A DNA stretch of 64,000 nucleotides. It comes from an uncultured Myxococcales bacterium (GTDB lineage: Bacteria; Myxococcota_A; Polyangia; Fen-1088). The notes under the pieces were generated by a model. The model did not search any database and had not been told where the DNA came from. It was given only the letters and a program-made list of their open reading frames with translations. The stretch covers positions 23,672-87,671 of the forward strand of contig CAZJMY010000424.1 of assembly GCA_964546845.1 (NCBI GenBank), written 5' to 3'. Of the stretch, positions 1 to 64,000 are shown piece after piece; position 1 is the first letter of the stretch, and the number at the start of each line of letters is the position of its first letter. A program made the translations under genes and the position numbers.

Positions 1-8
1 CGCGGTTC

Positions 9-443
9 GTGCGCCTGATGCAGGTCGGCGATGTCGCCGCGGTGACGCCCACCGGACAGGTCGGCGTCTTCCAGACGCGCCTGAAGCGACTCGAGGATCT
101 GGGCCTCGTGAGCGAGGTCCGGCGCGTCCAGCACGCAGGCGCCGCTCCGAGCTGGACGGCGACGTTCCGGCCGCCCCTCACGCTCGCGCGCCTCCTCTCC
201 GACGTGATGCTGCAGTACCGGATCTTCGTCGTGAGCATGAAGCGGTACCGCGACGAGGTGCTCGCGCGGCACCGCGACGCGATCGGGAAGGTTCTCGAGG
301 GCAAGCCCGCCACGCTCTCCGGGCTGATGGCCGTCTCCCAGCACGCGGGCCCGGCGCTCGGCTCGTGGATCGCGAGCGAGGCCGATCGAAAGCGCTTCAA
401 GCAAACGACCGCGGCCTACGGCCGCACGACGGGGGTGTTCTGA
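9..443 (+). CDS. hypothetical protein, possible winged-helix DNA-binding segment; may be 5-prime truncated at window edge
   Basis: Track ORF whose frame stays open back to nt 3. LKRLEDLGLVSEVRR resembles a wHTH segment. The stop overlaps the next start (TGATG at 441-445). Confidence 0.45.
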   Translation: MRLMQVGDVAAVTPTGQVGVFQTRLKRLEDLGLVSEVRRVQHAGAAPSWTATFRPPLTLARLLSDVMLQYRIFVVSMKRYRDEVLARHRDAIGKVLEGKPATLSGLMAVSQHAGPALGSWIASEADRKRFKQTTAAYGRTTGVF

Positions 444-1246
444 TGAACGCAGGTGCGCGAAAGCCGATCGACGGCGCGTTCCGGAGCTGGTCGGACGGAC
501 GGTGCGTCCACCTGGTCGTCCAGTTCACTGGCGGCAACCTCGGGCGCAGCCCCGTGACCATGCACGCCAAGACCGACCTCGTGCCGGCGCGCGCGGCGGT
601 CCGCCGCCGGTTCGTCACGAGCGGCTACACCGAGCTCGCCGGCGATCCGATCGCGACCGAGGCGATGGCCACGCGGGTCGGCCTGTTCAGCGCGTTCCGG
701 CGCATTGGCCGCGCGGCCAAGGGCGCGGCGCTCCTCGCCACGGCGCCGGTCCGGACGCTGGGCGGCGCCGGGGTCAACGTCCTCAAGACGACCGGCAACC
801 TCGCCAAGGGGATCGAGGCCACCACCGCGATCCCCGAGTACCTGACGCGGCCTCTCGCGTGGCGCCCGGGGCGGAAGAAGGGCGGGCCCGCAGCTGCGGC
901 ACCCGCCGGAGACCGCGCGCCAGACGCCGAAGCGAATCAACCCGAGGAGGAGGAACCCATGAGCGAAGAATCGAGCGGCGCCGCCGCAAAGCCAAAGGCC
1001 GATCAGGTGCGAAAGGCGTCGTCGCTGCTCCGGCGCGCCGCCTTCAGCCCGAAGTCGGCCAAGCACGTCACCAACATCGCCAAGGCCGCCGCCGCCGGCC
1101 ATCCGGGCGCGCTGGTCGCGCACGCCGCGATCGCTCAGGCGCGCAAACAGCAAGCGAGGCCGCCGGCGTCCGCCGCTGCGCTGCCGCCGATGCTACGGCC
1201 GCTCCGCTCGGCGTCGTTCACCTCCTGGGCGCGGGGGGCCGCGTAG
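443..1246 (+). CDS. hypothetical protein with Ala/Lys-rich basic C-terminal half
   Basis: Internal ATG of track ORF 365..1246, overlapping the upstream stop. Co-oriented and coupled with its neighbours. No recognisable domain. Confidence 0.5.
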   Translation: MNAGARKPIDGAFRSWSDGRCVHLVVQFTGGNLGRSPVTMHAKTDLVPARAAVRRRFVTSGYTELAGDPIATEAMATRVGLFSAFRRIGRAAKGAALLATAPVRTLGGAGVNVLKTTGNLAKGIEATTAIPEYLTRPLAWRPGRKKGGPAAAAPAGDRAPDAEANQPEEEEPMSEESSGAAAKPKADQVRKASSLLRRAAFSPKSAKHVTNIAKAAAAGHPGALVAHAAIAQARKQQARPPASAAALPPMLRPLRSASFTSWARGAA

Positions 1247-1253
1247 GCGAATC

Positions 1254-1922
1254 ATGCGCGGTCGCTACGAAAGGAATCCGGGTCGGATCGTCGAGCTGAG
1301 CGTCGGCGGCGCCCAGGACGTGCTGGATCTTCGCTGGCGGGACGAGATCGCGCACGTCATCTGCGTGACGCTGGTCGGCCCACCGCGCGCGAGCGCAGAC
1401 CTCGTCAATGCAGCCGCGTGCGTCGCCTTCGTCCAGTGGGGCGCCGGCGAAGCGGAGGCGGAGGCCGAGATTGACTTCGGCCTCGGCGGCGTGGTGTTCA
1501 CGCTCCCGGCCAGCTCGATCCGGATCACCGCCGCATACGAGGACAACTTCTCGGGCTCGGAGTCTGCGCCGCCAGTGCGCGTGGGCGCGTTTGCGTCGGT
1601 CGGGAGCGGCGCGCGGGTGTCAATGCTGACCCGTACGCGCTTCCAAGGATCGACGGTCGATCCGGCCGCCGTCGTCGACTTCGAGGTGCCTCCGTTCGCG
1701 AAGGCGGTGCGGGTGCTCGGCGGCGACCAGGCGACGCGCGCGCTGCGGCTCGAGCTCTTCAGCAACACCGGCGGCGCGCCCGTCTATGTCGTGCCGATCC
1801 CGGCCGGCGCGGACGCACCCCTCGTCGACCTTTCGCCCGACATCACGACCGTCAGGATGACCAACACGGGCGCCGCCCCCCTGCCCGCGGGCGCGCGCGC
1901 CATCTTCCAGCTGGGGATCTGA
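1254..1922 (+). CDS. hypothetical beta-rich protein (virion structural candidate)
   Basis: Track ORF. The stop overlaps the next ATG at 1920-1924. Alternating hydrophobic pattern typical of beta-sandwich proteins. No motif recognised. Confidence 0.5.
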   Translation: MRGRYERNPGRIVELSVGGAQDVLDLRWRDEIAHVICVTLVGPPRASADLVNAAACVAFVQWGAGEAEAEAEIDFGLGGVVFTLPASSIRITAAYEDNFSGSESAPPVRVGAFASVGSGARVSMLTRTRFQGSTVDPAAVVDFEVPPFAKAVRVLGGDQATRALRLELFSNTGGAPVYVVPIPAGADAPLVDLSPDITTVRMTNTGAAPLPAGARAIFQLGI

Positions 1923-2587
1923 TGGAGGTGCCCAAGATCATGATCTCCGCGGCCTGGGACCCGGTCATCGAACGGTTCGCCGGACACGTGCCTGTCGCGT
2001 TCATTCGCGCGCTCGTTCACGGAGAGTCCGGCGGCGACTCGCAGAAGGAGAACCCCGTCAGCCACGCGGCCGGGCTTCTGCAGATCACCGACATCGTCCG
2101 CAAGGACTGGAACGCGGCGCACCCCGACGCGCCGGTCAGCCGCACGGACCTCTTCGACCCCGAGACGAACGTTCGCATCGGGGCCGCCCTCCTCAACCGC
2201 ATCGTCCAGACCTACCGGCGTCACCGCACGCTGGCGCCGGACTGGCGCTCGCGTCGCTATGCGGAGCTCGTGGCGCTCGGCTGGAACGCCGGCTACAGCG
2301 ATCGCGGTGGCGTCGGTCTGGCGGTCGGCGAGCTGGAGGCGGCGGGCGCTCGGCCCGATGACGTGACGGTCGACTCAGTGGCTGCCGTCGCCGCAGGGCT
2401 CCCGAAGGCCTCGCGCTTCGTCGCGCTTCCAGCGCGCGTCGCGTACGCCAAGGCGGTCGCCGACCTGTACCTGGGGAGCCGGCGCGCGCCGGTCGTCGCG
2501 TCGCGCGGCAGCGCCGTGGGGCCGGTCGTCGTCGCAGCGCTCGGCGCGTTCGGTCTCGCCCACTTCGGACGCAGGGGGTCCGCATGA
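1922..2587 (+). CDS. SLT-domain lytic transglycosylase with C-terminal transmembrane anchor
   Basis: Motif GESGGDSQKENPVSHAAGLLQIT matches the SLT catalytic E-S ... GLMQ signature. C-terminal hydrophobic helix VGPVVVAALGAFGLAHF. Confidence 0.8.
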   Translation: MEVPKIMISAAWDPVIERFAGHVPVAFIRALVHGESGGDSQKENPVSHAAGLLQITDIVRKDWNAAHPDAPVSRTDLFDPETNVRIGAALLNRIVQTYRRHRTLAPDWRSRRYAELVALGWNAGYSDRGGVGLAVGELEAAGARPDDVTVDSVAAVAAGLPKASRFVALPARVAYAKAVADLYLGSRRAPVVASRGSAVGPVVVAALGAFGLAHFGRRGSA

Positions 2588-3060
2588 TCACGGTGAAGCA
2601 AGTCGATCAGCTGGTGATCGGTGACGACGCCGTCGCCGCGCGTCTCTGGCCGCGCCTGGGCCCGAAGGTTCGCCAGGCGTACACCGCGGATCGTGACGGG
2701 TGGGTGGGGCTGCGGCGGAAGGTAGAGGCCGGTGAGACGCTGCCCGCGTCCACGCTCGCGGCGCAGCACAAGGTGTTCTCGGGGTGGGCGCGGGCTCTTC
2801 GCGCGGCTTCGACCCGGCCCAGGCAAGCCGCTGCGCGATCGAGCGGTCGGCCGGCAGGCGCGGCTGCGACCGCCCCGCTCAGGCCCACCGCCGCGGCGAT
2901 CAGGCCGATGGCCACGGCGGTCGTGCCGCCGGTCGCGGCCGCCAGTCTGTCGTCGGTCCCCGCGCTTCCCAAGCCCACCGCAGGAGCCGGCACCGCCGTC
3001 GCAGGAGGCCTGCTCCTCGCCGGCCTCGTCGCCGTCGCCGCACGGAGGAAGCGCGCATGA
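2584..3060 (+). CDS. hypothetical protein, Ala/Pro-rich linker and C-terminal TM anchor
   Basis: ATGA overlap with the upstream stop. C-terminal helix AVAGGLLLAGLVAVAA followed by RRKRA. Confidence 0.5.
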   Translation: MITVKQVDQLVIGDDAVAARLWPRLGPKVRQAYTADRDGWVGLRRKVEAGETLPASTLAAQHKVFSGWARALRAASTRPRQAAARSSGRPAGAAATAPLRPTAAAIRPMATAVVPPVAAASLSSVPALPKPTAGAGTAVAGGLLLAGLVAVAARRKRA

Positions 3061-3533
3061 GCAACTTCTACGAGAGCGGGGTGAGCGAGGTCAGCGGCCG
3101 TCTCTTCTCGGTGCTTTCGCCGTCCGCCATCAAGCAAGAGATCGACTCGGTCGACCTCTATATCCGCCGCATCGACGGCGACGTTCAGGGGCACAAGGCG
3201 AAGGTGGCCGACCTGCTCCGGGACTGGCACCTCTTCGTAGAGGAGTGGACCACGTTCCGCGACGGCGCCGGCTGGTTTGCGCGGACGACGGGCGCCACCT
3301 ACGACAAGGCGCTCGACTTCCGAAAGCGAGCCGACGCCTGGGACGAGCTCGTCCATCGGCGTGGGGCCTCGACCGCGCCGGTGGGACCAACGCCGGCGCC
3401 CGCCCCCAAGGGCGACCTCATCGGCCCCCTCGTGAAGCTCGCGGGCATCGGTCTCGCCGCCTACGTCGGCGTGAGCCTCATCCAAATCTACAAGCAGCGG
3501 GAGGTTCGGTATGTCGAACGACCTGGAGCGTGA
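3057..3533 (+). CDS. hypothetical protein with C-terminal TM anchor
   Basis: Internal ATG of track ORF 2784..3533 in an ATGA overlap with the upstream stop. C-terminal helix LVKLAGIGLAAYVGVSLIQIY. Confidence 0.5.
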   Translation: MSNFYESGVSEVSGRLFSVLSPSAIKQEIDSVDLYIRRIDGDVQGHKAKVADLLRDWHLFVEEWTTFRDGAGWFARTTGATYDKALDFRKRADAWDELVHRRGASTAPVGPTPAPAPKGDLIGPLVKLAGIGLAAYVGVSLIQIYKQREVRYVERPGA

Positions 3534-4356
3534 TTCCGCGTCGTACGACCGGATCCGCAAGTGGTTGGCTCGGACGCTCGAGGGTGAGGGCGTGGATCGG
3601 CTGGTCATCCGGCACGACACCGGCGCCGAGGTGGCGACCATGCGCGGCGAGGAAGGCGGACCGTTCGAGAGCAAGGACGGCATCGTAGACGAGCTCGCCA
3701 CCGCCATCGCCGATCGGGTCTTCGAGGACGCAATCGGCCTCGGCGGCGTCCAGCGCTACATCGCCACGGCGTACGGCCTGGACAAGGTCGTCGCGCGGCT
3801 CACGTTGCGCGAGAACGCCGACGCGTCCGGGGCCGATCGGCAGCCGGGCGATCCCATCGACAGCGAGCCGCCCACGGAGCGGGGCCTGCTCACGCAGACG
3901 ATGCGCCACCTCGAGATCAGCGAACGCACGCACGCGACGGTCGTCGCGAACATCTTCGCGATGCAATCGCGGATGCTCCGCGAGAAGGACGAGCGTATCG
4001 CGCACCTCGAGGACCGGCACTGGGAGACGGTGATCGCCGCCGAGCAGCTCGTCAGCGACCACCACCGCCGCCAGCTCGAGAACCGAGCCGCCGACCAGAA
4101 GGCCGAGGCGATGCGCGAGGTGGTGGGCACGTTCCTGCAACTCGCGCCAACGGCCATCAACAAGATCGCCGGTCGTCGCGTGCTGCAGGAGAAGACGTCG
4201 CCGGCGCTGGTCGGCCTGCGCGCGCTGGTCGGCACCTTGAAGCCCGAGCAGCTCGAAGCGCTGAAGTTCGTCCTGACTCCCGCCCAGCTCGAGAACTTCA
4301 GCGAGATCGTCACCTCCGAGGTGGCCGACGAGGAGAACAAGACCGCCAGCCGATAG
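3511..4356 (+). CDS. hypothetical coiled-coil protein (scaffold-like candidate)
   Basis: Track ORF with GGGAGG 7 nt upstream of the ATG. Long charged helical segments in the central and C-terminal parts. Confidence 0.5.
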   Translation: MSNDLERDSASYDRIRKWLARTLEGEGVDRLVIRHDTGAEVATMRGEEGGPFESKDGIVDELATAIADRVFEDAIGLGGVQRYIATAYGLDKVVARLTLRENADASGADRQPGDPIDSEPPTERGLLTQTMRHLEISERTHATVVANIFAMQSRMLREKDERIAHLEDRHWETVIAAEQLVSDHHRRQLENRAADQKAEAMREVVGTFLQLAPTAINKIAGRRVLQEKTSPALVGLRALVGTLKPEQLEALKFVLTPAQLENFSEIVTSEVADEENKTASR

Positions 4357-4367
4357 GAGCGCCCGCC

Positions 4368-5408
4368 ATGCCCAACACGTTCACCGCTCTCGACGTCCCC
4401 ATCAACGACGGCTCCGGCGTCCCCTTCATCACCCGGGACCTCGGCCGGCCGAAGACCATCGTCTTCGCCGGGCCCGTCCTTGGCCGCTACATCGTCGAGG
4501 GCTCGAACGACGGCGGCAGCAACTGGGACATCCTGGTCGACGACAGCGGCCAGCAGGCGTTCTTCACGACCCCGACGCCCGGTGTCCGCACGTTCGACTG
4601 CATCGTCGACCGCGTGCGCGTCCGGAGCGTCGGCAACGCTTCCCTGGCGGCGCCACCAACGATCGCACTCGGCGCGCCGCCGGCCGTGGGGACGCCGGTG
4701 TTCGGGGTGCTGGACATGCCGGCCGCGCCGGGCCTGGGCGCCCCCTTCGACCTCGGAATGGCGGCCGGCGCCTTCAAGACGTTCATCCTTCGGGGCGCGA
4801 TCCCTGCCGGCTCGCGATACACCGTCCTCGGCTCGATCGACGGCACCCGCTTCGACGAGGTCATGCTCTTCACGAGCGACCAGCAGGGCGCGCGCCCGGT
4901 CGAGTTCTTCTGCCGCTTCCTCCGCGTCCAGCGGGCCGCCGGAGGACCGACGCCGGTCCTCGCCTTCGGCAGCGAGGGCATCCTCGAGCCGGCGGGCGCG
5001 GTCACCTCCGAGATCTCGATCGCCGAGGACGGCGAGGTGACGACCGACTCGAACACGAACGAGGAGGTCCTGCGCCAGTACCGAGTACCGCTGGTTCTCC
5101 TGACTCCGGTGAGCCTGGGCCTTACGCTGGCCGGCGAGAGCCGCGGACCGGCCACCGCTCGGCAGGTGACCTTCCGCGTCCGCGCCGGCGGGACGCCCGA
5201 CCAGCCCGACGGAGCGGAGTTGCTGGCGATCCAGGACGTCGGCCCGGGCGACGTCGGCATCGTGGGTCGGTCCACGGCGGCTTTCCCGCGCCCGACTGAC
5301 CCCGCCACCCTCATCAAGGTGACCGGACAGGGCGGCGGCGTGAGCGAAGGGGCGGCGCCCGCGACGCTCCGCAACCTCGTCCTCGTGTTCAACGCGGCCA
5401 ACCCCTGA
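4368..5408 (+). CDS. hypothetical structural protein with an internal tandem domain duplication
   Basis: Track ORF with AGGAG upstream. Residues ~4-90 and ~112-195 align to each other (F.LD.P..G.G.PF...KT...G...RY.V.GS.DG...RV). The C-terminal module is shared with 6042..6617. Confidence 0.6.
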   Translation: MPNTFTALDVPINDGSGVPFITRDLGRPKTIVFAGPVLGRYIVEGSNDGGSNWDILVDDSGQQAFFTTPTPGVRTFDCIVDRVRVRSVGNASLAAPPTIALGAPPAVGTPVFGVLDMPAAPGLGAPFDLGMAAGAFKTFILRGAIPAGSRYTVLGSIDGTRFDEVMLFTSDQQGARPVEFFCRFLRVQRAAGGPTPVLAFGSEGILEPAGAVTSEISIAEDGEVTTDSNTNEEVLRQYRVPLVLLTPVSLGLTLAGESRGPATARQVTFRVRAGGTPDQPDGAELLAIQDVGPGDVGIVGRSTAAFPRPTDPATLIKVTGQGGGVSEGAAPATLRNLVLVFNAANP

Positions 5409-5437
5409 TTCACCACGCCCACAAGGAGAACGCACCC

Positions 5438-5992
5438 ATGTCCCAGGATGTCGCGCAGAGGAATCTCGATCTCGGAGGCTTCCGGATCGCCAACCTCGGC
5501 GACCCGGCCGCCCCCGGGGACGCCACCAAGACCGACAACGCCAGCCGTCCGATAGCGGCGGCGCGCAACCCGAGCCCGGGCGCCAGCGCGCTCGCCTCTC
5601 CGGCTGATCACGTTCACCCGCTCGAGCCGGACTTCGTGTCGCTCGCCGATCCCGCTCTGCAGGTCGTCGGCGCCAAGACCGAGGTCTGGTTCGGCGTGAT
5701 CGACTTCGACGAGATCGTGGGCGACCAAGTCCAGGTCGGGCTCAGCGGCATGCTCCAGACCTGCCTCGTGCAGGCCTGGCTCGATGGGCAGGTCGGCAAC
5801 CCGACCGCCGGGACGCTGGTGATGAACATCGACAGCTCGTCGCCGACGCTGGTCCCGGTCGCCTCCATCAGCAGCGCGCCCTTCGCGCGCCCCTCCGGCG
5901 CCCACCTCCTGACGCTCACTGCCGAGGCCGTTGGCCCGGCGACGGAGGGACGAACCTTGGGCCGGATCGTCACCCTTCGCGGCCTCTCCTGA
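5438..5992 (+). CDS. spike / tail-fibre-like protein, paralogue A
   Basis: AAGGAG RBS. The N-terminus (DVAQRNLDLGGFRIANLGDPAAPGDATKTDN ... PADHVHP) is a paralogue of 6042..6617 and resembles phage fibre N-terminal motifs. Confidence 0.55.
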   Translation: MSQDVAQRNLDLGGFRIANLGDPAAPGDATKTDNASRPIAAARNPSPGASALASPADHVHPLEPDFVSLADPALQVVGAKTEVWFGVIDFDEIVGDQVQVGLSGMLQTCLVQAWLDGQVGNPTAGTLVMNIDSSSPTLVPVASISSAPFARPSGAHLLTLTAEAVGPATEGRTLGRIVTLRGLS

Positions 5993-6041
5993 ACAACTGA
6001 CTGACCGATCACCGCCACCCGACCAACAAAGGAGCAGCATC

Positions 6042-6617
6042 ATGGCAAGAGACGTAGCGCAACGAGACCTCGACCAGGCCGGACACCGGATCTCCAACAT
6101 CGGCGCGCCGACCACCGCCGGCGACGCCACCAGGACCGACAACACGACCGTGCCGCTCGCCAGCAGCGGCGCGGGGTCGCCGGGTACGAGCCTGCTCGCG
6201 GCCCCCGCCGACCACGTCCACCCGGCGGCCCCGGGCACGAGCAGCTTCTCCGTCACCCTGAGCGACCCGAGCGAGCAGTCCCAGACCGGTCCGACCGAGA
6301 CCGTGATCGCCCAGTTCCCGATCGACTTCATCGGCGCCCCCCCGCACCTCGTCCCCACCTTCAACGCGCTGGTCGACGTCGATTCCGGCACCGCCACCTT
6401 CAACGTCCGTCTCGCCGGGACGCCTGACGCCGCCGACGGCGATGTCATCGTCACGATCCTCAAGGACGCCTCGGGCGCGTTCGAGCTGAAGTCGAGCCTC
6501 GGCCCCGTCTTTGCCCTGCCGGCCGCCCCCGCCCTCATCAAGATCACGGCCGCCAACGACAACGCCGAGGCGAGCTGCCGGATCAGGAGCAAGACCGTCA
6601 CGCTCCGTGCCTCGTAA
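6042..6617 (+). CDS. spike / tail-fibre-like protein, paralogue B
   Basis: Internal ATG of track ORF 5931..6617, preceded by AAAGGAG. The N-terminus (DVAQRDLDQAGHRISNIGAPTTAGDATRTDN ... PADHVHP) is a paralogue of 5438..5992. Confidence 0.55.
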   Translation: MARDVAQRDLDQAGHRISNIGAPTTAGDATRTDNTTVPLASSGAGSPGTSLLAAPADHVHPAAPGTSSFSVTLSDPSEQSQTGPTETVIAQFPIDFIGAPPHLVPTFNALVDVDSGTATFNVRLAGTPDAADGDVIVTILKDASGAFELKSSLGPVFALPAAPALIKITAANDNAEASCRIRSKTVTLRAS

Positions 6618-6639
6618 GCGCGGCGATCGGCCACTCACC

Positions 6640-6819
6640 ATGACCTGGCAAAAAGTCGCCGCACTCGGACTGCTCGTTTTCGGTTCGGTTGCGGCGGCTG
6701 TCTTTCATGCGGACCTGATCGCGGCCACGCTGGCCGGCGCCGCCGCCGGCTTCGCCGTCAACCGCGAACCGAACGGCGCGCGGAATGGTGACAGCCCGGC
6801 TCCGCAGCCGCGTGCGTAA
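6640..6819 (+). CDS. small membrane protein (59 aa, two hydrophobic segments)
   Basis: Internal ATG of track ORF 6511..6819. Hydrophobic sequence MTWQKVAALGLLVFGSVAAAVF...LAGAAAGFAV. Confidence 0.35.
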   Translation: MTWQKVAALGLLVFGSVAAAVFHADLIAATLAGAAAGFAVNREPNGARNGDSPAPQPRA

Positions 6820-6872
6820 GCCCTTGTCGACGCGATCGGTGCCCACCGTTCATCTCCTTCGACTCGCGTCGG

Positions 6873-6914
6873 TCGGCCGGATCGCCAAGGGAGGCCGAAT
6901 GGCGATCCGGCCGA
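6873..6914. terminator. perfect 14-bp inverted repeat (TCGGCCGGATCGCC / GGCGATCCGGCCGA) with 14-nt loop between convergent genes
   Basis: Read directly from the sequence. Lies between the + gene ending at 6819 and the - gene ending at 6987. No T-tract. Confidence 0.3.
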
Positions 6915-6938
6915 GGCCGACTCGGGGCGCTGAGTCAC

Positions 6939-6959
6939 GTTCGATTCCGCCCAGCCCGA
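6939..6959 (+). other. tRNA 3-prime-end-like fragment (T-loop, T-stem 3-prime strand, acceptor 3-prime strand); candidate att core
   Basis: G-TTCGATT-CCGCC-CAGCCCG-A matches G53, the T-loop, T-stem 3-prime strand, a 7-nt acceptor strand and the discriminator. The upstream sequence lacks the complementary T-stem and acceptor 5-prime strands, so this is not a full tRNA. Confidence 0.3.
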
Positions 6960-6986
6960 GCCCGTGGCGCCAACATCGAGACGAGG

Positions 6987-7922
6987 TCAGCGCTTCGGGC
7001 GGATCAAGGCCTCCGGGGGCAGTAGTTCGTTCTCGCGCGGCTCGGCCTCGGGCTGAACCGTCACGTGGCTGCGGCCCACGGCGCCTTCGATCCGGCGTCC
7101 AACTTCGCGGGCAATCTCGACGCCGTGAGCGTTCGATTGAATGACGACGTGGGCCGTGATCACCGGAGCGTCACCGGTGAGTGACCACACGTGCAGATCG
7201 TGAACGTCGCGCACGCCCGGTGTGTCTCGGGCGAGCGACTCGAGCGACGCGACGTCGATCCCGGCGGGAACGCCCTCCATGAGGACATTGGTTGCATCCC
7301 GTAGCAGGCGCCATGCCCCGAAGAGAATGAGCGCAGAGATCACGATCGATGTGATCGGGTCCGCAATGGTCCAGCCGAGCGTCAAGATCAAGACTGCGGC
7401 CAGCAGCGCGGCGACAGAGCCGGCCGCGTCCGCCAGAACATGCGCGGCCGCCGCCCGCATGTTGAGATCGTGCACCCCGCCGCGGGAGAGGATCCACGCC
7501 GACAGGACGTTGATCAGGAGCCCGACAGCGGCTACGACGAGCATCGGCAGGGCGTGAATGGGTTGTGGCGCCGCGAATCGCCGAATGGCCTCGACGATCA
7601 CCGCGATGGCGGTCACACCGAGGACGATTCCATTGGCGGCGGCGGCCAAGATCTCTGCGCGTCGGTAGCCGAAGGTTTTTCGGTCGGACCGCGGGCGGGT
7701 CCCGAGCGCCTGAGCCCACAGCGCCAGTCCCAGCGCGCCCGCGTCCGTCAGCATGTGGCCCGCGTCTGAGAGCAGCGCGAGGCTGCCGGAGAGAAGCCCG
7801 GCCACGACCTCGACCACGAGGAACGATGCCGTCAGGGCCAGCGCTATCCAGAGGCGCCGTCTCGATGCGGCTCCGCGTTCTGCCGCGGCCGGCGTGTGCT
7901 CGTGATGTCCGTGATCCGCCAT
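6987..7922 (-). CDS. czcD: cation diffusion facilitator (CDF) divalent metal efflux transporter
   Basis: His-rich N-terminus MADHGHHEH, six hydrophobic helices, and HxxxD motifs in TM2 (HMLTD) and TM5 (HVLAD). Confidence 0.9.
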   Translation of the reverse strand: MADHGHHEHTPAAAERGAASRRRLWIALALTASFLVVEVVAGLLSGSLALLSDAGHMLTDAGALGLALWAQALGTRPRSDRKTFGYRRAEILAAAANGIVLGVTAIAVIVEAIRRFAAPQPIHALPMLVVAAVGLLINVLSAWILSRGGVHDLNMRAAAAHVLADAAGSVAALLAAVLILTLGWTIADPITSIVISALILFGAWRLLRDATNVLMEGVPAGIDVASLESLARDTPGVRDVHDLHVWSLTGDAPVITAHVVIQSNAHGVEIAREVGRRIEGAVGRSHVTVQPEAEPRENELLPPEALIRPKR

Positions 7923-7959
7923 GACGGTTCCTCCCCCTGGTGGTCCGCGATCCTATCGG

Positions 7960-8472
7960 TCAGTGCGCTTCGGTCCCCGTGAGGGCGGCCCGCGTCTCCT
8001 CGATGCTCTTCTGCCGCGACTCGGGGTGCTCGGCAACATACAGGTCGAGGAGCCGGTGCAGTGTGTGCCGTTCGGCGGGTGTCATCCGATGTTCGGGGTG
8101 CTTCTTCGGCGCGGCCTCCGCCGGTTCCTTGCGCGCGGGCAGGGCAGCGCGATCTTCCCCGGCTTCGGCGGCTCTCTCCTTGCGGCCCGCCGCCTCGGCC
8201 TTCTTGGTTTCGAGCTCGATCTCCTTCTCGAGCTGTTTGGCGCGCTTCTCATCGCAGCCCTTCGGCTCGCAATCGCCTGGACACCCGCACTTCGCCTTTC
8301 GGTCGCAGTAGCACGATCCGGCGGAATCCTTGCGACATCCGCAGGCGTTCACGCCTTCGTTTGGTTCGGCTGCCCGGGCGGGGTTGGCGCACGCGACAGC
8401 CGTCACTATGCCGGCAACGACGAGGAGCGGAAATGCGATCGAACCTGATCCTCCAGCGAGTCTATCGGTCAT
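7960..8472 (-). CDS. secreted or lipid-anchored Cys-cluster (metallothionein-like) protein with Lys/Glu-rich helix and His-rich tail
   Basis: Signal-like N-terminus ending VTAVAC. Nine Cys within ~32 aa (ACGCRKDSAGSCYCDRKAKCGCPGDCEPKGC). The start overlaps the RND gene stop by 11 nt. Confidence 0.6.
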   Translation of the reverse strand: MTDRLAGGSGSIAFPLLVVAGIVTAVACANPARAAEPNEGVNACGCRKDSAGSCYCDRKAKCGCPGDCEPKGCDEKRAKQLEKEIELETKKAEAAGRKERAAEAGEDRAALPARKEPAEAAPKKHPEHRMTPAERHTLHRLLDLYVAEHPESRQKSIEETRAALTGTEAH

Positions 8473-11400
8473 GTTGGTCTCCCCCTTCTGTTGGTGCCCC
8501 GCCGTCGACGGTTCTTGGTCGGCGATTTGCGAGGGCGTAAACGGCCGGAAACAGGAGCAGCGTCAGCGCGGTCGCCGTGATGAGGCCACCGATGACGACC
8601 GTGGCCAGGGGGCGCTCGACCTCGCTCCCCGGCGCGGTCGACAGCGCCATCGGGACGAAGCCGAGCGCCGCCACAAGTGCCGTCATCAGCACGGGACGGA
8701 GGCGCATCTCGGCCGCCTGTGCGATGGCATCGCGCGGTGACATGCCCCGTTCCTGCAAGTGGAGGCAGAACGACACCAGCACCAGCCCGTTCAAGACGGC
8801 GACGCCGAACAGCGCGATGAACCCGACGCCCGCTGAAATACTGAACGGGATGTCGCGCGCCAAAAGTGCCAGCACGCCGCCCACCGCGGCGAAAGGGATG
8901 TTGGCGAACACCAGCAGGGCCGGCTTGACCCTGCCGAAGGCCAACCAGAGGAGAAACACGATCAGTCCAAGTGCGAGCGGGACGACGATCGCCAGGCGCG
9001 CCCGGGCCGACGCGTAGTTCTTGAACTGGCCGCCCCATTCGACGCGGTAACCACCGGGGAGTTTCACCTTGGCGTCGACGGCGGCGCGTGCCTCCTCGAC
9101 TGCCGACACCACGTCGCGCCCCCGGACGTTGAACTCGACATTGAGCCGCCGGGACTGCTTGTCGCGGTTCACGAGCGCCGGGCCTGTCTCGAGTACCACG
9201 TCGGCGACGTCGCCCAGCGGGACGATCTGGCCGAGCGTCGACTTCAGGGGGAGGGCGCGCACGACGTCCAGGCTTCCCTGATAATCGAGGGCGGTGCGCA
9301 CGACCATCGCGAACCGGCGGTCTTTCTCGAATACCTCCCCGACGGTTCGCCCGACCGCCATCGTCTCGGTCACCGTGTTCACGTCCTCGACGGTGAGGCC
9401 GTAGCGCGCGAGCCGCGCGCGGTCCGGGCGGATCCTCAGGTAGGTGAGGCCGGCTCCCTGCTCGGCGCGGACGTCCACGACGCCCTGGATGCGCTCCAGC
9501 GCGGATACGGTCTCGCCCCCGAGTTGCTGGAGCTTGTCGAGATCCGGGCCGTAGATCTGCGCAGCGGCATCGGATCGGACGCCTGCGATGAGCTCGTTCG
9601 TCCGCATCTGGATCGGCTGCGACACGGCGGCCGACATCTCCGGCACCTCTCGCTCAACCCTCTCGGAGACCTCGCGCGCGAGCGCGGCCTTCGTCAGCCC
9701 GGAACGCCACTCGGCGCGCGGCTTGAGGAGGATGTAGACGTCGCTCTGCTCCATGCCCATCGGGTCCGTCGCGACTTCGGGCGCGCCCGCCCGCGCGACG
9801 ACGTGCTCTACCTCCGCGATGCCGGCGAGGGCGCGTTCCAACCGACTGTCGGTGGCGACCGTTTCGCTGAGCGCGATTCCGGGCAAGCGCCGCGCCTCCA
9901 GCAGGAGATCGCCTTCGTCGAGCTGCGGGACGAACTCGGCGCCGAGGCGCGACAGCAGCGCCCCTCCCGCCGCGAGCACGACCAGCCCTGCGGCAAGCGT
10001 GATCGAGGGCCGGGCCAGGACGCGCCGGAGCGCGGGCGTGTAGCCGCGGTGGGCCTGGCGCATCAGCCAGGTGTCGTGGCTGCCGCGCGCGGGCCTCAGG
10101 AACCGACTGGCCAGCACCGGCACCAGCGTCACCGACAAGATGAACGCTCCGGCGAGCGCGTAGAGCACGGTCAGCGCCATCGGATGAAACAGCTTTCCTT
10201 CGATGCCGCGGAGGGCGAGGATCGGAAGGTAGACGATGCCGATGATCACCGTTCCGAACACGCTGGCGCCCAGCACCTCCACGGAGGCATCTTTGACGAT
10301 GCCAGGCCGCTGGCCGGCCTCCAGGTCGCTCCCCTTGTCGCGCTGAGCCTCCGCCAGGCGCCGGACGGCGTTCTCGACGATGATGACGGCGCCGTCGACG
10401 ATGAGGCCGAAGTCGATGGCGCCGAGGCTCATCAGGTTGCCCGATGCGCCGGTCAGCGACATGACCGTGACGGCGAACAGCATCGACAGCGGGATCGTGC
10501 AGGCGACGATCAGGCCGGCCCGAACGTCCCCGAGCAGGACGAGCAACACGATCACGACCAGCCCGGCGCCTTCGGCGAGGTTCCTCGCCACGGTCTTTAT
10601 GGTTCGACTCACCAGCTCCGAACGATCATAGAAGGGCTCGACGGTGATGCCCGCGGGGAGGGTCCGGCGCAGTTCCTCGAGCCGTGCTTTCACGCGCTCG
10701 GTGACGACACGCGAGTTCTCGCCCATCAGCATCAGCGCGACGCCCACGACCACCTCGCCCTTGCCGTCCATGGTCGCGGCGCCGCGGCGCAGCCGGGGAC
10801 CAAACCGTACGTCGCCGACGTTGGCGACGGTGATGGGCACGCCCTGCGGAGTCGTGCCCACCACGACGGACTCGAGGTCGGCCAGGCTGGTCACCAGGCC
10901 GACGGTCCCGATGACCACCTGTTCGCGGTTGTGCTCGATGTAGCCGCCGCCGGCGTTGGCATTGGCGCGCTCGAGCGCGTGAATGACCTCTCCGACGGAG
11001 AGGCTGGCGGCCTGCAGGCGCTTCGGATCGATGACGACCTGGTATTGCTTGTCCTCGCCCCCGAAGCTGTTGACCTCGACGACGCCGGGAACGGTACGGA
11101 GCTGCGGGCCGATGTACCAGTCGAGCGTCTCCTCGAGCTCCATGAGCGTGTGCCCCTCGCCCCGGACCACGAACTGAAAGACCTCGCCGAGACCGGTCGC
11201 GATCGGCCCCATCTGCGGCCGTCCGTACGCGGCCGGCACGGCATCCTCGGCCTCGCGCATGCGCTCGAGGACCATCTGGCGAGCGAAGTAGATGTCGGTC
11301 CCGTCGTCGAACACGATGGTCACGACCGACAGGCCGTACTTCGAGATCGACCGGATCTCCGACACCTTGGGGATTCCCGCCATCGCGCGCTCGACAGGCA

Positions 11401-11605
11401 CCGTGACGTACTGCTCGACCTCCGTGGGGGCGAGCGCGGGAGCCGCCGTGATGACCTGAACCTGGATGTTGGTGATGTCCGGGACGGCATCGATGGGCAG
11501 GGTGATGGCCGACCGGACGCCGACAATGATCAGCAACAGCGCCCCCAGGATCACCAGGGCGCGGTGGCGGATCGACCATGCCACGATCGCGTTGAGAAGC
11601 GCCAC
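8462..11605 (-). CDS. czcA: HME-RND efflux pump, CzcA-type (divalent cation)
   Basis: GTG start at 11605, 1 nt after the upstream TGA (track ORF trimmed by 36 codons). TM4 signature DFGLIVDGAVIIVEN is typical of the HME1/2 (Czc) classes. 1047 aa. Confidence 0.92.
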   Translation of the reverse strand: MALLNAIVAWSIRHRALVILGALLLIIVGVRSAITLPIDAVPDITNIQVQVITAAPALAPTEVEQYVTVPVERAMAGIPKVSEIRSISKYGLSVVTIVFDDGTDIYFARQMVLERMREAEDAVPAAYGRPQMGPIATGLGEVFQFVVRGEGHTLMELEETLDWYIGPQLRTVPGVVEVNSFGGEDKQYQVVIDPKRLQAASLSVGEVIHALERANANAGGGYIEHNREQVVIGTVGLVTSLADLESVVVGTTPQGVPITVANVGDVRFGPRLRRGAATMDGKGEVVVGVALMLMGENSRVVTERVKARLEELRRTLPAGITVEPFYDRSELVSRTIKTVARNLAEGAGLVVIVLLVLLGDVRAGLIVACTIPLSMLFAVTVMSLTGASGNLMSLGAIDFGLIVDGAVIIVENAVRRLAEAQRDKGSDLEAGQRPGIVKDASVEVLGASVFGTVIIGIVYLPILALRGIEGKLFHPMALTVLYALAGAFILSVTLVPVLASRFLRPARGSHDTWLMRQAHRGYTPALRRVLARPSITLAAGLVVLAAGGALLSRLGAEFVPQLDEGDLLLEARRLPGIALSETVATDSRLERALAGIAEVEHVVARAGAPEVATDPMGMEQSDVYILLKPRAEWRSGLTKAALAREVSERVEREVPEMSAAVSQPIQMRTNELIAGVRSDAAAQIYGPDLDKLQQLGGETVSALERIQGVVDVRAEQGAGLTYLRIRPDRARLARYGLTVEDVNTVTETMAVGRTVGEVFEKDRRFAMVVRTALDYQGSLDVVRALPLKSTLGQIVPLGDVADVVLETGPALVNRDKQSRRLNVEFNVRGRDVVSAVEEARAAVDAKVKLPGGYRVEWGGQFKNYASARARLAIVVPLALGLIVFLLWLAFGRVKPALLVFANIPFAAVGGVLALLARDIPFSISAGVGFIALFGVAVLNGLVLVSFCLHLQERGMSPRDAIAQAAEMRLRPVLMTALVAALGFVPMALSTAPGSEVERPLATVVIGGLITATALTLLLFPAVYALANRRPRTVDGGAPTEGGDQHDR

Positions 11606-11606
11606 G

Positions 11607-12830
11607 TCACTCCTCCTCGCCGAACGTGCCCTTGAGGATCGCGCTCTTGAGGGTGAAGGTGCCGTCGACGACGACCTGTTCGCCCGCGCGCAGCCCGCCC
11701 AGGATCTCGACACGGCCCCCGGCCGATCGACCGACGGTCACGGGATGCAGCTCGAAGTCTCCGTCTGGCTGGCGAACGAAGACGGCGTCCTTGCCAGCGA
11801 TGCGCGTGACCGCCGAAAGAGGAACCACCACGCGCTTGGCGGGGACAGCGGCCGGCCCGACGACCACGCGCGCCGTACCGAAGAGCCCGACCTTGACGAG
11901 GTCAGCGTGATTGCTAACGAGCACGCGGGCGGTGACCGTCCGGGCCGCGGGATCGATCTGACGGCCGATGGTTTCGATCGAACCTTCGAACGTTTCGGCG
12001 GGATATGCGTTGAGGCGGACCTCCGCCCTGGCGCCGACCCTCACTCGAGCGAGATCCTTCTCGAATAGCCGGCCGAGGAAGTACACGTGGTCCAGATCGC
12101 CAATGACGGCGATGACGTGCTCCGGCTCGACCGTCTGGCCCTGGACGGCGTCTCGGCTCAGGACGAAGCCTGCCAGCGGCGAGCGGATGGCGACGCGGGC
12201 GCTTCCGCCCGCGGCCTGGTCGGCGCCCTGTCCGAACGCGCCTAGCGTCTGCTTTGCGGCGGCCACCTCGGCCTCGAGCGCGGCCGCTTCCGCCGCCGCC
12301 GCGGCGGTCTCCTGTCCCGCCGCCAGGTTCTTCGCCTCGAGGCTCTTCAGGCGGTCGGCGTTGAGCCGGGCGGCCCTCGCCCGCGCGGAGGCGGCCGCCA
12401 GGGTGGCGCGGGCGCGCGCCAGCTCGGGCGATTCAAGGATCGCGATGATCTGTCCCGCCTTCACGCGATCGCCCTCCTTCGCCTTCACGTCGATGACGCG
12501 GCCGGGGAGGCGAGCCGCAAGGCGGGCGGACCGGTCGGGGTCGGCGGCGATTTCGCCTGTCAGGTCCACGGTCCCGGGGAGGCTGTCAGAGGAGGCGGCG
12601 GCGGTCTTGATCCCCGCCGACTTCACGACGTCGGCCGCGAGCCGGACTTTCGTCGGCATCTCTTCGTGCCGCTCCGACTCGTCCTCGTGGTTGGGGCCGG
12701 CCGCCGTCGCCCTTGCGCCGCCGTATTTGGGCGCGGGCGCCCCTTCTGGGGCGCCCGTGCCCGAGCCCCCGCCGCGCGTGCATCCGATCAGCAGGACGGC
12801 TCCGAACGCCATGATTGCGAGCCCGTTCAT
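11607..12830 (-). CDS. czcB: RND membrane fusion protein (periplasmic adaptor)
   Basis: True ATG at 12830, in an ATGA overlap with the OMF stop. Signal/lipoprotein-like N-terminus MNGLAIMAFGAVLLIGC, coiled-coil hairpin and beta-barrel regions. The 797-aa track ORF is an artefactual extension. Confidence 0.88.
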   Translation of the reverse strand: MNGLAIMAFGAVLLIGCTRGGGSGTGAPEGAPAPKYGGARATAAGPNHEDESERHEEMPTKVRLAADVVKSAGIKTAAASSDSLPGTVDLTGEIAADPDRSARLAARLPGRVIDVKAKEGDRVKAGQIIAILESPELARARATLAAASARARAARLNADRLKSLEAKNLAAGQETAAAAAEAAALEAEVAAAKQTLGAFGQGADQAAGGSARVAIRSPLAGFVLSRDAVQGQTVEPEHVIAVIGDLDHVYFLGRLFEKDLARVRVGARAEVRLNAYPAETFEGSIETIGRQIDPAARTVTARVLVSNHADLVKVGLFGTARVVVGPAAVPAKRVVVPLSAVTRIAGKDAVFVRQPDGDFELHPVTVGRSAGGRVEILGGLRAGEQVVVDGTFTLKSAILKGTFGEEE

Positions 12831-14152
12831 CGGGGACCTCCCGCGGCTCCTGCGAGCGGCAGTCCCACCACACGACGGAGATCGACCCACGCGATCGCGC
12901 GGGCGAGCCGCAGGTCGATGTCGCCCTGCAAGAGCTCGATCAGGCTGCGCTGCCACTGCAGCGCTTCGCGTAGCGTCAGCTGACGCGCGACGATCGCTTC
13001 GCGCAGCGCGGAGAGATCGGCCTGCGCTCGCTTGATGAGATCGGTCGCGAACAGACCGGCGGCGGCGTCCCGGGCGCGAACCGCGGCGACCGCCCGCGCT
13101 ACCTCCAGTCGCACACGCCGACGAACCAGCTCCTCCGACGCTTCGGAGGCGTGGATCTGCGCCAGGATCTCCGAGATCTCGCCCGCGCGGGTTCGGCCGA
13201 CCGGCGCCGGCAGCGGAAGCGGGATGGCGAGCCCCAGGCCCATGATCCGATCGTTGATCTCGCCGCGTTCGAAGAACGCCGAGAGGGTGGGATTCGGCAC
13301 GCGCTCGCGCCGGACGAGCGCCAGGCGGCGCTCGAGCACCTGGCGCTCCATCTCGGCGGCGCCGATCTCGCCGCGCAGCCGAAGGGCTTGCTCGTCCAAG
13401 GGTCCGGCCGGCAAGGAAGTCTGCGGCGGGAGGAGCGTCGCAGGCAACGCGAGCGTGTCCGCTTGCACGCCCAGCGTGGAGGCCAACACCGCGCGCGCCT
13501 CGTCCAGACGCCGTCCGGCCTCGACGCGCGAAAGCCCGATCCGGGCCGCCTCCGCGCGCGCGACGTCGGCCTCCACGCCCGCGGCCAGCGCCTCCTTGGC
13601 CCGCCCTTCGGCGTATGCGGCCAGCGCGCCGGCGGTCCCGTCCAGTTGCGTTGCGAAACGAAGCGACTCCTGCGCGGCGACCGCTTCGTAGTAAGCGGCG
13701 AGCGCGCCAGCGGCCACCTCTTGCTCCGCGACCTCGACCTTGCGCGTCTGGACCGCGACCGCGATCTCCGCCTCGCCGACACGCGCCGCCCGTTGGCCGC
13801 CAATCTCGAGCTCCTGAGAGACGGTCACGTTCCAGTTCAGGACCGACGCCTGTTCGGGCTGGGGCCGGCGCCGGTTCGCCACATTGCCAGATATCGTCGG
13901 ATTGCTCGGGAGCAATACGCCTGCGGTCTCGCGCCGGCCCGCGGCCGCCTGCACTTGCGCGCGAGCAGCGCGGACGTCGGGGCTCGCCGCGAGCGCGCAA
14001 CGAACCACCGTGTCAGCATCTGCCGGACGGCTGCACACCGGCGCCAGCGCGGGGCCGCCCGGTTCGGAATCAGCAGGCGCGACCTGGCCGAAGGCCGCGC
14101 GCGTCCACGCGCCGGCGACGGCGAACGCCGCCACGATCATCATACGGTTCAT
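12827..14152 (-). CDS. czcC: TolC-like outer membrane factor
   Basis: Signal peptide, two-fold repeated helical OMF architecture, and first position in the OMF-MFP-RND operon. Confidence 0.88.
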   Translation of the reverse strand: MNRMMIVAAFAVAGAWTRAAFGQVAPADSEPGGPALAPVCSRPADADTVVRCALAASPDVRAARAQVQAAAGRRETAGVLLPSNPTISGNVANRRRPQPEQASVLNWNVTVSQELEIGGQRAARVGEAEIAVAVQTRKVEVAEQEVAAGALAAYYEAVAAQESLRFATQLDGTAGALAAYAEGRAKEALAAGVEADVARAEAARIGLSRVEAGRRLDEARAVLASTLGVQADTLALPATLLPPQTSLPAGPLDEQALRLRGEIGAAEMERQVLERRLALVRRERVPNPTLSAFFERGEINDRIMGLGLAIPLPLPAPVGRTRAGEISEILAQIHASEASEELVRRRVRLEVARAVAAVRARDAAAGLFATDLIKRAQADLSALREAIVARQLTLREALQWQRSLIELLQGDIDLRLARAIAWVDLRRVVGLPLAGAAGGPR

Positions 14153-14233
14153 GGTTCCCTCGCGTAATTGGGTCAGCGACTGCCGGGTCGGGACGCACCA
14201 CGCGCCCCAGACCTGCCGCCGCTCGGTGGATCG

Positions 14234-14566
14234 CTACGCGAGGGATTTCGGGACGTGCAGGATGTCGGCTGGTTCCGGCGAGGTGAAGCCGCCCGACGAG
14301 GAGATCCAAGAGCTCACCTGCGCGAGGGGGGCGACGAAGGCGACCGGCTCCGAGGCTGTCACCTGGGGGAGCGAGCAGCAACTGCACGAATGGCAGTTCG
14401 GCGGGCACTGCCCGCCCGAGAGATCCGTCGGGCACGGCTCGTCGCACTGCTCATCCCCGCAGAGCGCCGCCAGCCCGCTCACGTTGAACGTGAGCAGCGC
14501 GAGAAAGACGATTATCACGGCGCGCCGCACGAGGCGTGTATCCCACAACATCCGTGCGTTCGCCAC
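14234..14566 (-). CDS. small single-TM Cys-cluster protein (family member 1)
   Basis: N-terminal TM helix AVIIVFLALLTFNV followed by CGDEQCDEPCPTDLSGGQCPPNCHSCSCC. Sits at the head of the czc operon. Same architecture as 22760..23185 and 23872..24285. Confidence 0.5.
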   Translation of the reverse strand: MANARMLWDTRLVRRAVIIVFLALLTFNVSGLAALCGDEQCDEPCPTDLSGGQCPPNCHSCSCCSLPQVTASEPVAFVAPLAQVSSWISSSGGFTSPEPADILHVPKSLA

Positions 14567-14624
14567 CCAGCATCGCTAGCCGCGGCTCCCGCGGCGGTGA
14601 TTCCGCTACAATCAAAGCCAATCG

Positions 14625-14846
14625 ATGTTCGTCCGGGCTGGTCTCGTTGGGATCGCGCTCCTCCTCGTCGAGGGCACGGTCGTCGCCTGTCCGTTCTGCG
14701 GTGGCAAGGGCACCAACGGCTTGCTCGAGAATCTCATCCTGGTCGCCGCTCTCTGGTGGGGCGCGCGCTCTCTGCGGCGCTCGATGCAGCGGCGCCGGCT
14801 GCGGGAGCGCCCATCCGAGCCCGAAGGAACCGACGACGTGCAGTAG
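14625..14846 (+). CDS. small two-TM membrane protein with CPFCGG motif (tentative)
   Basis: Track ORF with high GC3 and two hydrophobic helices flanking ACPFCGGKG. No RBS or homologue recognised. Confidence 0.3.
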   Translation: MFVRAGLVGIALLLVEGTVVACPFCGGKGTNGLLENLILVAALWWGARSLRRSMQRRRLRERPSEPEGTDDVQ

Positions 14847-14849
14847 CCG

Positions 14850-15350
14850 TCAGCGGCGCCTCCGAGGCGATCGCGGGGAGCGGCGACGGCGGTGCTCGAC
14901 TACGGCGACCGCGACGCAGGCCATTGCGAGGATCGCTATCGATACGACCAACGCGGACCAGTCCCCGGCCGCCCCGTTCGATCGTTCGGACGCGAGCACC
15001 TGTTTTCCCTTGCGCGCCACGAGAGCGGCGACTACGGCCCGGTACGCGCTCTCCGCGGCGGCCGGCGACGACAGATCGCGACCGCGAAGAAGCTCTATCA
15101 TCTCTTTTCGTTCGCGTGCCGCGTCGGGGCAGTGGCAGGCGGACAGCGCAAGGCGCTCGCAACGATCGCAGAGGCAGACGAGATCGCCCCACAGCCGCCG
15201 TGCCACCGCGGCGGTCTGCGGATCGAGTTGCGACAGCTCGGCGGCAGCGGACGCGCCATGGTGATCGAGGTCGGACTCGGACGCAGCGGCGGGCGAGGCA
15301 GCGCTCAGGAAAGCGAGCAGCCCGACACCTACCCGCTGTGGGGTGCTCAC
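14850..15350 (-). CDS. CcmH/NrfF-like Cys-rich periplasmic protein with C-terminal TM anchor
   Basis: GTG start in a GTGA overlap with the cupredoxin gene stop. CLCDRCERLALSACHCPDAARERKEMIELL resembles the CcmH CxxC + helix pattern. C-terminal helix followed by an Arg-rich tail. Confidence 0.45.
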   Translation of the reverse strand: MSTPQRVGVGLLAFLSAASPAAASESDLDHHGASAAAELSQLDPQTAAVARRLWGDLVCLCDRCERLALSACHCPDAARERKEMIELLRGRDLSSPAAAESAYRAVVAALVARKGKQVLASERSNGAAGDWSALVVSIAILAMACVAVAVVEHRRRRSPRSPRRRR

Positions 15351-15817
15351 TGCACCTTTACCGTCCCTTTGAACATGTCCATCTTGCAAGCGTACTTGTT
15401 TTCGCCGGCCTTCGTGAACTTGGTCTTGATCGCGACGGGCTTGTTGAGCGGCAACGGCTTCTCGATCTTCTTCGAGCCGGTGTCGAGGACGACCTCCTTG
15501 ATGCAGGTCTGATCGGTCTTGCGCGTGAAGACGAGCTCGACGGGCTCGCCCTTCTTGACCTCGATGGTCGACGGCTCGAAGCCCTTGTCGGTGATGGCGA
15601 TCTCGACCTTCTCCGCGCCCTTCTTCGCTCCATCTTTGGCCTTCGCGTCCGAGGTGGGCGCGTCGGCCTTCTTGTCCATCTTCTCGGTCTTCTCGGCCTT
15701 GCCCTGGTCCATCTTCATCCCGCCCATGTCGTCGGCGGCGCCTGCCACGCGGGCGACGGTTCCGAGCGCGAAGGCGGTCAGCGAGATCAGCAGGGTGTTC
15801 TTGATTGTCCGGTTCAT
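15347..15817 (-). CDS. cupredoxin-like (EfeO-N/cupredoxin_1-type) periplasmic protein with Met/Lys-rich linker
   Basis: Signal peptide. VEIAITDKGFEPSTIEVKKGEPVELVFTRKTDQTC...YACKMDMFKGTVKV. Paralogue of 59991..60356. Confidence 0.7.
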   Translation of the reverse strand: MNRTIKNTLLISLTAFALGTVARVAGAADDMGGMKMDQGKAEKTEKMDKKADAPTSDAKAKDGAKKGAEKVEIAITDKGFEPSTIEVKKGEPVELVFTRKTDQTCIKEVVLDTGSKKIEKPLPLNKPVAIKTKFTKAGENKYACKMDMFKGTVKVQ

Positions 15818-15826
15818 GTTCAGCTC

Positions 15827-18800
15827 CTATTGCGTTTGAGTCGCGGCGGGCCAGACCACCTGGCGCGCCGTCGGTCGGTGAAGGATGTAGCTGGAGACCC
15901 CACCCAGGAACACGAGGCCGGCTGCGATCTCGCCGATGACCAGGCTGCGGCCAGGGAACGTGACGTAGATGCTCGCCACGGCGAACCCGGCAGCGAGGGC
16001 AGCCCCCGTCGCGACGATGGCCGCGTCAATCTGTTGCCGCCGGAGTAGCTGGCGCGCGCCGAGCTCCGTGAGCCGGCCCCAGAGCAACTGCTCGAGGCGC
16101 CAGTAGGTGACGATGACGGGGATGATCTCCAACGTCAGGAAAGCCGAGGTCAGCAGTCCGCCCACCATCGGCGCGGCAATCCGCTTCATGACGTCGGAGC
16201 CCGAACTGGTCGCCCAAAGGAGGGGCACCAGCCCGATCAGCATGGTGGAGACCGTCATGAGCTTTGGACGCACGCGCTGAACGGTCCCTTCCATGTGAGC
16301 GGCGACGATGTCGTCGAGGTTGCGGATGAGGCCCGCCGCTTTGCGCCGCTGGAAGGCGTGGTCGATGTACACAATCATGACGATGCCGGTCTGCGCCGCG
16401 AGGCCGACCAAGGCGATGATCCCGACCCAGACAGCCGTCGACAGCCGGTAATCGAGCAGGTACATCAGCCAGACGCTGCCGATGAGCGCGAACGGGATCG
16501 ACAACAGGATGATCAGGACCTCGATGAAGTTCCTGAACTGCAGGAACAGCAGCAGCGTGATGATCAGCAGCGTGACGGGTATGACAACCTTCATGCGCGC
16601 GAGCATCACGGCGAGCTGCTCGTACTGGCCGGTCCACTTCAGGAAGTAGCCGGCAGGTATCTTGAGATCGCCGCTCGCCATGGCCTTGGCTACCACCTCC
16701 TTCGCCTCGTTCACGTAGCCGCCGATGTCGCGCTGGCCTGAGTCGATGTCGACGTAGACGTATCCAACGAGCAGGCCCGCCTCGTCGCGCACCATGGGCG
16801 GGCCGCCGGCTACCTTGATGTCGGCGATCTGGCCGAGCGGGACGAAGCCCTGCCGGGTTGGTGCACCTGCGATACCCCCGACTGGGGCTGCCATCGGCGC
16901 GGCCATGTCGGGACTGCCGGCCATCGAGCCGCCGGACATGGTGCCCATGGGTGGCATCGGCATGTCGGTGGCCGTGGGCGGACCGCTCGGGAGGCGCGGG
17001 CGCGACATGCTCCCGGCGGACGATCCGGCCGACGTGCCGCTGCCCATGCCCTCCATGTTCTGGGCGAGGAAGATGGGGTGCGGCCAGCCCAGGGCGCCGG
17101 CCGACGCGAACATGGTTTTGCCGGGGGTGGTCTCGAGGGCCCCCTGCGAGCCCATCGGGGGCATCCCGCCGCCGGTGCTCGATCCGCCGCCCGAGCTACC
17201 ACCGCCGATCGGCACCAGCACCTGGCGCAGCGACTCGAGGTCACTGCGGAGGTCCTGCGGGTAGCGGACATTTATCGAGAAGCGGTTGCGGCCCTCGACG
17301 GTGGTGCCGATCGGCGCACCGCCGATGGCGCTCTCGATGACGCGCTCGACGTCGGCGATTCGCAGCCCGTAGCGCGCGAGCTCGTCGGGCTTCGGGGTGA
17401 TGTCCAGGTAAAGCCCGCCCAGGTTGCGCTCGTAGAGCACGCTGCGCGTCCCCTTGATGGGCGCCAGCAGGTGCTCGAGCGAGACCCCGACCTTCTCGAC
17501 CTCGTTGAGATCGGTGCCGAACACCTTGATACCGATCGGCGTGCGAACGCCCGTGGTCAGCATGTCGACGCGCGTCTTGATCGGCATCGTCCAGGCGTTG
17601 GTCCAGCCCGGAAACTGCATCTTGCCGTTCATCTCTGTCGTCAGCTCCTCCCACGACAGGCGCTGCTCCTCCGGCCAGATCGGTCGGAAGACCGGTTTGA
17701 GCCATCCGGGCGCCCAGCCCGAGTACCAGCGATCGTGATGCTTCTTCCGCCACTGCTCCGGCGGCCGCAGTTGCACCGTCGTTTCCACCATGGTGATCGG
17801 GGCGGGGTCGGTCGCGCTCTCGACGCGGCCGACCTTGCCGAACACTGTCTCGACCTCGGGGAAGCTGCGCAGGATTCGGTCCTGGTACTGGAGCTGTCGC
17901 TTCGCTTCCTCGATGGAGATGTTGGGGAACGTGATCGGCATGTAGAGGAGGTCGCCCTCGTTGAGCGGCGGCATGAACTCGTTGCCGAGGTGCATGGCGA
18001 CCGGTACCGCCGATGCGAGGGCGAGGAGGCCGATGGCGACCGTCGACTTCGGGCGCCGGAGCGCGACGTAGACGAAGGGTTCGTACAGCCGGATCAGGAA
18101 GCGCGAGACCGGGTGCTTCTTCTCGGGCAGGATCTTCCCGCGGATGAAGAGGTCCTGCAGCGCCGGCGCAAAGGTGATCGACAGCAGCGCCGAGATCAGC
18201 ATGACGAAGGTCTTGGTGTAGGCGAGCGGCTTGAAGAGCCGCCCTGCCTGCCCGTTCAGCGTGAACACTGGCAGGAACGCCACGGCGATGATCAGCAGCG
18301 AGAAGAAGATCGCCGGCGTGACCTCCTTGGCCGCCTCGATCAGGATGCGGTGCCGGTCGGCACCCGGTCCGGCGTGCTCGAGCTTCTTGTGCCCCGCCTC
18401 GATCATCACGATCTGGGCGTCGACCGTGGCGCCGATGGCGATGGCGATGCCACCGAGGCTCATGATCGTCGATGGGATGTCGAGCAGCACCATCGGGATG
18501 AACGACAGGGCCACGCTGATCGGCAGCGACAGGATCGGCAGCAGCGAGCTCCGGAAGTGGAGCAGGAACAGCATGATCACGATGCTGACGACGATCGCTT
18601 CCTCGGTGAGGGCGTGCTTCAGAGTGTCGATCGACCGCTCGATCAGTCCCGACCGGTCGTAGGCGATCTTCAGCTCGACGCCCTCCGGGAAGCTGGGCCT
18701 CAGCTCCTCGATCTTCTTCTTGACGCGGCCGATGACGTCGAGCGCGTTCTCGCCGTAGCGGGTGACGACGACCGCGCCAACCGCCTCACCCTCGCCGTTC

Positions 18801-19636
18801 CATTCAAGGAGTCCGCGCCGGATGTCTGGGCCGAAACGCACGGTGGCGACGTCCTTCACGAGCAACGGGGTGCCGCTCGGCCCGTTCGTGCGGATCGCGA
18901 TCTTCTCTATGGCGCCGAGGTCGTGGATGTAGCCGCGTCCGCGGACGTAGTACTCGCGCCCGGAGAATTCGATGATGCGGCCGCCCACGTCGTTGTTCGA
19001 CTGCCGGATAGCGTCCATGACCTCGGTCACCGTGACCCCGTAGGCGCGCAGGCGGTTGGGGTCGACGGTGACCTGGTACTGCTTCTGGTAGCCGCCCACG
19101 CTCGCTACCTCCGCGACGCCGTTCACGCTGCCGAGCGCGTACCGCAGCGTGAAGTCCTGGAACGTGCGCAGCTCGTCGAGGCTGTGCTTGCCGGACTTGT
19201 CCACCAGCGTGTACTGGAAGGTCCACCCGATTCCGGTGGCGTCGGGGCCGAGCGTCGGACTCACGCCGTCAGGTAGCGCGCCGCGGAGGCCATTCATGTA
19301 CTCGAGCACGCGGCTCCGCGCCCAGTAGATGTCGGTCCCCTCCTCGAAGATCACGTAGACGAACGACATCCCGAACATCGAGAAGCCGCGCACGTCCGTG
19401 ACGTGAGGCGTGCTGATCAGCTTGGACACGATCGGGTACGTGACCTGGTCCTCGATCAGCGTCGGACTTCGGCCCATCCACTCGGTGAAGACGATGACCT
19501 GTGGGTCCGACAGGTCAGGGATGGCGTCCAGCTTCATCTTCTTGATCGACACCAGCGACGCGACGAGCGCGAAGCCGACGCCCAGCAGGACCAGCAGCCG
19601 GTTGCGGGCACAGAACTCGATGATTTTCTCGACCAT
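15827..19636 (-). CDS. cusA: HME-RND efflux pump, CusA-type, with Met-rich insertion and C-terminal extension (1269 aa)
   Basis: TM4 signature AIGATVDAQIVMIE (monovalent Cus class). GAGGAG RBS. A ~118-aa insertion is encoded at ~16850-17213, and ~88 extra C-terminal residues contain two hydrophobic helices. Confidence 0.9.
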   Translation of the reverse strand: MVEKIIEFCARNRLLVLLGVGFALVASLVSIKKMKLDAIPDLSDPQVIVFTEWMGRSPTLIEDQVTYPIVSKLISTPHVTDVRGFSMFGMSFVYVIFEEGTDIYWARSRVLEYMNGLRGALPDGVSPTLGPDATGIGWTFQYTLVDKSGKHSLDELRTFQDFTLRYALGSVNGVAEVASVGGYQKQYQVTVDPNRLRAYGVTVTEVMDAIRQSNNDVGGRIIEFSGREYYVRGRGYIHDLGAIEKIAIRTNGPSGTPLLVKDVATVRFGPDIRRGLLEWNGEGEAVGAVVVTRYGENALDVIGRVKKKIEELRPSFPEGVELKIAYDRSGLIERSIDTLKHALTEEAIVVSIVIMLFLLHFRSSLLPILSLPISVALSFIPMVLLDIPSTIMSLGGIAIAIGATVDAQIVMIEAGHKKLEHAGPGADRHRILIEAAKEVTPAIFFSLLIIAVAFLPVFTLNGQAGRLFKPLAYTKTFVMLISALLSITFAPALQDLFIRGKILPEKKHPVSRFLIRLYEPFVYVALRRPKSTVAIGLLALASAVPVAMHLGNEFMPPLNEGDLLYMPITFPNISIEEAKRQLQYQDRILRSFPEVETVFGKVGRVESATDPAPITMVETTVQLRPPEQWRKKHHDRWYSGWAPGWLKPVFRPIWPEEQRLSWEELTTEMNGKMQFPGWTNAWTMPIKTRVDMLTTGVRTPIGIKVFGTDLNEVEKVGVSLEHLLAPIKGTRSVLYERNLGGLYLDITPKPDELARYGLRIADVERVIESAIGGAPIGTTVEGRNRFSINVRYPQDLRSDLESLRQVLVPIGGGSSGGGSSTGGGMPPMGSQGALETTPGKTMFASAGALGWPHPIFLAQNMEGMGSGTSAGSSAGSMSRPRLPSGPPTATDMPMPPMGTMSGGSMAGSPDMAAPMAAPVGGIAGAPTRQGFVPLGQIADIKVAGGPPMVRDEAGLLVGYVYVDIDSGQRDIGGYVNEAKEVVAKAMASGDLKIPAGYFLKWTGQYEQLAVMLARMKVVIPVTLLIITLLLFLQFRNFIEVLIILLSIPFALIGSVWLMYLLDYRLSTAVWVGIIALVGLAAQTGIVMIVYIDHAFQRRKAAGLIRNLDDIVAAHMEGTVQRVRPKLMTVSTMLIGLVPLLWATSSGSDVMKRIAAPMVGGLLTSAFLTLEIIPVIVTYWRLEQLLWGRLTELGARQLLRRQQIDAAIVATGAALAAGFAVASIYVTFPGRSLVIGEIAAGLVFLGGVSSYILHRPTARQVVWPAATQTQ

Positions 19637-19648
19637 GACGAATTCTCC

Positions 19649-21364
19649 TCAACGCCAAGGCTTCGGGATGGCCTTCTTGCAATCCTCTTCCATCGTTCCC
19701 ATTCCGCGGTGCTGGATCTCGCAGGCGCGGCAGGCCTGGTACTTGTCGGGGAACGTCTTCATGTCGAAGTCGGCGTCGCACGCCGACTTCGGAGCAGCGC
19801 CCCCCGTGGGCGCTTCGCCAGCGCCCGACGTCTGCCCTTCGATCGCCGCGCGGAGGCGGCTCTCGGAGTCGATGAGGAAGTTCCCGGTGGTCACCACCGT
19901 CTCGCCTTCGGCGACTCCGCTCAGGACTTCGACCCGGTCCTTCAGGTGGGAGCCGAGCTTCACCATGCGGGGCTCGAAGTGTCCGTCCTCCTTGGCCACG
20001 AACAGATACTGGGTCTCGCCTGTATCGACGACAGCTTCGGCCGCGACCATGAGGCCGGTCGTGGCCGGCAGGTCCAGGTGGACGGTGCCAAACATCCCGG
20101 GGCGAAGCCGCGGACCGGTGCGATCGAAGCGGTTCCTGAACTCGAGCCGCACCTTGAGCGTTCGACTCGCGGGGTCGACCGTCGGGTAGACGAACTGGAC
20201 CTTCCCTACGTGCGTCTCGCCCGGAAACGAGGTGAGCTCGAACCGGGCGTGCTGCCCGACGCGGATCCGCGACACATCTTGCTCGTAGATGTCCGCCGTC
20301 ACCCAGACCGTCCGAAGATCGGCGACCTGGAACAGTACCGTCCCCGGCTGGACGACGACGCCGACCAGGGCGTTCTTCGCCACGACGTAGCCTTCGACGG
20401 GTGAGCGGATCGCGATCGCGTCCACGGGCTTCCCCGATTTGACGATCTCGTCGATCTCGTGCGCCGAGATGCCCAGGAGCTCGAGCCGCCGACGCGCGTT
20501 GTCTTCCAGGCCGGCAGTCGGCGCCTCGTGATCGTGAACGCCGCCGGTGGCGGGCGGGGTGGCGCTCCAGCCGCGCGTCACCAGCAGCTCTTGTTCCGCG
20601 CGAAGGACGTCCGGGCTGTAGATCGTCGCCAGCACCTGACCGCGCCGCACGCTCTCCCCGGTCGCCGAGACCTTCAGCGACTGAACCCAGCCGCTGAACC
20701 GGGTCGTGACCTGAGCGAGGCCGCGCTCGTTCGCCTCGACCGAGCCGACCGTCCGCAGCTCGCCGCCCAGCGCCTCGCGCTTGACGACGGCGGTCTTCAT
20801 GCCGATGAGCTGGATTCGCTCCGGTGTGAGGTCGACGCCCGCGAGGCCGGGAACGGGAGCGGGCGCTGGCGGCGCGGCTGCCGCGGGCTCCGCTGCCGCT
20901 GGCCGGGGCACCATCTTCATTCCACAGTCGGGACACTTCGCGTTCGGATCGTCGGATGTCCGGTTCGGGTGCATCGGGCAGTAGTACTTGCCACCCGGCT
21001 GCGGCTGGCCTGCCGTTCCCGCCGCGGCCGCCGGCTTCATCGACGGCGACGGCTTCACCGGCCCCGTCGGCTTCGGCACCAGAGTCATGCTGCAGATCGG
21101 GCACTCGCCCGGATGGTCCTGCACCACCGCTGGGTGCATCGGGCAGTAGTAGAGCTGCCCGGACGATTCGGCCGTCGTGCCGCCGATGCGCACGCCCGCG
21201 AAGTGCATGATGGTGCCCACCGCCACCAGCGCGGTCAGGGCGACGAGGACCCACCTCACGATCGCCATCGTATGCGCGCCGCGCGGCGGCCCGACGGGCG
21301 CGGCATCGTCCGGCGGCGGCCCGTCCACCGGCGTCTTGTCGTCAATGCTCTTCAGCGTGCTCAT
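19649..21364 (-). CDS. cusB: RND membrane fusion protein with two N-terminal HMBD modules and Cys-rich C-terminus
   Basis: YYCPMHPAVVQDHPGECPICSMTLVPK and YYCPMHPNRTSDDPNAKCPDCGMKMVPR. MFP core. C-terminus ACDADF...CRACEIQH...EEDC. ATGA overlap with the OMF stop. Confidence 0.9.
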   Translation of the reverse strand: MSTLKSIDDKTPVDGPPPDDAAPVGPPRGAHTMAIVRWVLVALTALVAVGTIMHFAGVRIGGTTAESSGQLYYCPMHPAVVQDHPGECPICSMTLVPKPTGPVKPSPSMKPAAAAGTAGQPQPGGKYYCPMHPNRTSDDPNAKCPDCGMKMVPRPAAAEPAAAAPPAPAPVPGLAGVDLTPERIQLIGMKTAVVKREALGGELRTVGSVEANERGLAQVTTRFSGWVQSLKVSATGESVRRGQVLATIYSPDVLRAEQELLVTRGWSATPPATGGVHDHEAPTAGLEDNARRRLELLGISAHEIDEIVKSGKPVDAIAIRSPVEGYVVAKNALVGVVVQPGTVLFQVADLRTVWVTADIYEQDVSRIRVGQHARFELTSFPGETHVGKVQFVYPTVDPASRTLKVRLEFRNRFDRTGPRLRPGMFGTVHLDLPATTGLMVAAEAVVDTGETQYLFVAKEDGHFEPRMVKLGSHLKDRVEVLSGVAEGETVVTTGNFLIDSESRLRAAIEGQTSGAGEAPTGGAAPKSACDADFDMKTFPDKYQACRACEIQHRGMGTMEEDCKKAIPKPWR

Positions 21365-22656
21365 CGCCTCCCTCCCTCGACGGCGAGCGTCCCTGCCGCG
21401 CGTTCCAGATCGGCCTGGCTCGATGCCAGCTCCGCCAGCGCGCGCACGCGCTCGATGCGGACCTGCAGGTACGAGCGCAGGGCATCCAGGATGGTCGCCG
21501 CGTCGCCGCGTCCACCCGCGTAATCCGCCTGCGCTGCTTCCAGGCTCTTGCGCGCCTGCGCCAGCAGGTCCTGGTCGACGATCGTGAACGATTGCTTGGC
21601 CGAGTCCACGCGCGCCGCCGCATCCCGCAGCTCGTACCGCACGGCTACCTTCGCGGATTCCAGCGCGCGCTGCTCGGCGATTGCCGTCTGCTGCGCTTCC
21701 CGCTCCTCGTCATGGCGGCGGCCGGAGAGCCAGGGCAGGTTGATCGCAACCATCGCGCCGTAGGCGTGCTGGAAATCAGGAAACGTCGGCATGTACCAGT
21801 AGTCGAGGCCGACCATCAGCTGCGGGTACCGCGCCGAGAGGCGCGCGGCATCGAGCAGCGCCTGGCTGCGCCGCACGGCCCGGCTCGCGGCGTCGATCTC
21901 GGGGCGGTTCGCGTCGACGCCGCGCTCGAGCGCGGCGACATCGGCGGACGGCACCACGGTGAGATCTTCGGGCGGCCCGAGCGGCGCGTCGGCTGGGCGA
22001 TTCATGAGGGCGTTCAGGAGCGCCCGGCTCGACCGCTGCTCCCGCTCGATGCGCGCGACGTCGGTGTGAATGCGGGTCAGCTCCAACTCCAGGCGGAGGA
22101 CGTCCTGAACACTGCCGTGGCCCGTGCGCTGATTGAGCTTGGCCAGCTCCACGATCCGCGAGGTGAGGCCGGCGTGCTCGAGGTGCAGGCGCAGCTCCTG
22201 GTCAGATCGGTAGTAGACCGCGTACGTGCGGTGGACCTGCGCTGCGATGTCCTGCCGGCGCGCGCGGAGCGAATCCGCGGCGCTGCCGGCGTCCTCCGCC
22301 GCCGCCCGGCCACGGGCGTCCAGCGTTCCCCACGCCGGGAACGTCTGCCGCACGCCGAACATCACCGTGTTCGCCTCGTTCAGCGCATGAGGCCGCGCCA
22401 GGGGCACGCCCCATTGCTCGTACTTGGCCTCGAGGTCAGGCAGCCGGGACGCCGCCTGGCTGCGCGCCTCCGCGGCGCGCGCGCGTGCCTCGCCTTCCGC
22501 GACGTCGCGGTTTTGCTCCAGCGCGACGCGCAGAATCGTCTCGAGCCGTGCGCTACGGGCCAGCTCGGCCTCGTCGCCGGAGGCGGCCCGCGCGTTCCAA
22601 GCGGGCAGGAAGATGAGACAAGCAATTGCGATCGCAGTCAGTCGAACGGATCTCAT
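21361..22656 (-). CDS. cusC: TolC-like outer membrane factor
   Basis: ATG at 22656 gives the signal peptide MRSVRLTAIAIACLIFLPAWNARA. OMF repeat architecture and operon position. Confidence 0.87.
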   Translation of the reverse strand: MRSVRLTAIAIACLIFLPAWNARAASGDEAELARSARLETILRVALEQNRDVAEGEARARAAEARSQAASRLPDLEAKYEQWGVPLARPHALNEANTVMFGVRQTFPAWGTLDARGRAAAEDAGSAADSLRARRQDIAAQVHRTYAVYYRSDQELRLHLEHAGLTSRIVELAKLNQRTGHGSVQDVLRLELELTRIHTDVARIEREQRSSRALLNALMNRPADAPLGPPEDLTVVPSADVAALERGVDANRPEIDAASRAVRRSQALLDAARLSARYPQLMVGLDYWYMPTFPDFQHAYGAMVAINLPWLSGRRHDEEREAQQTAIAEQRALESAKVAVRYELRDAAARVDSAKQSFTIVDQDLLAQARKSLEAAQADYAGGRGDAATILDALRSYLQVRIERVRALAELASSQADLERAAGTLAVEGGRR

Positions 22657-22759
22657 GAGGCGCTCCCGAATCAGGATCGTTGAGGTTGTGGATACACGAA
22701 TGCCCAGAGCCACCCGGACGCGCGAGCGCGCACGAGTCAGCGTCGGTCGTGATCCGGCC

Positions 22760-23185
22760 TCAGATCAGGAACGCGTGCTTGAGGAGGACGAGGGGCGGGC
22801 CTTCGCGGGCCGGCCCATGTCGCTGCGCTGCCCGATCGAAACGAACGGCAGGAGGTAAGGCGACGGGAGCGAAAGGGGCGAGGAGAGCGACGGCGATGGT
22901 CGGCGTGAGATCGGGGGCCGACGATCGAGCGACGTCGCCTTTTGGCCGCTGGGCGTCCGCGATCTCCTGATCGCAGCAGTCCTGGGCTTTGAGGGTGGGC
23001 CCCGACGGCCGCTCCTCTTTCTGGTGCGAGCAGCAGCATGCCGTCCGCAAGAGGCCGTCGATCCGGCAGCGGAGCATCGCTTGCGCCGGCAGATAGACCA
23101 GCAGCAGCAGGGCAGGCGCGAGCGCCACCACTTTCTGCCAAAGGCTATGCCGCCGTGAAGTCACCTGTCCTAGAGAGTCCGTCAT
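22760..23185 (-). CDS. small single-TM Cys-cluster protein (family member 2)
   Basis: ATG at 23185. TM helix WQKVVALAPALLLLVYL, then RCRIDGLLRTACCCSHQ...AQDCCDQE. C-terminus PPLVLLKHAFLI matches member 3. Confidence 0.55.
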   Translation of the reverse strand: MTDSLGQVTSRRHSLWQKVVALAPALLLLVYLPAQAMLRCRIDGLLRTACCCSHQKEERPSGPTLKAQDCCDQEIADAQRPKGDVARSSAPDLTPTIAVALLAPFAPVALPPAVRFDRAAQRHGPAREGPPLVLLKHAFLI

Positions 23186-23282
23186 CGAGAGATTCCTGTC
23201 AAACCGTGGGGAAACACCGACGGGACTGTGGACAGGCCCGGTCCCGCGGATGCAGGACCGGGCCGATATCAGCCGGGCCGCA

Positions 23283-23768
23283 TTATCGCGAGCAGGCAAG
23301 CAGTCGGACGGCCGGCTTTGTGGCCCGCGGGCACGTCGGCGCCGGGGCAGCGGTCAGGGACACGCCGGGGACGACGGCTGCCTCATACTTGCGCTGCTGC
23401 GCCTCCGCCCACTGCACCATCCCCGACTTGTAGGCCGGGCCACCCATCGCCCGGTACTGCTGGGCGAGCTGGGCGTAGTGCTCGGCTTCGGGCGAGCGCG
23501 TGGCCGCTGGCGGTGCCGACAGCTGCTCCGCGAGCGCCGAGTACTTCGCGGCGTCGGCCTCCGCGCGTTGGATCATGCCGGTCTTGTACCCGACCCCGCC
23601 GAACGCGCGGTAGTGGTCCGCCTGCTCGCGATGGTGCTGCGCCATCGCCTGCGCTTCCGATGCGGTGGTGGGCTCCGCAGCCAATGCCCGGGTTGCGGGC
23701 AGGCCGAGGAGCAGCGCGCCCAGTGCGACAACGAGGTAACGAGAGGTCGATTTCGTCTTGGTAGTCAT
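23283..23768 (-). CDS. periplasmic two-repeat helical protein (family X, copy 1)
   Basis: Signal peptide. Internal repeat HYRAFGGVGYKTGMIQRAEADAAKY / QYRAMGGPAYKSGMVQWAEAQQRKY. Paralogue of 24483..25028. Confidence 0.6.
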   Translation of the reverse strand: MTTKTKSTSRYLVVALGALLLGLPATRALAAEPTTASEAQAMAQHHREQADHYRAFGGVGYKTGMIQRAEADAAKYSALAEQLSAPPAATRSPEAEHYAQLAQQYRAMGGPAYKSGMVQWAEAQQRKYEAAVVPGVSLTAAPAPTCPRATKPAVRLLACSR

Positions 23769-23871
23769 GACACACGTATCCTTTCGGTCCGAATCAGTCC
23801 CGTGAGCCTTTCGGCCGAGGGCGCCACAGGACGACGCGCGCCTCGGTCCGCCGTGCACGAACGGCGGCGGC

Positions 23872-24285
23872 TCAGATCAGGAAGGACTGCTTGGCCAGAA
23901 GGATCGGGACGGCCCGCGGGGGAGGCTGCGCCAGTCGGAAGGCCGGCCGCGTCTCAGCGCTCGGAGCGAAGGTGTCTATCGCGAGGAACGATTCAGGCGC
24001 GAGGAAGACCTTTGCCGTCGGCGCCGCAGCACGCGGCACAGTGACCGCCGTCGTGGGGCGCGCGTCGGCGCGGGAAACGCGGCAGCAACAGGCAGGAGAA
24101 ACCGTGGCCCGGTCAGTCGCGCCGGCAGCCCCGCTGTTGTGCCCGCCCGGGCAGCAGCACTCGGTGCGCGCGACCTGGTCGCCTTCGCAGACGAAGCTGA
24201 GAGCGCCCGACGCGAAGGCCGGCGTCACCAGCAGCGACAATGTCGCCACCGCGATCCAGAGCCTACGCAGACCGCTGAGCCTCAT
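23872..24285 (-). CDS. small single-TM Cys-cluster protein (family member 3)
   Basis: ATG at 24285. Signal/TM segment LWIAVATLSLLVTPAFA, then FVCEGDQVARTECCCPGG...SPACCCRVS. C-terminus VPILLAKQSFLI. Confidence 0.55.
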   Translation of the reverse strand: MRLSGLRRLWIAVATLSLLVTPAFASGALSFVCEGDQVARTECCCPGGHNSGAAGATDRATVSPACCCRVSRADARPTTAVTVPRAAAPTAKVFLAPESFLAIDTFAPSAETRPAFRLAQPPPRAVPILLAKQSFLI

Positions 24286-24482
24286 GCTTGTCGTTACGAA
24301 TGTGACCGCTCGGCGGTTACAACGCAAGGGGCGATGAGCAGGGGCGGCTTGGTGCATGGCGTCCATCGCGGAATCTCGTGCTCTTCACCTGGAGACGCAG
24401 CCGAGACCGAGTCCTTACACCCCGAAAGGTAGAAAGCGTCGATCTCGGCTACATCGAGGGGACGTTTCTGGCGGTGCCAGCA

Positions 24483-25028
24483 TCAATCTCGGACTGCCAG
24501 GAAGCAGACGATCGGCTTACTCGACCGGCAGGAGTGGTCGGTTGTGTGCATCGTTGCCGCGTCAGACATCGCTACCATCTCGTACTTTCGCTGCTGCGCC
24601 TCGGCCCACTGGACCAGGCCGGCCTTGTACGCGACGCCGCCCATCTGGCGGTAGCCCGCGGCTAGCTGCGCGTAGCGGTCGGCCTCAGGCGAGCGCTGCG
24701 CGTCTACTGCGGTGGGCCCGCGCAGCTCGATCGCCAGCGCGGTGTACTTCGCGGCCTCGGCTTCGGCCCGCTGCACGAGGCCCGCCTTGTAGCCGACACC
24801 GCCGAATGCTCTGTAGCGAACAGCGAGCTCACGATAGTGCTGCGCTCTCGCTTCGGCCGCCTCGGGGGTGAAAACCTCGAGCGCCGCGGTCGAAGTCTCC
24901 GCCGCGATCGATTGTGGCGGCGACGCCGTGGCCGTCACGGAAGCTTCGGGCTCCGCGGCCAGCGCGCTCGCAAGGGGGAGGGCGGCCAAGAATGCGCCCA
25001 CGATGACTCTCGAAATGTTGCTCTTCAT
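24483..25028 (-). CDS. periplasmic two-repeat helical protein (family X, copy 2)
   Basis: Signal peptide. Repeats RYRAFGGVGYKAGLVQRAEAEAAKY / GYRQMGGVAYKAGLVQWAEAQQRKY. C-terminal two-Cys tail as in copy 1. Confidence 0.6.
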   Translation of the reverse strand: MKSNISRVIVGAFLAALPLASALAAEPEASVTATASPPQSIAAETSTAALEVFTPEAAEARAQHYRELAVRYRAFGGVGYKAGLVQRAEAEAAKYTALAIELRGPTAVDAQRSPEADRYAQLAAGYRQMGGVAYKAGLVQWAEAQQRKYEMVAMSDAATMHTTDHSCRSSKPIVCFLAVRD

Positions 25029-25130
25029 GACTGGGATCCTTTCGGCGAACCGTGATGTTGAGATGTCCACTGATGCCTTCCCTACGCCGCCTGCTGCCGT
25101 CAGTTACGACCCGGCGGCTGGGGCGCATCC

Positions 25131-25697
25131 GTGGCAGACTTGCGCGCCGTGAGCGCGACGAACCGACAGGAACAAATGCTCGCCGAGCACCACCGGCAGT
25201 TCCTCGCCTTCCTCCGACCGCGCGTCGAGATCGACGCTGTTGCGGAGGACATCCTCCAGGATGCGTACGCGAAGAGTGTCAGCAGGTCGGCGGAAATCCG
25301 GGACGACGACAGTGTCGTGGCCTGGTTCTATCGGGTGCTACGAAACGCCGTCGTCGATCACTACCGCCGAGCAGGGGCGGACCGGAATACACGCGCCCGC
25401 TTCGAGACTGAGACCGAGGGATCGTTCGAGCCTGAGCTGCGCGACAACGTCTGCACCTGCGTCAGCTCCTTGCTCCCGGATCTGAAACCCGAATACGCCG
25501 ACATCCTCACCGCCGTCGACCTGAACGAGCGCTCGATCGGGGAGGTCGCGGCGGAGCGGGGGCTCACCGCCAACAACACCACCGTCCGGCTCCATCGAGC
25601 GCGCGCCGCTCTTCGTCGCCGGCTCGTAGACGTGTGCGGCGCATGCAGCGACCACGGCTGCATCGACTGTACCTGTCGAACGTCGCCACCGCGCTGA
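25131..25697 (+). CDS. ECF sigma-70 factor with C-terminal Cys-rich extension (CorE-like)
   Basis: Region 2 (AEDILQDAYAK...WFYRVLRNAVVDHYRR) and region 4 (LNERSIGEVAAERGLTANNTTVRLHRARAALRR), plus VCTC in the linker and CGACSDHGCIDCTC at the C-terminus. Start uncertain (GTG 25131 or ATG 25176). Confidence 0.85.
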   Translation: MADLRAVSATNRQEQMLAEHHRQFLAFLRPRVEIDAVAEDILQDAYAKSVSRSAEIRDDDSVVAWFYRVLRNAVVDHYRRAGADRNTRARFETETEGSFEPELRDNVCTCVSSLLPDLKPEYADILTAVDLNERSIGEVAAERGLTANNTTVRLHRARAALRRRLVDVCGACSDHGCIDCTCRTSPPR

Positions 25698-25699
25698 CT

Positions 25700-25745
25700 C
25701 TGCCGCGCCCTCGGTCAGTCGCAGCCTTTGCCCTTTCGGAGTGGC
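25700..25745 (+). repeat. ~45-nt intergenic motif, copy A (shared with 35630..35678)
   Basis: CTGCCGCGCCCTCGGTCAGTCGCAGCCTTTGCC begins 3 nt after the sigma gene stop. About 80% identical by eye to the sequence downstream of copA. Confidence 0.4.
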
Positions 25746-25751
25746 CTCCTG

Positions 25752-26540
25752 CTAGGCGCCCGATCTGTGCGCCCCGCCGACGGCGACCGTGCTCAAGAGA
25801 TCAGCGAAGGCGCGTGCGAGGTCCATGGTCGGCTCGGCGGCGAGCGCTGCGGCCGCTGCCTCCTCGATGCGGCAGCCGTCGAGCAGGCCCGTTCGCAGCG
25901 CGTGTTGGCCGGGTGAAAGGGCGCGGACGTAAGGACCACCCCCGTCGCAGGCGACTTCAAACAAACGTGGGCTCGCTTCGATGGCAAGCGGTCCGAAAAC
26001 GTCGTCGTTCTGATGCGAGCGCCAGATGTCGTCGATGGGCCAATCCGACTGCAGCAAACGCAGCGAGGGAACGAGGGGCAACTGCGCGTCAATCGAGAGC
26101 GCCGTTGCGCTCCTGCTCGCGGCCCAGGACAGGCTCGGTTCGGCCGGCGCCATGCATTCGTACGCCTGCTGCGCTTCGTGGAGCGCCCACTCGAGACGCG
26201 CGATGTCGACGAGATACGGAAGCCCGGCACACACAGGGAGAGCACCGATGCTAGCCGCGAGACCGTCGCCGTAGTGCGACAGCCTCGGATCGCGCGGGGG
26301 GGATCGGTCGATGTGGTGGCGCGCCAGCTGGCGGAAGAAGCCATCGCCGACCAGCCGGCGCGTCACCGGATAGACCTCGCCCAGCGCGAGCGTCAGCGAC
26401 TCGATGACGTGTTCGCGGTAAATTGCGAGGCGCTCATGGCTGCTGGCTGCGTCGTGCGCGAGCACTGCCGTGAGCTGCTCCATGTCTCCTCCCAGCACCG
26501 CAGCCTGGAGGAGCGCCTGGTTGCTGGCCGCGCGACTCAT
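25752..26540 (-). CDS. bufC: DUF2063-family protein (BufC/HvfC-like partner of DUF692)
   Basis: ATG at 26540 in an ATGA overlap with the DUF692 stop. ERLAIYREHV...YPVTRRLVGDGFF...LPYLVDIARLEWALHEA pattern. Confidence 0.8.
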   Translation of the reverse strand: MSRAASNQALLQAAVLGGDMEQLTAVLAHDAASSHERLAIYREHVIESLTLALGEVYPVTRRLVGDGFFRQLARHHIDRSPPRDPRLSHYGDGLAASIGALPVCAGLPYLVDIARLEWALHEAQQAYECMAPAEPSLSWAASRSATALSIDAQLPLVPSLRLLQSDWPIDDIWRSHQNDDVFGPLAIEASPRLFEVACDGGGPYVRALSPGQHALRTGLLDGCRIEEAAAAALAAEPTMDLARAFADLLSTVAVGGAHRSGA

Positions 26541-27361
26541 GAGGGAAGGTTGGTGGCGCCGGCGGCGACGGCGTCGGCGCGCCTGGCTTCCGCGAGCAAC
26601 GTCTGCAGATCCGGAATCCGCGTGTCCCACTCAACCAGCGTCGGGACATTGCCGAATCGACGTACGGCATCGGCATAGAGAGACAGCACCGCTGCCGGTA
26701 CGTGCGATCCGTGGTCGTCGATCAGCAGCGAGCCGGTGGCGAGGCGACGTTCGCAATGGCCGGCGAGGTGAATCTCGCCCACCGCGCCGCGGGGAAGTCC
26801 GTCGAGGTACGTCCGTGGATCGAAGCCGACGTTGAAGGCGGAGACAAAAACGTTGTTGACGTCGCACAACAATCCGCAGCCCGTCCGGCGCACCAGCTCG
26901 TGCAGGAATTGAGGCTCCGCCAGGCTGGAGTCCCGGAACGCGACGTAAAGTGAAGGGTTCTCGACCAGGATCGGCCTGCCCAGGCAATCTTGCAGGGCGT
27001 TGACCTTGGCCGTGACGATCGCCATCGTCTCTTCGTCATAGGTGATGGGGAGAAGGGCGTTCGTGAACACACCGCCGAGCCCCGCGAACGCGAGGTGCTC
27101 GGAGACCAACATCGGCTCCACGGCCTGCACCAGCTCGCGCAGCCGCGCCACATGCGCGGGGTCCAACCGCTCTGCCGAGCCCAGAGACAGCCCCACACCG
27201 TGTATGGAGATGGGATGCCGCTCCCGCAGCGTGAGCAACTTCCGGCGCGCGTCGCCGCGGTCCATGTAGTTCTCCGTATGGACTTCGAGCCACGCGGCGC
27301 CCGTCGCTCCCGCCACGAGGTCGTCGACGTGCGGCGCGCGCAAGCCGATACCGGCGTTCAT
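26537..27361 (-). CDS. bufB: DUF692 / MbnB-like iron enzyme (BufB/HvfB-like)
   Basis: GIGLRAPH...WLEVHTENY...ISIHGVGLSLGS...VSEHLAF...LLPITY...ILVENPSLY...CGLLCDVNNVFVS...EIHLAGH. The start directly abuts the precursor gene stop. Confidence 0.88.
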   Translation of the reverse strand: MNAGIGLRAPHVDDLVAGATGAAWLEVHTENYMDRGDARRKLLTLRERHPISIHGVGLSLGSAERLDPAHVARLRELVQAVEPMLVSEHLAFAGLGGVFTNALLPITYDEETMAIVTAKVNALQDCLGRPILVENPSLYVAFRDSSLAEPQFLHELVRRTGCGLLCDVNNVFVSAFNVGFDPRTYLDGLPRGAVGEIHLAGHCERRLATGSLLIDDHGSHVPAAVLSLYADAVRRFGNVPTLVEWDTRIPDLQTLLAEARRADAVAAGATNLPS

Positions 27362-27631
27362 CTATTTCTTCTCGGTCAGGTTACCGCCGACGATTTTCTG
27401 GCATGTGCCTGCCGGTACGTAGATCCAGCTTGCCGGGTCGCTGTCGACTTTCGACACATGACCGCAAGCGTGAGTCGACGTGTAGCAATCGTTTTGGCCG
27501 GCTCGCGAGACCCCATAGCACTTCTCGAACTTGTAGGTCGGTTTCTCGGGGTGGGTCTGGGCCATGGCCGCGGCGGCCACGCCGAGCGACAGAGCGCCGG
27601 CGATCGTCGATGCGAGAGCGTTGATCGTCAT
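27362..27631 (-). CDS. bufA: DUF2282 four-Cys precursor peptide (bufferin / HvfA-like)
   Basis: 89 aa. Sec signal ending AAMAQ. Core [23 protein letters not shown]...[12 protein letters not shown] with the four conserved Cys. The 219-aa track ORF is an extension. Confidence 0.85.
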
Positions 27632-27678
27632 GTTCGTCTCCTGGTTGTTGTTCGGTCCCTCAATGATGGTGAATCGTG

Positions 27679-28863
27679 CTAGAGCTGTCCGCGGACGCCG
27701 AGGAGGAAGACTCCCCCTCTCGCTCGAGGCAGCAGCGACGCGATGCCGTCGTTCTCCGAAAGCGTGAATGCGTAGACAGCGGTGTACAGCCGGAGCCGGG
27801 TCTCGAGGCGATAAGAGGCACCGATCTCGGCTGCGTACAGCTCGTTCCTGCTCACCGAGCCGTCGCGCCTGTGCGCCTGCTGCACGAACCCACCGGCGTC
27901 CCACGGGCCGGACTCGCGGTTTACGCTGGCAGTGAATCCGTAACCGATGCTCGACGACGGATCGTCCAGCATGAGTGTTCGCCGAGCGTAGTCGAGCGAG
28001 CCGCTGGCGCCGACGATCCACTCGTCATTGACCACCAGGGTGATGCCGGCGTTTCCGGAGTGGAGGTCGCGCGGAAACCTGCCACCCGCGCCGTCGCTGA
28101 GCGTCTGATGCCCGAATCCGTAGCTTCCCCCGATGCGCAGCACGTTCTGGCCAAAGTAGCGCTCGTGGACGATTCCGGCCTGCGCCGAGGAGGCGTAGTC
28201 CGCGCCGAACGGTGTGGGGTCTGCATTGGTTGTCCCCGCGAGCCCGAGCTGCAGACCGAAGAAGCGCGGGGAGACGTATATGAGCTTCGGCGAGAAGTCA
28301 CCCGCGAACGCCGTCGCGATACCGAGATAACTGAGGCTTGCTACTGCCGTCGCCACCGCGGGTGCGAGCAATGCCGTTTGCAAGCCGCCATGCGGAAACA
28401 GGTTGAGGCCGGAAGGTGGACCGAACTCGACGCCGGTGAAGGTGTAGCTGTTGGGCGCGTAGCCAACCAGTGTGTCCGGCAGCCCCTGCCGATAGCCAAG
28501 TTCGAGGCGACCCCACGGGGTGCTCAGGACCAGGCTGCGGTCTCCCACGCCTACCGGCCCCTGTCCCACACTCTGGACGACCACCCGCGGGCCGAAGCTG
28601 AAGCCGCCGGGGGCCTCTATACGAAGGTATGTGCGTAGCGCGATGTCGGCGCGACCGCGAAGCGCGTGCTCGGGTCGCGGTCCCTTCAGCCCGTCGACGA
28701 CGCCTCCTGTGAGGTTCGCGAAGCCCTCGACGGTCGCTGCGAAGGGCCGCTCGTCGCCCGAGATCTGTGCCTCGACTGCTGCGGGACGAAGCAGCACGAA
28801 CATGGCCGCAGCAGCTGCGATCGAGACCGCGAGGTCTCCCCTACAAACGCGAACATTTGGCAT
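27679..28863 (-). CDS. porin-like outer-membrane beta-barrel protein
   Basis: ATG at 28863 gives a signal peptide. Alternating beta-strand pattern rich in G/Y/F/R/D with frequent YGF / GxSY motifs. Function inferred from composition only. Confidence 0.55.
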
Positions 28864-29143
28864 TTGGCATCCTGGCCTCTCACGGGCCGTAGCCAATACG
28901 CCGGGTGAGCCCGGAGTTACGCCTCGACCCAAAATCGCCAGGAGAATGTCCGCCACCCTGCCGAACCGGAGCACGGGCGCAGCTCAAACGCCGAGCTCGG
29001 GTTGCTCGCGAGCAGCGGTTTCGGACGCCCGCATGGATGCAAGGCCTGAGTGGGCATGAGCGCGGCGGAGACGCCGTATCGCCAGCGAGTACGTGCCCGG
29101 ACCGAGCTCCCGTCGCGTCCGGGCGCCTCTACACGCCGCGCTC

Positions 29144-30697
29144 CTACCGGCCGAGCGCGTACTTGACGAAGTCTCTCAGGGCGTACTCCACTTTGGCAGG
29201 ATGCCAGTGAGGGTCGAGATTCAGTAGCGAGTTGGGATCGCCGAAAAGGAGCCCGAGGAATACCTCCGCGACGATGCGACCGCCGACGGGCCCCAGTTGC
29301 GGAGTGTTGACCGAGCCACCACCCGTCACCGGAATGGGCGTGGACACCTTGAAGTGCATCGCCTCCGCGAGGATGTACGTCCACAAGGGGCAGTTGTGCG
29401 CGAATGGTCTCAGGGCGGGTATCGAGGCGATGCTGCCAAGTGGCTGGTCCGGCTTGTCCACGGCCTTTCCGATGAGGATCTCTTCATCCCTGAGAACCGT
29501 GACCCCCATGGCCCGCGCGACGGCCTGTCCGGAAGGTAGTCCCAGGCGGAGGCCACGCTCCAGGTTTCGCACTGCGAGCGAAGATGGAGTGCTGGCCACC
29601 GCGGCTGGGAGGTTGTTTAGGGGGGTCACGAGGGATGTGTCGATCCGATAGGCGAATTGCAGCCGGCGTGCATTTTCCTCCAGCTGTGCCTGGGTCGGCG
29701 CCTCGCCCTCGGGCGTCTTCCCGTCGTCGCCGAGGGCGACTCCCGGGGCCCTGGTCTCGAGGTCGATCATCCGCCCCCAGTCGATACCCCCGTCGGGAAT
29801 CATGGCCTGGAACCCCGTCAGACCCTCGGGAAAGCCAGTCACTGGGAAGATCGGCCGCAAGACATTGTCGTTGAGGCGATAACCGGGACGGATCATCGAA
29901 TGACCGAGCCGGTACGCGGCGGCGGAGAATTCGACCGGCATGAACGGCTCGTGCTTCCAGTGGAAGAATTCGAGACGCGACCTGTCGTAATTCTTGCCTG
30001 ACTTCAGGCTGTTCAACACCGCCGGATGGACGATGCGCGGCAGGAAGTCGTTCAAGACGACATATTGATAGTGGAACCGCACCAGCTCTTGAATCTCGGC
30101 GAACGGCCGACCCGGGTTGTCCTTCAGCGTTCGATTGTGAAACCGCAAGAACAGACCGTGCAGCTGCGATACGATGCTGTTTTCGTCGTTCCGCGGATCT
30201 CCTATCAAGGCTCGGGCCGGCGTCGCACCGTTCCGAGGCAGGTCCTGGGCCCCGGGATCTCCACCGGTGATTGCGGCTCCAAGGAGGAATCCGTCGTTTC
30301 CATCGTACAGGTAGGGCTGGTCGTCCGGGCCACGTCCGTAGACGCTGTCCAGGTCGAAGGCGGGGGTGCGGAAGTCGACCAACGCGTCAGGGTCGTTTTG
30401 TTTCTGCAAGCTGCTCGCTGGATCGAACGTGATGTCGTGATCGATGAACTGCCCGAGGTACGTGTAGAGCGCCGGAATGCCGCTCTCTTCGTCGTCGGGG
30501 CCGTCCTTCGGAGGATCATCCAGCGTCGGCGACATCGCGGCGCCGAGAGTCCTCAGGTTGGCGATGCTGTCAGCATCGCCCCGGCCGAAATGTGCCGGCG
30601 GCAGGGAACGAAACATGCGCCCGAAACGCCCGTTGAAGGACGCCGAGCGGCCGGATGACATCAACCCGCGCAATGGTAATCCGTGTCGTGCACTCAT
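29144..30697 (-). CDS. animal-haem-peroxidase-family (peroxidase-cyclooxygenase superfamily) enzyme
   Basis: ATG at 30697 with GGAGG RBS. YLGQFIDHDITFD (distal His), GDPRNDEN, AAYRLGHSMIRP (proximal His). No signal peptide seen. The 738-aa track ORF is an extension. Confidence 0.85.
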   Translation of the reverse strand: MSARHGLPLRGLMSSGRSASFNGRFGRMFRSLPPAHFGRGDADSIANLRTLGAAMSPTLDDPPKDGPDDEESGIPALYTYLGQFIDHDITFDPASSLQKQNDPDALVDFRTPAFDLDSVYGRGPDDQPYLYDGNDGFLLGAAITGGDPGAQDLPRNGATPARALIGDPRNDENSIVSQLHGLFLRFHNRTLKDNPGRPFAEIQELVRFHYQYVVLNDFLPRIVHPAVLNSLKSGKNYDRSRLEFFHWKHEPFMPVEFSAAAYRLGHSMIRPGYRLNDNVLRPIFPVTGFPEGLTGFQAMIPDGGIDWGRMIDLETRAPGVALGDDGKTPEGEAPTQAQLEENARRLQFAYRIDTSLVTPLNNLPAAVASTPSSLAVRNLERGLRLGLPSGQAVARAMGVTVLRDEEILIGKAVDKPDQPLGSIASIPALRPFAHNCPLWTYILAEAMHFKVSTPIPVTGGGSVNTPQLGPVGGRIVAEVFLGLLFGDPNSLLNLDPHWHPAKVEYALRDFVKYALGR

Positions 30698-30888
30698 AGG
30701 AACCTCCTGCTGTTTTCCGACGTTCGGTGGTCGTTGGGACAACGTCCGTGGTGTCTCGGCGGTCGATGGCGCGTCGGCCGGTTCGCGCTGATCATCCAGT
30801 CGGGCAGAGCAGCGGCGGATGCGGGCCGCCCTGCCTTCCCCGGCTGGCCGTAGCGCCCCCACCAGCCCCGTGACCCTGCGCGAAAACG

Positions 30889-31641
30889 TCACACATCGAA
30901 CACGAGCTGTTCTCTCGCGCGCGCGAGCCGCTTTTGGGCCATCGCGACGTAGTCGGCGTTCATTTCCCATCCGAGGAAGCGGCGCCCGAGGCGGATGGCT
31001 GCCACGCCCGTGGTCCCGGAGCCCGCGAACGGGTCGACGATCAGCTCGCCCGGATTCGAGAACAAGCGAACGAGAGTCTCCATGAGGGCGAGCGGCTTCT
31101 GAGTCTGGTGACCGGTGCGCACGTCGCCGCCCTTGTTCACAATGAACACTCCATGGGAGCCGCCGCCGTTCCAGGCGCTCCGGCCGGGCGCGTGGCACGC
31201 CACGATCGACTCGTACCCGATCCCCGGGCGATCTCCCGAGTACTGCGGCTTGCCGTCCGGCTTGATCCACAGGCAGGTCCGCTTGTAGACAGCGCCGCCG
31301 CCCTCCAGCGCGGCACGCCACTTCATCGCCGCCTCGACTTGGCAAAAGACCAAGATCCACCGCCGCGCGAGGCGCGCCATTTGGCGCGCCGACTCGGCGC
31401 GCAGCTCCTCGGTAATCGGGGGGAACGTCAGGGGCTCGATCTCCAACCTACCGCCCGCCCGCGCCACGAGACGCTGGCTCGTGTGGGCCTCGGCTTCGTA
31501 AGGGGGATCGGTTATGACGACGTCCGCGGAGCCGTCCGGGAGCGACGACAAACCGGCCAAGCAGTCGCCCTCGGAAAGGGACCACGCCTGTGGCTCTCTG
31601 ACATCCGTTGCGGGCCGGCGCGTCCTGACCGAATTGGACAT
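30889..31641 (-). CDS. beta-class N6-adenine/N4-cytosine DNA methyltransferase (orphan)
   Basis: Motif IV VITDPPY precedes motif I VDPFAGSGTTGVAA (beta-class order). 250 aa. No adjacent endonuclease. Confidence 0.85.
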   Translation of the reverse strand: MSNSVRTRRPATDVREPQAWSLSEGDCLAGLSSLPDGSADVVITDPPYEAEAHTSQRLVARAGGRLEIEPLTFPPITEELRAESARQMARLARRWILVFCQVEAAMKWRAALEGGGAVYKRTCLWIKPDGKPQYSGDRPGIGYESIVACHAPGRSAWNGGGSHGVFIVNKGGDVRTGHQTQKPLALMETLVRLFSNPGELIVDPFAGSGTTGVAAIRLGRRFLGWEMNADYVAMAQKRLARAREQLVFDV

Positions 31642-31752
31642 TCGGACGGGAAAAGCGGAGCCAACAAGGGGTTTGTGACCACCCCTCGAGAACGCGCCCC
31701 TCCCCTTGGCATCTGGCCGAGACAGTTCCGGCGGGCGCTAAGAATGATCGGT

Positions 31753-32256
31753 CTAGCCGGCGTGTTGCTTCCGCCATCCGTAAGCGGTTACGCCGCGTGG
31801 CTTGTAGACGGACAGCGCGGTTGCCGCTAACAAGACGAGAACGGCAGCGATCGCGTCTCCGAGGAGCTGGATCCGAACGCTCCGTAGATCCCCGGCCGAC
31901 AGGGTCATCTCGGCCGCGGCCCGGGCGACGCCGCCGATCGGCTGGGTGTGCAGCAAGAGGAGCCCGCTCGCGAGGAGATTCAAGATCAGCTTCGCGAGCA
32001 CCCAGTAGTGGCGGAACAGACCCCACGGCGTGCCGAGCGCCTGGACGACGCCCGTCACCAGAGACGCGAAGCTCGCCGGTACAATCACCCACCAGGTGAC
32101 AGTGCTCGCCGCCAAATACGACGCCCTGACGGTCGCAGGATCCGGGCTCGCGAGACCGGCCCAGGCGAGCGCGAGGAATGTCACCACGGCGCCCAGCCAC
32201 CCGACGGAGCAGGTGACGTGCAGGGTGAGGAACAGCTTTCGGACCCCGGGGCGCAT
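31753..32256 (-). CDS. integral membrane protein (four predicted TM helices)
   Basis: Track ORF with four long hydrophobic segments. Family not recognised with confidence. Confidence 0.55.
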   Translation of the reverse strand: MRPGVRKLFLTLHVTCSVGWLGAVVTFLALAWAGLASPDPATVRASYLAASTVTWWVIVPASFASLVTGVVQALGTPWGLFRHYWVLAKLILNLLASGLLLLHTQPIGGVARAAAEMTLSAGDLRSVRIQLLGDAIAAVLVLLAATALSVYKPRGVTAYGWRKQHAG

Positions 32257-32261
32257 CGCTG

Positions 32262-32447
32262 TCAGCGAGAGCTCTTGGGCAGTTCAGCCCCAGGAACCGG
32301 GGGGCCACCATAGGAGCTGAACGGCGCGTGGTGCCGAAAGCCGCCGCCAGCCAGGTGAATCACGGCGAACACCACGACGAACGCCACAGCCAGAACGCCG
32401 CAGACCTTCACCCAGCGCGGGGCTCCCGGATACGGTTGTCGCTCCAT
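32262..32447 (-). CDS. small single-TM protein
   Basis: ATG at 32447 (the track start at 32483 is TTG). The stop lies 5 nt before the next gene. TM helix VCGVLAVAFVVVFAVIHLAGG. Confidence 0.4.
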   Translation of the reverse strand: MERQPYPGAPRWVKVCGVLAVAFVVVFAVIHLAGGGFRHHAPFSSYGGPPVPGAELPKSSR

Positions 32448-32516
32448 GGGGATCGGTTTTACGATACAAAGTGTCGCTATCAATTCACTGTGTCTCTCTT
32501 TTTCTTGGGTCGGCCG

Positions 32517-32522
32517 TATAAT
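32517..32522 (+). promoter_or_regulatory. consensus -10 hexamer TATAAT 6 nt upstream of the TetR GTG start (possible leaderless transcript)
   Basis: A perfect TATAAT in an otherwise very GC-rich intergenic region. No convincing -35 found. Confidence 0.25.
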
Positions 32523-32528
32523 GCAACC

Positions 32529-33098
32529 GTGCCGCGGCTATGGAACGACACCATCGAGACTCACCGGCGTGAGGTGCGCGACGCTATCCTGCAGACGACG
32601 GCCTCGCTCGCCAGCAAGCACGGGCTCACCGCCGTCACCGTGTCCCAGATCGCCGAGGAGACGGGGATCGGTCGCGCCACGCTCTACAAATATTTCCCCG
32701 ACGTAGAGGCCATCCTCGTCGCCTGGCACGACCAACACGTCGAGGCGCACCTCGAACATCTCGCTCGCCTCATTGACCAGCCGGGGAGCGCGGGCGAGCG
32801 GCTCCAGAGCGTCCTGTCGATGTACGCGCGCATTCAACACGAGCGCCACGGCTACCAATTCTCTCCGCTCGTCCACCGCGGCGAGCACGTCGCCCTCGCG
32901 GAGCAGAAGCTTCGGACGTTCCTGCGGGAGCTCATCGCAAAGGCTGCCAAGACCGGCGAGGTGCGTGACGACCTGGCGCCAGACGAGCTCGCCGGGTACT
33001 GCCTGCACGCGCTCTCAGGCGCGGGTGGTCTGCCTTCGCAGGCCGCCGTCCAGCGGCTGGTCAAGGTGACCCTGGCCGGCCTCCGGCCCGCGCGCTAG
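32529..33098 (+). CDS. TetR-family transcriptional regulator
   Basis: GTG start in the frame of track ORF 32328..33098. [30 protein letters not shown]. 189 aa. Confidence 0.85.
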
Positions 33099-33217
33099 GT
33101 GCCCGCAGAGTCGGCACGGGCCTCGGTCAAAGGCATGGAGTATGCACCGGGTGTAAGGCCGCAAGGCCGAGCGCGTCTCCTAGTAGTGAAACGGAGAGCG
33201 GAAAAGGAGATCGCGAG

Positions 33218-35599
33218 ATGAACCACCAGCATGACCACCGCGAGGCGGGCGGGACGCCTCACTCACACCACCTCCCGAGCGCAGCGGCTCCTCTCGAAAA
33301 GGACCCGGTCTGCGGCATGGATGTACCGGCGGATGCGCCGCTACGGAGCGACTACGGCGGCAAGACGTACGTCTTCTGCGGCAAGCGTTGCCTCGAGCGC
33401 TTCCGACAGAACCCGGCCGCGTTTGTCGGGAAGGCGCCCGATCAGACCGCGGCTCCGGCTCCGACCGCGACCGCTGGCGCCAAAGTCGAGTGGACGTGCC
33501 CCATGCACCCGCAAATCGTGCGCGACAAGTCGGGGACGTGCCCGATCTGCGGCATGGCGCTCGAGCCGCGAACAATCACTGCGGAGCCGCTGGACAATCC
33601 CGAGCTCAAGGACATGACGCGGCGGTTCTGGACGGCGGCGGCGGTCACCACCCCCCTCTTTCTGCTTGCGATGGGTGAGGTGATCCTGGTAGGCAACTTC
33701 GCGCGCTGGGTGTCGCCCCGGCTCCGGACTTGGATCGAGCTCGCGCTGGCAGCACCGGTCTGCCTCTGGGCGGCGTGGCCGTTCTATGTGCGGGCCGTGC
33801 AGTCGGTACGGAACCGCAGCCTGAACATGTTCACGCTCATCGGGCTCGGGGTGTCCGTGGCGTTCCTCTACAGCCTGGTCGCGACGCTCGCGCCCGGGAT
33901 CTTCCCGCCTTCGTTCCGCGAGCACGACGGGAGAGTGGGCGTCTACTTCGAGGCGGCCGGCGTGATCGTCACGTTGATCCTTCTCGGGCAGGTGTTGGAG
34001 CTGCGCGCCCGCAGTGCAACGGGCGCGGCGATCCGGAAGCTACTTGGGCTCGCGCCCAAGCAGGCCCGCCGGGTGGGCGCTGACGGCAGCGAGACAGACG
34101 TGCCGCTCGAGGAGGTACGCGTCGGCGATCGCCTGCGGGTCCGGCCGGGCGAGAAGGTTCCCGTCGATGGTGTGGTCGTCGAGGGACGCAGCCACGTCGA
34201 CGAATCCATGGTCAGCGGCGAGCCGATTCCGGTGCAGAAGGAGGTCGGTTCGAAGGTCGTCGGCGCCACGCTCAACAGCGCCGGGACCCTGGTCATCCGC
34301 GCGGAAAAGGTCGGCGCCGATACCCTCCTCGCACGGATCGTCGCCATGGTCGGGGAGGCACAGCGGAGCCGCGCACCCATTCAGAAGCTCGCCGACGTCG
34401 TGGCCAGCTACTTCGTGCCTGTCGTCATCGGCATTGGCGCCGTGACTTTCGTCGTCTGGTCGTTGGTCGGGCTCGAGCCTCGAGCGGCGCACGGCCTCAT
34501 CAATGCTGTCGCGGTCCTGATCATCGCCTGCCCGTGCGCGCTGGGCCTCGCTACGCCCATGTCAATCATGGTCGCGATGGGGCGCGGGGCGACGACCGGC
34601 GTCCTCTTTCGCAACGCGGAGGCGGTCGAGATCCTGCGCAAGGTCGACACGCTGGTCGTCGACAAGACGGGCACGCTGACCGAAGGCAAACCGAAGCTGG
34701 TCAGCGTCAACCCCTTCGGGCAAACGTCCGAGGCGGATCTCGTTCGTCTTGCGGCGGCCCTGGAGCGAGGCAGCGAGCATCCGCTCGCCGTCGCGGTCGT
34801 GAAGGGCGCTGAAGAACGAGGGATCGCACTCCCGGTGGCCACGGGCTTCGAGGCGGTGAACGGCAAGGGCGTGAAGGGCAACATCGAGGGGCGCGCGATC
34901 GCGATCGGCAACCGCGCGCTGCTCGCCGACCTGGGCATCGACGCGGCACCGTTCGCCGCGAAGGCCGAGGAGCTGCGCCGGGACGCGCAGACCGTTATCT
35001 TCGTCATCGTCGATGGGAAACCTGCTGGTCTCCTGGGGGTGGCCGATCCGATCAAGGACAGCACGCCCGAAGCGATGCGCGCCCTGCACGAGGAGGGCGT
35101 CCGGATCGTGATGCTCACCGGCGACAGCCGGACGACGGCCGAGGCCGTCGGTCGGAAGCTGGCGATCGACGAGATCGAGGCCGAGGTCCTACCCGACCAG
35201 AAGGCGAGCGTCGTGAAGCGTCTCCAGAGCCAAGGCCGGATCGTCGCGATGGCGGGCGATGGAATTAACGACGCTCCCGCGCTGGCGCAGGCGCAGGTCG
35301 GGATTGCCATGGGAACCGGCACCGACGTGGCGATGGAGAGCGCGGGCGTCACGTTGGTCCAAGGCGATCTCCGTGCCATCGCCCGTGCCCGCCGGATCAG
35401 CCGCCAGACCCTCGCGAACATCAAACAGAACCTCTTCTTCGCGTTCGTCTACAACATCGCGGGAATTCCCATCGCCGCGGGTGTGCTGTACCCCTGGTTC
35501 CACATCCTGGCGAGCCCGATGATGGCAGCCGCTGCCATGAGCCTCAGCTCAGTCTCGGTCGTTGGCAACGCCCTCCGTCTGCGGCGGGCCAGGATCTAG
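33218..35599 (+). CDS. copA: P1B-type copper-translocating ATPase with His-rich, YHS/TRASH and HMBD N-terminal modules
   Basis: CPC ([11 protein letters not shown]), [23 protein letters not shown]-terminus DPVCGMDV...[12 protein letters not shown] (YHS) and [26 protein letters not shown]. Confidence 0.93.
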
Positions 35600-35616
35600 C
35601 CTGGGGCCGGCCCAGG
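35600..35616 (+). terminator. GC hairpin CCTGGG-GCCGG-CCCAGG immediately after the copA stop
   Basis: Read from the sequence. 6-bp stem, 5-nt loop, no T-tract. Confidence 0.3.
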
Positions 35617-35629
35617 CGCGGCGCAGATT

Positions 35630-35678
35630 CTGCGTCGCCCTCTCGGCCAGTCGCAGGCTTTGCGCCGTCCGAATGGCG
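35630..35678 (+). repeat. ~45-nt intergenic motif, copy B (shared with 25700..25745)
   Basis: CTGCGTCGCCCTCTCGGCCAGTCGCAGGCTTTGCGCC lies downstream of copA. CTGCG...CGCAG can pair. Confidence 0.4.
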
Positions 35679-35705
35679 GAGTTCCATCGCCGCGCGTAGG
35701 GGCGT

Positions 35706-36029
35706 GTGGCACCACCCGTGCAAATGCCCGAAGGCATGACCAACCATGAGATGCTCGCCGGGGACGCAATTGAAGAGAGGTACCGGCGCCGGCTGCGCTG
35801 GGGTCTGGGAGCGTTCCTCGCCATCGCGTTCTTCTTCCTCTGGGAGGAGCACCGCGCTCATCTCTTTGCGGCGCTGCCGTGGCTGCTGCTGCTCGCCTGT
35901 CCCCTGATGCACCGCTTCATGCATCGGGGCCACCGATCGCACCATGACGAGGATCGGCCCACTTCGGGCGAGAAGGTCGCGGGCGACGAAGAACGAGAGC
36001 ACCAGCACGGCGGCCACGGCTGCTGCTGA
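35706..36029 (+). CDS. DUF2933-like small membrane protein with His/Cys-rich tail
   Basis: EEHRAHLFAALPWLLLLACPLMHRFMHRGH pattern and C-terminus HQHGGHGCC. Start uncertain (GTG 35706, ATG 35724 or ATG 35736). Confidence 0.6.
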   Translation: MAPPVQMPEGMTNHEMLAGDAIEERYRRRLRWGLGAFLAIAFFFLWEEHRAHLFAALPWLLLLACPLMHRFMHRGHRSHHDEDRPTSGEKVAGDEEREHQHGGHGCC

Positions 36030-36041
36030 AAGGACCACGCC

Positions 36042-36740
36042 ATGGATCACGGAACGAGTACTCCCGCATACGGCCTCTGGACGTTGGTCTTGATCAACTC
36101 CGCGGTCTTCATCCTGTTCGCTTTCAGCTTCTTCAAGCCGCGGACGAAGCGCGACTGGAGGACGTTCGGGAGCTTCTCGGCGTTCATTGTCGCGCTCTTC
36201 GTCGAAATGTACGGCTTTCCCCTGACGATCTACCTGCTGGCCGGATGGCTGGGGCGGCGTCTTCCGGGCGTCAACCTCTTCTCGCACGACGCGGGCCACC
36301 TCCTCTACGACCTGCTGGGCTTCAAGGGCAACCCGCACCTCAACCCGCTCCACATCGCGAGCAACCTGTTCATCCTCGCCGGATTCGTCGTGCTCGCGCG
36401 CGCGTGGCGCGTGCTGTTCGTCTCCCAGCAGGAGAAGAAGCTGGCCACGAGCGGACCCTACGCACGGATCCGCCACCCCCAGTACGTCGGCTTCATCGTC
36501 ATCATGTTCGGTTTCCTGCTCCAGTGGCCGACGCTGGTGACGCTGGTGATGTTCCCGATCCTGCTCGCCACCTATGTTCGGCTCGCGCACCGGGAGGAGC
36601 GGGAGGTCGAGGCAGAGTTCGGGGACGAATGGCGCGCCTACGCGGCTGTGACGCCGCGCTGGATCCCGAGCCTCGGCGAGGCGCGTGTCCCGGCGCATGG
36701 TCCTAGCCAGGCCGGGAGGCACGCCGAGCGGCCGGTCTGA
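36042..36740 (+). CDS. isoprenylcysteine carboxyl methyltransferase (ICMT)-family membrane methyltransferase
   Basis: Multi-TM protein. C-terminal [17 protein letters not shown]...[17 protein letters not shown] signature. Confidence 0.78.
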
Positions 36741-36765
36741 GCCTCTCTGCGAGCGTTGTGACCTG

Positions 36766-37469
<704 letters not shown>

Positions 37470-37470
<1 letters not shown>

Positions 37471-39830
37471 TGCGCGCGCTCGATCGCAAGCTGTTCCGCG
37501 ATCTCTGGCGCATGAAGGCGCAGGCAGCGGCGATCGCGCTGGTCGTCGCCGCCGGGGTGTCGCTGTTCGTCGCGATGGTGGCGACTTACCGGTCGATGAG
37601 CCTGTCCGAGCACCACTACTACACGCGCTGGCGATTCGCCCAGGTCTGGTCGGATCTCTCTCGCGCGCCAACCTCCATCACGCGCGACATCGCCGCGCTT
37701 CCAGGCGTCGCGGCCGTGGAAGGCCGCGTGAAGCACCACGCGGTCCTGGACGTGCCGGGCATGGCGCAGCCGGCGTCAGCGGTGCTCGTCTCGATTCCGC
37801 CGACGGCCGGCCACGGCGTCAATGACCTCTACCTCCGCCGGGGGCGGCACGTGGAGCCGGGGCACGGGGCCGAAGTGCTGGTCAGTGAAGCCTTCGCCGA
37901 GAAGAACCACCTCGTGCTCGGCGACACGATGATCGCCACGATTGCGGGCCGCCACGTCCAGCTCCGATTCGTGGGCGTGGCACTCTCGCCCGAATACGTG
38001 ATGCCGGTGCCGCCGAGCGGCCTCGCCCCCGACGACCGCCGGTTCGCGGTGATCTGGATGGCTCGGGACGAGCTGCAGAGCCTGTTCGACCTGCGGGGCG
38101 CGATCAACGAGGTCGCCGTCCTGCTTGCCCCGGGCGCGGACGAACGCGCCGTCGCGAGCGCGATCGATCGCGTCCTCGCGCCCTACGGCGGTCGCGGTGC
38201 CTATGGGCGGGACAGCCAGCCCTCCCACACCATGCTCGAGGAGCACATCCGGCCGCTCAAGTCGGTCGCGCTCATCGTTCCCACGATCTTCCTTCTGGTC
38301 GCCGCGTTCCTCGTCAACATTGTCCTCTCGAGGTTCGTGGCCACTCAGCGGGAGCAGATCGGCCTGCTCAAGGCGTTCGGGTACTCGTCGGGCCGCGTGG
38401 CCCTGCATTACCTCGAGCTGACCATGCTGATCGTGCTTACCGGCGTCATCGTCGGGCTGCCCATCGGCGCCCGCCTGGGGTTGGGCTTCGCCCGCTTCTA
38501 CGGCGCCTTCTTCCGCTTTCCCGTCCTCGTGTTCCGGATCGAGCCGGCGCTGATGGTGGGCGCGCTCCTGATCGCCACCGTCACCACCGGGCTCGGCGCG
38601 CTCGGCAGCGTGCGCCGAGTCCTCGCGCTTCCTCCTGTCGTGGCGATGACGCCCGAGATCCCCGCGTTTCGGCGCACGCTCCTCGATCGGATGGGCGTGT
38701 CTCGATGGCTGGCGCCGGCTTGGCGGATGGTCGTGCGCAACCTGCTGAAGCGGCCGCTGCGCTCCGGGCTAGCGGTGGCGGGCATGGCGTTCGCGGTGTC
38801 CGTCATCCTGATTGGCAGCGCGACCGCGGACGCGACCGATCGGATGCGCGACGTGCGCTATCAGGCGGCCGAGCGACAGGACGTGACCGTCTCCCTGATG
38901 GATGCGCGCGCCATCGGCACCGCTCGGGACTTCCTGGCCCTGCCCGGCGTGACGCGCGTCGAGCCGTATCGCGTGGTGCCGGCTCGCTTCGCCGGCGACC
39001 GACAGATGCAGGACGTCGCTCTTTACGGGTTGCCGTCCGGCGGTGTCCTGCGAAGGGTTGTCGACAACGACTACCACGTTTTCTCGGTGCCTCCCGATGG
39101 GGCGATCGTGACCGCCTGGCTTGCCAAACACTTCGGCCTCGGGCGCGGCGATCCGTTGAAGCTCGAGATCCGGGAGAAGCGGCGCCGCCTCGTCACGACC
39201 CGCGTCGTCGACGTCGTGCCGGAACCGCTGGGCTTGGCGGTGTACATGGACCTCGGCGCGCTCGGACGACTGCTCGGCGAGCCGGAGACCTACTCGGTCG
39301 CCAATCTCACCATCGATCCGATGCGTGAGCGCGAGCTGTTCGGGACGTTGAAGCGGACCCCGGCGGCGGTTGCCGTCGACTTTCGGAGAGGGGCGCTGGC
39401 GAGCTTCCGGCAGATGAGCGACGCGGTTGCCGTCTTCATCCGGAAGGTGGAGGTCATCTTCGCGATCATCATCGCGTTCGGTGTCGTGTACAACACCGCC
39501 AAGATCGCACTGGCCGAGCGGTCACGCGAGCTCGCCACCCTGCGTGTCCTCGGGTTCACGCGGCGCGAGGCGTCCGCGATCCTGCTGGGCGAGCTGGGCG
39601 TGCTCGCCGCGCCGGCCGTTCCGCTCGGCCTGCTCATGGGCCACTGGCTCTCGGGCCTGGTGATCGGTGCCTGGGCGGGAGAGCGGATGCACCCGCCTGT
39701 GATCGTCGCCGCGTCGACCTACGGCCTTGCGCTGGTGGTGTTCGTGTTCGGCCTCGCGGCATCGGCCTTGCTGGTGCGCAGAAATCTCGATCGCCTCGAC
39801 CTGGTCGGGGTGTTGAAGGCGAGGGAGTGA
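37470..39830 (+). CDS. ABC transporter permease with two FtsX-type domains
   Basis: The ATG overlaps the upstream TGA by 1 nt. N-terminus RKLFRDLWRMKAQ, large extracytoplasmic loops, and two blocks of 3-4 TM helices. Confidence 0.87.
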
Positions 39831-39832
39831 CC

Positions 39833-41047
39833 ATGAACAGGGGAAAGCGAACGAAGACAGTCGTCTGGCTCGGCATTCTCGCCGCGCTGGCCGCGGCGGT
39901 GGCGTGGAGCCTGAGACCACAACCGGTCGCCGCGACGATTGCAACTGTCACGCGTGGGCCGCTCGCGGCAACGGTGAGCGCGGAGGGGCGCGCGCGCGTC
40001 AAGGATCTGTACGTCATCGCGGCGCCCGTCGACGGCCAGCTGGAGCGCGTCATCGCCCGTCCTGACGACGCGGTTGCCGCTGGCGCGACGGTGGCCGAGA
40101 TCCGCCCGGCCGCGTCGCGCCCGCTCGACCCGCGCACCCGCGCCGAGGCAGGCGCCGCGGTGGCGACGGCCGAGGCGGCCGTGGCGCGCGCCGACGCTGC
40201 CCAGCGAGAGGGCGAGGCCGCGCTCGAGCACGCCAACAGCCTCCTGTCGACGGCGCGCCAGCTCACCGACAAGGGCGCCGCGCCCCGCGCGGACCTGGAG
40301 CACCGGGGCCATGAGGCGGAAATCCGCCGGGGAGCCGCCGAAGGCGCGGCGGCGGCCGCCCGTCAGGCGCGGGCCGAGCTGGCCCGGGCGCGTGCGGTCC
40401 TCGCGCCCACCACCGCCAAACCGGGACAGCCCACGCCGGTGCAGGCGCCGGTGGCGGGAAGGATCCTTCGCGTCATGCGCGAGAGCGCCGGCCCGATCGC
40501 CGCCGGGACGCCCTTGCTGGAGGTCGGCGACATAGCCCACCTGGAGGTGCACGCCGATCTGTTGTCGGGCGACGCCGCCGACGTCCGGCCAGGCGCCGAC
40601 GCGACCATCACTGGGTGGGGCGGTCCCAGGCCGATTCACGCGTGCGTCCGCCGGATCGACCCCGCGGCCTTCACCAAGGTCTCAGCGCTCGGTCTGGAAG
40701 AGCAGCGGGTGCACGTGGTGCTCGACCTGACGGAGCGGCCGCCGCCTGGTCTCGGTCACGATTATCGAGTGGACGCCGCCATCGTGGTGTGGGAGGGCAA
40801 GGACGTTCTACGCGCCCCGTCGACGGCACTGTTTCGGTCGGTTGACCGGTGGACCGTCTTCGTCGTTCGCGACGGCCGCGCCCGCAAGGTCCCCGTCGAG
40901 GTCGGACCCAGTGACGGCACCGCGACTGTAATCACCAAAGGCCTCGCCGAAGGGGACAGCGTCATCGTTCAACCGTCAGACGTCATCGACGAGGGCACGC
41001 GCATCGACGGCAGTATCCGTACGCCCGTGGGGCCGGGCTCGTCGTAG
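39833..41047 (+). CDS. HlyD-family periplasmic adaptor
   Basis: ATG 6 nt after GAGGGAG. N-terminal TM helix, Ala/Arg/Glu coiled-coil hairpin, beta-barrel C-terminus. Confidence 0.85.
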   Translation: MNRGKRTKTVVWLGILAALAAAVAWSLRPQPVAATIATVTRGPLAATVSAEGRARVKDLYVIAAPVDGQLERVIARPDDAVAAGATVAEIRPAASRPLDPRTRAEAGAAVATAEAAVARADAAQREGEAALEHANSLLSTARQLTDKGAAPRADLEHRGHEAEIRRGAAEGAAAAARQARAELARARAVLAPTTAKPGQPTPVQAPVAGRILRVMRESAGPIAAGTPLLEVGDIAHLEVHADLLSGDAADVRPGADATITGWGGPRPIHACVRRIDPAAFTKVSALGLEEQRVHVVLDLTERPPPGLGHDYRVDAAIVVWEGKDVLRAPSTALFRSVDRWTVFVVRDGRARKVPVEVGPSDGTATVITKGLAEGDSVIVQPSDVIDEGTRIDGSIRTPVGPGSS

Positions 41048-41057
41048 CGGGCAGCCT

Positions 41058-41075
41058 CGCGTCGGCGGACCGACG
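41058..41075. terminator. hairpin GCGTCGG-CGGA-CCGACGC between convergent genes
   Basis: A 7-bp perfect stem with a 4-nt loop, exactly between the stops at 41047 (+) and 41078 (-). Confidence 0.4.
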
Positions 41076-41077
41076 CC

Positions 41078-42337
41078 TCACGCGAGGTCACGAGCGATCG
41101 CGTCTATCGCCTTCAATCCCTGACCGAAGCGGGCCATGGCTTCCCGATGCTTCTCGAGTTCGCCGTAGGGCAGGTAGCGTACGTGCAAATCTCCGACGCG
41201 CTGGAACGCAGGCCGGCGGAGCTGCGCGCGGACGTCCTCCTCGCGATCATCGGGCGCGACCAGAAAGAGGGCCCGCGTGGCGCTGCCCGGCGCGCCGAGC
41301 GCCAGGTCGAGCAGGCGCACAATGCCGCTGTAGATCGAGGTCGTGTGCTCGACTTCGAAGGCGGCGACGACGGCGCCACCGTTCTTGTCAATCCAGAGCA
41401 CGTCGATCAGGCGAATGGCGTCGACGCCGGGCACGCCCGACAGCCACGCCGGGAGGTGATCGAGGCAGCCGTCGCCGAGCTGCCCCCCGTCGAGCGGGCG
41501 CCCGCGATCGTTCACCGCCACCCACACGTCGAAGCCGAGCGCGCGACCGAGATCGCGCAGCCAGCCCTGGACCTCCGTGTGGGTCCGGTCGTCCGCTCGG
41601 GCGCCTTCGCGGGCATTTCGCTCCTTCGCGCTCTCTTCGCGGACGTGGAGGAGATCCTGCTCCCAGGCCGCGCGCGCCGCGGCGTCGTCGCTCCGAGGCG
41701 GAGCGGCGTAGCGACCGCCCCCGACGTCGAACAACAGCCCGCCGAAGGCGCCCAGGTCATTCGACAGGAGGTCACGGTGATCGGCGTTCATCCGCAAGAT
41801 GCCGGAGCGCATCGCCAGGTACTCCTCCCAGCTTCCGAGCTTGACCGATGCTCCGGTGAGCGCGTTGTAGCCGCGCACGATGGCTGTGTTGAACGGCGGC
41901 GCGATCGTCGGGTGGAGGAAATACAGGAGATTGGCGGCGGCCGGCCCCAGGCCCTTGATCGCGTGTCGGTCGAGCTCCCGGATCGCGTCGATGACCGCGT
42001 CGGCGCCTTGGCAGCAGACGCAGGTGTCGAGGAAGCGGCCGAAGGCCCGCTGGTTGTCTGGCGATTCGTAGATGTCGGGGATCCGCAGCTTCGGCTTCCA
42101 AAGGAACGCGTGGTCGGCGCCCTTGAAGATCTGGCGCTGCTCCGCGATCGACTTCACCACCACCTCCAGTGACGACCCGCGATACTGGCTTCCGAAGGTC
42201 CCCGCCTCGATCTCCTGCACGACCGTGGTGAGCCCGCGCCGGATCGAGCGGAAGTTCTTGAGCCGTTCCTCCCACAGGAACCAGCTGCGGTAGGTCCCGC
42301 CCGGATCGTCCCGCCACCGTGCGATCAGCGTTCGCAT
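41078..42337 (-). CDS. hypothetical protein with a C-terminal restriction-endonuclease-like (PD-(D/E)xK-type) region
   Basis: C-terminus HTEVQGWLRDLGRALGFDVWVA...IDVLWID...AAFEVEHTTSIYSGIVRLLDL resembles a nuclease core. N-terminal ~230 aa are unassigned (LGPAAANLLYFLHPTIAPPFN). Confidence 0.55.
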   Translation of the reverse strand: MRTLIARWRDDPGGTYRSWFLWEERLKNFRSIRRGLTTVVQEIEAGTFGSQYRGSSLEVVVKSIAEQRQIFKGADHAFLWKPKLRIPDIYESPDNQRAFGRFLDTCVCCQGADAVIDAIRELDRHAIKGLGPAAANLLYFLHPTIAPPFNTAIVRGYNALTGASVKLGSWEEYLAMRSGILRMNADHRDLLSNDLGAFGGLLFDVGGGRYAAPPRSDDAAARAAWEQDLLHVREESAKERNAREGARADDRTHTEVQGWLRDLGRALGFDVWVAVNDRGRPLDGGQLGDGCLDHLPAWLSGVPGVDAIRLIDVLWIDKNGGAVVAAFEVEHTTSIYSGIVRLLDLALGAPGSATRALFLVAPDDREEDVRAQLRRPAFQRVGDLHVRYLPYGELEKHREAMARFGQGLKAIDAIARDLA

Positions 42338-42368
42338 TCGTTCCGATGGTACCGGATCTCGCGGCTCC

Positions 42369-43046
42369 TCAAGAGGCTTCGCCGGGGCCGATGACGTTCG
42401 GCACGTGGTGCTCGCGGCAACATGGAGGCAGCTCGTCGAAAAGGCGCCTCAGAGCGTCGGCGGCTTTGGCCAAAAAATCGGCTTGGCTCTCGACGAAGAA
42501 TCGGCGCGGGTGACCGCGCCACGCCTCCTCGATGCGCAGGTCGATGGCCGCCGCGGTCGCGGCCGGCTCGACTCGCAGCTTGTTGCTGTGGTCGTATCCG
42601 AGCGCTACGGACGGCGTTCGCAGATGAATCACGGTGTCGTAGCGCGCCAGCTCTGTCTCGCGGGTGGTGCCGGTCTCAGCGAGGAATTCGTTCTCGTCGC
42701 TCGGCCAGTACGCCAGGCCGTCCAGTGTTCCGCGATCGCATAGCGTGACGGCGGGGGCTCCGTCGGGCCCGATGAGCCGCTCGAGCTGCCGCTGCACATG
42801 GAAGATGGCTCGCTGTGCCGCCTTGCGCGACGCCTCGGAGTCCTCGCGCGGGAATCCGCCGCCGAACAGGATGCTGGCCGCCTCCGGCAGGACCCGCACG
42901 TGCTTGCAGAAGTAGCGCCGGACGAGCTCGAGGACGGCGGTCTTCCCTGCCCCGGGGCCTCCGGTAAGCACGACGCGCCGGCCGAGGTGCACGTCGGCGC
43001 ACGCGCAAGCGACGGGCCCAGCGGTCGACGCTGCGCCGGGGGTCAC
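42369..43046 (-). CDS. P-loop ATPase (NadR/AAA_28-like)
   Basis: Walker A LTGGPGAGKT and DRG (Walker B-like) CDRGTLDGLAYW. 31 nt upstream of the nuclease-like gene on the same strand. Confidence 0.65.
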   Translation of the reverse strand: MTPGAASTAGPVACACADVHLGRRVVLTGGPGAGKTAVLELVRRYFCKHVRVLPEAASILFGGGFPREDSEASRKAAQRAIFHVQRQLERLIGPDGAPAVTLCDRGTLDGLAYWPSDENEFLAETGTTRETELARYDTVIHLRTPSVALGYDHSNKLRVEPAATAAAIDLRIEEAWRGHPRRFFVESQADFLAKAADALRRLFDELPPCCREHHVPNVIGPGEAS

Positions 43047-43103
43047 GCCACTCCGATCGCAACGGCCGGGTCAGGCGAACAAGGTGGGTGAGCGTCTCCC
43101 GGC

Positions 43104-43158
43104 TTCATCGTTCGCGCCTCCGCAGAGAGCGCGGCTCCTAGAGAACACGAACGATGAA
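43104..43158. repeat. perfect 11-bp inverted repeat TTCATCGTTCG / CGAACGATGAA separated by 33 nt
   Basis: Read from the sequence. Lies between the 3-prime end of 43210..43578 and the start of the ATPase gene. Confidence 0.3.
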
Positions 43159-43209
43159 CCCGAGGTTCGACTTCAGGATACGAGGCGACGGGGAGCATCG
43201 CCCATCACC

Positions 43210-43578
43210 CTATTTCCCCTGCAGCTCTTTTGCCCGCAAGGTGTGATAGTCAGCAGCCTTTTCGGCATCGGCCGCCAGCTTGTCGGCGTCCTTGGCGATC
43301 AGCTCGCAGTGCTTCTTCATCTTTACCGCGTTGGCGTTGGGAGTGGGCCCGTTGGTCGGCTGGTGCTGAGCCGCATAGGCGGCCGCCATGGCTTTATGAT
43401 CCTCGGCGACCTTCTTGTACTGCGCCGCCTGATCTTTGTATTGCTTCGCGAGCGCCTCGTGCTCCGCCACGGTCGTGGGCACCTTGGCCTCGTCGGCGAA
43501 TGATGTCGTCGCCGTGAGCGCAAATGCGGCGAAGGCAAGGGACGCGAGCAGCGGTCGGATTCGGGTAGCAGCTATCAT
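43210..43578 (-). CDS. periplasmic helical protein (family Y, copy 1)
   Basis: ATG at 43578 with AGGAGAG RBS. Signal peptide. AEHEALAKQYKDQAAQYKKVAEDHKAMAAAY...KMKKHCELIAKDADKLAADAEKAADYHTLRAKEL. Confidence 0.62.
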   Translation of the reverse strand: MIAATRIRPLLASLAFAAFALTATTSFADEAKVPTTVAEHEALAKQYKDQAAQYKKVAEDHKAMAAAYAAQHQPTNGPTPNANAVKMKKHCELIAKDADKLAADAEKAADYHTLRAKELQGK

Positions 43579-43645
43579 GATTCTCTCCTGTGGTCGTGTG
43601 GTGGTGTTGGCCTGCCCACTCACTCGAGTGGCCCGGCTTGTGCTT

Positions 43646-44017
43646 CTACTTTCCAGCCAGCTCCTTGGCGCGCAGCGTGTGGAAGTCCGCCGCCTTCTCG
43701 GCGTCGGCCGCAAGCTTGTCGGCGTCCTTCGCCAGCATCTCGCAGTGCTTCTTCATCTTCTCGTTCCACGGATTCTTCATGCCGCCCTTCGCGTCCGGAT
43801 GCGCCTTCGCGTAGACGGCGGCCATCTCCCTGTGTTCATCCGCGGTCTTCTTGTACATCGCGGCCTCCTCCTTGTACTGCTTCGCCAGCGCTTCGTGCTC
43901 TGCGGTCGTGGTCGGCACCTTCGCCGATTCGCCGGCGACGGACGCAGTTGCGGTAAGCGCGAAGGCGACGAACGCGAGCGAGGCGAGGATCGTGCGGGTC
44001 TTGGTAGCGAGCTTCAT
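43646..44017 (-). CDS. periplasmic helical protein (family Y, copy 2; tandem paralogue)
   Basis: ATG at 44017 with AAGGAGAAA RBS. Nearly colinear with copy 1. About 88% nt identity over a ~62-nt block (43262-43323 vs 43698-43759). Confidence 0.62.
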   Translation of the reverse strand: MKLATKTRTILASLAFVAFALTATASVAGESAKVPTTTAEHEALAKQYKEEAAMYKKTADEHREMAAVYAKAHPDAKGGMKNPWNEKMKKHCEMLAKDADKLAADAEKAADFHTLRAKELAGK

Positions 44018-44150
44018 GACGTTTCTCCTTTTTTCTTGGTTCGTGAATCGGATACGGAACCCGGGTATGCAGCCCGCGTTCCAACCGAAGCGCTCGGTCC
44101 GAATCTCGGCTCCGAGCGGAGCGAACATAGGAAAATGCGTAGGGGACCTC

Positions 44151-44175
44151 CAGTGTGACCTCGGGAGTTACACTG
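44151..44175. promoter_or_regulatory. imperfect inverted repeat CAGTGTGAC-N7-GTTACACTG (candidate operator)
   Basis: Located in the divergent intergenic region between 44017 (-) and the regulator start at 44335 (+). 8 of 9 arm positions pair. Confidence 0.25.
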
Positions 44176-44334
44176 AGGGATTCGGCACGTCCTTCATCGA
44201 CGGCGCCGGTAAGCGCAGGAATTGCGCGGATCGCGAAGCCGTTCCGCAAAACCCCGTGGGGCACGTACCTTGCCTTCCCGTCTACCGTCTTTCGTACCCA
44301 ACCCCCGTTTGAACAGAAACATGGCGGAAACGAC

Positions 44335-44616
44335 GTGAACTCTCGGGACAAGAGCGAGCTCGGTGCTCGCCTGAAGAGGATCGCTGGCCAGGTGGCCGGG
44401 ATTCAGCGCATGCTCGACGAGGATCGCTCGCTGCTGGAGGTCGTCACCCAGCTGAGCGCAGTGCGCGCCGCTCTGGGAGGCGTCGCGAACATCATCGTAG
44501 GTGCCCACGTCGAGGAGCGCATCAACAAGATGCTGGCCAGCGACGATGCGCGAGAACAGCGGGCGCTGGTCAGCGAGCTGGTGGGCTTGTTCGAGAAGCG
44601 CCATCGCGACGTGTGA
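44335..44616 (+). CDS. CsoR/RcnR/FrmR-family (DUF156) metal-responsive repressor lacking the canonical Cys ligands
   Basis: GTG start in frame (93 aa). LKRIAGQVAGIQRMLDEDRSLLEVVTQLSAVRAALGGVANIIVGAHVEE. The usual Cys before the TQ motif is Leu, and the H-x3-C position reads H-V-E-E. Confidence 0.82.
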   Translation: MNSRDKSELGARLKRIAGQVAGIQRMLDEDRSLLEVVTQLSAVRAALGGVANIIVGAHVEERINKMLASDDAREQRALVSELVGLFEKRHRDV

Positions 44617-45304
44617 CGGCCGCGGGCAACGGCTCACGAAACAGATCACCCTTCGATCAATTCGGAAAGCCTCGGCGCGCATCACGACCTCGAGAGAGCG
44701 AAGTACTCGGCACAATCGGGGGGCCGGTCGCGACAGCGTCTCGGTCTGGGCTGGCGTCAACCCAACGCGACGACGGATCGATAGAGCAACTGGCGATGAT
44801 GGCCAAATCACACCATCCCTTAGCCAGGACGATGCACCATCGGTTGTCGCCCATTTGAGATCTCCAAATGGCATTGAGTCGCGCGATGGAGCGGGGAGAA
44901 GGCCGCCGAAGAAGCTCCCGCGCGCCCGACGCAGGTCAACACGCACGCGCACGAATCGCACAGCGCAAGCTTGCGTGGCGAAGAATGTGCGCGCTTTCTC
45001 GCCGTAACCGGCGCGGTCACACGAGTGTGCACAGTCGATGCCAGCAGGAGCGAATCCCCGTAGACGCAGATCGTTCGTCGGGTCAACCGTGCGGGCATAC
45101 CCCGCTGCCGCGTCGGGAGTCGAGCCCGAAAGCACAGGGAATCGTCAACGACACCTCCGGTCTGCGGAACAGCGGATGCCATTGGTCCAACCGCGAGCAG
45201 GCTTGCCGAAGCGCGACGGTGATCGTGCCGTAACCCTACCGGCTACGGGGCCAGAACGCGTCCTTTGAGCCTGTGGCGCGGTCGTTGCTTCGAGGAGTCC
45301 CGTG

Positions 45305-46594
45305 ATGCACACCAAGTCGATCTCGCGCAGACGAAGTGCCGGCGCCTCGGCGTTCGTTGCGCTTCTCCTCGCATCACCCGCCGTGGCGCACGCGCAAGGC
45401 GTCGCCAAGCTCGATCCCCTCGTCGAGGAAGCCGTCAGCCATCATCCCGCGGTCCGGAGCGCCGAGCGGATCGCCGGCGCCGCGGCCGAGGTCGTCTCGC
45501 GCGAGGGCTCCCTCCCTGACCCGATGCTGTCGGGCGGCGTGCGGAATCTCCGTGTGGACAGCCCGCGACTCAGCTCCGATCCCATGAGTGGTGTCGAGAT
45601 CGCCATTACCCAGGACATCCCGTTTCCGGGGAAGCGCGCTCGGCGCGCGAGGGTCGCGAGCGCGAACGCAGATGTGGCTCGACGCGACGCCACGGCCGTC
45701 GCGGTCGGTGCGGCGCTGCGTGTGCGGCAAGCCTATTGGCGCCTTCGCTTCGCGGAAGAGGCAGAGCGGATCACGCGCGAGGGTGTGGACATTCTCGCCC
45801 ACCTCTCCGAGATCACGAAGGCGCGCGTCTCCGTGGGGCAAGCTGCGCAGCAGGACTTCTTCCAGGCGGAGGTGGCCCGCGGGCGGGCCGTCGGGATGGT
45901 GCAGGAGCGGGCGCAAATGCTCGTCACCGCGCGCCGAGAACTCAACAGCGCCGTCGGGCGCCCACCGGAGACGCCCGTCGGGCCCACAGAAGCACCATCC
46001 GAACCTCCGCCTCTGCATCCTTCGATGATCACGGCGGCGGCCGCTCGCGCAAATCCTGAACTCCTGACCATGATCGCGCGCGCCACCGCCGCCTCTCGCG
46101 CCGTCGAGGAAGCCAGATACGATCGCTGGCCGGACCTCCAGGTCGGCGCCAGTTACATGTTTCGTGCCGCGGTTCCTGGAGATCCCGCCAACGGCGCCGA
46201 CATGTTCAGCGTCGGGATGGGCGTGACGCTGCCCTTCTGGATCGCACGCAAGCAGGACGCACACCTGCGCGAGGCTCGTGAGAGCCTCGCCGCGGCCGAA
46301 GCAGGCATCGACACGAGCGCCCTCGTCGCCGCCACGGCCGCGCAGACCGCGCTCGACGTGGTCGAGCGGCTCACCCGCGAGATCGCGTTGTTCGAAGACG
46401 AGGTGACACCAAATGCTGAGCAGGCGGTCGCGACCGGGACCGCTGACTATCGCGTAGGCAAAACCGCCTTCGTCTCACTCTTGCAAAGCTGGCAAGCGCT
46501 GCTCGATGCGCAACTCGACTCCGCCCGGCTCCGTTCCGAGCGGGCGCAGGCGCTCGCCGAAATTCAGGCGCTCACCGGAGAAGCGGCGCGGTGA
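45305..46594 (+). CDS. cusC: TolC-like outer membrane factor
   Basis: Signal peptide ending AVAHAQG. OMF repeat architecture. GTGA overlap with the next gene. Confidence 0.87.
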   Translation: MHTKSISRRRSAGASAFVALLLASPAVAHAQGVAKLDPLVEEAVSHHPAVRSAERIAGAAAEVVSREGSLPDPMLSGGVRNLRVDSPRLSSDPMSGVEIAITQDIPFPGKRARRARVASANADVARRDATAVAVGAALRVRQAYWRLRFAEEAERITREGVDILAHLSEITKARVSVGQAAQQDFFQAEVARGRAVGMVQERAQMLVTARRELNSAVGRPPETPVGPTEAPSEPPPLHPSMITAAAARANPELLTMIARATAASRAVEEARYDRWPDLQVGASYMFRAAVPGDPANGADMFSVGMGVTLPFWIARKQDAHLREARESLAAAEAGIDTSALVAATAAQTALDVVERLTREIALFEDEVTPNAEQAVATGTADYRVGKTAFVSLLQSWQALLDAQLDSARLRSERAQALAEIQALTGEAAR

Positions 46595-48042
46595 GTGACG
46601 AGAGTAACAGAGAGGATGCGAGGAAAATGACCACGACGACAACGCCTGTCTCAGGGATACATTGGTGGAGCCGCGTGCACAGTGTCGGCGCCCTTTCGAT
46701 TGGCGCGGTCCTGCTCGTCGCGGGCATCGCGATCGGCGCGAGTCTGAGCCACATCGGCAGACGGACGGTCGCGGGTGTGGGCGTACCGACCCAGAAAGAG
46801 ACAGCCATGGGACCAGCCGTCACGGCATCGGACCCTGCCTCGCCGCCGACGGCGACGAAGCCCGTCACTCGCGTCAAGATCTCTCCCGAACGCCAGCAGC
46901 TCATCGGTGTTCGGACGGCGATCGTGGGCGCCTCAGTTGCGGAGGGGACGATCCGCACCGTCGGCATCCTCGCCTACGACGAGACCAAGGTGACCGAGAT
47001 GCATGCCAAGGTGGCGGGCTGGGTGGAGAAGGTCAACGTCGATTACGTCGGCAAGTCGGTGCGGAAGGGCGATCCGCTGCTCTCGCTCTACAGCCCTGAC
47101 CTGGTCGCCGCCCAGCTCGACTACCTCGTGTCACTGAAGAGCGTGGGAGGGAAGGTTGCGACGCCGACATCGGTCGGCCGACACCTCGACCATTCGCTCA
47201 CCGAAGCAAGCCGGATGCGGCTCAAGCTGCTCGACATGACGGACGCTCAGATCGCAGACCTCGAGCGGACGGAGCGTCCATCCAGGACTGTGACGCTGTA
47301 CTCGCCGTTCTCCGGCGTCGTGATCGAGCGCAAGGCTTTCTCCGGGCAGTACATCACGCCGGATATGGCGACGGTGAAGATCGGGGATCTCACGACGATC
47401 TGGGCGATCGCCCAGGTGTACGAATACGAGATCGGCAAGGTGAAGATCGGTGACGTCGCGGAGGTTCAGTTCCCCTACGAACAGGCGAAGCCGGTGGCGG
47501 GACGAGTGAGCTTCATCTACCCGGACGTCGATCCGCATACGCGCACGGCGCGGGTCCGCGTCGCGTTCCGCAACCCGGGCGTGAAGCTCAAGCCGGAATC
47601 GTTCGTGACGATCACTCTTCACGCCGCGGGTAAGTCTCGGCTCTCCGTGCCGAGAGAAGCGGTGATCGACACCGGCCCCAGGCAATACGTCCTGATGGCG
47701 CTGCCCGACGGCTACTTCGAGCCCCGAGACGTCTCGGCCGGCGAGCCCGAGGGTGACTCCATCCCGATCTCGGCTGGCCTCGTCCCTGGCGAGCGCGTGG
47801 TCACGTCGGCGCAGTTCTTGATTGATTCGGAGACGAACCTCCAGGCCGCGATGCAGTCGATGTCGATGACGATGCCTGGAATGAAGACGGACGAGAAATC
47901 CCCCGGGGACGACATGAGGGGGATGGACATGAGCAAGGGGACCGGCACGAAACCAAGCTCTGCACCAGTGCCTGGAGACGACATGAAGGGAATGGACATG
48001 GGGCCTGCCACGCCGGCGCGAACGGGAACGGATCGCAGATGA
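46591..48042 (+). CDS. cusB: RND membrane fusion protein with Met-rich C-terminal tail
   Basis: MFP core (GTIRTVGILAYDETKV...LYSPDLVAAQ...). Tail with MQSMSMTMPGM and a duplicated GDDM(R/K)GMDM. ATGA overlap with the RND gene. Confidence 0.9.
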   Translation: MSDESNREDARKMTTTTTPVSGIHWWSRVHSVGALSIGAVLLVAGIAIGASLSHIGRRTVAGVGVPTQKETAMGPAVTASDPASPPTATKPVTRVKISPERQQLIGVRTAIVGASVAEGTIRTVGILAYDETKVTEMHAKVAGWVEKVNVDYVGKSVRKGDPLLSLYSPDLVAAQLDYLVSLKSVGGKVATPTSVGRHLDHSLTEASRMRLKLLDMTDAQIADLERTERPSRTVTLYSPFSGVVIERKAFSGQYITPDMATVKIGDLTTIWAIAQVYEYEIGKVKIGDVAEVQFPYEQAKPVAGRVSFIYPDVDPHTRTARVRVAFRNPGVKLKPESFVTITLHAAGKSRLSVPREAVIDTGPRQYVLMALPDGYFEPRDVSAGEPEGDSIPISAGLVPGERVVTSAQFLIDSETNLQAAMQSMSMTMPGMKTDEKSPGDDMRGMDMSKGTGTKPSSAPVPGDDMKGMDMGPATPARTGTDRR

Positions 48043-51000
48043 TCAAGAAGCTGATCGCGTTTTCGGCGCGGAGCCCGTTCGTCGTCGTCCTATTGATGGT
48101 CGTCATCGTGGGCGCCGGCGTGTGGGCGATTCGCCATACACCGATTGACGCGATCCCGGATCTCTCGGATGTGCAGGTCATCGTGACGACTAACTGGGAG
48201 GGCCGCAGCCCGACGCTGGTCGAGGACCAGGTCACTTACCCCATCGTGACCGCCCTGCTGTCGGCGCCGCGGGTGAAGGTGGTCCGCGGGTTCTCGTACT
48301 TCGACATCTCGTTCGTCTACGTCATCTTCGAGGACGGCACCGATCAGTATTGGGCCCGCTCGCGTGTCCTCGAGTACTTGAACGGCTTGCAAGGCCGCCT
48401 CCCGGCCGGCGCACAGCCCGTGCTCGGACCGGACGCGACCGGCGTCGGCTGGGGATTCGAATACGCGCTCGTCGACAAGACCGGAAAGCATGATCTCGCC
48501 GAGCTCCGGACGCTGAACGACTGGTACGTGCGCTATTGGCTGCGATCTGTGACTGGCGTGGCCGACGTCGCCCCGGTGGGTGGTTTCGTCAAGCAGTATC
48601 AGATCGAGATCGATCCGAACGCGCTGCTCGCCTACAACGTGCCCATCGATCGCGTGATCGCGGCCGTGCGGAAGAGCAACAACGATGTCGGTGGGCGCGT
48701 GGTCGAGTGGACCGGCCACGAGTACATGGTGAGAGGTGAAGGTTACGTCAAGAACGTGGCCGATCTCGAGCAGGTGGGCCTCGGGGCGAAGCCGGACGGC
48801 ACGCCCATCCTCGTGAAGAACATCGCACGCGTTCACCTCGGGCCGGAGATGCGCCGAGGGGTAGCCGAGCTCGACGGTCAAGGCGACGCGGCCGGCGGCA
48901 TCGTCGTCATCCGGTCGGGCGTCGACACCTACGGTGTGCTGTCCGCGATCAAGAAGGCAATCAGAGAAAAGATCCAACCAGCCCTTCCTCCGGGCGTAAA
49001 GCTGGTCACCACCTACGATCGCTCGCAGCTCATCGAGCGGTCGATCGAGACCCTCAAGGGGAAGCTGATCGAGGAGATGGCGATCGTTTCGCTGGTGTGC
49101 ATCGTCTTCCTCTGGCATTTCCGCAGCGCGCTTGTCGCGATCCTGACGCTTCCCTTGGCGCTCTTGCTCGCCTTTGTCGCCATGCGCCTCGTGGGCCTCG
49201 GTTCGAACATCATGAGCCTGGGCGGAATTGCGATCGCCATCGGCGCGATGATCGACGCCGCGATCATCATGATCGAGAACGCCCACAAGCACATCGAGCA
49301 CGCGGGCGACACGAAACCTCGGCGTGAGATCCTCATCGAGGCGGCTCAGGAGGTGGGGCGGCCGCTCTTCTTCTCGCTCCTCATCATCACGGTGTCGTTC
49401 CTGCCCATCTTCACTCTGGAGGCGCAAGAGGGCCGCCTCTTCAAGCCGCTCGCCTTCACGAAGACGTTCTCGATGGGGTTCGCGGCGCTGACCTCGGTGA
49501 TGATCGTCCCGTTCTTGATGGTGCTGTTCATCAGGGGGCGGATCCCTCGCGAGGACAGCAACCCCGTGAACCGATTACTCATCTGGGCGTATCACCCGTT
49601 CGTCAGGCTGGTCCTCCGTCATCGCGCGCTCACGCTGCTTGCGGCGGCTGTGCTCCTCGGCAGCACCGTGCCGGTGATCATGAAGCTCGGCTCGGAGTTC
49701 ATGCCGCCGCTCTATGAGGGGACGCTGCTCTACATGCCGCTCACCCTCCCGGGCGCTTCGGTGGCGACGTCGCAGCAGATCCTGGCGCTACAAGACAAGC
49801 TCATCAAGGAGATCCCCGAAGTGGCGTCGGTGTTCGGTAAGGCCGGCCGCGCCGAGACGGCCACTGACCCGGCGCCGCTCGAGATGATCGAAACGGTCAT
49901 CAACCTCAAACCCGAGTCGGAATGGCGCCCTGGGATGACCCCCGACAAGGTCGTCGCGGAGCTCGACAAGAGGGTACGAGTGCCCGGCGTCGCCAATGCC
50001 TGGACCATGCCCATCAAGGCGCGCGTCGACATGCTCTCGACAGGTATCAGGACGCCCGTTGGAATCAAGATCTTCGGGCCGACCCTCGAGACGATCAACG
50101 ACATCGGGGCGCAGATCGAGGGGGCGCTCGGTTCGGTACGCGGGACCCGCAACGTCTTTTCCGAGCGGGTCACCGGCGGCTACTACGTCGACTTCAAGGT
50201 GAGACGCGACCAGATCGCGCGTTACGGCCTCACGGTCGAGGACGTGGAGATGGTGATCGAGTCGGCGATCGGCGGCGCCAACGTGACTACGACCATCGAG
50301 GGGCGCGAGCGCTACCCGGTGAACGTACGCTACCAGCGCGCCTACCGGACCGACGTCAAGGCGCTGAAGAGGACGCTCATCGCCGCTGGCGACGGCACGC
50401 AGATCCCTCTCGAGCAGGTCGCCGACATCAGCCTCAGCACCGGACCGACCGTGATCCGGACCGAGCAGGCGCAGCTTCTCGGGTACGTCTACGTCGACGT
50501 GTCCGATCGCGACATCGGAGGGTACGTAAACGACGCCAAGCAAGCCGTGGCGAGAATGGTGAAGCTGCCGACCGGCTATACGCTGGAATGGAGCGGGCAG
50601 TACGAGTACATGCTTCGCGCCAAGGAGCGCCTCAAGGTCGTCATTCCGATCACCCTGCTCGCCGTCATCGTGCTTCTCTACTTCAACACGCGCAACGTCG
50701 CCAAGATCGTCATCGTCCTTCTCGCCGTGCCCTTCTCGTTGATCGGCGCTTTCTGGGTGGTTTATCTGCTCGGCTACAACCTGAGCGTTGCCGTCTGGGT
50801 TGGCTTCATCGCGCTGGCCGGAGTCGACGCCGAGACCGGCGTGGTTATGCTGCTTTACCTCGACGCCGCTTACGATCGCGCGAAGAGCGAGGACCGGATG
50901 AACGGCCTTCGCGATCTCCAGCTCGCAGTCGAGGACGGGGCCGTCAAGCGCATCCGACCCAAGATGATGACGGTCATGGCGATCCTGATGGGGCTCCTGC

Positions 51001-51182
51001 CCATCATGTGGAGCAGGGGCGCGGGTGCCGACGTCATGAAGCGGATAGCCGCGCCCATGGTGGGTGGGGTCGTGACGTCGTTCATCTTGGAGCTGCTGAT
51101 CTACCCCGTGATCTTCACGCTCTGGAAGAAGCGGGAAGTGCTGGCGCGGCAGCGTCAGACGAGCAATGGCGGTGAGCCGTGA
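48039..51182 (+). CDS. cusA: HME-RND efflux pump, CusA-type (1047 aa)
   Basis: TM4 signature AIGAMIDAAIIMIEN. Colinear with 15827..19636 except for that gene's insertion and extension. Confidence 0.93.
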   Translation: MIKKLIAFSARSPFVVVLLMVVIVGAGVWAIRHTPIDAIPDLSDVQVIVTTNWEGRSPTLVEDQVTYPIVTALLSAPRVKVVRGFSYFDISFVYVIFEDGTDQYWARSRVLEYLNGLQGRLPAGAQPVLGPDATGVGWGFEYALVDKTGKHDLAELRTLNDWYVRYWLRSVTGVADVAPVGGFVKQYQIEIDPNALLAYNVPIDRVIAAVRKSNNDVGGRVVEWTGHEYMVRGEGYVKNVADLEQVGLGAKPDGTPILVKNIARVHLGPEMRRGVAELDGQGDAAGGIVVIRSGVDTYGVLSAIKKAIREKIQPALPPGVKLVTTYDRSQLIERSIETLKGKLIEEMAIVSLVCIVFLWHFRSALVAILTLPLALLLAFVAMRLVGLGSNIMSLGGIAIAIGAMIDAAIIMIENAHKHIEHAGDTKPRREILIEAAQEVGRPLFFSLLIITVSFLPIFTLEAQEGRLFKPLAFTKTFSMGFAALTSVMIVPFLMVLFIRGRIPREDSNPVNRLLIWAYHPFVRLVLRHRALTLLAAAVLLGSTVPVIMKLGSEFMPPLYEGTLLYMPLTLPGASVATSQQILALQDKLIKEIPEVASVFGKAGRAETATDPAPLEMIETVINLKPESEWRPGMTPDKVVAELDKRVRVPGVANAWTMPIKARVDMLSTGIRTPVGIKIFGPTLETINDIGAQIEGALGSVRGTRNVFSERVTGGYYVDFKVRRDQIARYGLTVEDVEMVIESAIGGANVTTTIEGRERYPVNVRYQRAYRTDVKALKRTLIAAGDGTQIPLEQVADISLSTGPTVIRTEQAQLLGYVYVDVSDRDIGGYVNDAKQAVARMVKLPTGYTLEWSGQYEYMLRAKERLKVVIPITLLAVIVLLYFNTRNVAKIVIVLLAVPFSLIGAFWVVYLLGYNLSVAVWVGFIALAGVDAETGVVMLLYLDAAYDRAKSEDRMNGLRDLQLAVEDGAVKRIRPKMMTVMAILMGLLPIMWSRGAGADVMKRIAAPMVGGVVTSFILELLIYPVIFTLWKKREVLARQRQTSNGGEP

Positions 51183-53517
<2,335 letters not shown>

Positions 53518-53521
<4 letters not shown>

Positions 53522-53799
53522 CCCCGGAGCGACAAGATGGCGACCTCAAGCGTGCGGTGGAGCGACGCCGGGCCCGCCGCGACCGATGGCTGCGCGAGGG
53601 CGAGCGGCCGCTCGCGCGCAACCTGGCTCTCGTCGGGACGCTCGGGTGGCTCATCGTCGTCCCGGCGCTCCTCGGCGCGCTGGCGGGTCACGCCCTCGAT
53701 CGTCGCGCTGGCACCGGGGTGACGTTCACGTCCGCGCTCATCTTCGCTGGTGTTGCGATCGGGTGCTGGCTCGCCTTCAGCCACGTGAGGCGCTCATGA
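53518..53799 (+). CDS. atpQ: AtpQ (AtpI-like) small membrane protein of N-ATPase operons
   Basis: 93 aa with an Arg-rich N-terminus and two TM helices. Assigned by position between atpC and atpR. Confidence 0.65.
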
Positions 53800-54080
53800 C
53801 GATCAAGGCTGTGCTGGTCGCGCTCCTGTTCGCCTTCGGCGGGTTCGGTGTCGGTCTCGCGCACCTGGCCACACTGCGCGGCAACCTGCGCCTTTATCTC
53901 GACGGAGGGGTGCGTGTCGCGGCGGTGGCAGCTCACGTCGCCCGCCTCGCGCTCTTGGCCACTGTCTGGATCGTCGCAGCGCGCGTCAGTGGCGCCGTCG
54001 GGCTGCTCGCAGGTTTCGCCGGCTTCCTTCTGGCCCGGCTGGCCGTCACCTCCCGGATGAACATGAGGGAACGGCGATGA
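53796..54080 (+). CDS. atpR: AtpR small membrane protein of N-ATPase operons
   Basis: ATGA overlap. 94 aa with three hydrophobic segments and embedded Arg ([12 protein letters not shown]). Assigned by position before atpB. Confidence 0.65.
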
Positions 54081-54751
54081 GCCGAGCTTCTCCCCTCGAG
54101 ACGGAGATCTTGTTCCACCTGGGCTCGATCCCGATTGCGCGTCCAGTGGTGACGACGTTCGCGATCACCCTCTTGCTTGGTCTCGGCAGCTGGGCGGTCA
54201 CTCGTCACATGCGGGTCGCGCCTGGTCGTTCGCAGGCGGTGCTCGAAGCGGTCGTGACCTGGATCGGCGATCAAGTGCAGGAGATCGTGCGGCGCGATCC
54301 GACGCCGTTCGTCCCGCTGCTTGGAACTTTGTTCCTGTACATAGCGGTCGCGAACTTGTCGGCGGTCCTACCCGGGGTGAAGTCCCCGACCGCGAGCATC
54401 GAGACGCCGGCGGCGCTGGCCATCGTGGTCTTCTTTGCGGCCCATGCCTACGGGATCCGGGCGCAAGGGGTGAAGCGCTATTTTGCCTCGTACCTCGAGC
54501 CCAATCCCCTGCTCTTGCCCCTCAACATCGTCTCGGAGATCACGAGGACATTCTCGCTCATGGTCCGGCTCTTCGGAAACATGATGAGCCACGAGCTGGT
54601 GCTCGGAATCGTGGCCACCATCGCCGGCCTCCTCGTGCCGATTCCCTTCATGGCGCTGGGGATCCTGGTGGGGGTCATCCAGGCATACATCTTTTCGATC
54701 TTGGCAACCGTGTTCGTGGGCGCGGCCGTAGGGGCCGTCGAGAAAGGATAG
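54077..54751 (+). CDS. atpB: ATP synthase a subunit
   Basis: ATGA overlap. Conserved stator Arg region [14 protein letters not shown]. Five or six TM helices. Confidence 0.87.
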
Positions 54752-54756
54752 AGAAA

Positions 54757-54999
54757 ATGACCGTTCAAGTGATCAGCGTGATTTGTGCAACCGTCGCCGT
54801 GTCGATCGGCGCCATCATCCCGCCTCTTGCAGAGGGGCGCGCTATCGTCGCAGCGCTGGAGGCCATCGCCCGCCAGCCCGAGGCGCAGGGGCCCCTGTCA
54901 CGGACCCTGTTCGTCGGCCTCGCGATGATCGAGACGATGGCGATCTATTGCCTCGTCGTGGCGCTGCTGCTGCTCTTCGCGAACCCCTACGCCCGTTAA
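54757..54999 (+). CDS. atpE: ATP synthase c subunit (proteolipid)
   Basis: 80-aa helical hairpin with ARQPE loop. Helix-2 carboxylate in [11 protein letters not shown] and an additional helix-1 Glu in PPLAEGRA. Confidence 0.88.
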
Positions 55000-55018
55000 G
55001 GGCGATCCCGGATACACC

Positions 55019-55756
55019 ATGAGCGGGTGGACCCTAGTCTTCCAGATCGTGAACTTCGTGGTCCTCGCGGCCGTGCTCCGCCGTTTCCTGTTCAAACCGG
55101 TTGCCGCCATGGTTGCGAAGCGCCAGCAGAATCTGGCGGCCACCGCCGCGGAGGGGGAGCGCGTTCGCCGTGAGGCCGAGGCGCTTCGTCTCAACGCCGA
55201 CAAGGCCCTCGCCGAGGCGGTCGAGATCCGCGAGCGAGCGCTCGCCGAGGGGCGGGCGCAGATAGCGCGAGAGCGGGAGGAGACCCTCGCGAAGGCTCGG
55301 CAGGAGGCGAGCAGCACCCTCGACGTGGCCAGGCACGAGATTGATCGCGAGCGCGACAAGGCGGCCGACGCCGCCGCGACCGGGGCGTTGGATCTGGCCG
55401 CCGTGATCGCGCGACGGTTGCTCGAGCAGGTCTCCGCGACGTCGTTGGTCGACGCATTCCTCGCCCGGCTCTGCGAGCACCTCGACGGCGCCTCCGAAGA
55501 GAGCAAGCGCGCGCTGCGCGACGATCTCGGCGCCCGCGAGCTCCTCGTGGCGACGGCGCCCCCGCTCGGCCCCGACGCCGGCCCACGGTGGCGCGCGGAC
55601 ATCGCGCGGCGTCTCGGCGACGGGGTCGCCATAAGGCTCGTCGCCGACGACGCCCTGGTGGCCGGCGCCGAGCTGCGCTTCCCGCACACGACACTCTCTT
55701 TCTGCTGGCGCGATGGCATTAAGGCCGCACGCGAGGAGTTGGCGCGCCATGCCTAG
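55019..55756 (+). CDS. atpF: ATP synthase b subunit (long, 245 aa)
   Basis: N-terminal TM helix followed by an Ala/Arg/Glu-rich long helix. Assigned by operon position. Confidence 0.72.
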   Translation: MSGWTLVFQIVNFVVLAAVLRRFLFKPVAAMVAKRQQNLAATAAEGERVRREAEALRLNADKALAEAVEIRERALAEGRAQIAREREETLAKARQEASSTLDVARHEIDRERDKAADAAATGALDLAAVIARRLLEQVSATSLVDAFLARLCEHLDGASEESKRALRDDLGARELLVATAPPLGPDAGPRWRADIARRLGDGVAIRLVADDALVAGAELRFPHTTLSFCWRDGIKAAREELARHA

Positions 55757-57275
55757 CGTTACCGAACAGGTTGTCGGGCGCCTCGAGCGGGCGCGTGCGG
55801 CCGCCGAAGGTCTGACAACCGAGCCGGTCGAGCGCGAGCGCGGCACCGTCGAGACCGTGGGTGCGGGGGTGGTCACCGTCTCCGGGCTCCCCAGCACGCG
55901 TCTCGATGAGATCCTCCGCCTGTCCGGCGACAGCTACGCGATGGCGGTCGTGCTCGACGTCGATCGAATCGGCGCCGTGCTCCTCGATCGCGCCGACACC
56001 GTCACCGCCGGCGGGGAGGTCAGCGGCACCGGCGAGGTCCTCCGGGTGCCGGTCGGCGAGGGGCTGCTCGGTCGGATCGTCGATCCGCTCGGCCGGCCGC
56101 TCGACGGCGGCCCTGCGATCGAGGCGGTCCGGCGCGATCCCATCGAGCGTCCGGCACCCACGATCATCGAGCGGGACCTCGTGACCGAGCCCTTGCACAC
56201 GGGCCTCTTGGTGGTCGATGCGATGATCCCCATCGGGCGCGGGCAACGCGAGCTCATCATCGGGGATCGGGTGACGGGCAAGACGCAGGTGGCGTTGGAC
56301 GCGGTGCTGGCGCAGCGAACGTCGGACGTGGTGTGCGTCTACGCCGCGGTAGGGCAGAAGGCATCCGCGATCGGACGTCTGATCGAGGAGGTCAAGGCCT
56401 CGGGACCGTTCGATCGCTGCATCTTCGTCGTGGCAGAGGCCGACGACCAGCCCGGCATGCAATGGATCGCTCCCTACGCCGCCTGCACGATGGCGGAGTA
56501 CTTCCGCGACCGCGGCGGCCACGCGCTGCTCATCATCGACGACCTGACGAAGCACGCGATCGTCCACCGCGAACTCTCGCTCTTGCTCCGGAACCCTCCC
56601 GGCCGTGAAGCCTACCCGGGCGACGTCTTCTATCTCCACGCGCGCCTACTCGAGCGCGCCGCCAAGCTGTCGAAGGAGAGGGGCGGCGGCTCGCTCACCG
56701 CGCTGCCGATCGCCGAGACGCAGGGCGGGAACATGAGCGCATACATTCCGACCAACCTCATTTCGATCACCGATGGGCAGATCTACCTCGAGACCAAGTT
56801 GTTTCACGAGGGACAGAAGCCGGCCGTCAATGTGGGCAAGAGCGTCAGTCGCGTGGGGGGTAAGACCCAGCCTCACGCTATTCGCTCCCTCGCCGGGAGC
56901 CTGCGCCTCGACTACGCGCAGTTCCTAGAGTTGGAGGTGTTCGCTCGATTCGGCCAGGTCCTCGACCCCCGAACCGAGCAGGCCCTCGACCGCGGGCGCC
57001 GGATCCGCGCGGCCCTCGAGCAGCCGCAGTCCGAGCCGCATGCGCTGGTGACTGAGGCGGCCATCCTCGTCGCGGTCCGGGAGGGGGTGCTCGACGGACT
57101 ACCTCTTCCCAAAGTGGCGCCCTTCATGCGAGCGCTGGGATCAGATCTGAGCACATGGGAGCCTGGCCTCGTCGAGCGCGTCGAGCACACGGGCCGCCTC
57201 GACGAGCCGGATCGCACCCGCATTGTCGACTGGCTCCGCCGGCGGGCGCAGGCAATTGCGAAGGGCGGAGGCTAG
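55749..57275 (+). CDS. atpA: ATP synthase alpha subunit
   Basis: The ATG at 55749 overlaps the atpF end. Walker A GDRVTGKTQVAL. Alpha-type core. Confidence 0.92.
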   Translation: MPSVTEQVVGRLERARAAAEGLTTEPVERERGTVETVGAGVVTVSGLPSTRLDEILRLSGDSYAMAVVLDVDRIGAVLLDRADTVTAGGEVSGTGEVLRVPVGEGLLGRIVDPLGRPLDGGPAIEAVRRDPIERPAPTIIERDLVTEPLHTGLLVVDAMIPIGRGQRELIIGDRVTGKTQVALDAVLAQRTSDVVCVYAAVGQKASAIGRLIEEVKASGPFDRCIFVVAEADDQPGMQWIAPYAACTMAEYFRDRGGHALLIIDDLTKHAIVHRELSLLLRNPPGREAYPGDVFYLHARLLERAAKLSKERGGGSLTALPIAETQGGNMSAYIPTNLISITDGQIYLETKLFHEGQKPAVNVGKSVSRVGGKTQPHAIRSLAGSLRLDYAQFLELEVFARFGQVLDPRTEQALDRGRRIRAALEQPQSEPHALVTEAAILVAVREGVLDGLPLPKVAPFMRALGSDLSTWEPGLVERVEHTGRLDEPDRTRIVDWLRRRAQAIAKGGG

Positions 57276-57277
57276 CG

Positions 57278-58132
57278 ATGGAGCGCGCGTCCGAGCTGCA
57301 AGGCCGAATCCACAACCTCGAAGAGCTGGGGGAGGTCGTTGGCGCGCTGCGCTCGGTGTCGGCGGCGCGTGTTCAGCAGGCGCACGGGATCCTCGATGCC
57401 GTTCGCCAATACACCTCGATAATCCAGGACGCGCTCGGTGAAGCGACCCGTGGTCCTTCGCTCCCGCCCCGCGCCGCTGAGGGTTTCGAGACGACAGGCC
57501 TCGTCGTCGCGTTCGGCTCGGAGCATGGTTTTGTCGGCGCCTTCAACGACCGCATCCTCGAGCACGCCGCGATCCAGCGCAGGCCCGGTGACGGCCTCCT
57601 GGTCGTCGGATCGCGGGCCGTGCTGGCCGCCAACGAACGTCGCGAGGTGATCGCCTGGAGCTGTCCCATGGCGTCCCAGGTCGGCGGGCTCGATGAGGTC
57701 GCGCTCCAGGTGGCGGAGGAGCTCGGGCGCAGCGGCGCAGAGCGCGAGCCAGGACGCGTGATTCTCGTCTATACCCGCAGCTCGGGCGGTCCAACCTGGC
57801 GAATCGTCACCGAGACCCTGCTTCCTGTCGACATTCGCGCCTATTCGCCGACTCGGCTGGATCGACCTATGGCGCTCTCGAACCTTCCGGCGCGGCTCCT
57901 GATAGACGGTCTGGTCGGCGAGCTGCTATTCGCCCAGCTCGCCCATGCCGCCACCGAGTCCTTCGCCAGCGAGAACGCCGCCCGGCTCGCCGCCATGGAG
58001 TCCGCGACCGACAACATCGAGGACAAGCTCGGTGGCCTCGGTCGTATCGAGCGCGAGCTTCGGCAGGAAGAGATCACTACCGAGCTGCTGGACATCGTAA
58101 CTGGAGCCGAGGCGATCGGCGAGGAGCACTGA
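57278..58132 (+). CDS. atpG: ATP synthase gamma subunit
   Basis: ATG at 57278, 2 nt after the atpA stop. N-terminal (RIHNLEELGEVVGALRSVSAARV) and C-terminal (QEEITTELLDIVTGAEA) coiled-coil helices. Confidence 0.85.
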   Translation: MERASELQGRIHNLEELGEVVGALRSVSAARVQQAHGILDAVRQYTSIIQDALGEATRGPSLPPRAAEGFETTGLVVAFGSEHGFVGAFNDRILEHAAIQRRPGDGLLVVGSRAVLAANERREVIAWSCPMASQVGGLDEVALQVAEELGRSGAEREPGRVILVYTRSSGGPTWRIVTETLLPVDIRAYSPTRLDRPMALSNLPARLLIDGLVGELLFAQLAHAATESFASENAARLAAMESATDNIEDKLGGLGRIERELRQEEITTELLDIVTGAEAIGEEH

Positions 58133-58133
58133 G

Positions 58134-59975
58134 ATGAAAGATCCCGTCTGTGGCATGCCTGTCGAACCGACGACGCCGTTCCGCGCCTCGTGGGAAGGCA
58201 GCGACTACTACTTCTGTTCGGCCCTGTGCCGGGAGGCTTTTCTCTCCCGACCGGGCGAAACGATCCCCCGCGAGCTTCCTTCGCCGGCCGCGGAGAACCG
58301 CGCCTCGAGGCGCGTCGCGTATCTGACCATGGAGATCGCCCTCGATTCCCGGATGGCGACTTACAGCGGGGGCCTCGGCGTCCTCGCGGGCGACACAGTC
58401 CGCGCCGCCGCCGATCTCGGCGTGCCCCTCGTGGCCGTCACGCTCCTCTATCGCGATGGCTATCTCGCGCAGTCAATCGATCCTGCTTCCGGCCAGCAGG
58501 AAACTCCCGAGCGCTGGCCCTTCGGAGAGTTTCTGCAACCGCTGGCAGAGACCGCCGAGGTCACGATCGACGGTCGCGCGGTCCGCGTGCGGGCGTGGCG
58601 GTACGATGTGGTCGGGGTCGCTGGGGCCAAGTGCCCCGTCCTGTTCCTCGATACCGAGCTTCCCGAGAACGATCCGCTCGATCGGGCGCTCTGCGGCCGG
58701 CTCTACTCGGGAGACGATCGGTACCGTCTGGCCCAGGAGGTGGTGTTGGGCGTCGGCTCGGTCCGCGTCCTGGATGCCCTGGGCTACTCCGGTATCGACC
58801 GCTATCACATGAACGAAGGCCACGCCGCGCTCGCGCCGCTCGAGCTGGCGCGTCGCCTGAATGCCGGGCGACCCGAGATGGAGTGGCGCTTCGATGACGT
58901 CCGCCGTCGCTCGGTCTTCACCACGCACACGCCCGTCGCGGCGGGCCACGACCACTTCTCACGGGAAATCGCGCAGCGCGTGCTCGGGGGAATGGTGCCA
59001 CCGCGGGTGTTGGAAATGCTGGGTGGCGACGGACAGCTCGACATGACCTCGTTGGCCCTGAATCTGTCGGGATACGTCAACGGCGTCGCACGCAAACACG
59101 CCGAGATCTCCCGCCAGATGCACCCCGGGTACGGCATCCATCACATCACGAACGGCGTCCACTCGAAGACCTGGACGGCGACCGCGTTTAGGGCGCTCTA
59201 CGATCGCCACCTGCCAGGCTGGGACGGCGACCCGTCGATGTTGCGGAACGCGATCGCCCTTCCGTCCGAGGAGGTGTGGCAGGCCCACCTGACCAGCAAG
59301 GCCGAGCTGATCGAGGTCGTTCGTCGGCTGACCGGCACGAATCTCGACGCGGGCGCGCTGACCATCGGGTTCGCGCGGCGAGCGACCCAGTATAAAAGGG
59401 CCGATCTGGTGTTCGACGATCTGCCGCGTCTTCGCGAGATCGCGCGGCGGCGGCCGGTCCAACTGGTCTTCGCGGGCAAAGCGCATCAACGCGACGACGA
59501 AGGGAAGCGTATCATCAGGCGCATTCTCGAGATCGGGCGCGAGCTGGGACGCGACGTGCCGGTCGTGTACCTGCCCAACTACGACACGGCGCTCGCGCGA
59601 GCCGTCGTCGCCGGGGTGGACGTCTGGCTCAACACGCCGCAAAGGCCCCTCGAGGCATCGGGCACGTCCGGAATGAAGGCTGCCCACAACGGCGTTCCGA
59701 GCCTGAGCGTGCTCGACGGCTGGTGGATCGAGGGCTGCGTCGAGGGTGTGACCGGCTGGGCGATTGGCGATCTCCGCCCACCCGGCGATCCGAACGAGGA
59801 TCGCCGGAGCGAGGCGCAGGATCTGCTGACGAAGCTCGACAGGCAGATCCTGCCCGCCTACTACGACGAACGGGAACGCTGGATCTCGATCATGCGCCAC
59901 GTGATCAGCCTGAACGCGTCGTTCTTCAACACGCACCGCATGGTCCAGCAGTACGTGACCAACGCCTATATCTGA
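58134..59975 (+). CDS. glgP: alpha-glucan phosphorylase (GlgP family) with N-terminal YHS/TRASH metal-binding domain
   Basis: N-terminus [10 protein letters not shown]...[12 protein letters not shown]. Core YLTMEIAL...[11 protein letters not shown]...LLYRDGY and PLP-Lys motif [14 protein letters not shown]. Starts 1 nt after the atpG stop. Confidence 0.87.
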
Positions 59976-59990
59976 ATGCTCAACGCAGGT

Positions 59991-60356
59991 TCACTCGACC
60001 ATGATCGCGCCGCCGTGCATCTTCATGCTGCACGCGAAGCCGCGCTCGCCCGATTTGGCGAACGTGACCGCCACCTCCACCGGCTGATTGAGCGGGAGCT
60101 TCCGGGACACAGTCTTGTCGTCGTCGAGATAGATGACGACGTCCTTCGCGCAGGTGTGGTCCGTACGCCGCGTGAACACAAGCGTTACCGGCTCACCCTT
60201 CTTGACCGCAAGCCGCTTCGGCGAGAAGCCCTCCTCGGTCACGCTGATCTCGATCCGTCTCGCCGCCTTGTCCCCCCCGAGGAGCGCGCCGCTCCGGAGA
60301 GAATAGGCCGCAGCCAGGAGCAGGACGAAGACGCGGGCGTAAGCGTGAGTTCTCAT
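59991..60356 (-). CDS. cupredoxin-like periplasmic protein (paralogue of 15347..15817)
   Basis: ATG at 60356. 121 aa with signal peptide. [35 protein letters not shown]...[11 protein letters not shown]. The 464-aa track ORF is an extension. Confidence 0.7.
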
Positions 60357-60476
60357 GTCGGCCTCCCGCGCGATTGTGGATCGAAACGGGAGTGGTGTCT
60401 GCCACGAGCGGTCGCCTGTGACTCCAACGGTTACATTGTCCTTCCAAAACGACCTCCGTAGACTGCTTGGCCTGCA

Positions 60477-60959
60477 ATGACGACGACCACCCGCTTCGGG
60501 ATGTTGACCGAGCACCTTCACCGTGGGCCCCTGTGGCTCGCGCTCTGCCTTGCGAGGCCTGGCGCGGCTCTCGGCCACCTTGGGCACTCGCACGCGCCGC
60601 TGATCAAACGCACGGCCGAAGAGATCGCGGCATTCAAGGCAGCCGAGCCCGTGTTCGCGCAATACTGCTATCGATGCCACACCCACTCCGGCAAGAAATC
60701 GAAACCCAAGGCGCTCGCTCACCTCGACATGGATCAGTACCCATTCGGCGGCCATCACGCAGGCGAGGCGGCCGCCGTCATCCGGAAGGTCTTGGGCGCG
60801 ACCGGCGTGAAGGCCACGATGCCCTCCGACGATCCGGGCGCCGTCTCCGGCGACGCGCTCGCGAAGATTCTCGCCTGGGCAGACGCCTTCGATCGCGCCC
60901 ACCCGAGCGACGCCCCCGCGAAGCCGACCCATCGCCACAGCCATGAGGATTTGAAGTGA
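60477..60959 (+). CDS. c-type cytochrome-like protein (PSCyt1-like CxxCH domain) with His-rich C-terminus
   Basis: EPVFAQYCYRCHTHSGKKSKPKALAHLDMD ... ATMPSDDPGAVSGDALAKILAWADA. C-terminus HRHSHEDLK. Confidence 0.55.
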   Translation: MTTTTRFGMLTEHLHRGPLWLALCLARPGAALGHLGHSHAPLIKRTAEEIAAFKAAEPVFAQYCYRCHTHSGKKSKPKALAHLDMDQYPFGGHHAGEAAAVIRKVLGATGVKATMPSDDPGAVSGDALAKILAWADAFDRAHPSDAPAKPTHRHSHEDLK

Positions 60960-61381
60960 GCCGTGCGCCGGGCACCTTCGTGGTGGGCTTGGCTCTGGCG
61001 ATGAGCTGCGCCTCGCAGCCGCCGCCGCGCCCCGTGGCGGTCGACCCCTCGAACCCATCCGCGCCGGAGGCGCCGCCCCTCGAGACGTCGAACGTACTCG
61101 CCCCCGTGCCATCACCGACGCCGGAGGCCCATCCTGCGCAGCCCGACGGTGCAGCTGCTGGGTTGCCGGCGCCGATGCCCGAGCACCATCACGGCGCCAC
61201 GGCGAGGGAGGCTGGCGGCGGAGACCATCAGATGGAAGCGCCTCGGGCCCCTGCCTCCGAGTCTCCCGCAACCGTCTACACGTGCCCCATGCATCCCGAG
61301 GTGATTTCGGCCGAGCCCGGCTCGTGCCCGAAGTGCGGGATGAAGCTCGTCCCGAAGCGAGCGACCGAGGGCAAACAGTGA
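60956..61381 (+). CDS. lipoprotein with Pro-rich linker, His cluster and C-terminal HMBD module
   Basis: GTGA overlap. Lipobox-like LALAMSC. PEHHHG. YTCPMHPEVISAEPGSCPKCGMKLVPK. Confidence 0.65.
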   Translation: MSRAPGTFVVGLALAMSCASQPPPRPVAVDPSNPSAPEAPPLETSNVLAPVPSPTPEAHPAQPDGAAAGLPAPMPEHHHGATAREAGGGDHQMEAPRAPASESPATVYTCPMHPEVISAEPGSCPKCGMKLVPKRATEGKQ

Positions 61382-62787
61382 CCAAGGCGCGCGCGTTCGC
61401 GCTCGCCGCGCTCGTCGGTGCCGGTTGTGCGAGCGTTTCGCCCGAGCGGGGTCATGACCGGGTCTCGGCGATCGTCGGCGAGCGCACGGGCCATAAGACC
61501 CGATGGGAGAAGGGGCCTCCCGATGATGCTCGGATCGCCGACTGGGTGCGCGACCTCGCCTCCAAGGGGCTGACCCGCGCGCGCGCCGTCGAGATCGCGT
61601 TGGTGAACAACCCGGGCCTTCAGGTCACGTACGAAGAGCTGGGAGTTTCGCAGGCCGACATGGTGCAAGCCGGTCTCCTGCGGAACCCGACCTTCGGCGC
61701 CGAGCTCGGGTTTCGGCTCAACAACGGCGCCAACGACGAGCTCCGCCTCTCGCTGGTCCAGGACTTCCTCGACCTCTTCGTCCTGCCGCTTCGCAAGGAG
61801 ATCGCCGGAGAGCAGTTCGAGGCCGACACCTTGAACGTGGCCAGCCGAGCGCTGGAAGTGGCGGCCGACGTAGAGAAAGCTGTCATCGCTGTCCAAGCGA
61901 GCGTCGAATTGGTCGCGTTTCGGCGAACCGTCGTCGACGCCGCCGCCGCGACCGCCGATCTGGCGGAGCGCCAGCTCCAGGCCGGGAACATCAGCGAGCT
62001 CGAGCGAGCGACGCAATCCGCGACCTGGCAGCAGGCCAAGCTGGATCTGGCGCGGGACGAGGTCGAGCTACTCGAAGGGCGCGAGCGCATCAACCGCCTT
62101 CTTGGGCTATGGGGCGAGACCACCCGATGGCGCTTCGCCGAGTCGCTCTCTCCCCTCCCGGCGGCCGATCCGAAGCTCGACTACCTCGAATCCTTCGCGA
62201 TGCGCCAGCGGCTCGACGTCGCTGTGGCCAGCCGGCGCGTGGCGCTGCTTTCGAAAGCGGTCGGCCTCGCGCGCAGCACCCGTCTGGTCGGCCGCCTCGA
62301 CGTGGGTGTGGACATGCACCATGACCCGAACGGCCCGCGACTGCTTGGACCGAACCTGGTCATCGAGCTCCCGATTTTCGACCAGAGGCAGGCGGTCATC
62401 GCTCGGCTCGAGGCGCAACGACGGGAGCAGCAGCGGAGGCTCGACGAGGTCGCCGTCGACGCCCGTTCGGAGGTCAGGCTGGCGGCCGTAAAGCTGCAGG
62501 CCGCCCGGCAGACCGCCGCTCACTACCGTGACGTGCTCGTCCCGTTGCGACAGACCATCTCCGAGCAGGCGCTCCTGCACTACAACGGGATGTTCATCAG
62601 CGTCTTCCAGCTCCTCGCCGCGAAGCAAGGCGAGGTCGACGCGCGCCGCGGGTACCTCGAGGCGCTGCGAGACTACTGGAGCTCTCGGGCCGAGCTGGCG
62701 CGAGCGGTAGGTGGAGCCCTCCCGCCGGCAGAGCGCACCGCGCCCACGAAGAGCGATCAGGAAGGACAGCGTCACGATGGACCGTGA
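61378..62787 (+). CDS. outer membrane factor lipoprotein (NodT/TolC-like)
   Basis: GTG start in a GTGA overlap. Lipobox LVGAGC. OMF repeat architecture. Confidence 0.85.
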   Translation: MTKARAFALAALVGAGCASVSPERGHDRVSAIVGERTGHKTRWEKGPPDDARIADWVRDLASKGLTRARAVEIALVNNPGLQVTYEELGVSQADMVQAGLLRNPTFGAELGFRLNNGANDELRLSLVQDFLDLFVLPLRKEIAGEQFEADTLNVASRALEVAADVEKAVIAVQASVELVAFRRTVVDAAAATADLAERQLQAGNISELERATQSATWQQAKLDLARDEVELLEGRERINRLLGLWGETTRWRFAESLSPLPAADPKLDYLESFAMRQRLDVAVASRRVALLSKAVGLARSTRLVGRLDVGVDMHHDPNGPRLLGPNLVIELPIFDQRQAVIARLEAQRREQQRRLDEVAVDARSEVRLAAVKLQAARQTAAHYRDVLVPLRQTISEQALLHYNGMFISVFQLLAAKQGEVDARRGYLEALRDYWSSRAELARAVGGALPPAERTAPTKSDQEGQRHDGP

Positions 62788-64000
62788 GAAGAAGAGCGAT
62801 CTGATGAGCCGCCGCGCGCTCCTGCTGGCCGGAGGCGCCGGCGGCACGGTGCTGGCGGCGGCCGGTGCGTCCCGGGCCGCCGAGGTGGCGGCCGCCGCCC
62901 ACCCGCATCCCGCACCGGGGACGCGCAATGCCTCCGCGCGGGCGCTTCCGCCGGGGCGACCAGGACACGATTACCTCCCCGTGACAGTTCCGAACGGCTC
63001 GAAGTTGCCCTGGAAGATCGTCGACGGCGTCAAGGTGTTTCACATGGTGGCCGAAGAGGTCGACCACGAGCTCGCCCCCGGGTTGAAGGTCCGGTGCTGG
63101 GGCTACAACGGCCGGGTTCACGGACCGGTCATCGAGGCGGTCGAATTCGATCGCGTGCGTATCTACGTCACGAACCGACTCGCGGCCCCGACGACCGTGC
63201 ACTGGCACGGGATCCTGCTGCCAAACGGGATGGACGGCGTTGGCGGGCTCACCCAGAAGGCGATTCAGCCCGGCGAGACGTTCAAGTACGAGTTCACGCT
63301 GCACCAGACGGGCACGGGGATGTACCACTCGCACCACGACGAGATGACCCAGATCGCGCTGGGGCTCACGGGCCTCATCGTCATCCATCCGCGCCACGCG
63401 CGCCGGCGCGTCGACCGGGACTTCGCCCTTCTGCTTCACGAATGGCGTATCGATCCAGGCGCCAAGCGCCCGAACCCGAACGAGATGACCGAGTTCAACA
63501 TGCTCACCATGAACGCCAAAGCCTTCCCCGGCACCGCGCCGCTCGTGGTCCGGACCGGCCAGCGTGTCCGGGTGCGCATCGGCAATCTATCTCCGATGGA
63601 TCACCACCCGATCCACCTCCACGGCTACCAGTTCCGGATCACCGAGACTGACGGCGGTGAGATCGCCGATTCGGCGCAATGGCCCGAGACGACGGTGCTG
63701 GTCCCCGTGGGCAGCACGCGGACGATCGAGCTCGTCGCCGACGAGCCCGGCGACTGGGCGATGCACTGCCACATGACCCACCACGTGATGAACCAGATGG
63801 GGCACGGCGTCCCCAATCTCATCGGCGTCGAGCCCGGAACGCTCGACGAGCACGTACGCAAGGTCGTTCCCGGTTACATGACCATGGGCCAGACGGGAAT
63901 GGCGGACATGGGCGACATGGGCATGCCGGTGCCCCCCAACAGCATCCCGATGCTCGGGGGCAAGGGAAAGCACGACACCATCACCATGGGTGGCATGTTT
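62777..64000 (+). CDS. multicopper oxidase (CopA/CueO-like), TAT signal, 3-prime partial
   Basis: Translated by hand; not in the ORF track because no stop occurs before the window end. MSRRALLLAGG twin-Arg signal. HWHG, YHSHH, HPIHLHG, HCHMTHH copper sites. Met-rich C-terminal region. Confidence 0.88.
   Translation, partial: MDREKKSDLMSRRALLLAGGAGGTVLAAAGASRAAEVAAAAHPHPAPGTRNASARALPPGRPGHDYLPVTVPNGSKLPWKIVDGVKVFHMVAEEVDHELAPGLKVRCWGYNGRVHGPVIEAVEFDRVRIYVTNRLAAPTTVHWHGILLPNGMDGVGGLTQKAIQPGETFKYEFTLHQTGTGMYHSHHDEMTQIALGLTGLIVIHPRHARRRVDRDFALLLHEWRIDPGAKRPNPNEMTEFNMLTMNAKAFPGTAPLVVRTGQRVRVRIGNLSPMDHHPIHLHGYQFRITETDGGEIADSAQWPETTVLVPVGSTRTIELVADEPGDWAMHCHMTHHVMNQMGHGVPNLIGVEPGTLDEHVRKVVPGYMTMGQTGMADMGDMGMPVPPNSIPMLGGKGKHDTITMGGMF

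Follow-up and report, generated by a model that had tools for sequence, protein, structure and literature searches.

What a CsoR-family repressor without a single cysteine could respond to, and what the two small exported helical proteins encoded divergently from it could do, are the questions raised by this locus of a soil myxobacterium, which lies within a stretch of 64,000 nucleotides that was analysed as a whole (the window). The reading put forward here, to which we give an even chance on the sequence evidence, is that the exported hairpins bind Cu(I)/Ag(I) in the periplasm and serve the neighbouring CusCBA pump, while the Cys-less CsoR-type protein represses both promoters without thiolate chemistry. 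The genes concerned are:

43210..43578, minus strand: helA, the distal paralog, 122 aa; Sec-type signal and two-helix hairpin, with HxxM (DHKAM) and MxxHC (KMKKHC) kept
43646..44017, minus strand: helB, the proximal paralog, 123 aa; Sec-type signal and two-helix hairpin near the family consensus
44335..44616, plus strand: Cys-less CsoR-family regulator, 93 aa, GTG start; PF02583, X-Y-Z = L33-H58-R62
44617..45301, no strand: non-coding gap, where the closest relatives (L034, L036) carry a gene for a PMR1-type P2A ATPase
45302..46594, plus strand: outer-membrane factor (cusC-like), PF02321
46591..48042, plus strand: membrane-fusion protein (cusB-like), its C-terminal tail rich in Met
48039..51182, plus strand: CusA-type HME-RND pump, TIGR00914 at 1144 bits, TM4 motif AIGAMIDAAIIMIEN

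A CsoR-family regulator without cysteine

The regulator matches PF02583 (DUF156) over residues 5-87 with 73.5 bits against a cut-off of 22.8, in agreement with the family assignment of the first-pass annotation, and shows sub-threshold similarity to the RicR, RcnR and FrmR models of NCBIfam. It contains zero cysteines. In HMMER alignments to CstR (7mq1), InrS (5fmn) and Geobacillus CsoR (4m1p), L33 falls on position X, the position of the ligand Cys (C36 of M. tuberculosis CsoR), H58 on Y and R62 on Z, such that Z is neither Cys nor His and the Y/Z motif reads H-V-E-E-R. The alignments thereby confirm what had been read from the sequence by eye, namely that Leu replaces the ligand Cys and that H-V-E-E stands where the H-x3-C/H pair is expected. 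At position W, the N-terminus (M/V-N-S-R-D-K) carries neither the His3 of RcnR and InrS nor the Pro2 of FrmR. With Leu at X, Arg at Z and no Cys at all, the earlier proposal that the canonical Cu(I) and Ni/Co sites are unusable is supported. Within the family, the chemistries known for Cu(I), Ni/Co, persulfide and formaldehyde all need the X-position Cys, and every characterised member (CsoR, RicR, RcnR, InrS, FrmR, CstR and NcrB/NreA) has it, so that none of these chemistries is available to the regulator. With L33 and R62 in place of the two Cys ligands of Cu(I), and with the second-shell Tyr lost as well, it cannot use thiolate chemistry for sensing.

The missing Cys is a conserved feature of a clade and not a single oddity. 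The clade comprises about 70 non-redundant proteins. The triad reads L-H-R in 56 of the 70, and every exception also lacks Cys at X; Leu occupies X in 65 of the 70 (95% among the 56 near-full-length proteins) and Cys in none, and most members are without any cysteine. Position Y is conserved (H58, 93%), Z is Arg in 88% and otherwise mostly Ser, E60 is found in 100%, and a clade-specific change, T61E, is kept in 73%. His4 is present at the N-terminus of about 20% of members and Pro2 in none. The nearest relatives outside the clade are canonical C-H-C CsoRs at about 50% identity, of which Y32, C33, T61 and C62 are replaced clade-specifically, while the α1 segment R12-L-K-R-I-x-G-Q-V-x-G-I-Q-R-M as well as R31, Q39, R44, H58 and E81 are common to both groups. 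These shared residues include the DNA-contact positions R12, K14, R15, Q19, R25 and R44. Because H58, E60 and E61 are so strongly conserved, some ligand site may survive, which makes a purely “ligand-blind” repressor uncertain.

The clade is also stable in its gene order. In the metagenome scan, a divergent hel gene was found in all eight clade loci with enough upstream DNA, as compared with 0 of the 15 canonical CsoR loci checked, and the same regulator-hel arrangement occurs in L015, L020/L021, L023 and L029. A stable, syntenic, Cys-free CsoR clade constitutes a natural test of how allostery in the CsoR fold is driven or dispensed with.

The exported hairpins and the age of their duplication

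HelA and HelB share 69% amino acid identity with one gap, and both begin with K/R followed by a hydrophobic, signal-like segment, which bears out the first-pass description of two exported helical paralogs of 122 and 123 aa. After Sec export, the mature hairpins would measure about 95 aa. The loop of HelA has diverged (QHQPTNGPTPNAN). An AF2 model of HelB is a hairpin with helices at 38-72 and 83-122 and a mean pLDDT of 83.4, rising above 90 in the Hel helices.

The duplication had been described as recent, which does not fit the divergence of the two genes. A 62-nt block of about 88% nucleotide identity is indeed present (56/62, or 90%, for the best block measured), while overall nucleotide identity is 70%, and Nei-Gojobori estimates give dS = 1.67, which is saturated, dN = 0.23 and dN/dS of about 0.14. 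In the hel family tree helA and helB are not sisters; contig L036 carries an orthologue of each, and it is with this orthologue that each copy pairs (support 99/99 and 100/100). Given the saturated dS and these groupings, the duplication is old. Tandem hel pairs are also found in another genus and in another family.

Hel has more than 380 homologues, all unnamed, and the unannotated family counts 356 clusters at 50% identity. No family match was obtained in Pfam or NCBIfam, and sequence and profile searches of the PDB returned no relative; together with Foldseek and an hhalign comparison with ZraP, these searches ruled out membership in a known family. A relationship to WXG100/EsxA was rejected as well, since PF25547 scores 16.9 bits against a cut-off of 27 and an N-terminal Sec-type signal is present; the Foldseek matches to WXG100/EsxA (E of at least 0.16) reflect generic hairpin likeness only. 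For a natural fusion of two Hel hairpins, AF2 gave a pTM of 0.51 and a compact four-helix bundle was not obtained, nor did Foldseek with this fusion model find a compact bundle match. The core-facing His and Met residues of Hel would suit heme equally, which weighs against a firm assignment of metal binding.

The first-pass annotation recognised the helical, exported character of these proteins and missed their core motif. In a divergent alignment H41, H62, M65, H91, C92 and H113 are at least 90% conserved, and in a closer one H41, H62, M65, M88, H91 and C92 are invariant and H113 nearly so; among the 148 cluster representatives listed, 88 contain both HxxM and MxxHC. Read from the sequence, H62-x-x-M65 and M88-x-x-H91-C92, together with H41 and H113, lie on the a/d heptad stripe that forms the helix-helix core, and the equal sums of 62+91 and 65+88 (153) are those expected of facing positions in an antiparallel hairpin. 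Most likely, the two motifs (plus H41/H113) form a soft-metal site. In SilE, HxxM and MxxH serve as the motifs for Ag(I) (PMC5008109, PMC11904771), and hel adjoins HME-RND pumps or multicopper oxidases even in loci without the Cys-less regulator. The six conserved residues and this genomic context point to metal binding by Hel, probably of copper or silver.

The downstream operon

The adjacent pump is CusA-type, an identity that the first-pass annotation of the locus had missed; in the alignment it has Met wherever E. coli CusA has one of the three residues of its methionine triad. CusF (PF11604) has no match anywhere in the genome, so the cus operon here is without cusF. In this window, as in G007, the operon has no pump other than a CusA-type one that carries the Met triad for Cu(I)/Ag(I), while a P2A ATPase (PMR1/Ca2+-type, PEGL) is the first gene downstream of the regulator in 6 of 11 clade loci, a placement that fits poorly with a purely Cu/Ag regulon. 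In the gap at 44617-45301, tblastn detected no remnant of such an ATPase, and similarity to the regulator-ATPase spacer of L036 is limited to about 180 nt.

The intergenic control region

Between hel and the regulator, six conserved elements were recognised, namely two CsoR-type boxes, two sigma54-like promoters and two types of palindrome, with conservation judged over 13 aligned orthologous intergenic regions:

44052..44068, minus strand: O1, predicted CsoR-type operator box ATACCCGGGTTCCGTAT; overlaps the hel promoter at its -12 element and predicted start site
44068..44083, minus strand: sigma54-like -24/-12 promoter of helB-helA, TGGAACGCGGGCTGCA (GG-N10-GC), in 12/13 orthologous intergenic regions
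44154..44172, no strand: palindrome TGTGACCTCGGGAGTTACA, core of the inverted repeat 44151-44175, conserved in most relatives
44213..44227, no strand: palindrome GCGCAGGAATTGCGC, GCGCA-type, candidate enhancer site, alignment columns ~225-272
44260..44273, plus strand: sigma54-like -24/-12 promoter of the regulator-cusCBA operon, GGCACGTACCTTGC, conserved in 13/13 loci
44294..44311, plus strand: O2, second predicted CsoR-type box GTACCCAACCCCCGTTTG (family consensus GTACCCAACCCCGGTAT), alignment columns ~340-358

TACCC-N5-GGGTA boxes lie upstream of 15/15 canonical CsoR genes, and O1 has the same 15-bp TAC-N9-GTA frame; TACCC-N7-GTA matches twice within the window, with 0.08 matches expected. 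O2 follows the predicted start site of the regulator-cusCBA operon at a distance of about 10-27 nt, and in this window its right half-site is degenerate (GTT versus GTA of the relatives). Both predicted boxes are conserved in the 13 loci. In the promoter of the regulator operon GGC.C-N5-TTGC is invariant in all 13 loci, GGCACGTACCTTGC being its only exact match within the window, and GG and GC of the hel promoter persist even where the spacer differs (L020, L042). These two relatives lose the inverted repeat GGAACCCGGG...CCCGCGTTCC around O1 and yet keep GG-N10-GC, so that an RNA or DNA hairpin at this place was rejected. No sigma70-type promoter was found in 43000-45400 and no Rfam family in 42900-45400.

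Of this region the first-pass annotation had noticed the inverted repeat at 44151..44175, and had overlooked the CsoR-type boxes and the sigma54-like promoters. The repeat is real and conserved in relatives, and it is probably not the CsoR operator but the site of a different regulator. TGTGAC-N7-GTTACA occurs five times in the 6.45-Mb genome, each time on this 142-kb contig (the copper island), which makes the palindrome the probable target of an activator that serves the whole island. The spacing led to the rejection of a MerR-type promoter spanning the TGTGAC palindrome. Directly upstream of the palindrome at 44213..44227 there is a second GCGCA-N5-TGCGC element, likewise a candidate enhancer site, which is degenerate in this window.

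The genome encodes rpoN and 47 enhancer-binding proteins. None of the latter is encoded on the 142-kb contig and the only nearby response regulator, a REC-HTH_8 protein encoded at C424:132253-132894, is without an AAA+ domain, so that we infer the sigma54 dependence of both promoters from the promoter motifs only. Control of copper genes by sigma54 and CorR has a precedent in Myxococcus xanthus (PMC3707914). In the literature searched, no description was found of such a combination of repressor and activator, with a CsoR box placed on a sigma54 promoter.

A proposed mechanism and its alternatives

In the proposed mechanism, the locus would be a copper/silver-stress module of a Myxococcota genome. 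The Hel hairpins would either buffer Cu(I)/Ag(I) in the periplasm or donate it, in the manner of CusF, to the adjacent CusCBA. The regulator would be a tetrameric CsoR-family repressor that retains the DNA-reading helix of the family and binds the two 15-bp boxes, O1 over -12/+1 of the hel promoter and O2 just downstream of its own promoter, so that the hairpin genes on one side, and the regulator itself together with cusCBA on the other, would be repressed; the occupancy of O1 and O2 and the direction of regulation are what we infer from sequence. Copper input would probably come through activators that act on the two divergent sigma54-type promoters and the central palindromes, while the Cys-less repressor would serve as a negative-feedback brake or answer a non-thiophilic signal through H58/E60/E61. 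In its general form, the proposal is held more tentatively, at somewhat better than one chance in three: the Cys-free CsoR clade would be a feedback brake or non-thiophilic sensor on sigma54 copper-stress promoters, and its obligate partner a family of helical-hairpin Cu(I)/Ag(I) proteins whose His2-Met2-Cys site replaces CusF for CusCBA.

A competing explanation, which we consider unlikely though worth serious attention, takes the regulator for a direct sensor of a harder cation (Zn, Co, Ni, Mn, Fe(II), possibly Ca) and its regulon for a mixed-cation efflux module, with an N/O site built from H58, E60, E61, E/D35 and the conserved N-terminus MN-x-(R/H)-D-K. The retention of H58, E60, T61E and this N-terminus with its occasional His4, at the frequencies given above, speaks for such a site, as do the frequent P2A ATPase neighbours, which have a canonical PEGL and N/E/T/D and resemble PMR1-type Ca2+/Mn2+ pumps, and the fact that RcnR already relies mainly on N/O ligands (PMC11672702). 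Against it, the operon here and in G007 contains a pump of the Cu(I)/Ag(I) type alone, the hairpins carry soft ligands (Met, Cys), the Arg at Z is a poor ligand that may itself fill the site, and the characterised family members all have the X-position Cys.

The remaining alternatives concern the hairpins. ZraP is the periplasmic metal-binding protein of the zraP-zraSR locus, and Hel could be a signalling modulator or chaperone like ZraP, CpxP or Spy whose metal binding would serve solely to adjust the activity of one of the island's sensor kinases, for instance that of the HK/RR pair at C424:131061-133222. The layout mirrors that of E. coli zraP-zraSR, in that the gene of a small helical periplasmic protein diverges from a regulator operon, and the control DNA contains two sigma54 promoters as well as inverted repeats at its centre; the island palindrome also occurs in the upstream region of the kinase itself, and one remote Hel member of 58 has a weak PF13801 match (E = 0.0077). 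But Hel is not homologous to ZraP (hhalign probability 1.3%), it lacks the LTXXQ motifs, the divergent regulator is a CsoR-type repressor rather than a kinase/enhancer-binding protein pair, and in many genomes hel adjoins RND pumps and multicopper oxidases with no kinase nearby, which leaves this role improbable. Still less credit is due to the idea that Hel binds heme b through cytochrome b562-like His/Met axial ligation and carries electrons to neighbouring multicopper oxidases. His and Met do occupy core a/d positions of a helical bundle, genes for multicopper oxidases and c-type cytochrome-like proteins are frequent neighbours, and designed heme-binding helical bundles turn up among the Foldseek matches of the fusion model, though none is significant; however, neither fold nor sequence searches gave Hel a significant match to a cytochrome, its strongest association is with Cus-type pumps, and an invariant Cys beside His is unusual in b-type heme sites.

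Relation to known systems

The closest counterpart of the regulator is CsoR of M. tuberculosis, B. subtilis and Geobacillus (4m1p), with which it shares PF02583, the DNA-reading residues of α1, the His at Y and a second-shell Glu, as well as the predicted operator frame, the autoregulation proposed here and a position upstream of metal-efflux genes; the x-C-H-C CsoRs are its nearest relatives in sequence. Unlike CsoR, it has L33 and R62 in place of both Cu(I)-ligand Cys residues, has lost the second-shell Tyr and all other Cys, has its boxes at sigma54-like promoters, and is always partnered with a periplasmic hairpin gene rather than with copZ/copA. RcnR, InrS, FrmR and CstR belong to the same fold family, but all keep the X-position Cys for Ni/Co ligation, a methylene bridge or a persulfide, whereas the clade has Leu there, no Pro2 and no conserved His3. 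The published sequence-similarity network of CsoR proteins (PMC8643695) contains uncharacterised clusters, numbered 6-9.

The role proposed for Hel resembles that of CusF, and hel is co-located with cusCBA and has control DNA in common with it; CusF, however, is a small β-barrel with a His/Met/Met site and a Trp cation-π contact, while Hel consists of helices only and shows no sequence relationship to it. The Hel family is large, with hundreds of clusters from soil metagenomes, and unannotated; with its compact metal-site signature beside Cu/Ag pumps that lack CusF, it could close a gap in the account of how RND copper pumps are supplied in many environmental bacteria. SilE and PcoE are likewise small Sec-exported proteins of Cu/Ag efflux loci with HxxM and MxxH tetrads on helices that ligate soft metals, but they have no homology to Hel, and SilE is disordered with many repeated motifs, whereas Hel has a predicted stable fold in which one HxxM faces one MxxHC with its invariant Cys.

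A Cys-less member of the CsoR family

The regulator gene is divergent from the helA and helB pair, and its product had been annotated as a DUF156-family protein with leucine in place of the ligand cysteine.

44335-44616, plus strand: regulator, 93 aa, GTG start

This assignment is borne out by the match to PF02583 (Trns_repr_metal, CsoR/RcnR family; 73.5 bits, cut-off 22.8) and by HMMER alignment to the reference structures of CstR (7mq1), InrS (5fmn) and Geobacillus CsoR (4m1p), which places L33 at the ligand Cys (X), H58 at Y and R62 at the second Cys (Z). The protein contains no cysteine at all. Among 120 homologues, a clade of ~70 (56-96% identity) consists almost entirely of L-H-R proteins free of Cys, and a clean gap separates it from the next 50 (~45-50% identity), every one of which reads C-H-C and carries the "RYC" motif found in CsoRs that sense Cu(I). 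In a column-by-column comparison the clade shares with canonical CsoR the α1 DNA-reading motif R12-L-K-R-I-x-G-Q-V-x-G-I-Q-R-M and H58, and also retains R31, Q39, R44 and E81, but differs by the loss of both ligand cysteines. The following replacements are specific to the clade:

Y32 to P, S or E
C33 to L
T61 to E
C62 to R
K78 to L
F89 to R

All family sensors covered by a 2024 review, namely CsoR, RicR, RcnR, InrS, FrmR, CstR and NcrB/NreA, have Cys at X (PMC11672702), so that the known inducer chemistries are all unavailable to the Cys-less regulator. The earlier proposal of an unusable canonical site thus stands, with X replaced by L33 and Z by R62, and the regulator likely does not sense Cu(I) directly. 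In a 2021 network analysis, clusters 6-9 of the CsoR family were uncharacterised (PMC8643695).

The divergent control region

Alignment of 13 orthologous intergenic regions revealed conserved blocks that stand out amid otherwise divergent sequence:

44052-44068, minus strand: O1, predicted CsoR-type operator box ATACCCGGGTTCCGTAT
44068-83, minus strand: σ54-like GG-N10-GC element TGGAACGCGGGCTGCA
44154-72: palindrome TGTGACC-N-GTTACA
44213-27: one or two GCGCA-N-TGCGC palindromes
44260-73, plus strand: TGGCAC-N5-TTGC match GGCACGTACCTTGC, invariant in 13/13 loci
44294-311, plus strand: O2, predicted box GTACCCAACCCCCGTTTG, consensus ending in GGTAT

The GG and GC of the TGGAACGCGGGCTGCA element persist even in loci that have lost the spacer and a local inverted repeat. 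Each of the 15 canonical CsoR genes checked has TACCC-N5-GGGTA boxes 38-70 nt upstream, and these have a 15-bp TAC-N9-GTA frame in common with O1 and O2, so that the DNA specificity of the regulator looks inherited from canonical CsoRs. In the hel promoter, O1 spans the -12 element together with the predicted start site; O2 lies past the predicted start site of the regulator, ~10-27 nt downstream. That the regulator binds these boxes and represses is probable. No σ70-type promoter scores in the control region. The genome has rpoN as well as 47 enhancer-binding proteins, the latter all encoded outside the C424 contig. In M. xanthus, CorSR drives σ54 promoters of copper genes (PMC3707914).

The genome harbors only one other CsoR-family gene (G000:C636:30666-30949, locus L004), which encodes a protein with an RcnR-like H-C-H-H fingerprint (MAH..., GGDCSK, HVREH). 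A perfect palindromic box, TACCCCCCGGGGGTAT, is located ~37 nt upstream of it and has half-sites in common with O1 and O2, making cross-talk between the two regulators conceivable.

An island-wide palindrome

The first-pass annotation had singled out an inverted repeat at 44151-44175 within the region proposed for regulator binding. It is a real and conserved palindrome, but it lies apart from the boxes and recurs across the island: TGTGAC-N7-GTTACA has five copies in 6.45 Mb, all of them on the 142-kb C424 contig (2.2% of the genome) of this 84% complete Myxococcota MAG, and would therefore mark an island-wide regulon.

44154-72: copy 1, hel-regulator intergenic region
60417-60435: copy 2, upstream of a cytochrome-c-like/HMBD/OEP/multicopper-oxidase operon
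G000:C424:108701, 129140 and 131008: copies 3-5, beyond the window (loci L114 and L115)

A σ54-like element, TGGCTCGCGCTCTGCC, follows ~117 nt downstream of copy 2, whose operon (60477-64000) comprises:

60477-60959: cytochrome-c-like protein
60956-61381: HMBD heavy-metal-binding protein
61282-62787: outer-membrane factor
62711 onward: multicopper oxidase

One of the copies outside the window precedes, by ~50 nt, the genes for a histidine kinase (507 aa, HAMP-HisKA-HATPase) and a response regulator (REC and HTH_8 without an AAA+ domain, 213 aa), which together are a candidate for the system that regulates the copper island.

The hel genes and their products

43210-43578, minus strand: helA, 122 aa
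43646-44017, minus strand: helB, 123 aa

HelA and HelB are 69% identical with one gap, and both begin with a basic and then a hydrophobic segment that ends in an A-x-A-like site, so that they are predicted to be Sec-exported. The pair had been interpreted as a recent tandem duplication. The best 62-nt block is indeed 56/62 identical, close to the ~88% previously noted, but a recent origin is refuted by the overall nucleotide identity of 70%, by a saturated dS of 1.67 in both gene halves (Nei-Gojobori) and by a maximum-likelihood tree in which the copies are not sisters. Each pairs with its own orthologue in metagenome contig L036, the closest relative of the window (support 100/100 and 99/99), and the group that holds both, together with single-copy genes from other lineages, is unresolved. 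Tandem pairs also occur in a congeneric species (G007), another genus (G036) and locus L044, with the distal copies of these forming a separate, older clade, and natural fusion proteins with two hairpins were found as well; the AF2 model of one such fusion (pTM 0.51) showed no compact four-helix bundle. With dN of 0.23 and dN/dS of ~0.14, purifying selection acts on helA and helB alike. The 67-nt helB-helA spacer contains a short G+C-rich hairpin (43612-43632, CCACTC-ACTC-GAGTGG core), which might reduce read-through into helA, the distal paralog.

More than 380 helB homologues at 90% clustering, none of them named, and 356 clusters at 50% identity in a profile search define a family present in ~8% of the phylum genomes sampled, as well as in Steroidobacteraceae and Blastocatellia MAGs. 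Sequence and profile searches found no relatives in Pfam, NCBIfam or the PDB. AF2 predicts HelB as two long helices (38-72 and 83-122, pLDDT >90), for which Foldseek returned generic hairpins only (EsxA/WXG100, E ≥ 0.16). Columns conserved at ≥90% in a divergent 58-sequence alignment are M1, H41, A45, Y48, H62, M65, H91, C92, A110 and H113, and H41, H62, M65, M88, H91 and C92 are invariant in a closer one; HxxM and MxxHC occur together in 88 of 148 listed cluster representatives, and many of those without both motifs are fragments. Read from the sequence, the conserved His, Met and Cys residues map to the a/d heptad stripe of both helices, with antiparallel pairing sums of 153 (62+91, 65+88) and 154 (41+113), which suggests one His2-Met2(-Cys) layer by the loop and a His-His layer by the termini. 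Hel shares the HxxM and MxxH tetrads with SilE, in which they bind Ag(I) (PMC5008109; PMC11904771), while the resemblance to ZraP is one of architecture only. That the hairpins bind soft metal is moderately probable.

Gene neighborhood and efflux pump

In a metagenome scan, a divergent hel gene was present beside 8/8 clade regulators with at least 300 nt upstream (L034, L036-L040, L042, L044), and the same arrangement occurs in L015, L020/L021, L023 and L029; at canonical CsoR loci it was seen in 0 of the 15 examined. The regulator neighboring hel in L027 keeps the X Cys and was ruled out as a clade member. Where hel lacks the regulator, it still adjoins HME-RND pumps (L014, L024, L031) or multicopper oxidases (L015, L027, L030, L040).

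Downstream of the regulator, six loci (L015, L020, L034, L035, L036, L041) encode a PMR1/SERCA-like P2A ATPase, with canonical PEGL and N/E/T/D residues, followed by OEP-MFP-RND genes, whereas cusC directly follows in the window, G007, L029 and L043. L036 is collinear with the window (87% nucleotide identity over 43048-44638). In L034 and L036 (96% regulator identity) the ATPase gene lies between the regulator and pump genes, a position taken in the window by a 685-nt non-coding gap (44617-45301); no ATPase remnant was found in this gap, ~335 nt of which (44639-44973) have no counterpart in L036.

48039-51182: RND pump protein, CusA/CzcA family, 1144 bits

The TM4 motif of this pump, A-I-G-x3-D-A-A-x3-I-E-N, is one that we take to be CusA-type among HME signatures. 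All three residues aligned with the methionine triad of E. coli CusA are Met. The C-terminal tail of the membrane-fusion protein is rich in Met, and no CusF domain was found in the whole genome.

A possible regulatory circuit

From these elements we infer a mechanism in which, under metal stress, activators on the central palindromes would switch on two divergent σ54-type promoters. One would yield the hairpins, which would bind periplasmic Cu(I)/Ag(I) and either buffer it or pass it to CusCBA, here without CusF; the other would yield repressor and pump. The repressor would then return to O1 and O2 and damp both promoters. Without thiolates it could not read Cu(I) directly. It may respond to no ligand at all, or it may sense a harder cation or another signal via H58/E60/E61, and the P2A ATPase found in many relatives leaves room for a harder cation. 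We give about even chances to the overall picture of activator-driven σ54 promoters, Cu(I)/Ag(I)-binding hairpins and a Cys-less repressor acting as a brake.

Further genes of the window

Between the metal-efflux operons, the minus strand encodes an AAA_28 P-loop ATPase (42369-43046) and a 419-aa protein of no Pfam family (41078-42337). Two further HME-RND pumps are encoded, a CzcA-type one at 8492-11599 (DFG...DGA...VEN) and one at 16082-19636, which was recovered as two tblastn pieces ~370 nt apart (19636-17213 and 16843-16082) and thus may be interrupted. Directly downstream of cusA, with a one-base overlap at its stop, is an ATP synthase operon (51183-57275) with a gene order resembling N-type ATPase operons: a 629-aa alpha/beta-family subunit with a ~160-aa N-terminal extension is followed by small unassigned ORFs, by subunit a (54077-54751) and, at 55713-57275, by another alpha/beta-family subunit. 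Finally, a 613-aa protein (58134-59975) joins a YHS (metal-binding) domain at its N terminus to a carbohydrate-phosphorylase-like region.

Follow-up and report, generated by a model that had tools for sequence, protein, structure and literature searches.

The region between positions 45305 and 59975 of the window, the 64-kb stretch of DNA that was analysed, reads as a conserved, operon-like metal-stress unit, in which stored glucan would yield ATP, ATP an ion gradient, and the gradient efflux through CusCBA; judged from sequence comparisons, we give this reading about an even chance of being correct. The region contains 14 genes, all on the + strand according to the ORF listing with its translations and to independent gene predictions for identical Logan contigs: a cusCBA set of the Cu/Ag type, an orphan gene (unk153), an N-ATPase operon with its full set of nine genes and a gene for a YHS-domain alpha-glucan phosphorylase.

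From cusC to the phosphorylase gene, the junction offsets are -4, -4, +13, -4, -4, -4, -4, -4, +5, +19, -8, +2 and +1 nt. Thirteen consecutive junctions of at most 19 nt, mostly overlaps (eight or nine), are an operon-type signal rather than a product of chance, and by its gene packing the array looks like an operon whose genes would be co-transcribed. A scan of positions 44000-63900 on both strands found no terminator-like site at any array junction; it returned nine weak sites where chance alone would give 8.1, those on the + strand being intragenic. A scan for the sigma-70 consensus gave no match, a result of little weight at 68% G+C; internal promoters may exist. The initial annotation, which had described 14 co-directional + strand genes, joined by overlaps or gaps of not more than 19 nt (GTGA at 46591, ATGA at 48039, a gap at 51183-51195, GTGA at 51654 and a 1-nt gap at 58133) and free of terminator-like hairpins at the junctions, is correct in all these points, and its family assignments for cusCBA, the N-ATPase and the YHS-phosphorylase are upheld by Pfam and NCBIfam matches. 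The array ends at 59975, since the gene that follows, for a convergent cupredoxin (59991-60356, PF13473), is read from the minus strand. The window contains three HME-RND sets and many metal genes, and the array sits inside a large copper-resistance island.

Upstream of cusC lies a + strand gene (44335-44613) for a CsoR/RcnR-family regulator (PF02583), recognised by Pfam matches of its orthologs and by sequence similarity to CsoR and InrS chains of solved structure; it shares 98% identity with its PF02583 counterpart in a related locus, L084. In an alignment to solved CsoR, InrS and FrmR chains, it has Leu in place of the first Cu(I)-ligand Cys, keeps the His and has Arg in place of the second Cys; the same Leu-His-Arg set is present in the regulators of L084, L086 and L169. 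With the Cys-His-Cys ligand set absent, the regulator was not assigned as a CsoR Cu(I) sensor, which weakens the case for copper control of the array. Between the regulator gene and cusC, a leader/promoter block conserved in L084 (44940-45163, + strand; blastn and MAFFT against L084) ends in a ~35-nt 5' remnant of a P2-type ATPase gene that has lost its ATG.

The first three array genes encode a cusC-like outer membrane factor (45305-46594; PF02321 OEP, E 3.5e-35), a cusB-like membrane fusion protein whose translation ends in a Met-rich tail (46591-48042; PF16576 HlyD_D23, E 1e-71, and PF16572 CusB hairpin) and CusA, an inner membrane antiporter of the HME-RND Cu(I)/Ag(I) type (48039-51182; TIGR00914, PF00873). 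CusA is full-length, reaching 1144 bits against the CusA/CzcA family model TIGR00914 (cut-off 701) and 1166 bits against E. coli CusA. The locus thus has what defines an HME-RND CusCBA set: neighbouring genes for OMF, MFP and RND proteins, the last of which scores above the family cut-off. Alignment to 3T51 and 3K07 shows that the three methionines of the metal site (M573, M623 and M672 in E. coli) are conserved, with LLYMP, PLEM and VDMLS kept, and TM4 carries the monovalent-type motif AIGAMIDAAIIMIEN. No CusF-like gene is present among the 14 array genes; CusF is an accessory component and does not define a CusCBA pump. If CusA is driven by protons, as is assumed here, an N-ATPase that pumped Na+ would not energise it directly.

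Between cusA and the N-ATPase genes, unk153 (51196-51657) encodes a cytosolic, Cys-rich protein of 153 residues without a Pfam or NCBIfam match. The family comprises 323 representative clusters; family alignments show C20 and the C58-x2-C61 pair to be invariant and H47 and H89 to be near-invariant, and the ortholog in L169, at the same position, is 62% identical. The AF2 model (pLDDT 84) gave no fold match in the PDB. The protein, encoded directly upstream of atpD, probably serves the array unit as an accessory component or a regulator.

The N-ATPase set comprises beta (atpD, 51654-53072; PF00006, PF02874, PF22919), epsilon (atpC, 53069-53521; PF02823), the AtpI/AtpZ-like atpQ (53518-53799; PF09527 ATPase_gene1, E 8e-12), the N-ATPase-specific atpR (53796-54080; PF12966, 30.7 bits against a cut-off of 26), a (atpB, 54077-54751; PF00119), c (atpE, 54757-54999; PF00137), a long b subunit of 245 residues (atpF, 55019-55756; PF00430 only), alpha (atpA, 55749-57275, start from the gene calls of L001; PF00006, PF00306) and, as the last gene, gamma (atpG, 57278-58132; PF00231). 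This order, atpD-C-Q-R-B-E-F-A-G, matches the definition of the N-ATPase by Dibrova et al. 2010 (PMC2881411). The set has no delta (OSCP-type) gene, and the 64-kb window has no second atp operon. By alignment to solved c-rings, the c subunit has Glu in both helices, E26 at the Gln/Glu ligand position and E61 as the essential carboxylate, while by the motif criteria of PMC2881411 E61-T62-M63 and Y66 form E-T-M-x-x-Y, in which the second Thr of the Na+ ligand set ESTxxY is missing. As the N-ATPase of B. pseudomallei (c17 ring, 5.7 ions per ATP) has two carboxylates yet is an H+-specific pump (PMC5376962), this motif fits either H+ or Na+. With a similarly large c-ring, the gradient gained from each ATP would be modest, which counts against the proposed energy supply.

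The final gene (58134-59975) encodes a GT35 alpha-glucan phosphorylase of the short 'more_P_ylases' form (PF04945 YHS and PF00343), which scores 538.6 bits against TIGR02094 (cut-off 191.7); its PLP lysine, K515 in EASGTSGMK, is invariant across 15 homologs. The YHS domain scores 38.4 bits (PF04945, cut-off 30.3), has the nearly invariant cysteines C6, C28 and C32, shares 42% identity with its counterpart in the P1B ATPase encoded in the window and may serve as a metal switch on the enzyme. The fusion occurs in Cyanobacteria, Nitrospirota, Acidobacteriota, Myxococcota and archaea; no paper containing both 'YHS domain' and 'phosphorylase' was found in the literature searched.

The array recurs in two further lineages known from metagenomes. 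L169 is collinear with positions 47293-59975 of the window over 12.7 kb at 74.7% nucleotide identity, keeping the 4-nt overlaps and the order cusBA, unknown gene, N-ATPase and YHS-phosphorylase, and a 59-kb JGI contig carries genes for a CsoR-family protein, OEP, CusB, CusA, unk151, the N-ATPase, the YHS-phosphorylase and phosphoketolase. In L170 the N-ATPase is followed by the YHS-phosphorylase with a 4-nt overlap, and in L149 a remnant of the alpha C-terminus and gamma lie directly upstream of the phosphorylase and an MFP and RND pair. L085 has a phosphorylase homolog, 82% identical, with neither cus genes nor a rotary pump alongside. The initial annotation had proposed a survey of N-ATPase operons for neighbouring HME-RND and glgP genes and had named a lack of recurrence in any related genome as one of the outcomes that would refute its proposal. 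The linkage recurs in L169 and the JGI contig, both keeping the order, and L170 retains its N-ATPase and phosphorylase part, but it is absent at four alphaproteobacterial plasmid N-ATPase operons, which have neither cus nor glgP alongside; in the genomes compared, the linkage of the N-ATPase to cus and glgP is thus lineage-specific.

An exchange of cassettes is evident from L084, whose flanks are 91-93% identical to those of the window at the nucleotide level and whose phosphorylase is 95% identical. Between the shared regulator and phosphorylase, L084 has a different cassette, consisting of a P2-type ATPase and an OEP-MFP-RND set, and the window keeps the L084 leader and ~35 nt of the 5' end of the P-type ATPase gene (blastn, MAFFT). 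L086 has the same layout as L084, with a phosphorylase 64% identical; all scores of the P2-type pumps are below the equivalog cut-offs for specificity. P-type ATPases only hydrolyse ATP, and the P2-type ATPase in the place of the N-ATPase in L084 and L086 speaks for a pumping role of the N-ATPase as well. This bears on the very unlikely alternative that the N-ATPase, if its c-ring is large, is a low-threshold ATP synthase that works at low residual proton-motive force, consuming the gradient rather than making it. Although a ring like that of B. pseudomallei (c17, 5.7 ions per ATP; PMC5376962) thermodynamically lowers the force needed for synthesis, the P-type ATPase of the sister locus is incapable of ATP synthesis, the N-ATPase is co-located with enzymes supplying ATP at the substrate level, and pump roles have been proposed in published N-ATPase work. 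The mosaic, recombinogenic nature of the region and the three HME-RND sets and many metal genes of the window would also fit an array without any functional link, held together by shared recent ancestry and hitch-hiking in a mobile metal-resistance island. Gene order and overlaps are, however, kept down to 62-75% identity, the combination of pump, RND set and phosphorylase has been rebuilt with non-homologous pumps, and adjacency of phosphorylase and pump is seen across bacteria and archaea, which makes this explanation highly improbable.

At 160 phosphorylase-family loci, P-type ATPases are the commonest neighbour family; a P2 or P3 pump lies within 7 kb at 23 of them, in 12 cases directly adjacent and co-directional. 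P3A H+-ATPases (1080 bits against a cut-off of 615) adjoin YHS phosphorylases only (5/31 vs 0/129 other forms). Copper genes are found beside 9/31 YHS forms vs 6/129 other forms (p = 3e-4, Fisher), where the p-value overstates the evidence, since the loci are phylogenetically non-independent. Phosphoketolase is a neighbour at eight loci. On cyanobacterial plasmids YHS-glgP lies in metal islands, followed by an mgtA-like P-type ATPase or phosphoketolase, and at proteobacterial plasmid loci the phosphorylase is paired with PGM, GAPDH and GlgX, as would be expected of a catabolic enzyme. Glucose-1-phosphate might instead be turned into protective sugars (trehalose, exopolysaccharide) that buffer metal stress, as one contig with an unk153 homolog, an N-ATPase and a TreT/GT4-type glycosyltransferase that itself bears a faint YHS match could indicate; this we regard as very improbable, given that the recurrent neighbours (phosphoketolase, acetate kinase, PGM, GAPDH, GlgX and PFK) are catabolic.

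Rather unlikely, though to be taken more seriously, is that the metal island captured a general maintenance-energy or dormancy module, whose pump and phosphorylase serve any respiration-arrested state and not CusCBA specifically. Distant N-ATPase relatives (gamma 54-58% identical; L172, L177) lie amid genes for PFK, PPDK, Usp, HSP20, nitroreductase and a long GlgP, with CBS genes also seen around such cus-free relatives, and non-YHS phosphorylases are paired with P2 pumps where metal genes are absent. L005 has genes for Usp, a YHS-phosphorylase and an unk153 homolog together with acetate kinase and phosphoketolase, but lacks any pump or RND gene, and the DosR/lxa hypoxia loci carry PFK, acetate kinase and a cation ATPase. 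Against such a general role, three lineages encode the pump between cusA and the phosphorylase gene, with stop and start codons overlapping, the alternative cassette of L084 and L086 again joins a P2 pump to an RND set, and it is specifically the YHS forms that are enriched next to copper genes.

In the metal-stress unit that we favour, the array would be transcribed from the leader downstream of the CsoR-family regulator gene. The YHS-phosphorylase would convert glycogen or maltodextrin to glucose-1-phosphate for substrate-level ATP formation, with phosphoketolase added to the unit in some relatives, and the N-ATPase would hydrolyse this ATP to pump cations (H+ or Na+) outward. CusCBA could then expel Cu(I)/Ag(I) at the expense of the ion gradient, so that the membrane would stay energised and efflux would continue when metals damage respiration. 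The identities of the genes, their tight packing, the recurrence of the array, the exchange of cassettes and the family-wide neighbourhood patterns are observed directly; co-transcription, copper induction, the direction of hydrolysis, the pumped ion, a switch function of the YHS domain in response to metal and the energetic link to CusCBA are what we infer here. The initial annotation had already proposed that glycogen supplies ATP for an ion gradient that sustains efflux, and genome comparisons partly support this: indirect support comes from the P2-type ATPase that takes the place of the N-ATPase in L084, from the frequent P2- or P3A-type pumps next to phosphorylases of this family and from the PFK, PPDK, GlgP and Usp genes around relatives of the N-ATPase. 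The recurrence of the array suggests, without proving it, that under metal stress the cell draws on stored sugar to keep its membrane energised.

In the literature searched, no paper was found that links an N-ATPase to a phosphorylase or to copper efflux. The gene content around L172 and L177 is of the type of DosR of M. tuberculosis and lxa of B. cenocepacia, which bring together stress proteins, ATP-yielding enzymes of glycolysis or fermentation and a cation-transporting ATPase, so that cells survive when respiration stops (PMC3721108). The window array, in contrast, has no Usp, HSP20/alpha-crystallin, nitroreductase or PFK genes, is wired to a copper exporter, and its pump is rotary and not P-type. 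Like E. coli CusCFBA, it encodes OMF, MFP and RND proteins together in one operon, its CusA has the Met triad and, in TM4, the A-x5-D-x6-E motif, and its CusB carries a Met-rich tail. Unlike CusCFBA, it has neither cusF nor adjoining cusRS, and its cusA directly continues into eleven more genes. The phosphorylase has the GT35 core and PLP lysine of the short alpha-glucan phosphorylases (TIGR02094), for which the nearest named equivalog is the Thermococcales maltodextrin phosphorylase, and differs by its N-terminal YHS metal-binding domain. The N-ATPase agrees with that of Dibrova et al. 2010 (PMC2881411) in the exact gene order, the presence of atpQ and atpR, the lack of a delta gene and Glu in both c helices; it differs in lacking the second Thr of ESTxxY and in being embedded in a metal-efflux operon, with a Cys-rich orphan before it and a YHS-phosphorylase after it.

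The 14 genes on the + strand between 45305 and 59975, identified by ORF listing and translation and called identically on three identical Logan contigs, encode CusC, CusB, CusA, an orphan Cys-rich protein of 153 amino acids (unk153, 51196-51657), the nine N-ATPase subunits and a GT35 alpha-glucan phosphorylase with an N-terminal YHS metal-binding domain (58134-59975). In order, the junctions measure -4, -4, +13, -4, -4, -4, -4, -4, +5, +19, -8, +2 and +1 nt, and those quoted in the initial annotation are all correct. Its statement that no terminator-like hairpin lies at these junctions also holds, as a consensus scan of both strands from 44000 to 63900 returned nine weak terminator-like sites, with 8.1 expected from shuffles, and those on the + strand are all intragenic, with none at an array junction. 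A consensus scan of the same range and strands found no sigma-70-like promoter, which says little in DNA so rich in G+C (~68% across the window), and Rfam and tRNA scans of the entire window gave no match. The array ends at 59975, since the next gene, encoding a cupredoxin, converges from the minus strand.

CusC, CusB and CusA match the OEP, the CusB-type barrel-sandwich and the ACR_tran domains, respectively. CusA scores 1144 bits against the CusA/CzcA model (cut-off 701) and 1166 bits against E. coli CusA, keeps all three Cu(I)/Ag(I)-site methionines, and its translation carries the monovalent-type TM4 motif. The phosphorylase is of the short GT35 type (TIGR02094, 538.6 bits, cut-off 191.7) and has the conserved PLP lysine; the three cysteines of its YHS domain are nearly invariant among homologs. 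The nearest named relatives in the protein match lists are MAGs of Polyangiaceae, Kofleriaceae and 'Deltaproteobacteria'. The rotary ATPase genes follow the N-ATPase order atpDCQRBEFAG, including AtpR (PF12966) and AtpQ (PF09527), and the nine-gene set lacks a delta gene. Its c subunit has a glutamate in both helices, the hallmark of N-ATPases; as E-T-M-x-x-Y replaces the full ESTxxY motif, it does not distinguish between H+ and Na+.

The initial annotation had made its proposal depend on recurrence of the linkage in related genomes, and this was found. A 96-kb metagenome contig from ENA (L169) encodes CusB, CusA, a 158-residue unk153 ortholog, nine N-ATPase genes and the YHS-phosphorylase, collinear with window positions 47293-59975 at 74.7% nucleotide identity and with identical overlapping junctions. 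In a 59-kb JGI contig the order is a CsoR-family gene, OEP, CusB, CusA (split), the unk153 counterpart unk151, N-ATPase, YHS-phosphorylase and phosphoketolase, while an NCBI MAG contig (L170) begins within the operon, and its N-ATPase genes overlap the YHS-phosphorylase gene after them by 4 nt. Equal contig sizes in the match lists suggest that gamma and phosphorylase also share contigs of sizes 4430 and 17110, gamma and unk153 one of 13038, and phosphorylase and unk153 one of 28309. At a further locus, L149, a truncated alpha subunit (C-terminal 250 residues) and an intact gamma subunit (8276-9887) immediately precede a phosphorylase gene that lacks the YHS domain and is followed by an MFP and an RND pump; this is a decayed form of the N-ATPase-phosphorylase link. 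Further upstream, L149 encodes a PAS-HisKA_3 kinase and a LuxR-type response regulator. Megablast of the array against plasmids returned only partial, single-gene matches.

The association has a limited phylogenetic range. The N-ATPases closest to that of the window (gamma 70-74% identical) come with the phosphorylase, while remoter ones from Polyangiaceae MAGs (gamma 54-58%) come without it and neighbour genes for PFK, PPDK, Usp, HSP20, CBS and nitroreductase proteins and a long GlgP; in one of the comparison loci (L177) only 11 nt separate the end of the PPDK gene from atpD. Neither glgP nor cus lies beside any of four alphaproteobacterial plasmid N-ATPase operons, on which ground a universal tie of N-ATPases to either was rejected. 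The linkage is a property of one N-ATPase lineage, not of the whole family. On the Novosphingobium plasmid pLA3, an MBL-fold hydrolase, a ribose-phosphate diphosphokinase and a thymidine-phosphorylase-family gene lie upstream of the N-ATPase operon, with a cation-translocating P-type ATPase 6 kb upstream.

Between exporter and rotary pump, unk153 lies directly 5' of atpD in the window, in L169 (62% identical) and in the 59-kb JGI contig. It has no Pfam or NCBIfam match, and a profile search retrieved 323 representative clusters. In family alignments C20 and C58-x2-C61 are invariant, and H47 and H89 near-invariant. An alpha/beta fold is predicted with confidence (pLDDT 84), and Foldseek gave no significant match in the PDB, the best being a dehydrogenase dimerisation domain at E 9e-3. 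We infer a putative metal-binding accessory or regulatory protein. Apparent fusions to HtrA and SLT seem to be read-through gene calls and were discarded. In JGI contig 3300047160 a homolog is divergent from the N-ATPase operon (atpD); after it come genes for a TreT/GT4-type glycosyltransferase with a faint YHS match, an MBL-fold protein and a CsoR-family member. The glycosyltransferase would then be another type of YHS-sugar enzyme beside an N-ATPase. A 32% identical homolog in a Nitrospirota MAG comes after a YHS-phosphorylase; genes for Usp, acetate kinase and phosphoketolase lie close by, and an N-ATPase is absent.

Comparison with the related locus L084 points to how the array was assembled. 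The left flank including the regulator (91.6% nucleotide identity; regulator protein 98%), the phosphorylase (93.3% nucleotide and 95% amino acid identity, matching from 6 nt before the ATG to the stop) and the region downstream of it (90%) are shared. Window blocks 43258-44701, 44940-45163, 58128-59975 and 60413-63296 are 90-93% identical to L084, while the interior cassettes differ. Between these anchors L084 encodes a P2-type cation ATPase and, after it, OEP, MFP and RND components, the RND being only 53% identical to the window CusA; L086 is laid out likewise, its phosphorylase sharing 64% identity with the window enzyme. The window has kept the L084 leader (44940-45110, core near 90% identical) and a ~35-nt stretch from the 5' end of the gene for the P-type ATPase, minus its ATG, before homology ends 140 nt upstream of cusC. 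This remnant indicates that the arrangement most likely arose by replacement of the P2 ATPase and RND genes with cusCBA, unk153 and the N-ATPase genes. In agreement with such a replacement, identity to L169 is high for the cus and atp products (CusA 91%, atpD 86%, c subunit 91%, gamma 74%) and only 62% for the phosphorylase; nucleotide identity falls at 58.2 kb from ~0.75 to ~0.62. A second variable spot lies just 3' of the phosphorylase, where the window has a cupredoxin gene and L084 a CCP_MauG peroxidase and MbnP.

Two non-homologous ATP-driven pumps hence occupy the same operon context. P-type ATPases only hydrolyse ATP, and as one of them holds the place of the window N-ATPase in L084, the latter probably works as a pump; the swap is the best available argument for this. 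The lesser alternative, in which the N-ATPase serves as a low-threshold ATP synthase, is disfavoured by this same exchange. Mere hitch-hiking of the genes, another lesser explanation, fits poorly with their conservation down to ~62% identity and with the rebuilding of the same logic from non-homologous pumps.

To place the phosphorylase, we surveyed 160 family loci among the matches listed from genomes and metagenomes, 31 of them with a YHS domain, and clustered every ORF lying up to 7 kb away irrespective of annotation; close relatives of the window enzyme were reached by exact-protein look-ups. Among the genome and metagenome matches listed (mostly ≤56% identical), the L149 remnant is the only N-ATPase next to a phosphorylase. 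The commonest genuine neighbour family is that of the P-type ATPases, followed by RND, MFP and phosphoketolase (8 loci). With ATPases sorted against references, a P2/P3-type pump was present in 23 of the 160 loci and directly adjacent and co-directional in 12. A typical genome encodes thousands of proteins and only a handful of P2/P3 ATPases, and against that background a share of 14% of loci would be far above random placement. Five of the pumps are P3A plasma-membrane H+-ATPases (1080 bits, cut-off 615), all adjoining YHS forms, mostly archaeal (5/31 compared with 0/129 for the other forms). Copper genes, taken as those for a P1B ATPase or for a CusA with ≥45% identity, neighbour 9/31 YHS forms and 6/129 others (Fisher p = 3e-4, indicative only, as the loci are not independent samples). 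Plasmids of Chroococcidiopsis, Stanieria and Leptolyngbya carry the YHS-phosphorylase gene inside long co-directional metal islands with genes for P1B ATPases, DUF2933, ICMT, Usp and multicopper oxidase, and 3' of it an mgtA-like P-type ATPase or phosphoketolase with mgt fragments. In Indioceanicola and Methylophaga the phosphorylase lies beside phosphoglucomutase, GAPDH, CBS and GlgX genes, which fits a catabolic role. Such neighbours speak against the lesser proposal that the enzyme supplies protective sugars.

The window itself is a large metal island. Two further HME-RND sets, one with a 1269-residue RND and an MFP with two HMBD repeats, together with a further OEP and a multicopper oxidase downstream of the array, occupy 8462-22713 (minus strand) and 61378-64000, and the island also encodes a MacB-type ABC exporter as well as HMBD and cupredoxin proteins. 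At 33218-36740, DUF2933 and ICMT-like genes come after one for a P1B ATPase that combines YHS and HMBD domains; the same trio accompanies the YHS-phosphorylase on cyanobacterial plasmids and at L085, the locus of a close homolog. On the minus strand at 26537-27361 lies a RiPP-modifying enzyme of the MbnB/TglH/ChrH type (E 7e-96), and this stretch could specify a chalkophore-like peptide. Its neighbours (25131-25697, 27679-28974, 29144-31360) are an ECF sigma factor, a porin and a haem-peroxidase-like gene, in DNA of lower G+C.

The regulator is less telling. A CsoR/RcnR-family gene (PF02583, 44335-44613) lies 691 nt upstream of cusC. Compared with solved CsoR, InrS and FrmR chains, its product has Leu and Arg at the two cysteine positions that ligate Cu(I) and keeps only the His, and the same three residues occur in the L084, L086 and L169 orthologs. 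By these residues it is not a canonical CsoR. Its reading as a CsoR, and hence of the array as copper-induced, was dropped, since with both cysteines replaced this gene is no guide to copper induction. What ties the array to copper is CusA, together with the YHS domain and the surrounding island. No clean CsoR-type palindrome was found in the leader. A conserved CCCC-GT-GGGG element within 44180-44260, identical in L084, precedes the regulator gene by ~75 nt and may be an operator. Divergently upstream of the regulator are two paralogous ORFs of ~122 residues without Pfam match (43210-43598 and 43646-44128, minus strand), copies of which also adjoin the regulator in L084, L086, L169 and the 59-kb JGI contig.

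Our preferred reading, a sharpened form of the hypothesis in the initial annotation, is that one unit couples a Cu/Ag exporter, an ATP-hydrolysing pump and a metal-domain phosphorylase and keeps the membrane energised when metals impair respiration; we give it even chances of being right. CusCBA would consume the ion gradient, which the N-ATPase would restore by pumping ions at the expense of ATP, and the phosphorylase would feed substrate-level ATP production, in some relatives via phosphoketolase, so that the membrane could stay energised while respiration is impaired. The main rival, which we consider unlikely, sees in pump and phosphorylase a module for maintenance energy in general, which a metal island merely captured.

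Beyond this locus, the YHS-phosphorylase and an interchangeable cation pump (N-type rotary, P2 or P3A H+) might constitute an undescribed, multi-phylum, non-respiratory membrane-energising module recruited into islands for copper and other metals. The YHS domain would then be a Cu(I) switch on glycogen breakdown, unk153 would gate the N-ATPase, and emergency glucan-fuelled ion pumping would be the role of the latter. We regard this wider proposal as tentative and rather unlikely. All parts of the array are from known families. In the searchable literature, which includes few subscription papers, we found no such combination, YHS-GlgP fusion or unk153, and nothing relevant on N-ATPases with phosphorylase, YHS with phosphorylase or a hypoxia module with these genes; this is no proof of novelty. 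The locus and its relatives highlight two unstudied proteins, the YHS-GlgP fusion, which is widespread on cyanobacterial metal plasmids, and the Cys-rich unk153 family. Were the preferred reading true, metal tolerance would partly rely on carbohydrate reserves, which would bear on copper-based antimicrobials and bioremediation.

N-ATPases have been known since 2010 (PMC2881411), and their role is still debated. Na+ extrusion was proposed for a halotolerant cyanobacterium (PMC2881411), proton pumping for Burkholderia (PMC5376962) and 'maintenance of membrane potential' for Nitrospira; transcript data from Synechococcus are at odds with the salt model. The only N-type c-ring studied biochemically, that of B. 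pseudomallei, is a c17 ring specific for H+ (PMC5376962). Here, the N-ATPase has on one side a metal exporter that consumes a gradient and on the other a phosphorylase with a metal-binding domain, and a P-type pump substitutes for it in a sister genome; this defined setting provides a concrete role hypothesis testable by knock-outs. The neighbourhoods of the Polyangiaceae N-ATPases match in gene content the respiration-arrest loci of the DosR/lxa type, in which a cation-transporting ATPase is found as well (PMC3721108).

Follow-up and report, generated by a model that had tools for sequence, protein, structure and literature searches.

N-terminal control of GT35 phosphorylases is established for the mammalian glycogen phosphorylase, where it is exerted via phosphorylation of Ser14 and the AMP site, and for E. 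coli GlgP, where it involves binding of HPr. No metal-binding regulatory domain is known for any GT35 phosphorylase. Metal resistance is usually framed as sensing, efflux, oxidation and sequestration, and the energy cost of efflux, incurred while copper harms respiration and represses central metabolism, is seldom addressed. The only YHS domain that was tested as the sensor of an enzyme belongs to the class IIIc adenylyl cyclase of Mycobacterium phlei, which is activated by 1-10 µM Cu2+ solely when the YHS domain is present (Linder 2015, PMC4626032). The protein described here carries a YHS domain on an enzyme of a different kind.

The window, i.e., the whole stretch of 64,000 nucleotides that was analysed, comes from an uncultured Myxococcales bacterium (contig CAZJMY010000424.1) and contains an open reading frame in which the initial annotation, made from the letters alone, recognized a YHS/TRASH domain fused to a complete alpha-glucan phosphorylase, with the caveat that the true start codon might lie downstream of the YHS segment. 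The N-terminal 40 residues and the pyridoxal phosphate (PLP) lysine motif are encoded as they were quoted there; the span given for the fusion, 58134-58270, covers the YHS domain and part of the linker that follows it (Table 1). The fusion is in frame from 58134 and conserved: the orthologues retain the YHS domain, and a ribosome-binding site, located within the preceding atpG-like gene, supports the ATG at 58134, which is the earliest start codon downstream of the in-frame stop. The DNA pattern of the fusion has one match in the window and none in 100 shuffled versions. The next in-frame Met is that of the CGM motif (M8), and starting there would truncate the YHS domain; the following one, M66, is already in the catalytic core. 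Some database entries are without the domain or begin at the internal CGM Met (those of 599-600 residues that lack PF04945, as judged by alignment), which could be taken to mean that the fusion is an artefact of annotation and no fusion protein exists. The 599-residue entries, however, are start miscalls within a conserved domain, and purifying selection on the YHS domain is clear in more than 100 orthologues, so that, with the ribosome-binding site and the first in-frame start at 58134, we reject this explanation as extremely improbable.

Table 1. Features of the YHS-phosphorylase gene and its surroundings (positions in the window)
Feature	Position	Strand	Basis or content
Whole ORF, YHS-alpha-glucan phosphorylase	58134..59975	+	613 aa plus stop
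Shine-Dalgarno-like GAGGAG	58121..58126	+	7 nt 5' of the ATG; read directly
YHS domain, residues 1-40	58134..58253	+	Pfam PF04945; alignment
Linker, residues 41-60	58254..58313	+	variable sequence, low model confidence, tight length
GT35/TIGR02094 catalytic core, residues 61-612	58314..59969	+	profile, alignment, structure search
K515 codon, PLP-binding lysine in EASGTSGMK	59676..59678	+	invariant column; aligned to EASGTSGEK of 9l6i
CsoR/RcnR-family repressor gene	44335..44610	+	tblastn; 98% protein identity to the gene heading the orthologous operon of L115
cusC-, cusB- and cusA-like RND efflux genes, head of the co-directional array	45302..51182	+	Pfam OEP, HlyD_D23/CusB, ACR_tran
N-ATPase operon: beta, epsilon, AtpR, a, c, b, alpha, gamma	51654..58132	+	Pfam, including PF12966 (AtpR)
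YHS-CopA (P1B ATPase; 33218-35596), DUF2933 and ICMT genes, same island	33218..36722	+	sequence searches
Downstream copper genes	59991..64000	.	Pfam: cupredoxin-domain protein (-), cytochrome c-like, HMBD, outer-membrane factor, multicopper oxidase

The N-terminal domain matches the YHS family PF04945 above the Pfam gathering score (E 1.3e-9; score 38.4 bits, cut-off 30.3); there is also a weak Pfam match to zf-FCS. The Asp and the three Cys proposed as metal ligands are retained, namely D3, C6 (TGT, 58149-58151), C28 (TGT, 58215-58217) and C32 (TGC, 58227-58229). All three Cys are kept in every full-length match of the homology search, the Asp at -3 is invariant in 108 loci, and M8, F27, F36 and P40 are likewise conserved. 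The cysteines of the CGM...C..C pattern in the initial annotation are therefore present, but their real spacing is C6-x21-C28-x3-C32, i.e., the last two form CxxxC rather than C..C. The distance from C32 to the AY motif is 28-29 residues in 103 of the 108 loci, although the search pattern permitted 25-35, while the confidence of the AF2 model in the linker is low (pLDDT 51 at residues 41-50). The front end of the phosphorylase is a small, probably copper-binding, YHS domain.

The rest of the protein is a complete short-form alpha-glucan (glycogen/maltodextrin) phosphorylase, whose activity is predicted from its sequence. It matches TIGR02094 over profile positions 1-598 of 600 (E 2e-161; score 538.6 bits, cut-off 191.7) and the Pfam phosphorylase family PF00343 (E 2e-24). 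The catalytic residues are intact: the E507-A-S-G-T-S-G-M-K515 motif is invariant in 39 homologues, as are R415, R416, Y420, K421, R422, H230 and N227, and we take the R/YKR block and the His of the NEGH motif to be equivalent to R569, Y573, K574, R575 and H377 of the rabbit enzyme. The AF2 model (pLDDT 83) has the GT35 / GT-B phosphorylase fold, and the top 50 Foldseek matches are exclusively glycogen, maltodextrin or starch phosphorylases (TM 0.69-0.77). While a complete enzyme with its PLP lysine was correctly recognized at the outset, it is not a classical GlgP/MalP, because the TIGR02093 score (75.4 bits) is far below the cut-off of 552.9; nor does the enzyme have a DUF3417 N-terminal domain, which the initial annotation had named for a search of domain architectures. 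It is not a member of the NF041129 equivalog either (458 bits against a cut-off of 1500). RefSeq labels the orthologues 'glgP', and the database annotation of the fusion is merely "glgP".

The phosphorylase gene closes a co-directional array of efflux and N-ATPase genes within a copper island (Table 1). It is separated from the TGA of the atpG-like gene by 1 nt, on the same strand, and a scan of 44500-61500 detected no terminator-like site at this junction. The scan found nine such sites against 6.6 expected, and a hairpin at 58217-58233, which falls within the coding sequence of the YHS domain, was accordingly judged a chance occurrence rather than a terminator. With no gap for a promoter, the phosphorylase is predicted to be co-transcribed as the last gene of the cus/N-ATPase unit.

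In the relatives with 95% and 64% identity, the phosphorylase gene follows cusA after 1-5 nt, and their operons begin with a CsoR-like gene and a P-type cation ATPase; the Pfam domain Trns_repr_metal was found at L115, L117 and L118. Comparison of the window with the locus of the 95%-identical relative (L115) reveals an exchange of cassettes. The flanks are 90-93% identical, but between them L115 has a P-type cation ATPase and cus genes of its own, and not the cusCBA and N-ATPase genes of the window, i.e., 'P-type ATPase + cus' is replaced with 'cus + N-ATPase', and the homology picks up again 6 nt before the phosphorylase ATG. The P-type ATPase of the relatives was considered as a proton pump and this was rejected: the PMR1/SERCA-type Ca models give it the best scores, but these stay short of the cut-offs. 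Within 6 kb, N-ATPase F1 alpha/beta genes are absent from every other YHS locus, and a general link between the fusion and N-ATPases is therefore rejected, the adjacency being particular to the window among YHS loci at this distance; at one locus (L158) rotary-ATPase-like A/B genes lie 6.8 kb from the fusion.

Database records of this architecture are common and comprise more than 100 clusters, more than 120 metagenome contigs and five cyanobacterial plasmids. PF04945 is combined with PF00343 in about 105 of the 120 best clusters, and the DP[VI]CGM...FCxxxC module opens more than 100 full-length homologues, which represent at least four phyla. Most YHS-phosphorylase fusions form one well-supported clade, and the fusion is mobile: on the cyanobacterial plasmids it sits in heavy-metal arrays, and only two of the 401 genomes of the window's phylum have it in full length. 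In the second of these, OEP, CusB and RND genes are immediately 3' of the fusion. Since the phylum's own phosphorylases belong to distant clades, vertical inheritance within the phylum is rejected. The initial annotation knew of no characterised example, and our literature search likewise turned up no paper describing a YHS/TRASH-phosphorylase fusion or a link between a phosphorylase and copper. What is new is a described function and not the existence of the fusion.

We compared 107 non-redundant YHS loci with 105 loci of YHS-less relatives, the latter taken among the matches listed from an alignment search of genome contigs, and counted neighbours at the loci whose flank was 6 kb or longer. 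A metal marker is present within 6 kb at 28 of 42 YHS loci (67%) and at 16 of 67 YHS-less loci (24%; p 2e-5), an enrichment that is possibly somewhat inflated because YHS loci supplied the marker proteins and the two sets were drawn from separate collections. DUF2933/ICMT genes are near the gene at 8/42 YHS loci vs 0/67 YHS-less loci, P2-type ATPases at 9/42 vs 3/67, and an unbiased Pfam scan of the flanking ORFs agrees with the enrichment of metal genes. About one third of the long-flank YHS loci are without a metal marker, e.g., that of Ramlibacter (L004). In several phyla the fusion recurs on plasmids and in metal-resistance islands, which suggests that the breakdown of stored sugar may be tied to metal stress.

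It is possible that the YHS domain is a structural zinc-ribbon-like (treble-clef) element that helps the protein to fold, to oligomerise or to dock to a partner such as another YHS protein or a pump, stands in for the N-terminal domain of longer family members, and exerts no metal-dependent regulation. TRASH/YHS domains can indeed be purely structural, as in the ribosomal protein L24e, and metal binding is not universal among them, the YHS domain of toluene-4-monooxygenase being metal-free in its crystal structure (PMC4626032). The weak zf-FCS match and the ~95-105 extra N-terminal residues that the Thermococcales and Segatella enzymes have at the YHS position point in the same direction, and docking partners exist, since genes for free YHS proteins and YHS-ATPases often lie near the fusion. 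We consider this explanation rather unlikely: it accounts neither for the strong link to metal islands nor for the YHS-less relative nested in the fusion clade (P0116), which is found in a housekeeping context with no metal genes nearby, and most short-form relatives manage without any N-terminal domain.

The reading that we tentatively prefer, while putting it at somewhat below an even chance, is that the N-terminal YHS domain acts as a copper-responsive switch through which the phosphorylase mobilises glycogen in metal stress. The enzyme would be transcribed last in a copper/silver efflux operon comprising a CsoR-like repressor, cusCBA and the N-type ATPase, and would therefore be made at high copper. 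The tethered domain may bind a soft metal, most likely copper, via Asp3, Cys6, Cys28 and Cys32, and the bound metal would turn the phosphorylase on, so that glycogen would yield glucose-1-phosphate at a time when the pumps demand energy and normal energy metabolism is impaired. The users of this energy would be the ATP-driven N-ATPase and CopA in the window, P-type ATPases in the relatives, and CusCBA, which is driven by the proton motive force; fuelling of the ATP-driven pumps is the likeliest purpose. The M. phlei cyclase is the sole tested precedent, and the response of Synechocystis sugar genes to high copper, given below, also counts in favour of this reading. The direction of the response could also be the opposite, with metal inhibiting the phosphorylase, or the domain might merely buffer or pass on copper, glycogen use being shut off or irrelevant under copper stress. 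The housekeeping glgP of Synechocystis is repressed at high copper, together with glgX and glycolysis genes (PMC4182526), and small chaperone-like stand-alone YHS proteins are encoded in the same islands. It would be wasteful, however, if an enzyme co-transcribed with copper-induced efflux genes were then inhibited by copper, one site per 613 residues makes a poor buffer, and the sole tested YHS-enzyme is activated and not inhibited (PMC4626032), which renders both versions improbable.

A copper switch might operate as proposed and yet release glucose-1-phosphate chiefly for protective sugars and not for ATP; it would pass through NDP-glucose into trehalose or an extracellular glucan acting as a buffer against metal and oxidative stress. 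Genes for an NTP-transferase and GH57 adjoin the fusion at 12/60 YHS loci vs 1/78 YHS-less loci (at least 3 kb of flank), TreT-type trehalose synthases with a C-terminal YHS domain of their own adjoin it at two loci (L198 and L236), and the plasmid arrays that carry the fusion also hold universal stress proteins and HtrA. The YHS-bearing trehalose synthase and NTP-transferase neighbours do suggest a use of glucose-1-phosphate other than ATP. In the window, though, neither TreT nor an NTP-transferase adjoins the phosphorylase, and ATP-driven pumps do; elsewhere, phosphoketolase with acetate kinase, PFK and PEPCK are found as energy and sugar neighbours besides GH57 and suggest energy. Enrichment of phosphoketolase (XFP), acetate kinase (AckA) and PEPCK is statistically unsupported (1/42 YHS loci vs 3/67 YHS-less loci), and these cases are anecdotes only. 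On balance, we find it unlikely that protective sugars are the main destination.

The preferred reading, in which mobilised glycogen fuels the pumps, can be extended to a wider and more speculative one, which we regard as doubtful: mobile copper/silver-resistance islands may bring along their own fuel line in the form of a copper-gated glycogen phosphorylase, sometimes with partners such as a YHS-tagged trehalose synthase, phosphoketolase/acetate kinase, PFK or PEPCK. Stored glucose would be freed as cytoplasmic copper rises, and the resulting ATP would power the cation pump of the island (a P-type ATPase or an N-ATPase, swapped as cassettes), which would maintain an energised membrane for CusCBA. 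If so, the YHS domain would serve metabolic enzymes generally as a post-translational copper tag, and a physiological role would emerge for N-ATPases, which have long lacked an explanation. The fusion supplies a testable hypothesis for the presence of an ATP-burning N-ATPase in a copper operon, and bench testing is feasible because cultured cyanobacteria, including Leptolyngbya boryana, carry an orthologue on a plasmid, the L. boryana protein being WP_017292204.

The gene sets that neighbour the fusion are those of the CusCFBA-type copper/silver RND operons and of the copA-cupredoxin-DUF2933-ICMT islands (e.g., of Alteromonas, PMC8478169), the searched descriptions of which make no mention of a phosphorylase (full text, PMC8478169). 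In several phyla, efflux operons and conjugative plasmids include a phosphorylase with a copper-type sensor domain as a conserved, fixed component. The same DPVCGM...FCxxxC module is found in the same islands at the N-termini of P1B copper ATPases, such as CopA of the window, and in stand-alone YHS/TRASH proteins; there it is part of metal transporters or of chaperone-like proteins, whereas here it is attached to a metabolic enzyme. Among phosphorylases, the closest described enzymes are the Segatella copri glycogen phosphorylase (PDB 9l6i/20yr), which is the best Foldseek match (E 3e-40; 32% identity, phmmer E 6e-91), and the Thermococcales maltodextrin phosphorylase (NF041129). They share the subfamily, the fold, EASGTSGxK and R..YKR with the window protein but are longer by ~100 non-YHS residues at the N-terminus and by ~130 residues at the C-terminus, while the window protein is a minimal core with YHS. 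The mammalian and E. coli GlgP enzymes, the latter represented among the Foldseek matches by its complex with HPr (PDB 9s8k), are regulated by phosphorylation, nucleotides or a protein partner and are 17-20% identical to the window enzyme. The M. phlei cyclase likewise combines an enzyme with a tethered YHS domain in which one Asp and three Cys are the proposed ligands, but in the cyclase, a signalling enzyme, the domain sits at the C-terminus behind an 8-residue linker, and its sensing was measured (PMC4626032). In the protein described here, a carbon-storage enzyme encoded in efflux operons, it sits at the N-terminus and the linker has ~20-29 residues; if our preferred reading is true, this would be merely the second enzyme class shown to be under YHS control and a direct post-translational link from a toxic-metal signal to a carbon store.

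The initial annotation described the product of the ORF at 58134 as a YHS/TRASH domain fused to an alpha-glucan phosphorylase, and this is right in all material points: the Pfam profile PF04945 (YHS) matches residues 1-40 (E 1.3e-9, 38.4 bits, cut-off 30.3), and the NCBIfam profile TIGR02094 (alpha-glucan family phosphorylase) matches residues 61-612 over nearly its entire length (538.6 bits, cut-off 191.7). Its assignment to the GlgP family stands for a complete phosphorylase carrying K515 but not for a classical GlgP, since the score with TIGR02093 (classical GlgP/MalP, NCBIfam) is far under the cut-off and the enzyme therefore falls into the short, 'other' phosphorylase subfamily. By profile match it is a TIGR02094 member, neither a classical GlgP nor a Thermococcales MalP equivalog. 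The AF2 model (mean pLDDT 83, ~85 in the YHS domain and ~51 in residues 41-50) has the Segatella copri glycogen phosphorylase 9l6i as its top structural match, the remaining matches being exclusively phosphorylases; 9l6i is also the nearest solved relative by sequence (E 6e-91). The N-terminal domain is a PF04945 member by the same kind of match, with cysteines spaced C6-x21-C28-x3-C32 and D3 ahead; a sensor role may be ascribed to it by analogy only.

A homology search over 5.8 billion proteins yielded 8000 relatives with a score. Of the 120 best clusters, at 55-95% identity and full coverage, ~105 combine PF04945 with PF00343, the sources being Myxococcota/'Deltaproteobacteria', Acidobacteriota, Cyanobacteria and Ramlibacter. 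An alignment of 39 homologues has the N-terminal consensus DP[VI]CGM..V....L.....G....FCS..C...F...P and invariant catalytic residues, namely the R415-R416...Y420-K421-R422 block and K515 of EASGTSGMK, the PLP lysine motif already noticed in the initial annotation. Relatives of 599-600 aa that scored without PF04945 are annotated as beginning with the Met of CGM, a start-codon miscall. A DNA pattern built for the fusion ('CGM-18 aa-FCxxxC-25..35 aa-AYxxME') matches once in the window, never in 100 shuffles, and in at least 120 contigs of the metagenome collection. In 108 non-redundant loci, the position three residues ahead of the first Cys is invariably Asp although the pattern leaves it free, and 103 of them have a linker of 28-29 residues between C32 and the core, the pattern having tolerated 25-35. 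At the sequence level, the phosphorylase core of the window protein is intact, its YHS domain has each of the four residues proposed as ligands, and its linker is of fixed length. The proposed start holds: ATG 58134 is the earliest start codon in frame, comes 1 nt behind the TGA that closes the gamma-subunit gene in the ATPase operon before it and has GAGGAG 7 nt upstream, and orthologues keep the N-terminal module. That the fusion is an annotation artefact is hardly credible. The architecture is already abundant in sequence databases. Searches of the literature targeted at this fusion gave no published description, in agreement with the earlier remark that no characterised example was known; RefSeq labels the plasmid orthologues 'glgP: alpha-glucan family phosphorylase' and leaves the YHS part unmentioned.

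Coordinates of the YHS-phosphorylase, its surroundings in the window and features at loci of other genomes (L-numbers)
Feature	Sequence	Position	Strand	Remark
YHS-CopA	window	33218-35596		upstream of phosphorylase
CsoR region	window	43258-44701		shared with L115
CsoR/RcnR-family gene	window	44335-44610		upstream of phosphorylase
Swapped segment	window	44701-58128
Swapped segment	L115	1431-9995
cusC-like gene to phosphorylase	window	45302-59975	+	every gene on one strand
153-aa ORF	window	51196-51654	+
Phosphorylase stretch	window	58128-59975		shared with L115
YHS-phosphorylase ORF	window	58134..59975	+	613 residues; N-terminus [40 protein letters not shown]
Terminator-like hairpin	window	58217-58233	+	T-rich tail
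Downstream copper genes	window	60413-63296		shared with L115
ETR1_N histidine kinase	L004	7341-9443	-	divergent
F1 alpha/beta-like pair	L158	12127-14666
C-terminal YHS protein	L169	689-1357	-	223 aa
Receiver-YHS protein	L173	4304-4966	+	221 aa
TreT-YHS	L198	1106-2515	+
TreT-YHS	L236	1584-2987	-
SAM-methyltransferase/YHS-glgP	L240	11303-16319		Leptolyngbya boryana plasmid p1; overlap 11989-11992 (4 nt)
SAM-methyltransferase/YHS-glgP	L241	11286-13854		Stanieria pSTA7437.01; overlap 11989-11996 (8 nt)
P0116	L242	8001-9698		YHS-less

In the window, cusC-, cusB- and cusA-like genes are followed by the 153-aa ORF, a complete N-ATPase operon including AtpR (PF12966) and the phosphorylase; judged by gene spacing, the latter belongs to this cus/N-ATPase operon, and a terminator scan of the region found no terminator-like site at the atpG-phosphorylase junction. 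The scan returned 9 sites where 6.6 are expected by chance, and thus the hairpin within the YHS coding region is probably fortuitous. Nothing in Pfam matches the 153-aa ORF at E 0.001; it sits between cusA and the gene for the N-ATPase beta subunit, and the operon of L115 lacks it. Further upstream lie, besides YHS-CopA, DUF2933 and ICMT, both known from published work to accompany copA-cupredoxin copper islands (PMC8478169); on the 3' side are genes for a cupredoxin-domain protein, a cytochrome c-like protein, an HMBD protein, an outer-membrane factor and a multicopper oxidase.

Comparison with L115, the locus of a 95% relative, is the best comparative hint at function. The two DNAs are 90-93% identical over three stretches, and homology restarts 6 nt ahead of the phosphorylase ATG. 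Between CsoR and phosphorylase, the window has CusC-CusB-CusA, the 153-aa ORF and the nine-gene N-ATPase operon, whereas L115 has P-type cation ATPase-OEP-CusB-CusA, and the swapped segments are similar in cusA only (68% DNA identity). Two different cassettes, each pairing RND efflux with an ATP-driven cation pump, thus fill one slot in a conserved frame to which the phosphorylase belongs, which hints that an ATP-driven pump is a required part of the unit and that the phosphorylase serves the whole unit. L115 shares its operon with L117 and L118 (relatives at 95% and 64% identity): a CsoR-like gene, a P-type cation ATPase (Cation_ATPase_N/C), OEP, CusB, CusA and, 1-5 nt after cusA, the YHS-phosphorylase.

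Elsewhere, at L116 (an 82% relative) an NTP-transferase lies 5' of the gene, and on its 3' side are a CBS protein, phosphoketolase, acetate kinase, DUF2933, ICMT and HMBD-CopA; in Pseudanabaena the gene comes directly after a small YHS protein and a YHS-P1B ATPase, with DUF2933 and ICMT downstream of it; in a Blastocatellales MAG the downstream genes include GH57, multicopper oxidase, OEP and CusB; and G173, another genome of the window's phylum, has OEP-CusB-RND directly downstream. The Ramlibacter locus L004 has no metal genes except a histidine kinase with the copper-containing ethylene-receptor-type N-terminus ETR1_N. Full-length fusions also reside on large plasmids of Chroococcidiopsis, Aulosira, Stanieria (conjugative) and Leptolyngbya boryana, within long co-directional arrays of HMA/YHS proteins, P1B ATPases, multicopper oxidase, DUF2933, ICMT, universal stress proteins, HtrA and MerR; on the Leptolyngbya plasmid, phosphoketolase directly follows the fusion. 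On two plasmids a SAM-methyltransferase gene overlaps the YHS-glgP start, and this family also accounts for 4 of 147 ORFs in the flank census. At L158, a YHS-phosphorylase with an NTP-transferase on its upstream side and a small YHS protein on its downstream side is followed, 6.8 kb on, by two adjacent genes that share ~30% identity with F1 alpha/beta and have the spacing of the A and B subunits of a V/A-type ATPase.

Several neighbours of YHS-phosphorylases carry a YHS domain at the C-terminus: a response-regulator receiver protein (L173), a protein with YHS as its sole recognisable domain (L169) and, as a second sugar enzyme with the same tag, two TreT-type trehalose synthases (PF21269 and Glycos_transf_1; L198, L236). 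The TreT-YHS fusions and the NTP-transferases adjoining the gene speak for a reading that we consider rather unlikely, in which metal switches the phosphorylase on but its sugar goes into trehalose or glucan.

Metal-gene enrichment was assessed by a tblastn marker search within 6 kb of 107 non-redundant YHS loci and 105 loci of YHS-less short-form relatives; YHS loci that supplied marker proteins were left out, and only loci with at least 6 kb of flank (42 and 67) were counted. Any metal marker occurs at 28/42 YHS (67%) vs 16/67 YHS-less loci (24%; p 1.8e-5), the strict copper set at 43% vs 12% (p 4e-4), DUF2933/ICMT at 8 vs 0 (p 3e-4), P2-type ATPase at 9 vs 3 (p 0.01) and GH57/NTP-transferase at 6 vs 1 (p 0.013), statistics that come from partial contigs and simple markers derived from YHS loci, in sets from different collections with shorter YHS flanks. 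Phosphoketolase/acetate kinase/PEPCK are not enriched (1/42 vs 3/67, p 1). In a marker-free check, the largest flanking ORF per side was scanned against Pfam: 147 ORFs flanking YHS-phosphorylases include E1-E2_ATPase (11), GH57 (8), ACR_tran (6), OEP (5), alpha-amylase/CBM48 (5), PFK (4), YHS (4), multicopper oxidase (3) and HMBD (3), while the 150 control ORFs include FAD oxidoreductases, ACR_tran (4), E1-E2 (4) and GH77 (3), with OEP, MCO, HMBD and YHS absent from their top 25 families. The fusion is associated with copper islands. Three of the 150 control ORFs (loci L008-L114) are Cation_ATPase_N-type P-type ATPases, and the phosphorylase/P2-type ATPase link may therefore predate the YHS fusion.

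A phosphorylase relative is present in 176 of 401 genomes of the phylum, the full-length fusion only in the window's genome and G173. The former, a fragmented MAG, has several further TIGR02094 genes and one match under the cut-off, none coinciding with a YHS hit, and five YHS domains in total. In a 167-row tree built from only the catalytic parts, 63 of 70 YHS rows form a single clade (support 98) with no YHS-less row inside, and the YHS label changes 4 times vs ~53 in shuffles. In a second tree (mixture model), the phosphorylases native to the phylum fall into distant clades. Given this, the main YHS clade and the rarity of the fusion in the phylum (2/401), the gene was acquired by transfer, not descent. 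In the second tree, fusions from Ignavibacteriales, Brocadiaceae and a 'CHM' variant fall outside the main clade, so there were either further gains or several losses, and the YHS-less Kofleriaceae-type P0089 and P0116 fall inside it (SH-aLRT 97), a position that indicates secondary loss of YHS. P0116, 63% identical to the window protein, is a natural domain-loss variant; its neighbours have housekeeping functions (fumarase, M48 peptidase, kinase, PhoD), and metal genes are absent from its surroundings.

The reading we lean to, tentatively, is a copper- or silver-activated phosphorylase feeding ATP to the island's pumps: metal binding to the N-terminal YHS domain would switch the enzyme on, as a second, post-translational key above copper-induced transcription, and glucose-1-phosphate would support ATP production for the pumps. 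In Synechocystis, high copper represses housekeeping glgP and glgX together with glycolysis and photosynthesis genes (PMC4182526). Inhibition of the enzyme by metal, or metal buffering by the YHS domain, appears improbable. It is less doubtful, if still unlikely, that the module is a zinc-ribbon with a structural or docking role. According to PMC4626032, the M. phlei adenylyl cyclase aside, no YHS domain is known to have been shown to bind metal, and that of toluene-4-monooxygenase is metal-free.

Activation of the phosphorylase through its YHS domain would have counterparts in known systems. Control through the N-terminus is a familiar theme among phosphorylases, exerted by phosphorylation and AMP in animals and by HPr in E. 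coli. In the M. phlei adenylyl cyclase, it is the YHS domain that confers activation by 1-10 uM Cu2+ (PMC4626032).
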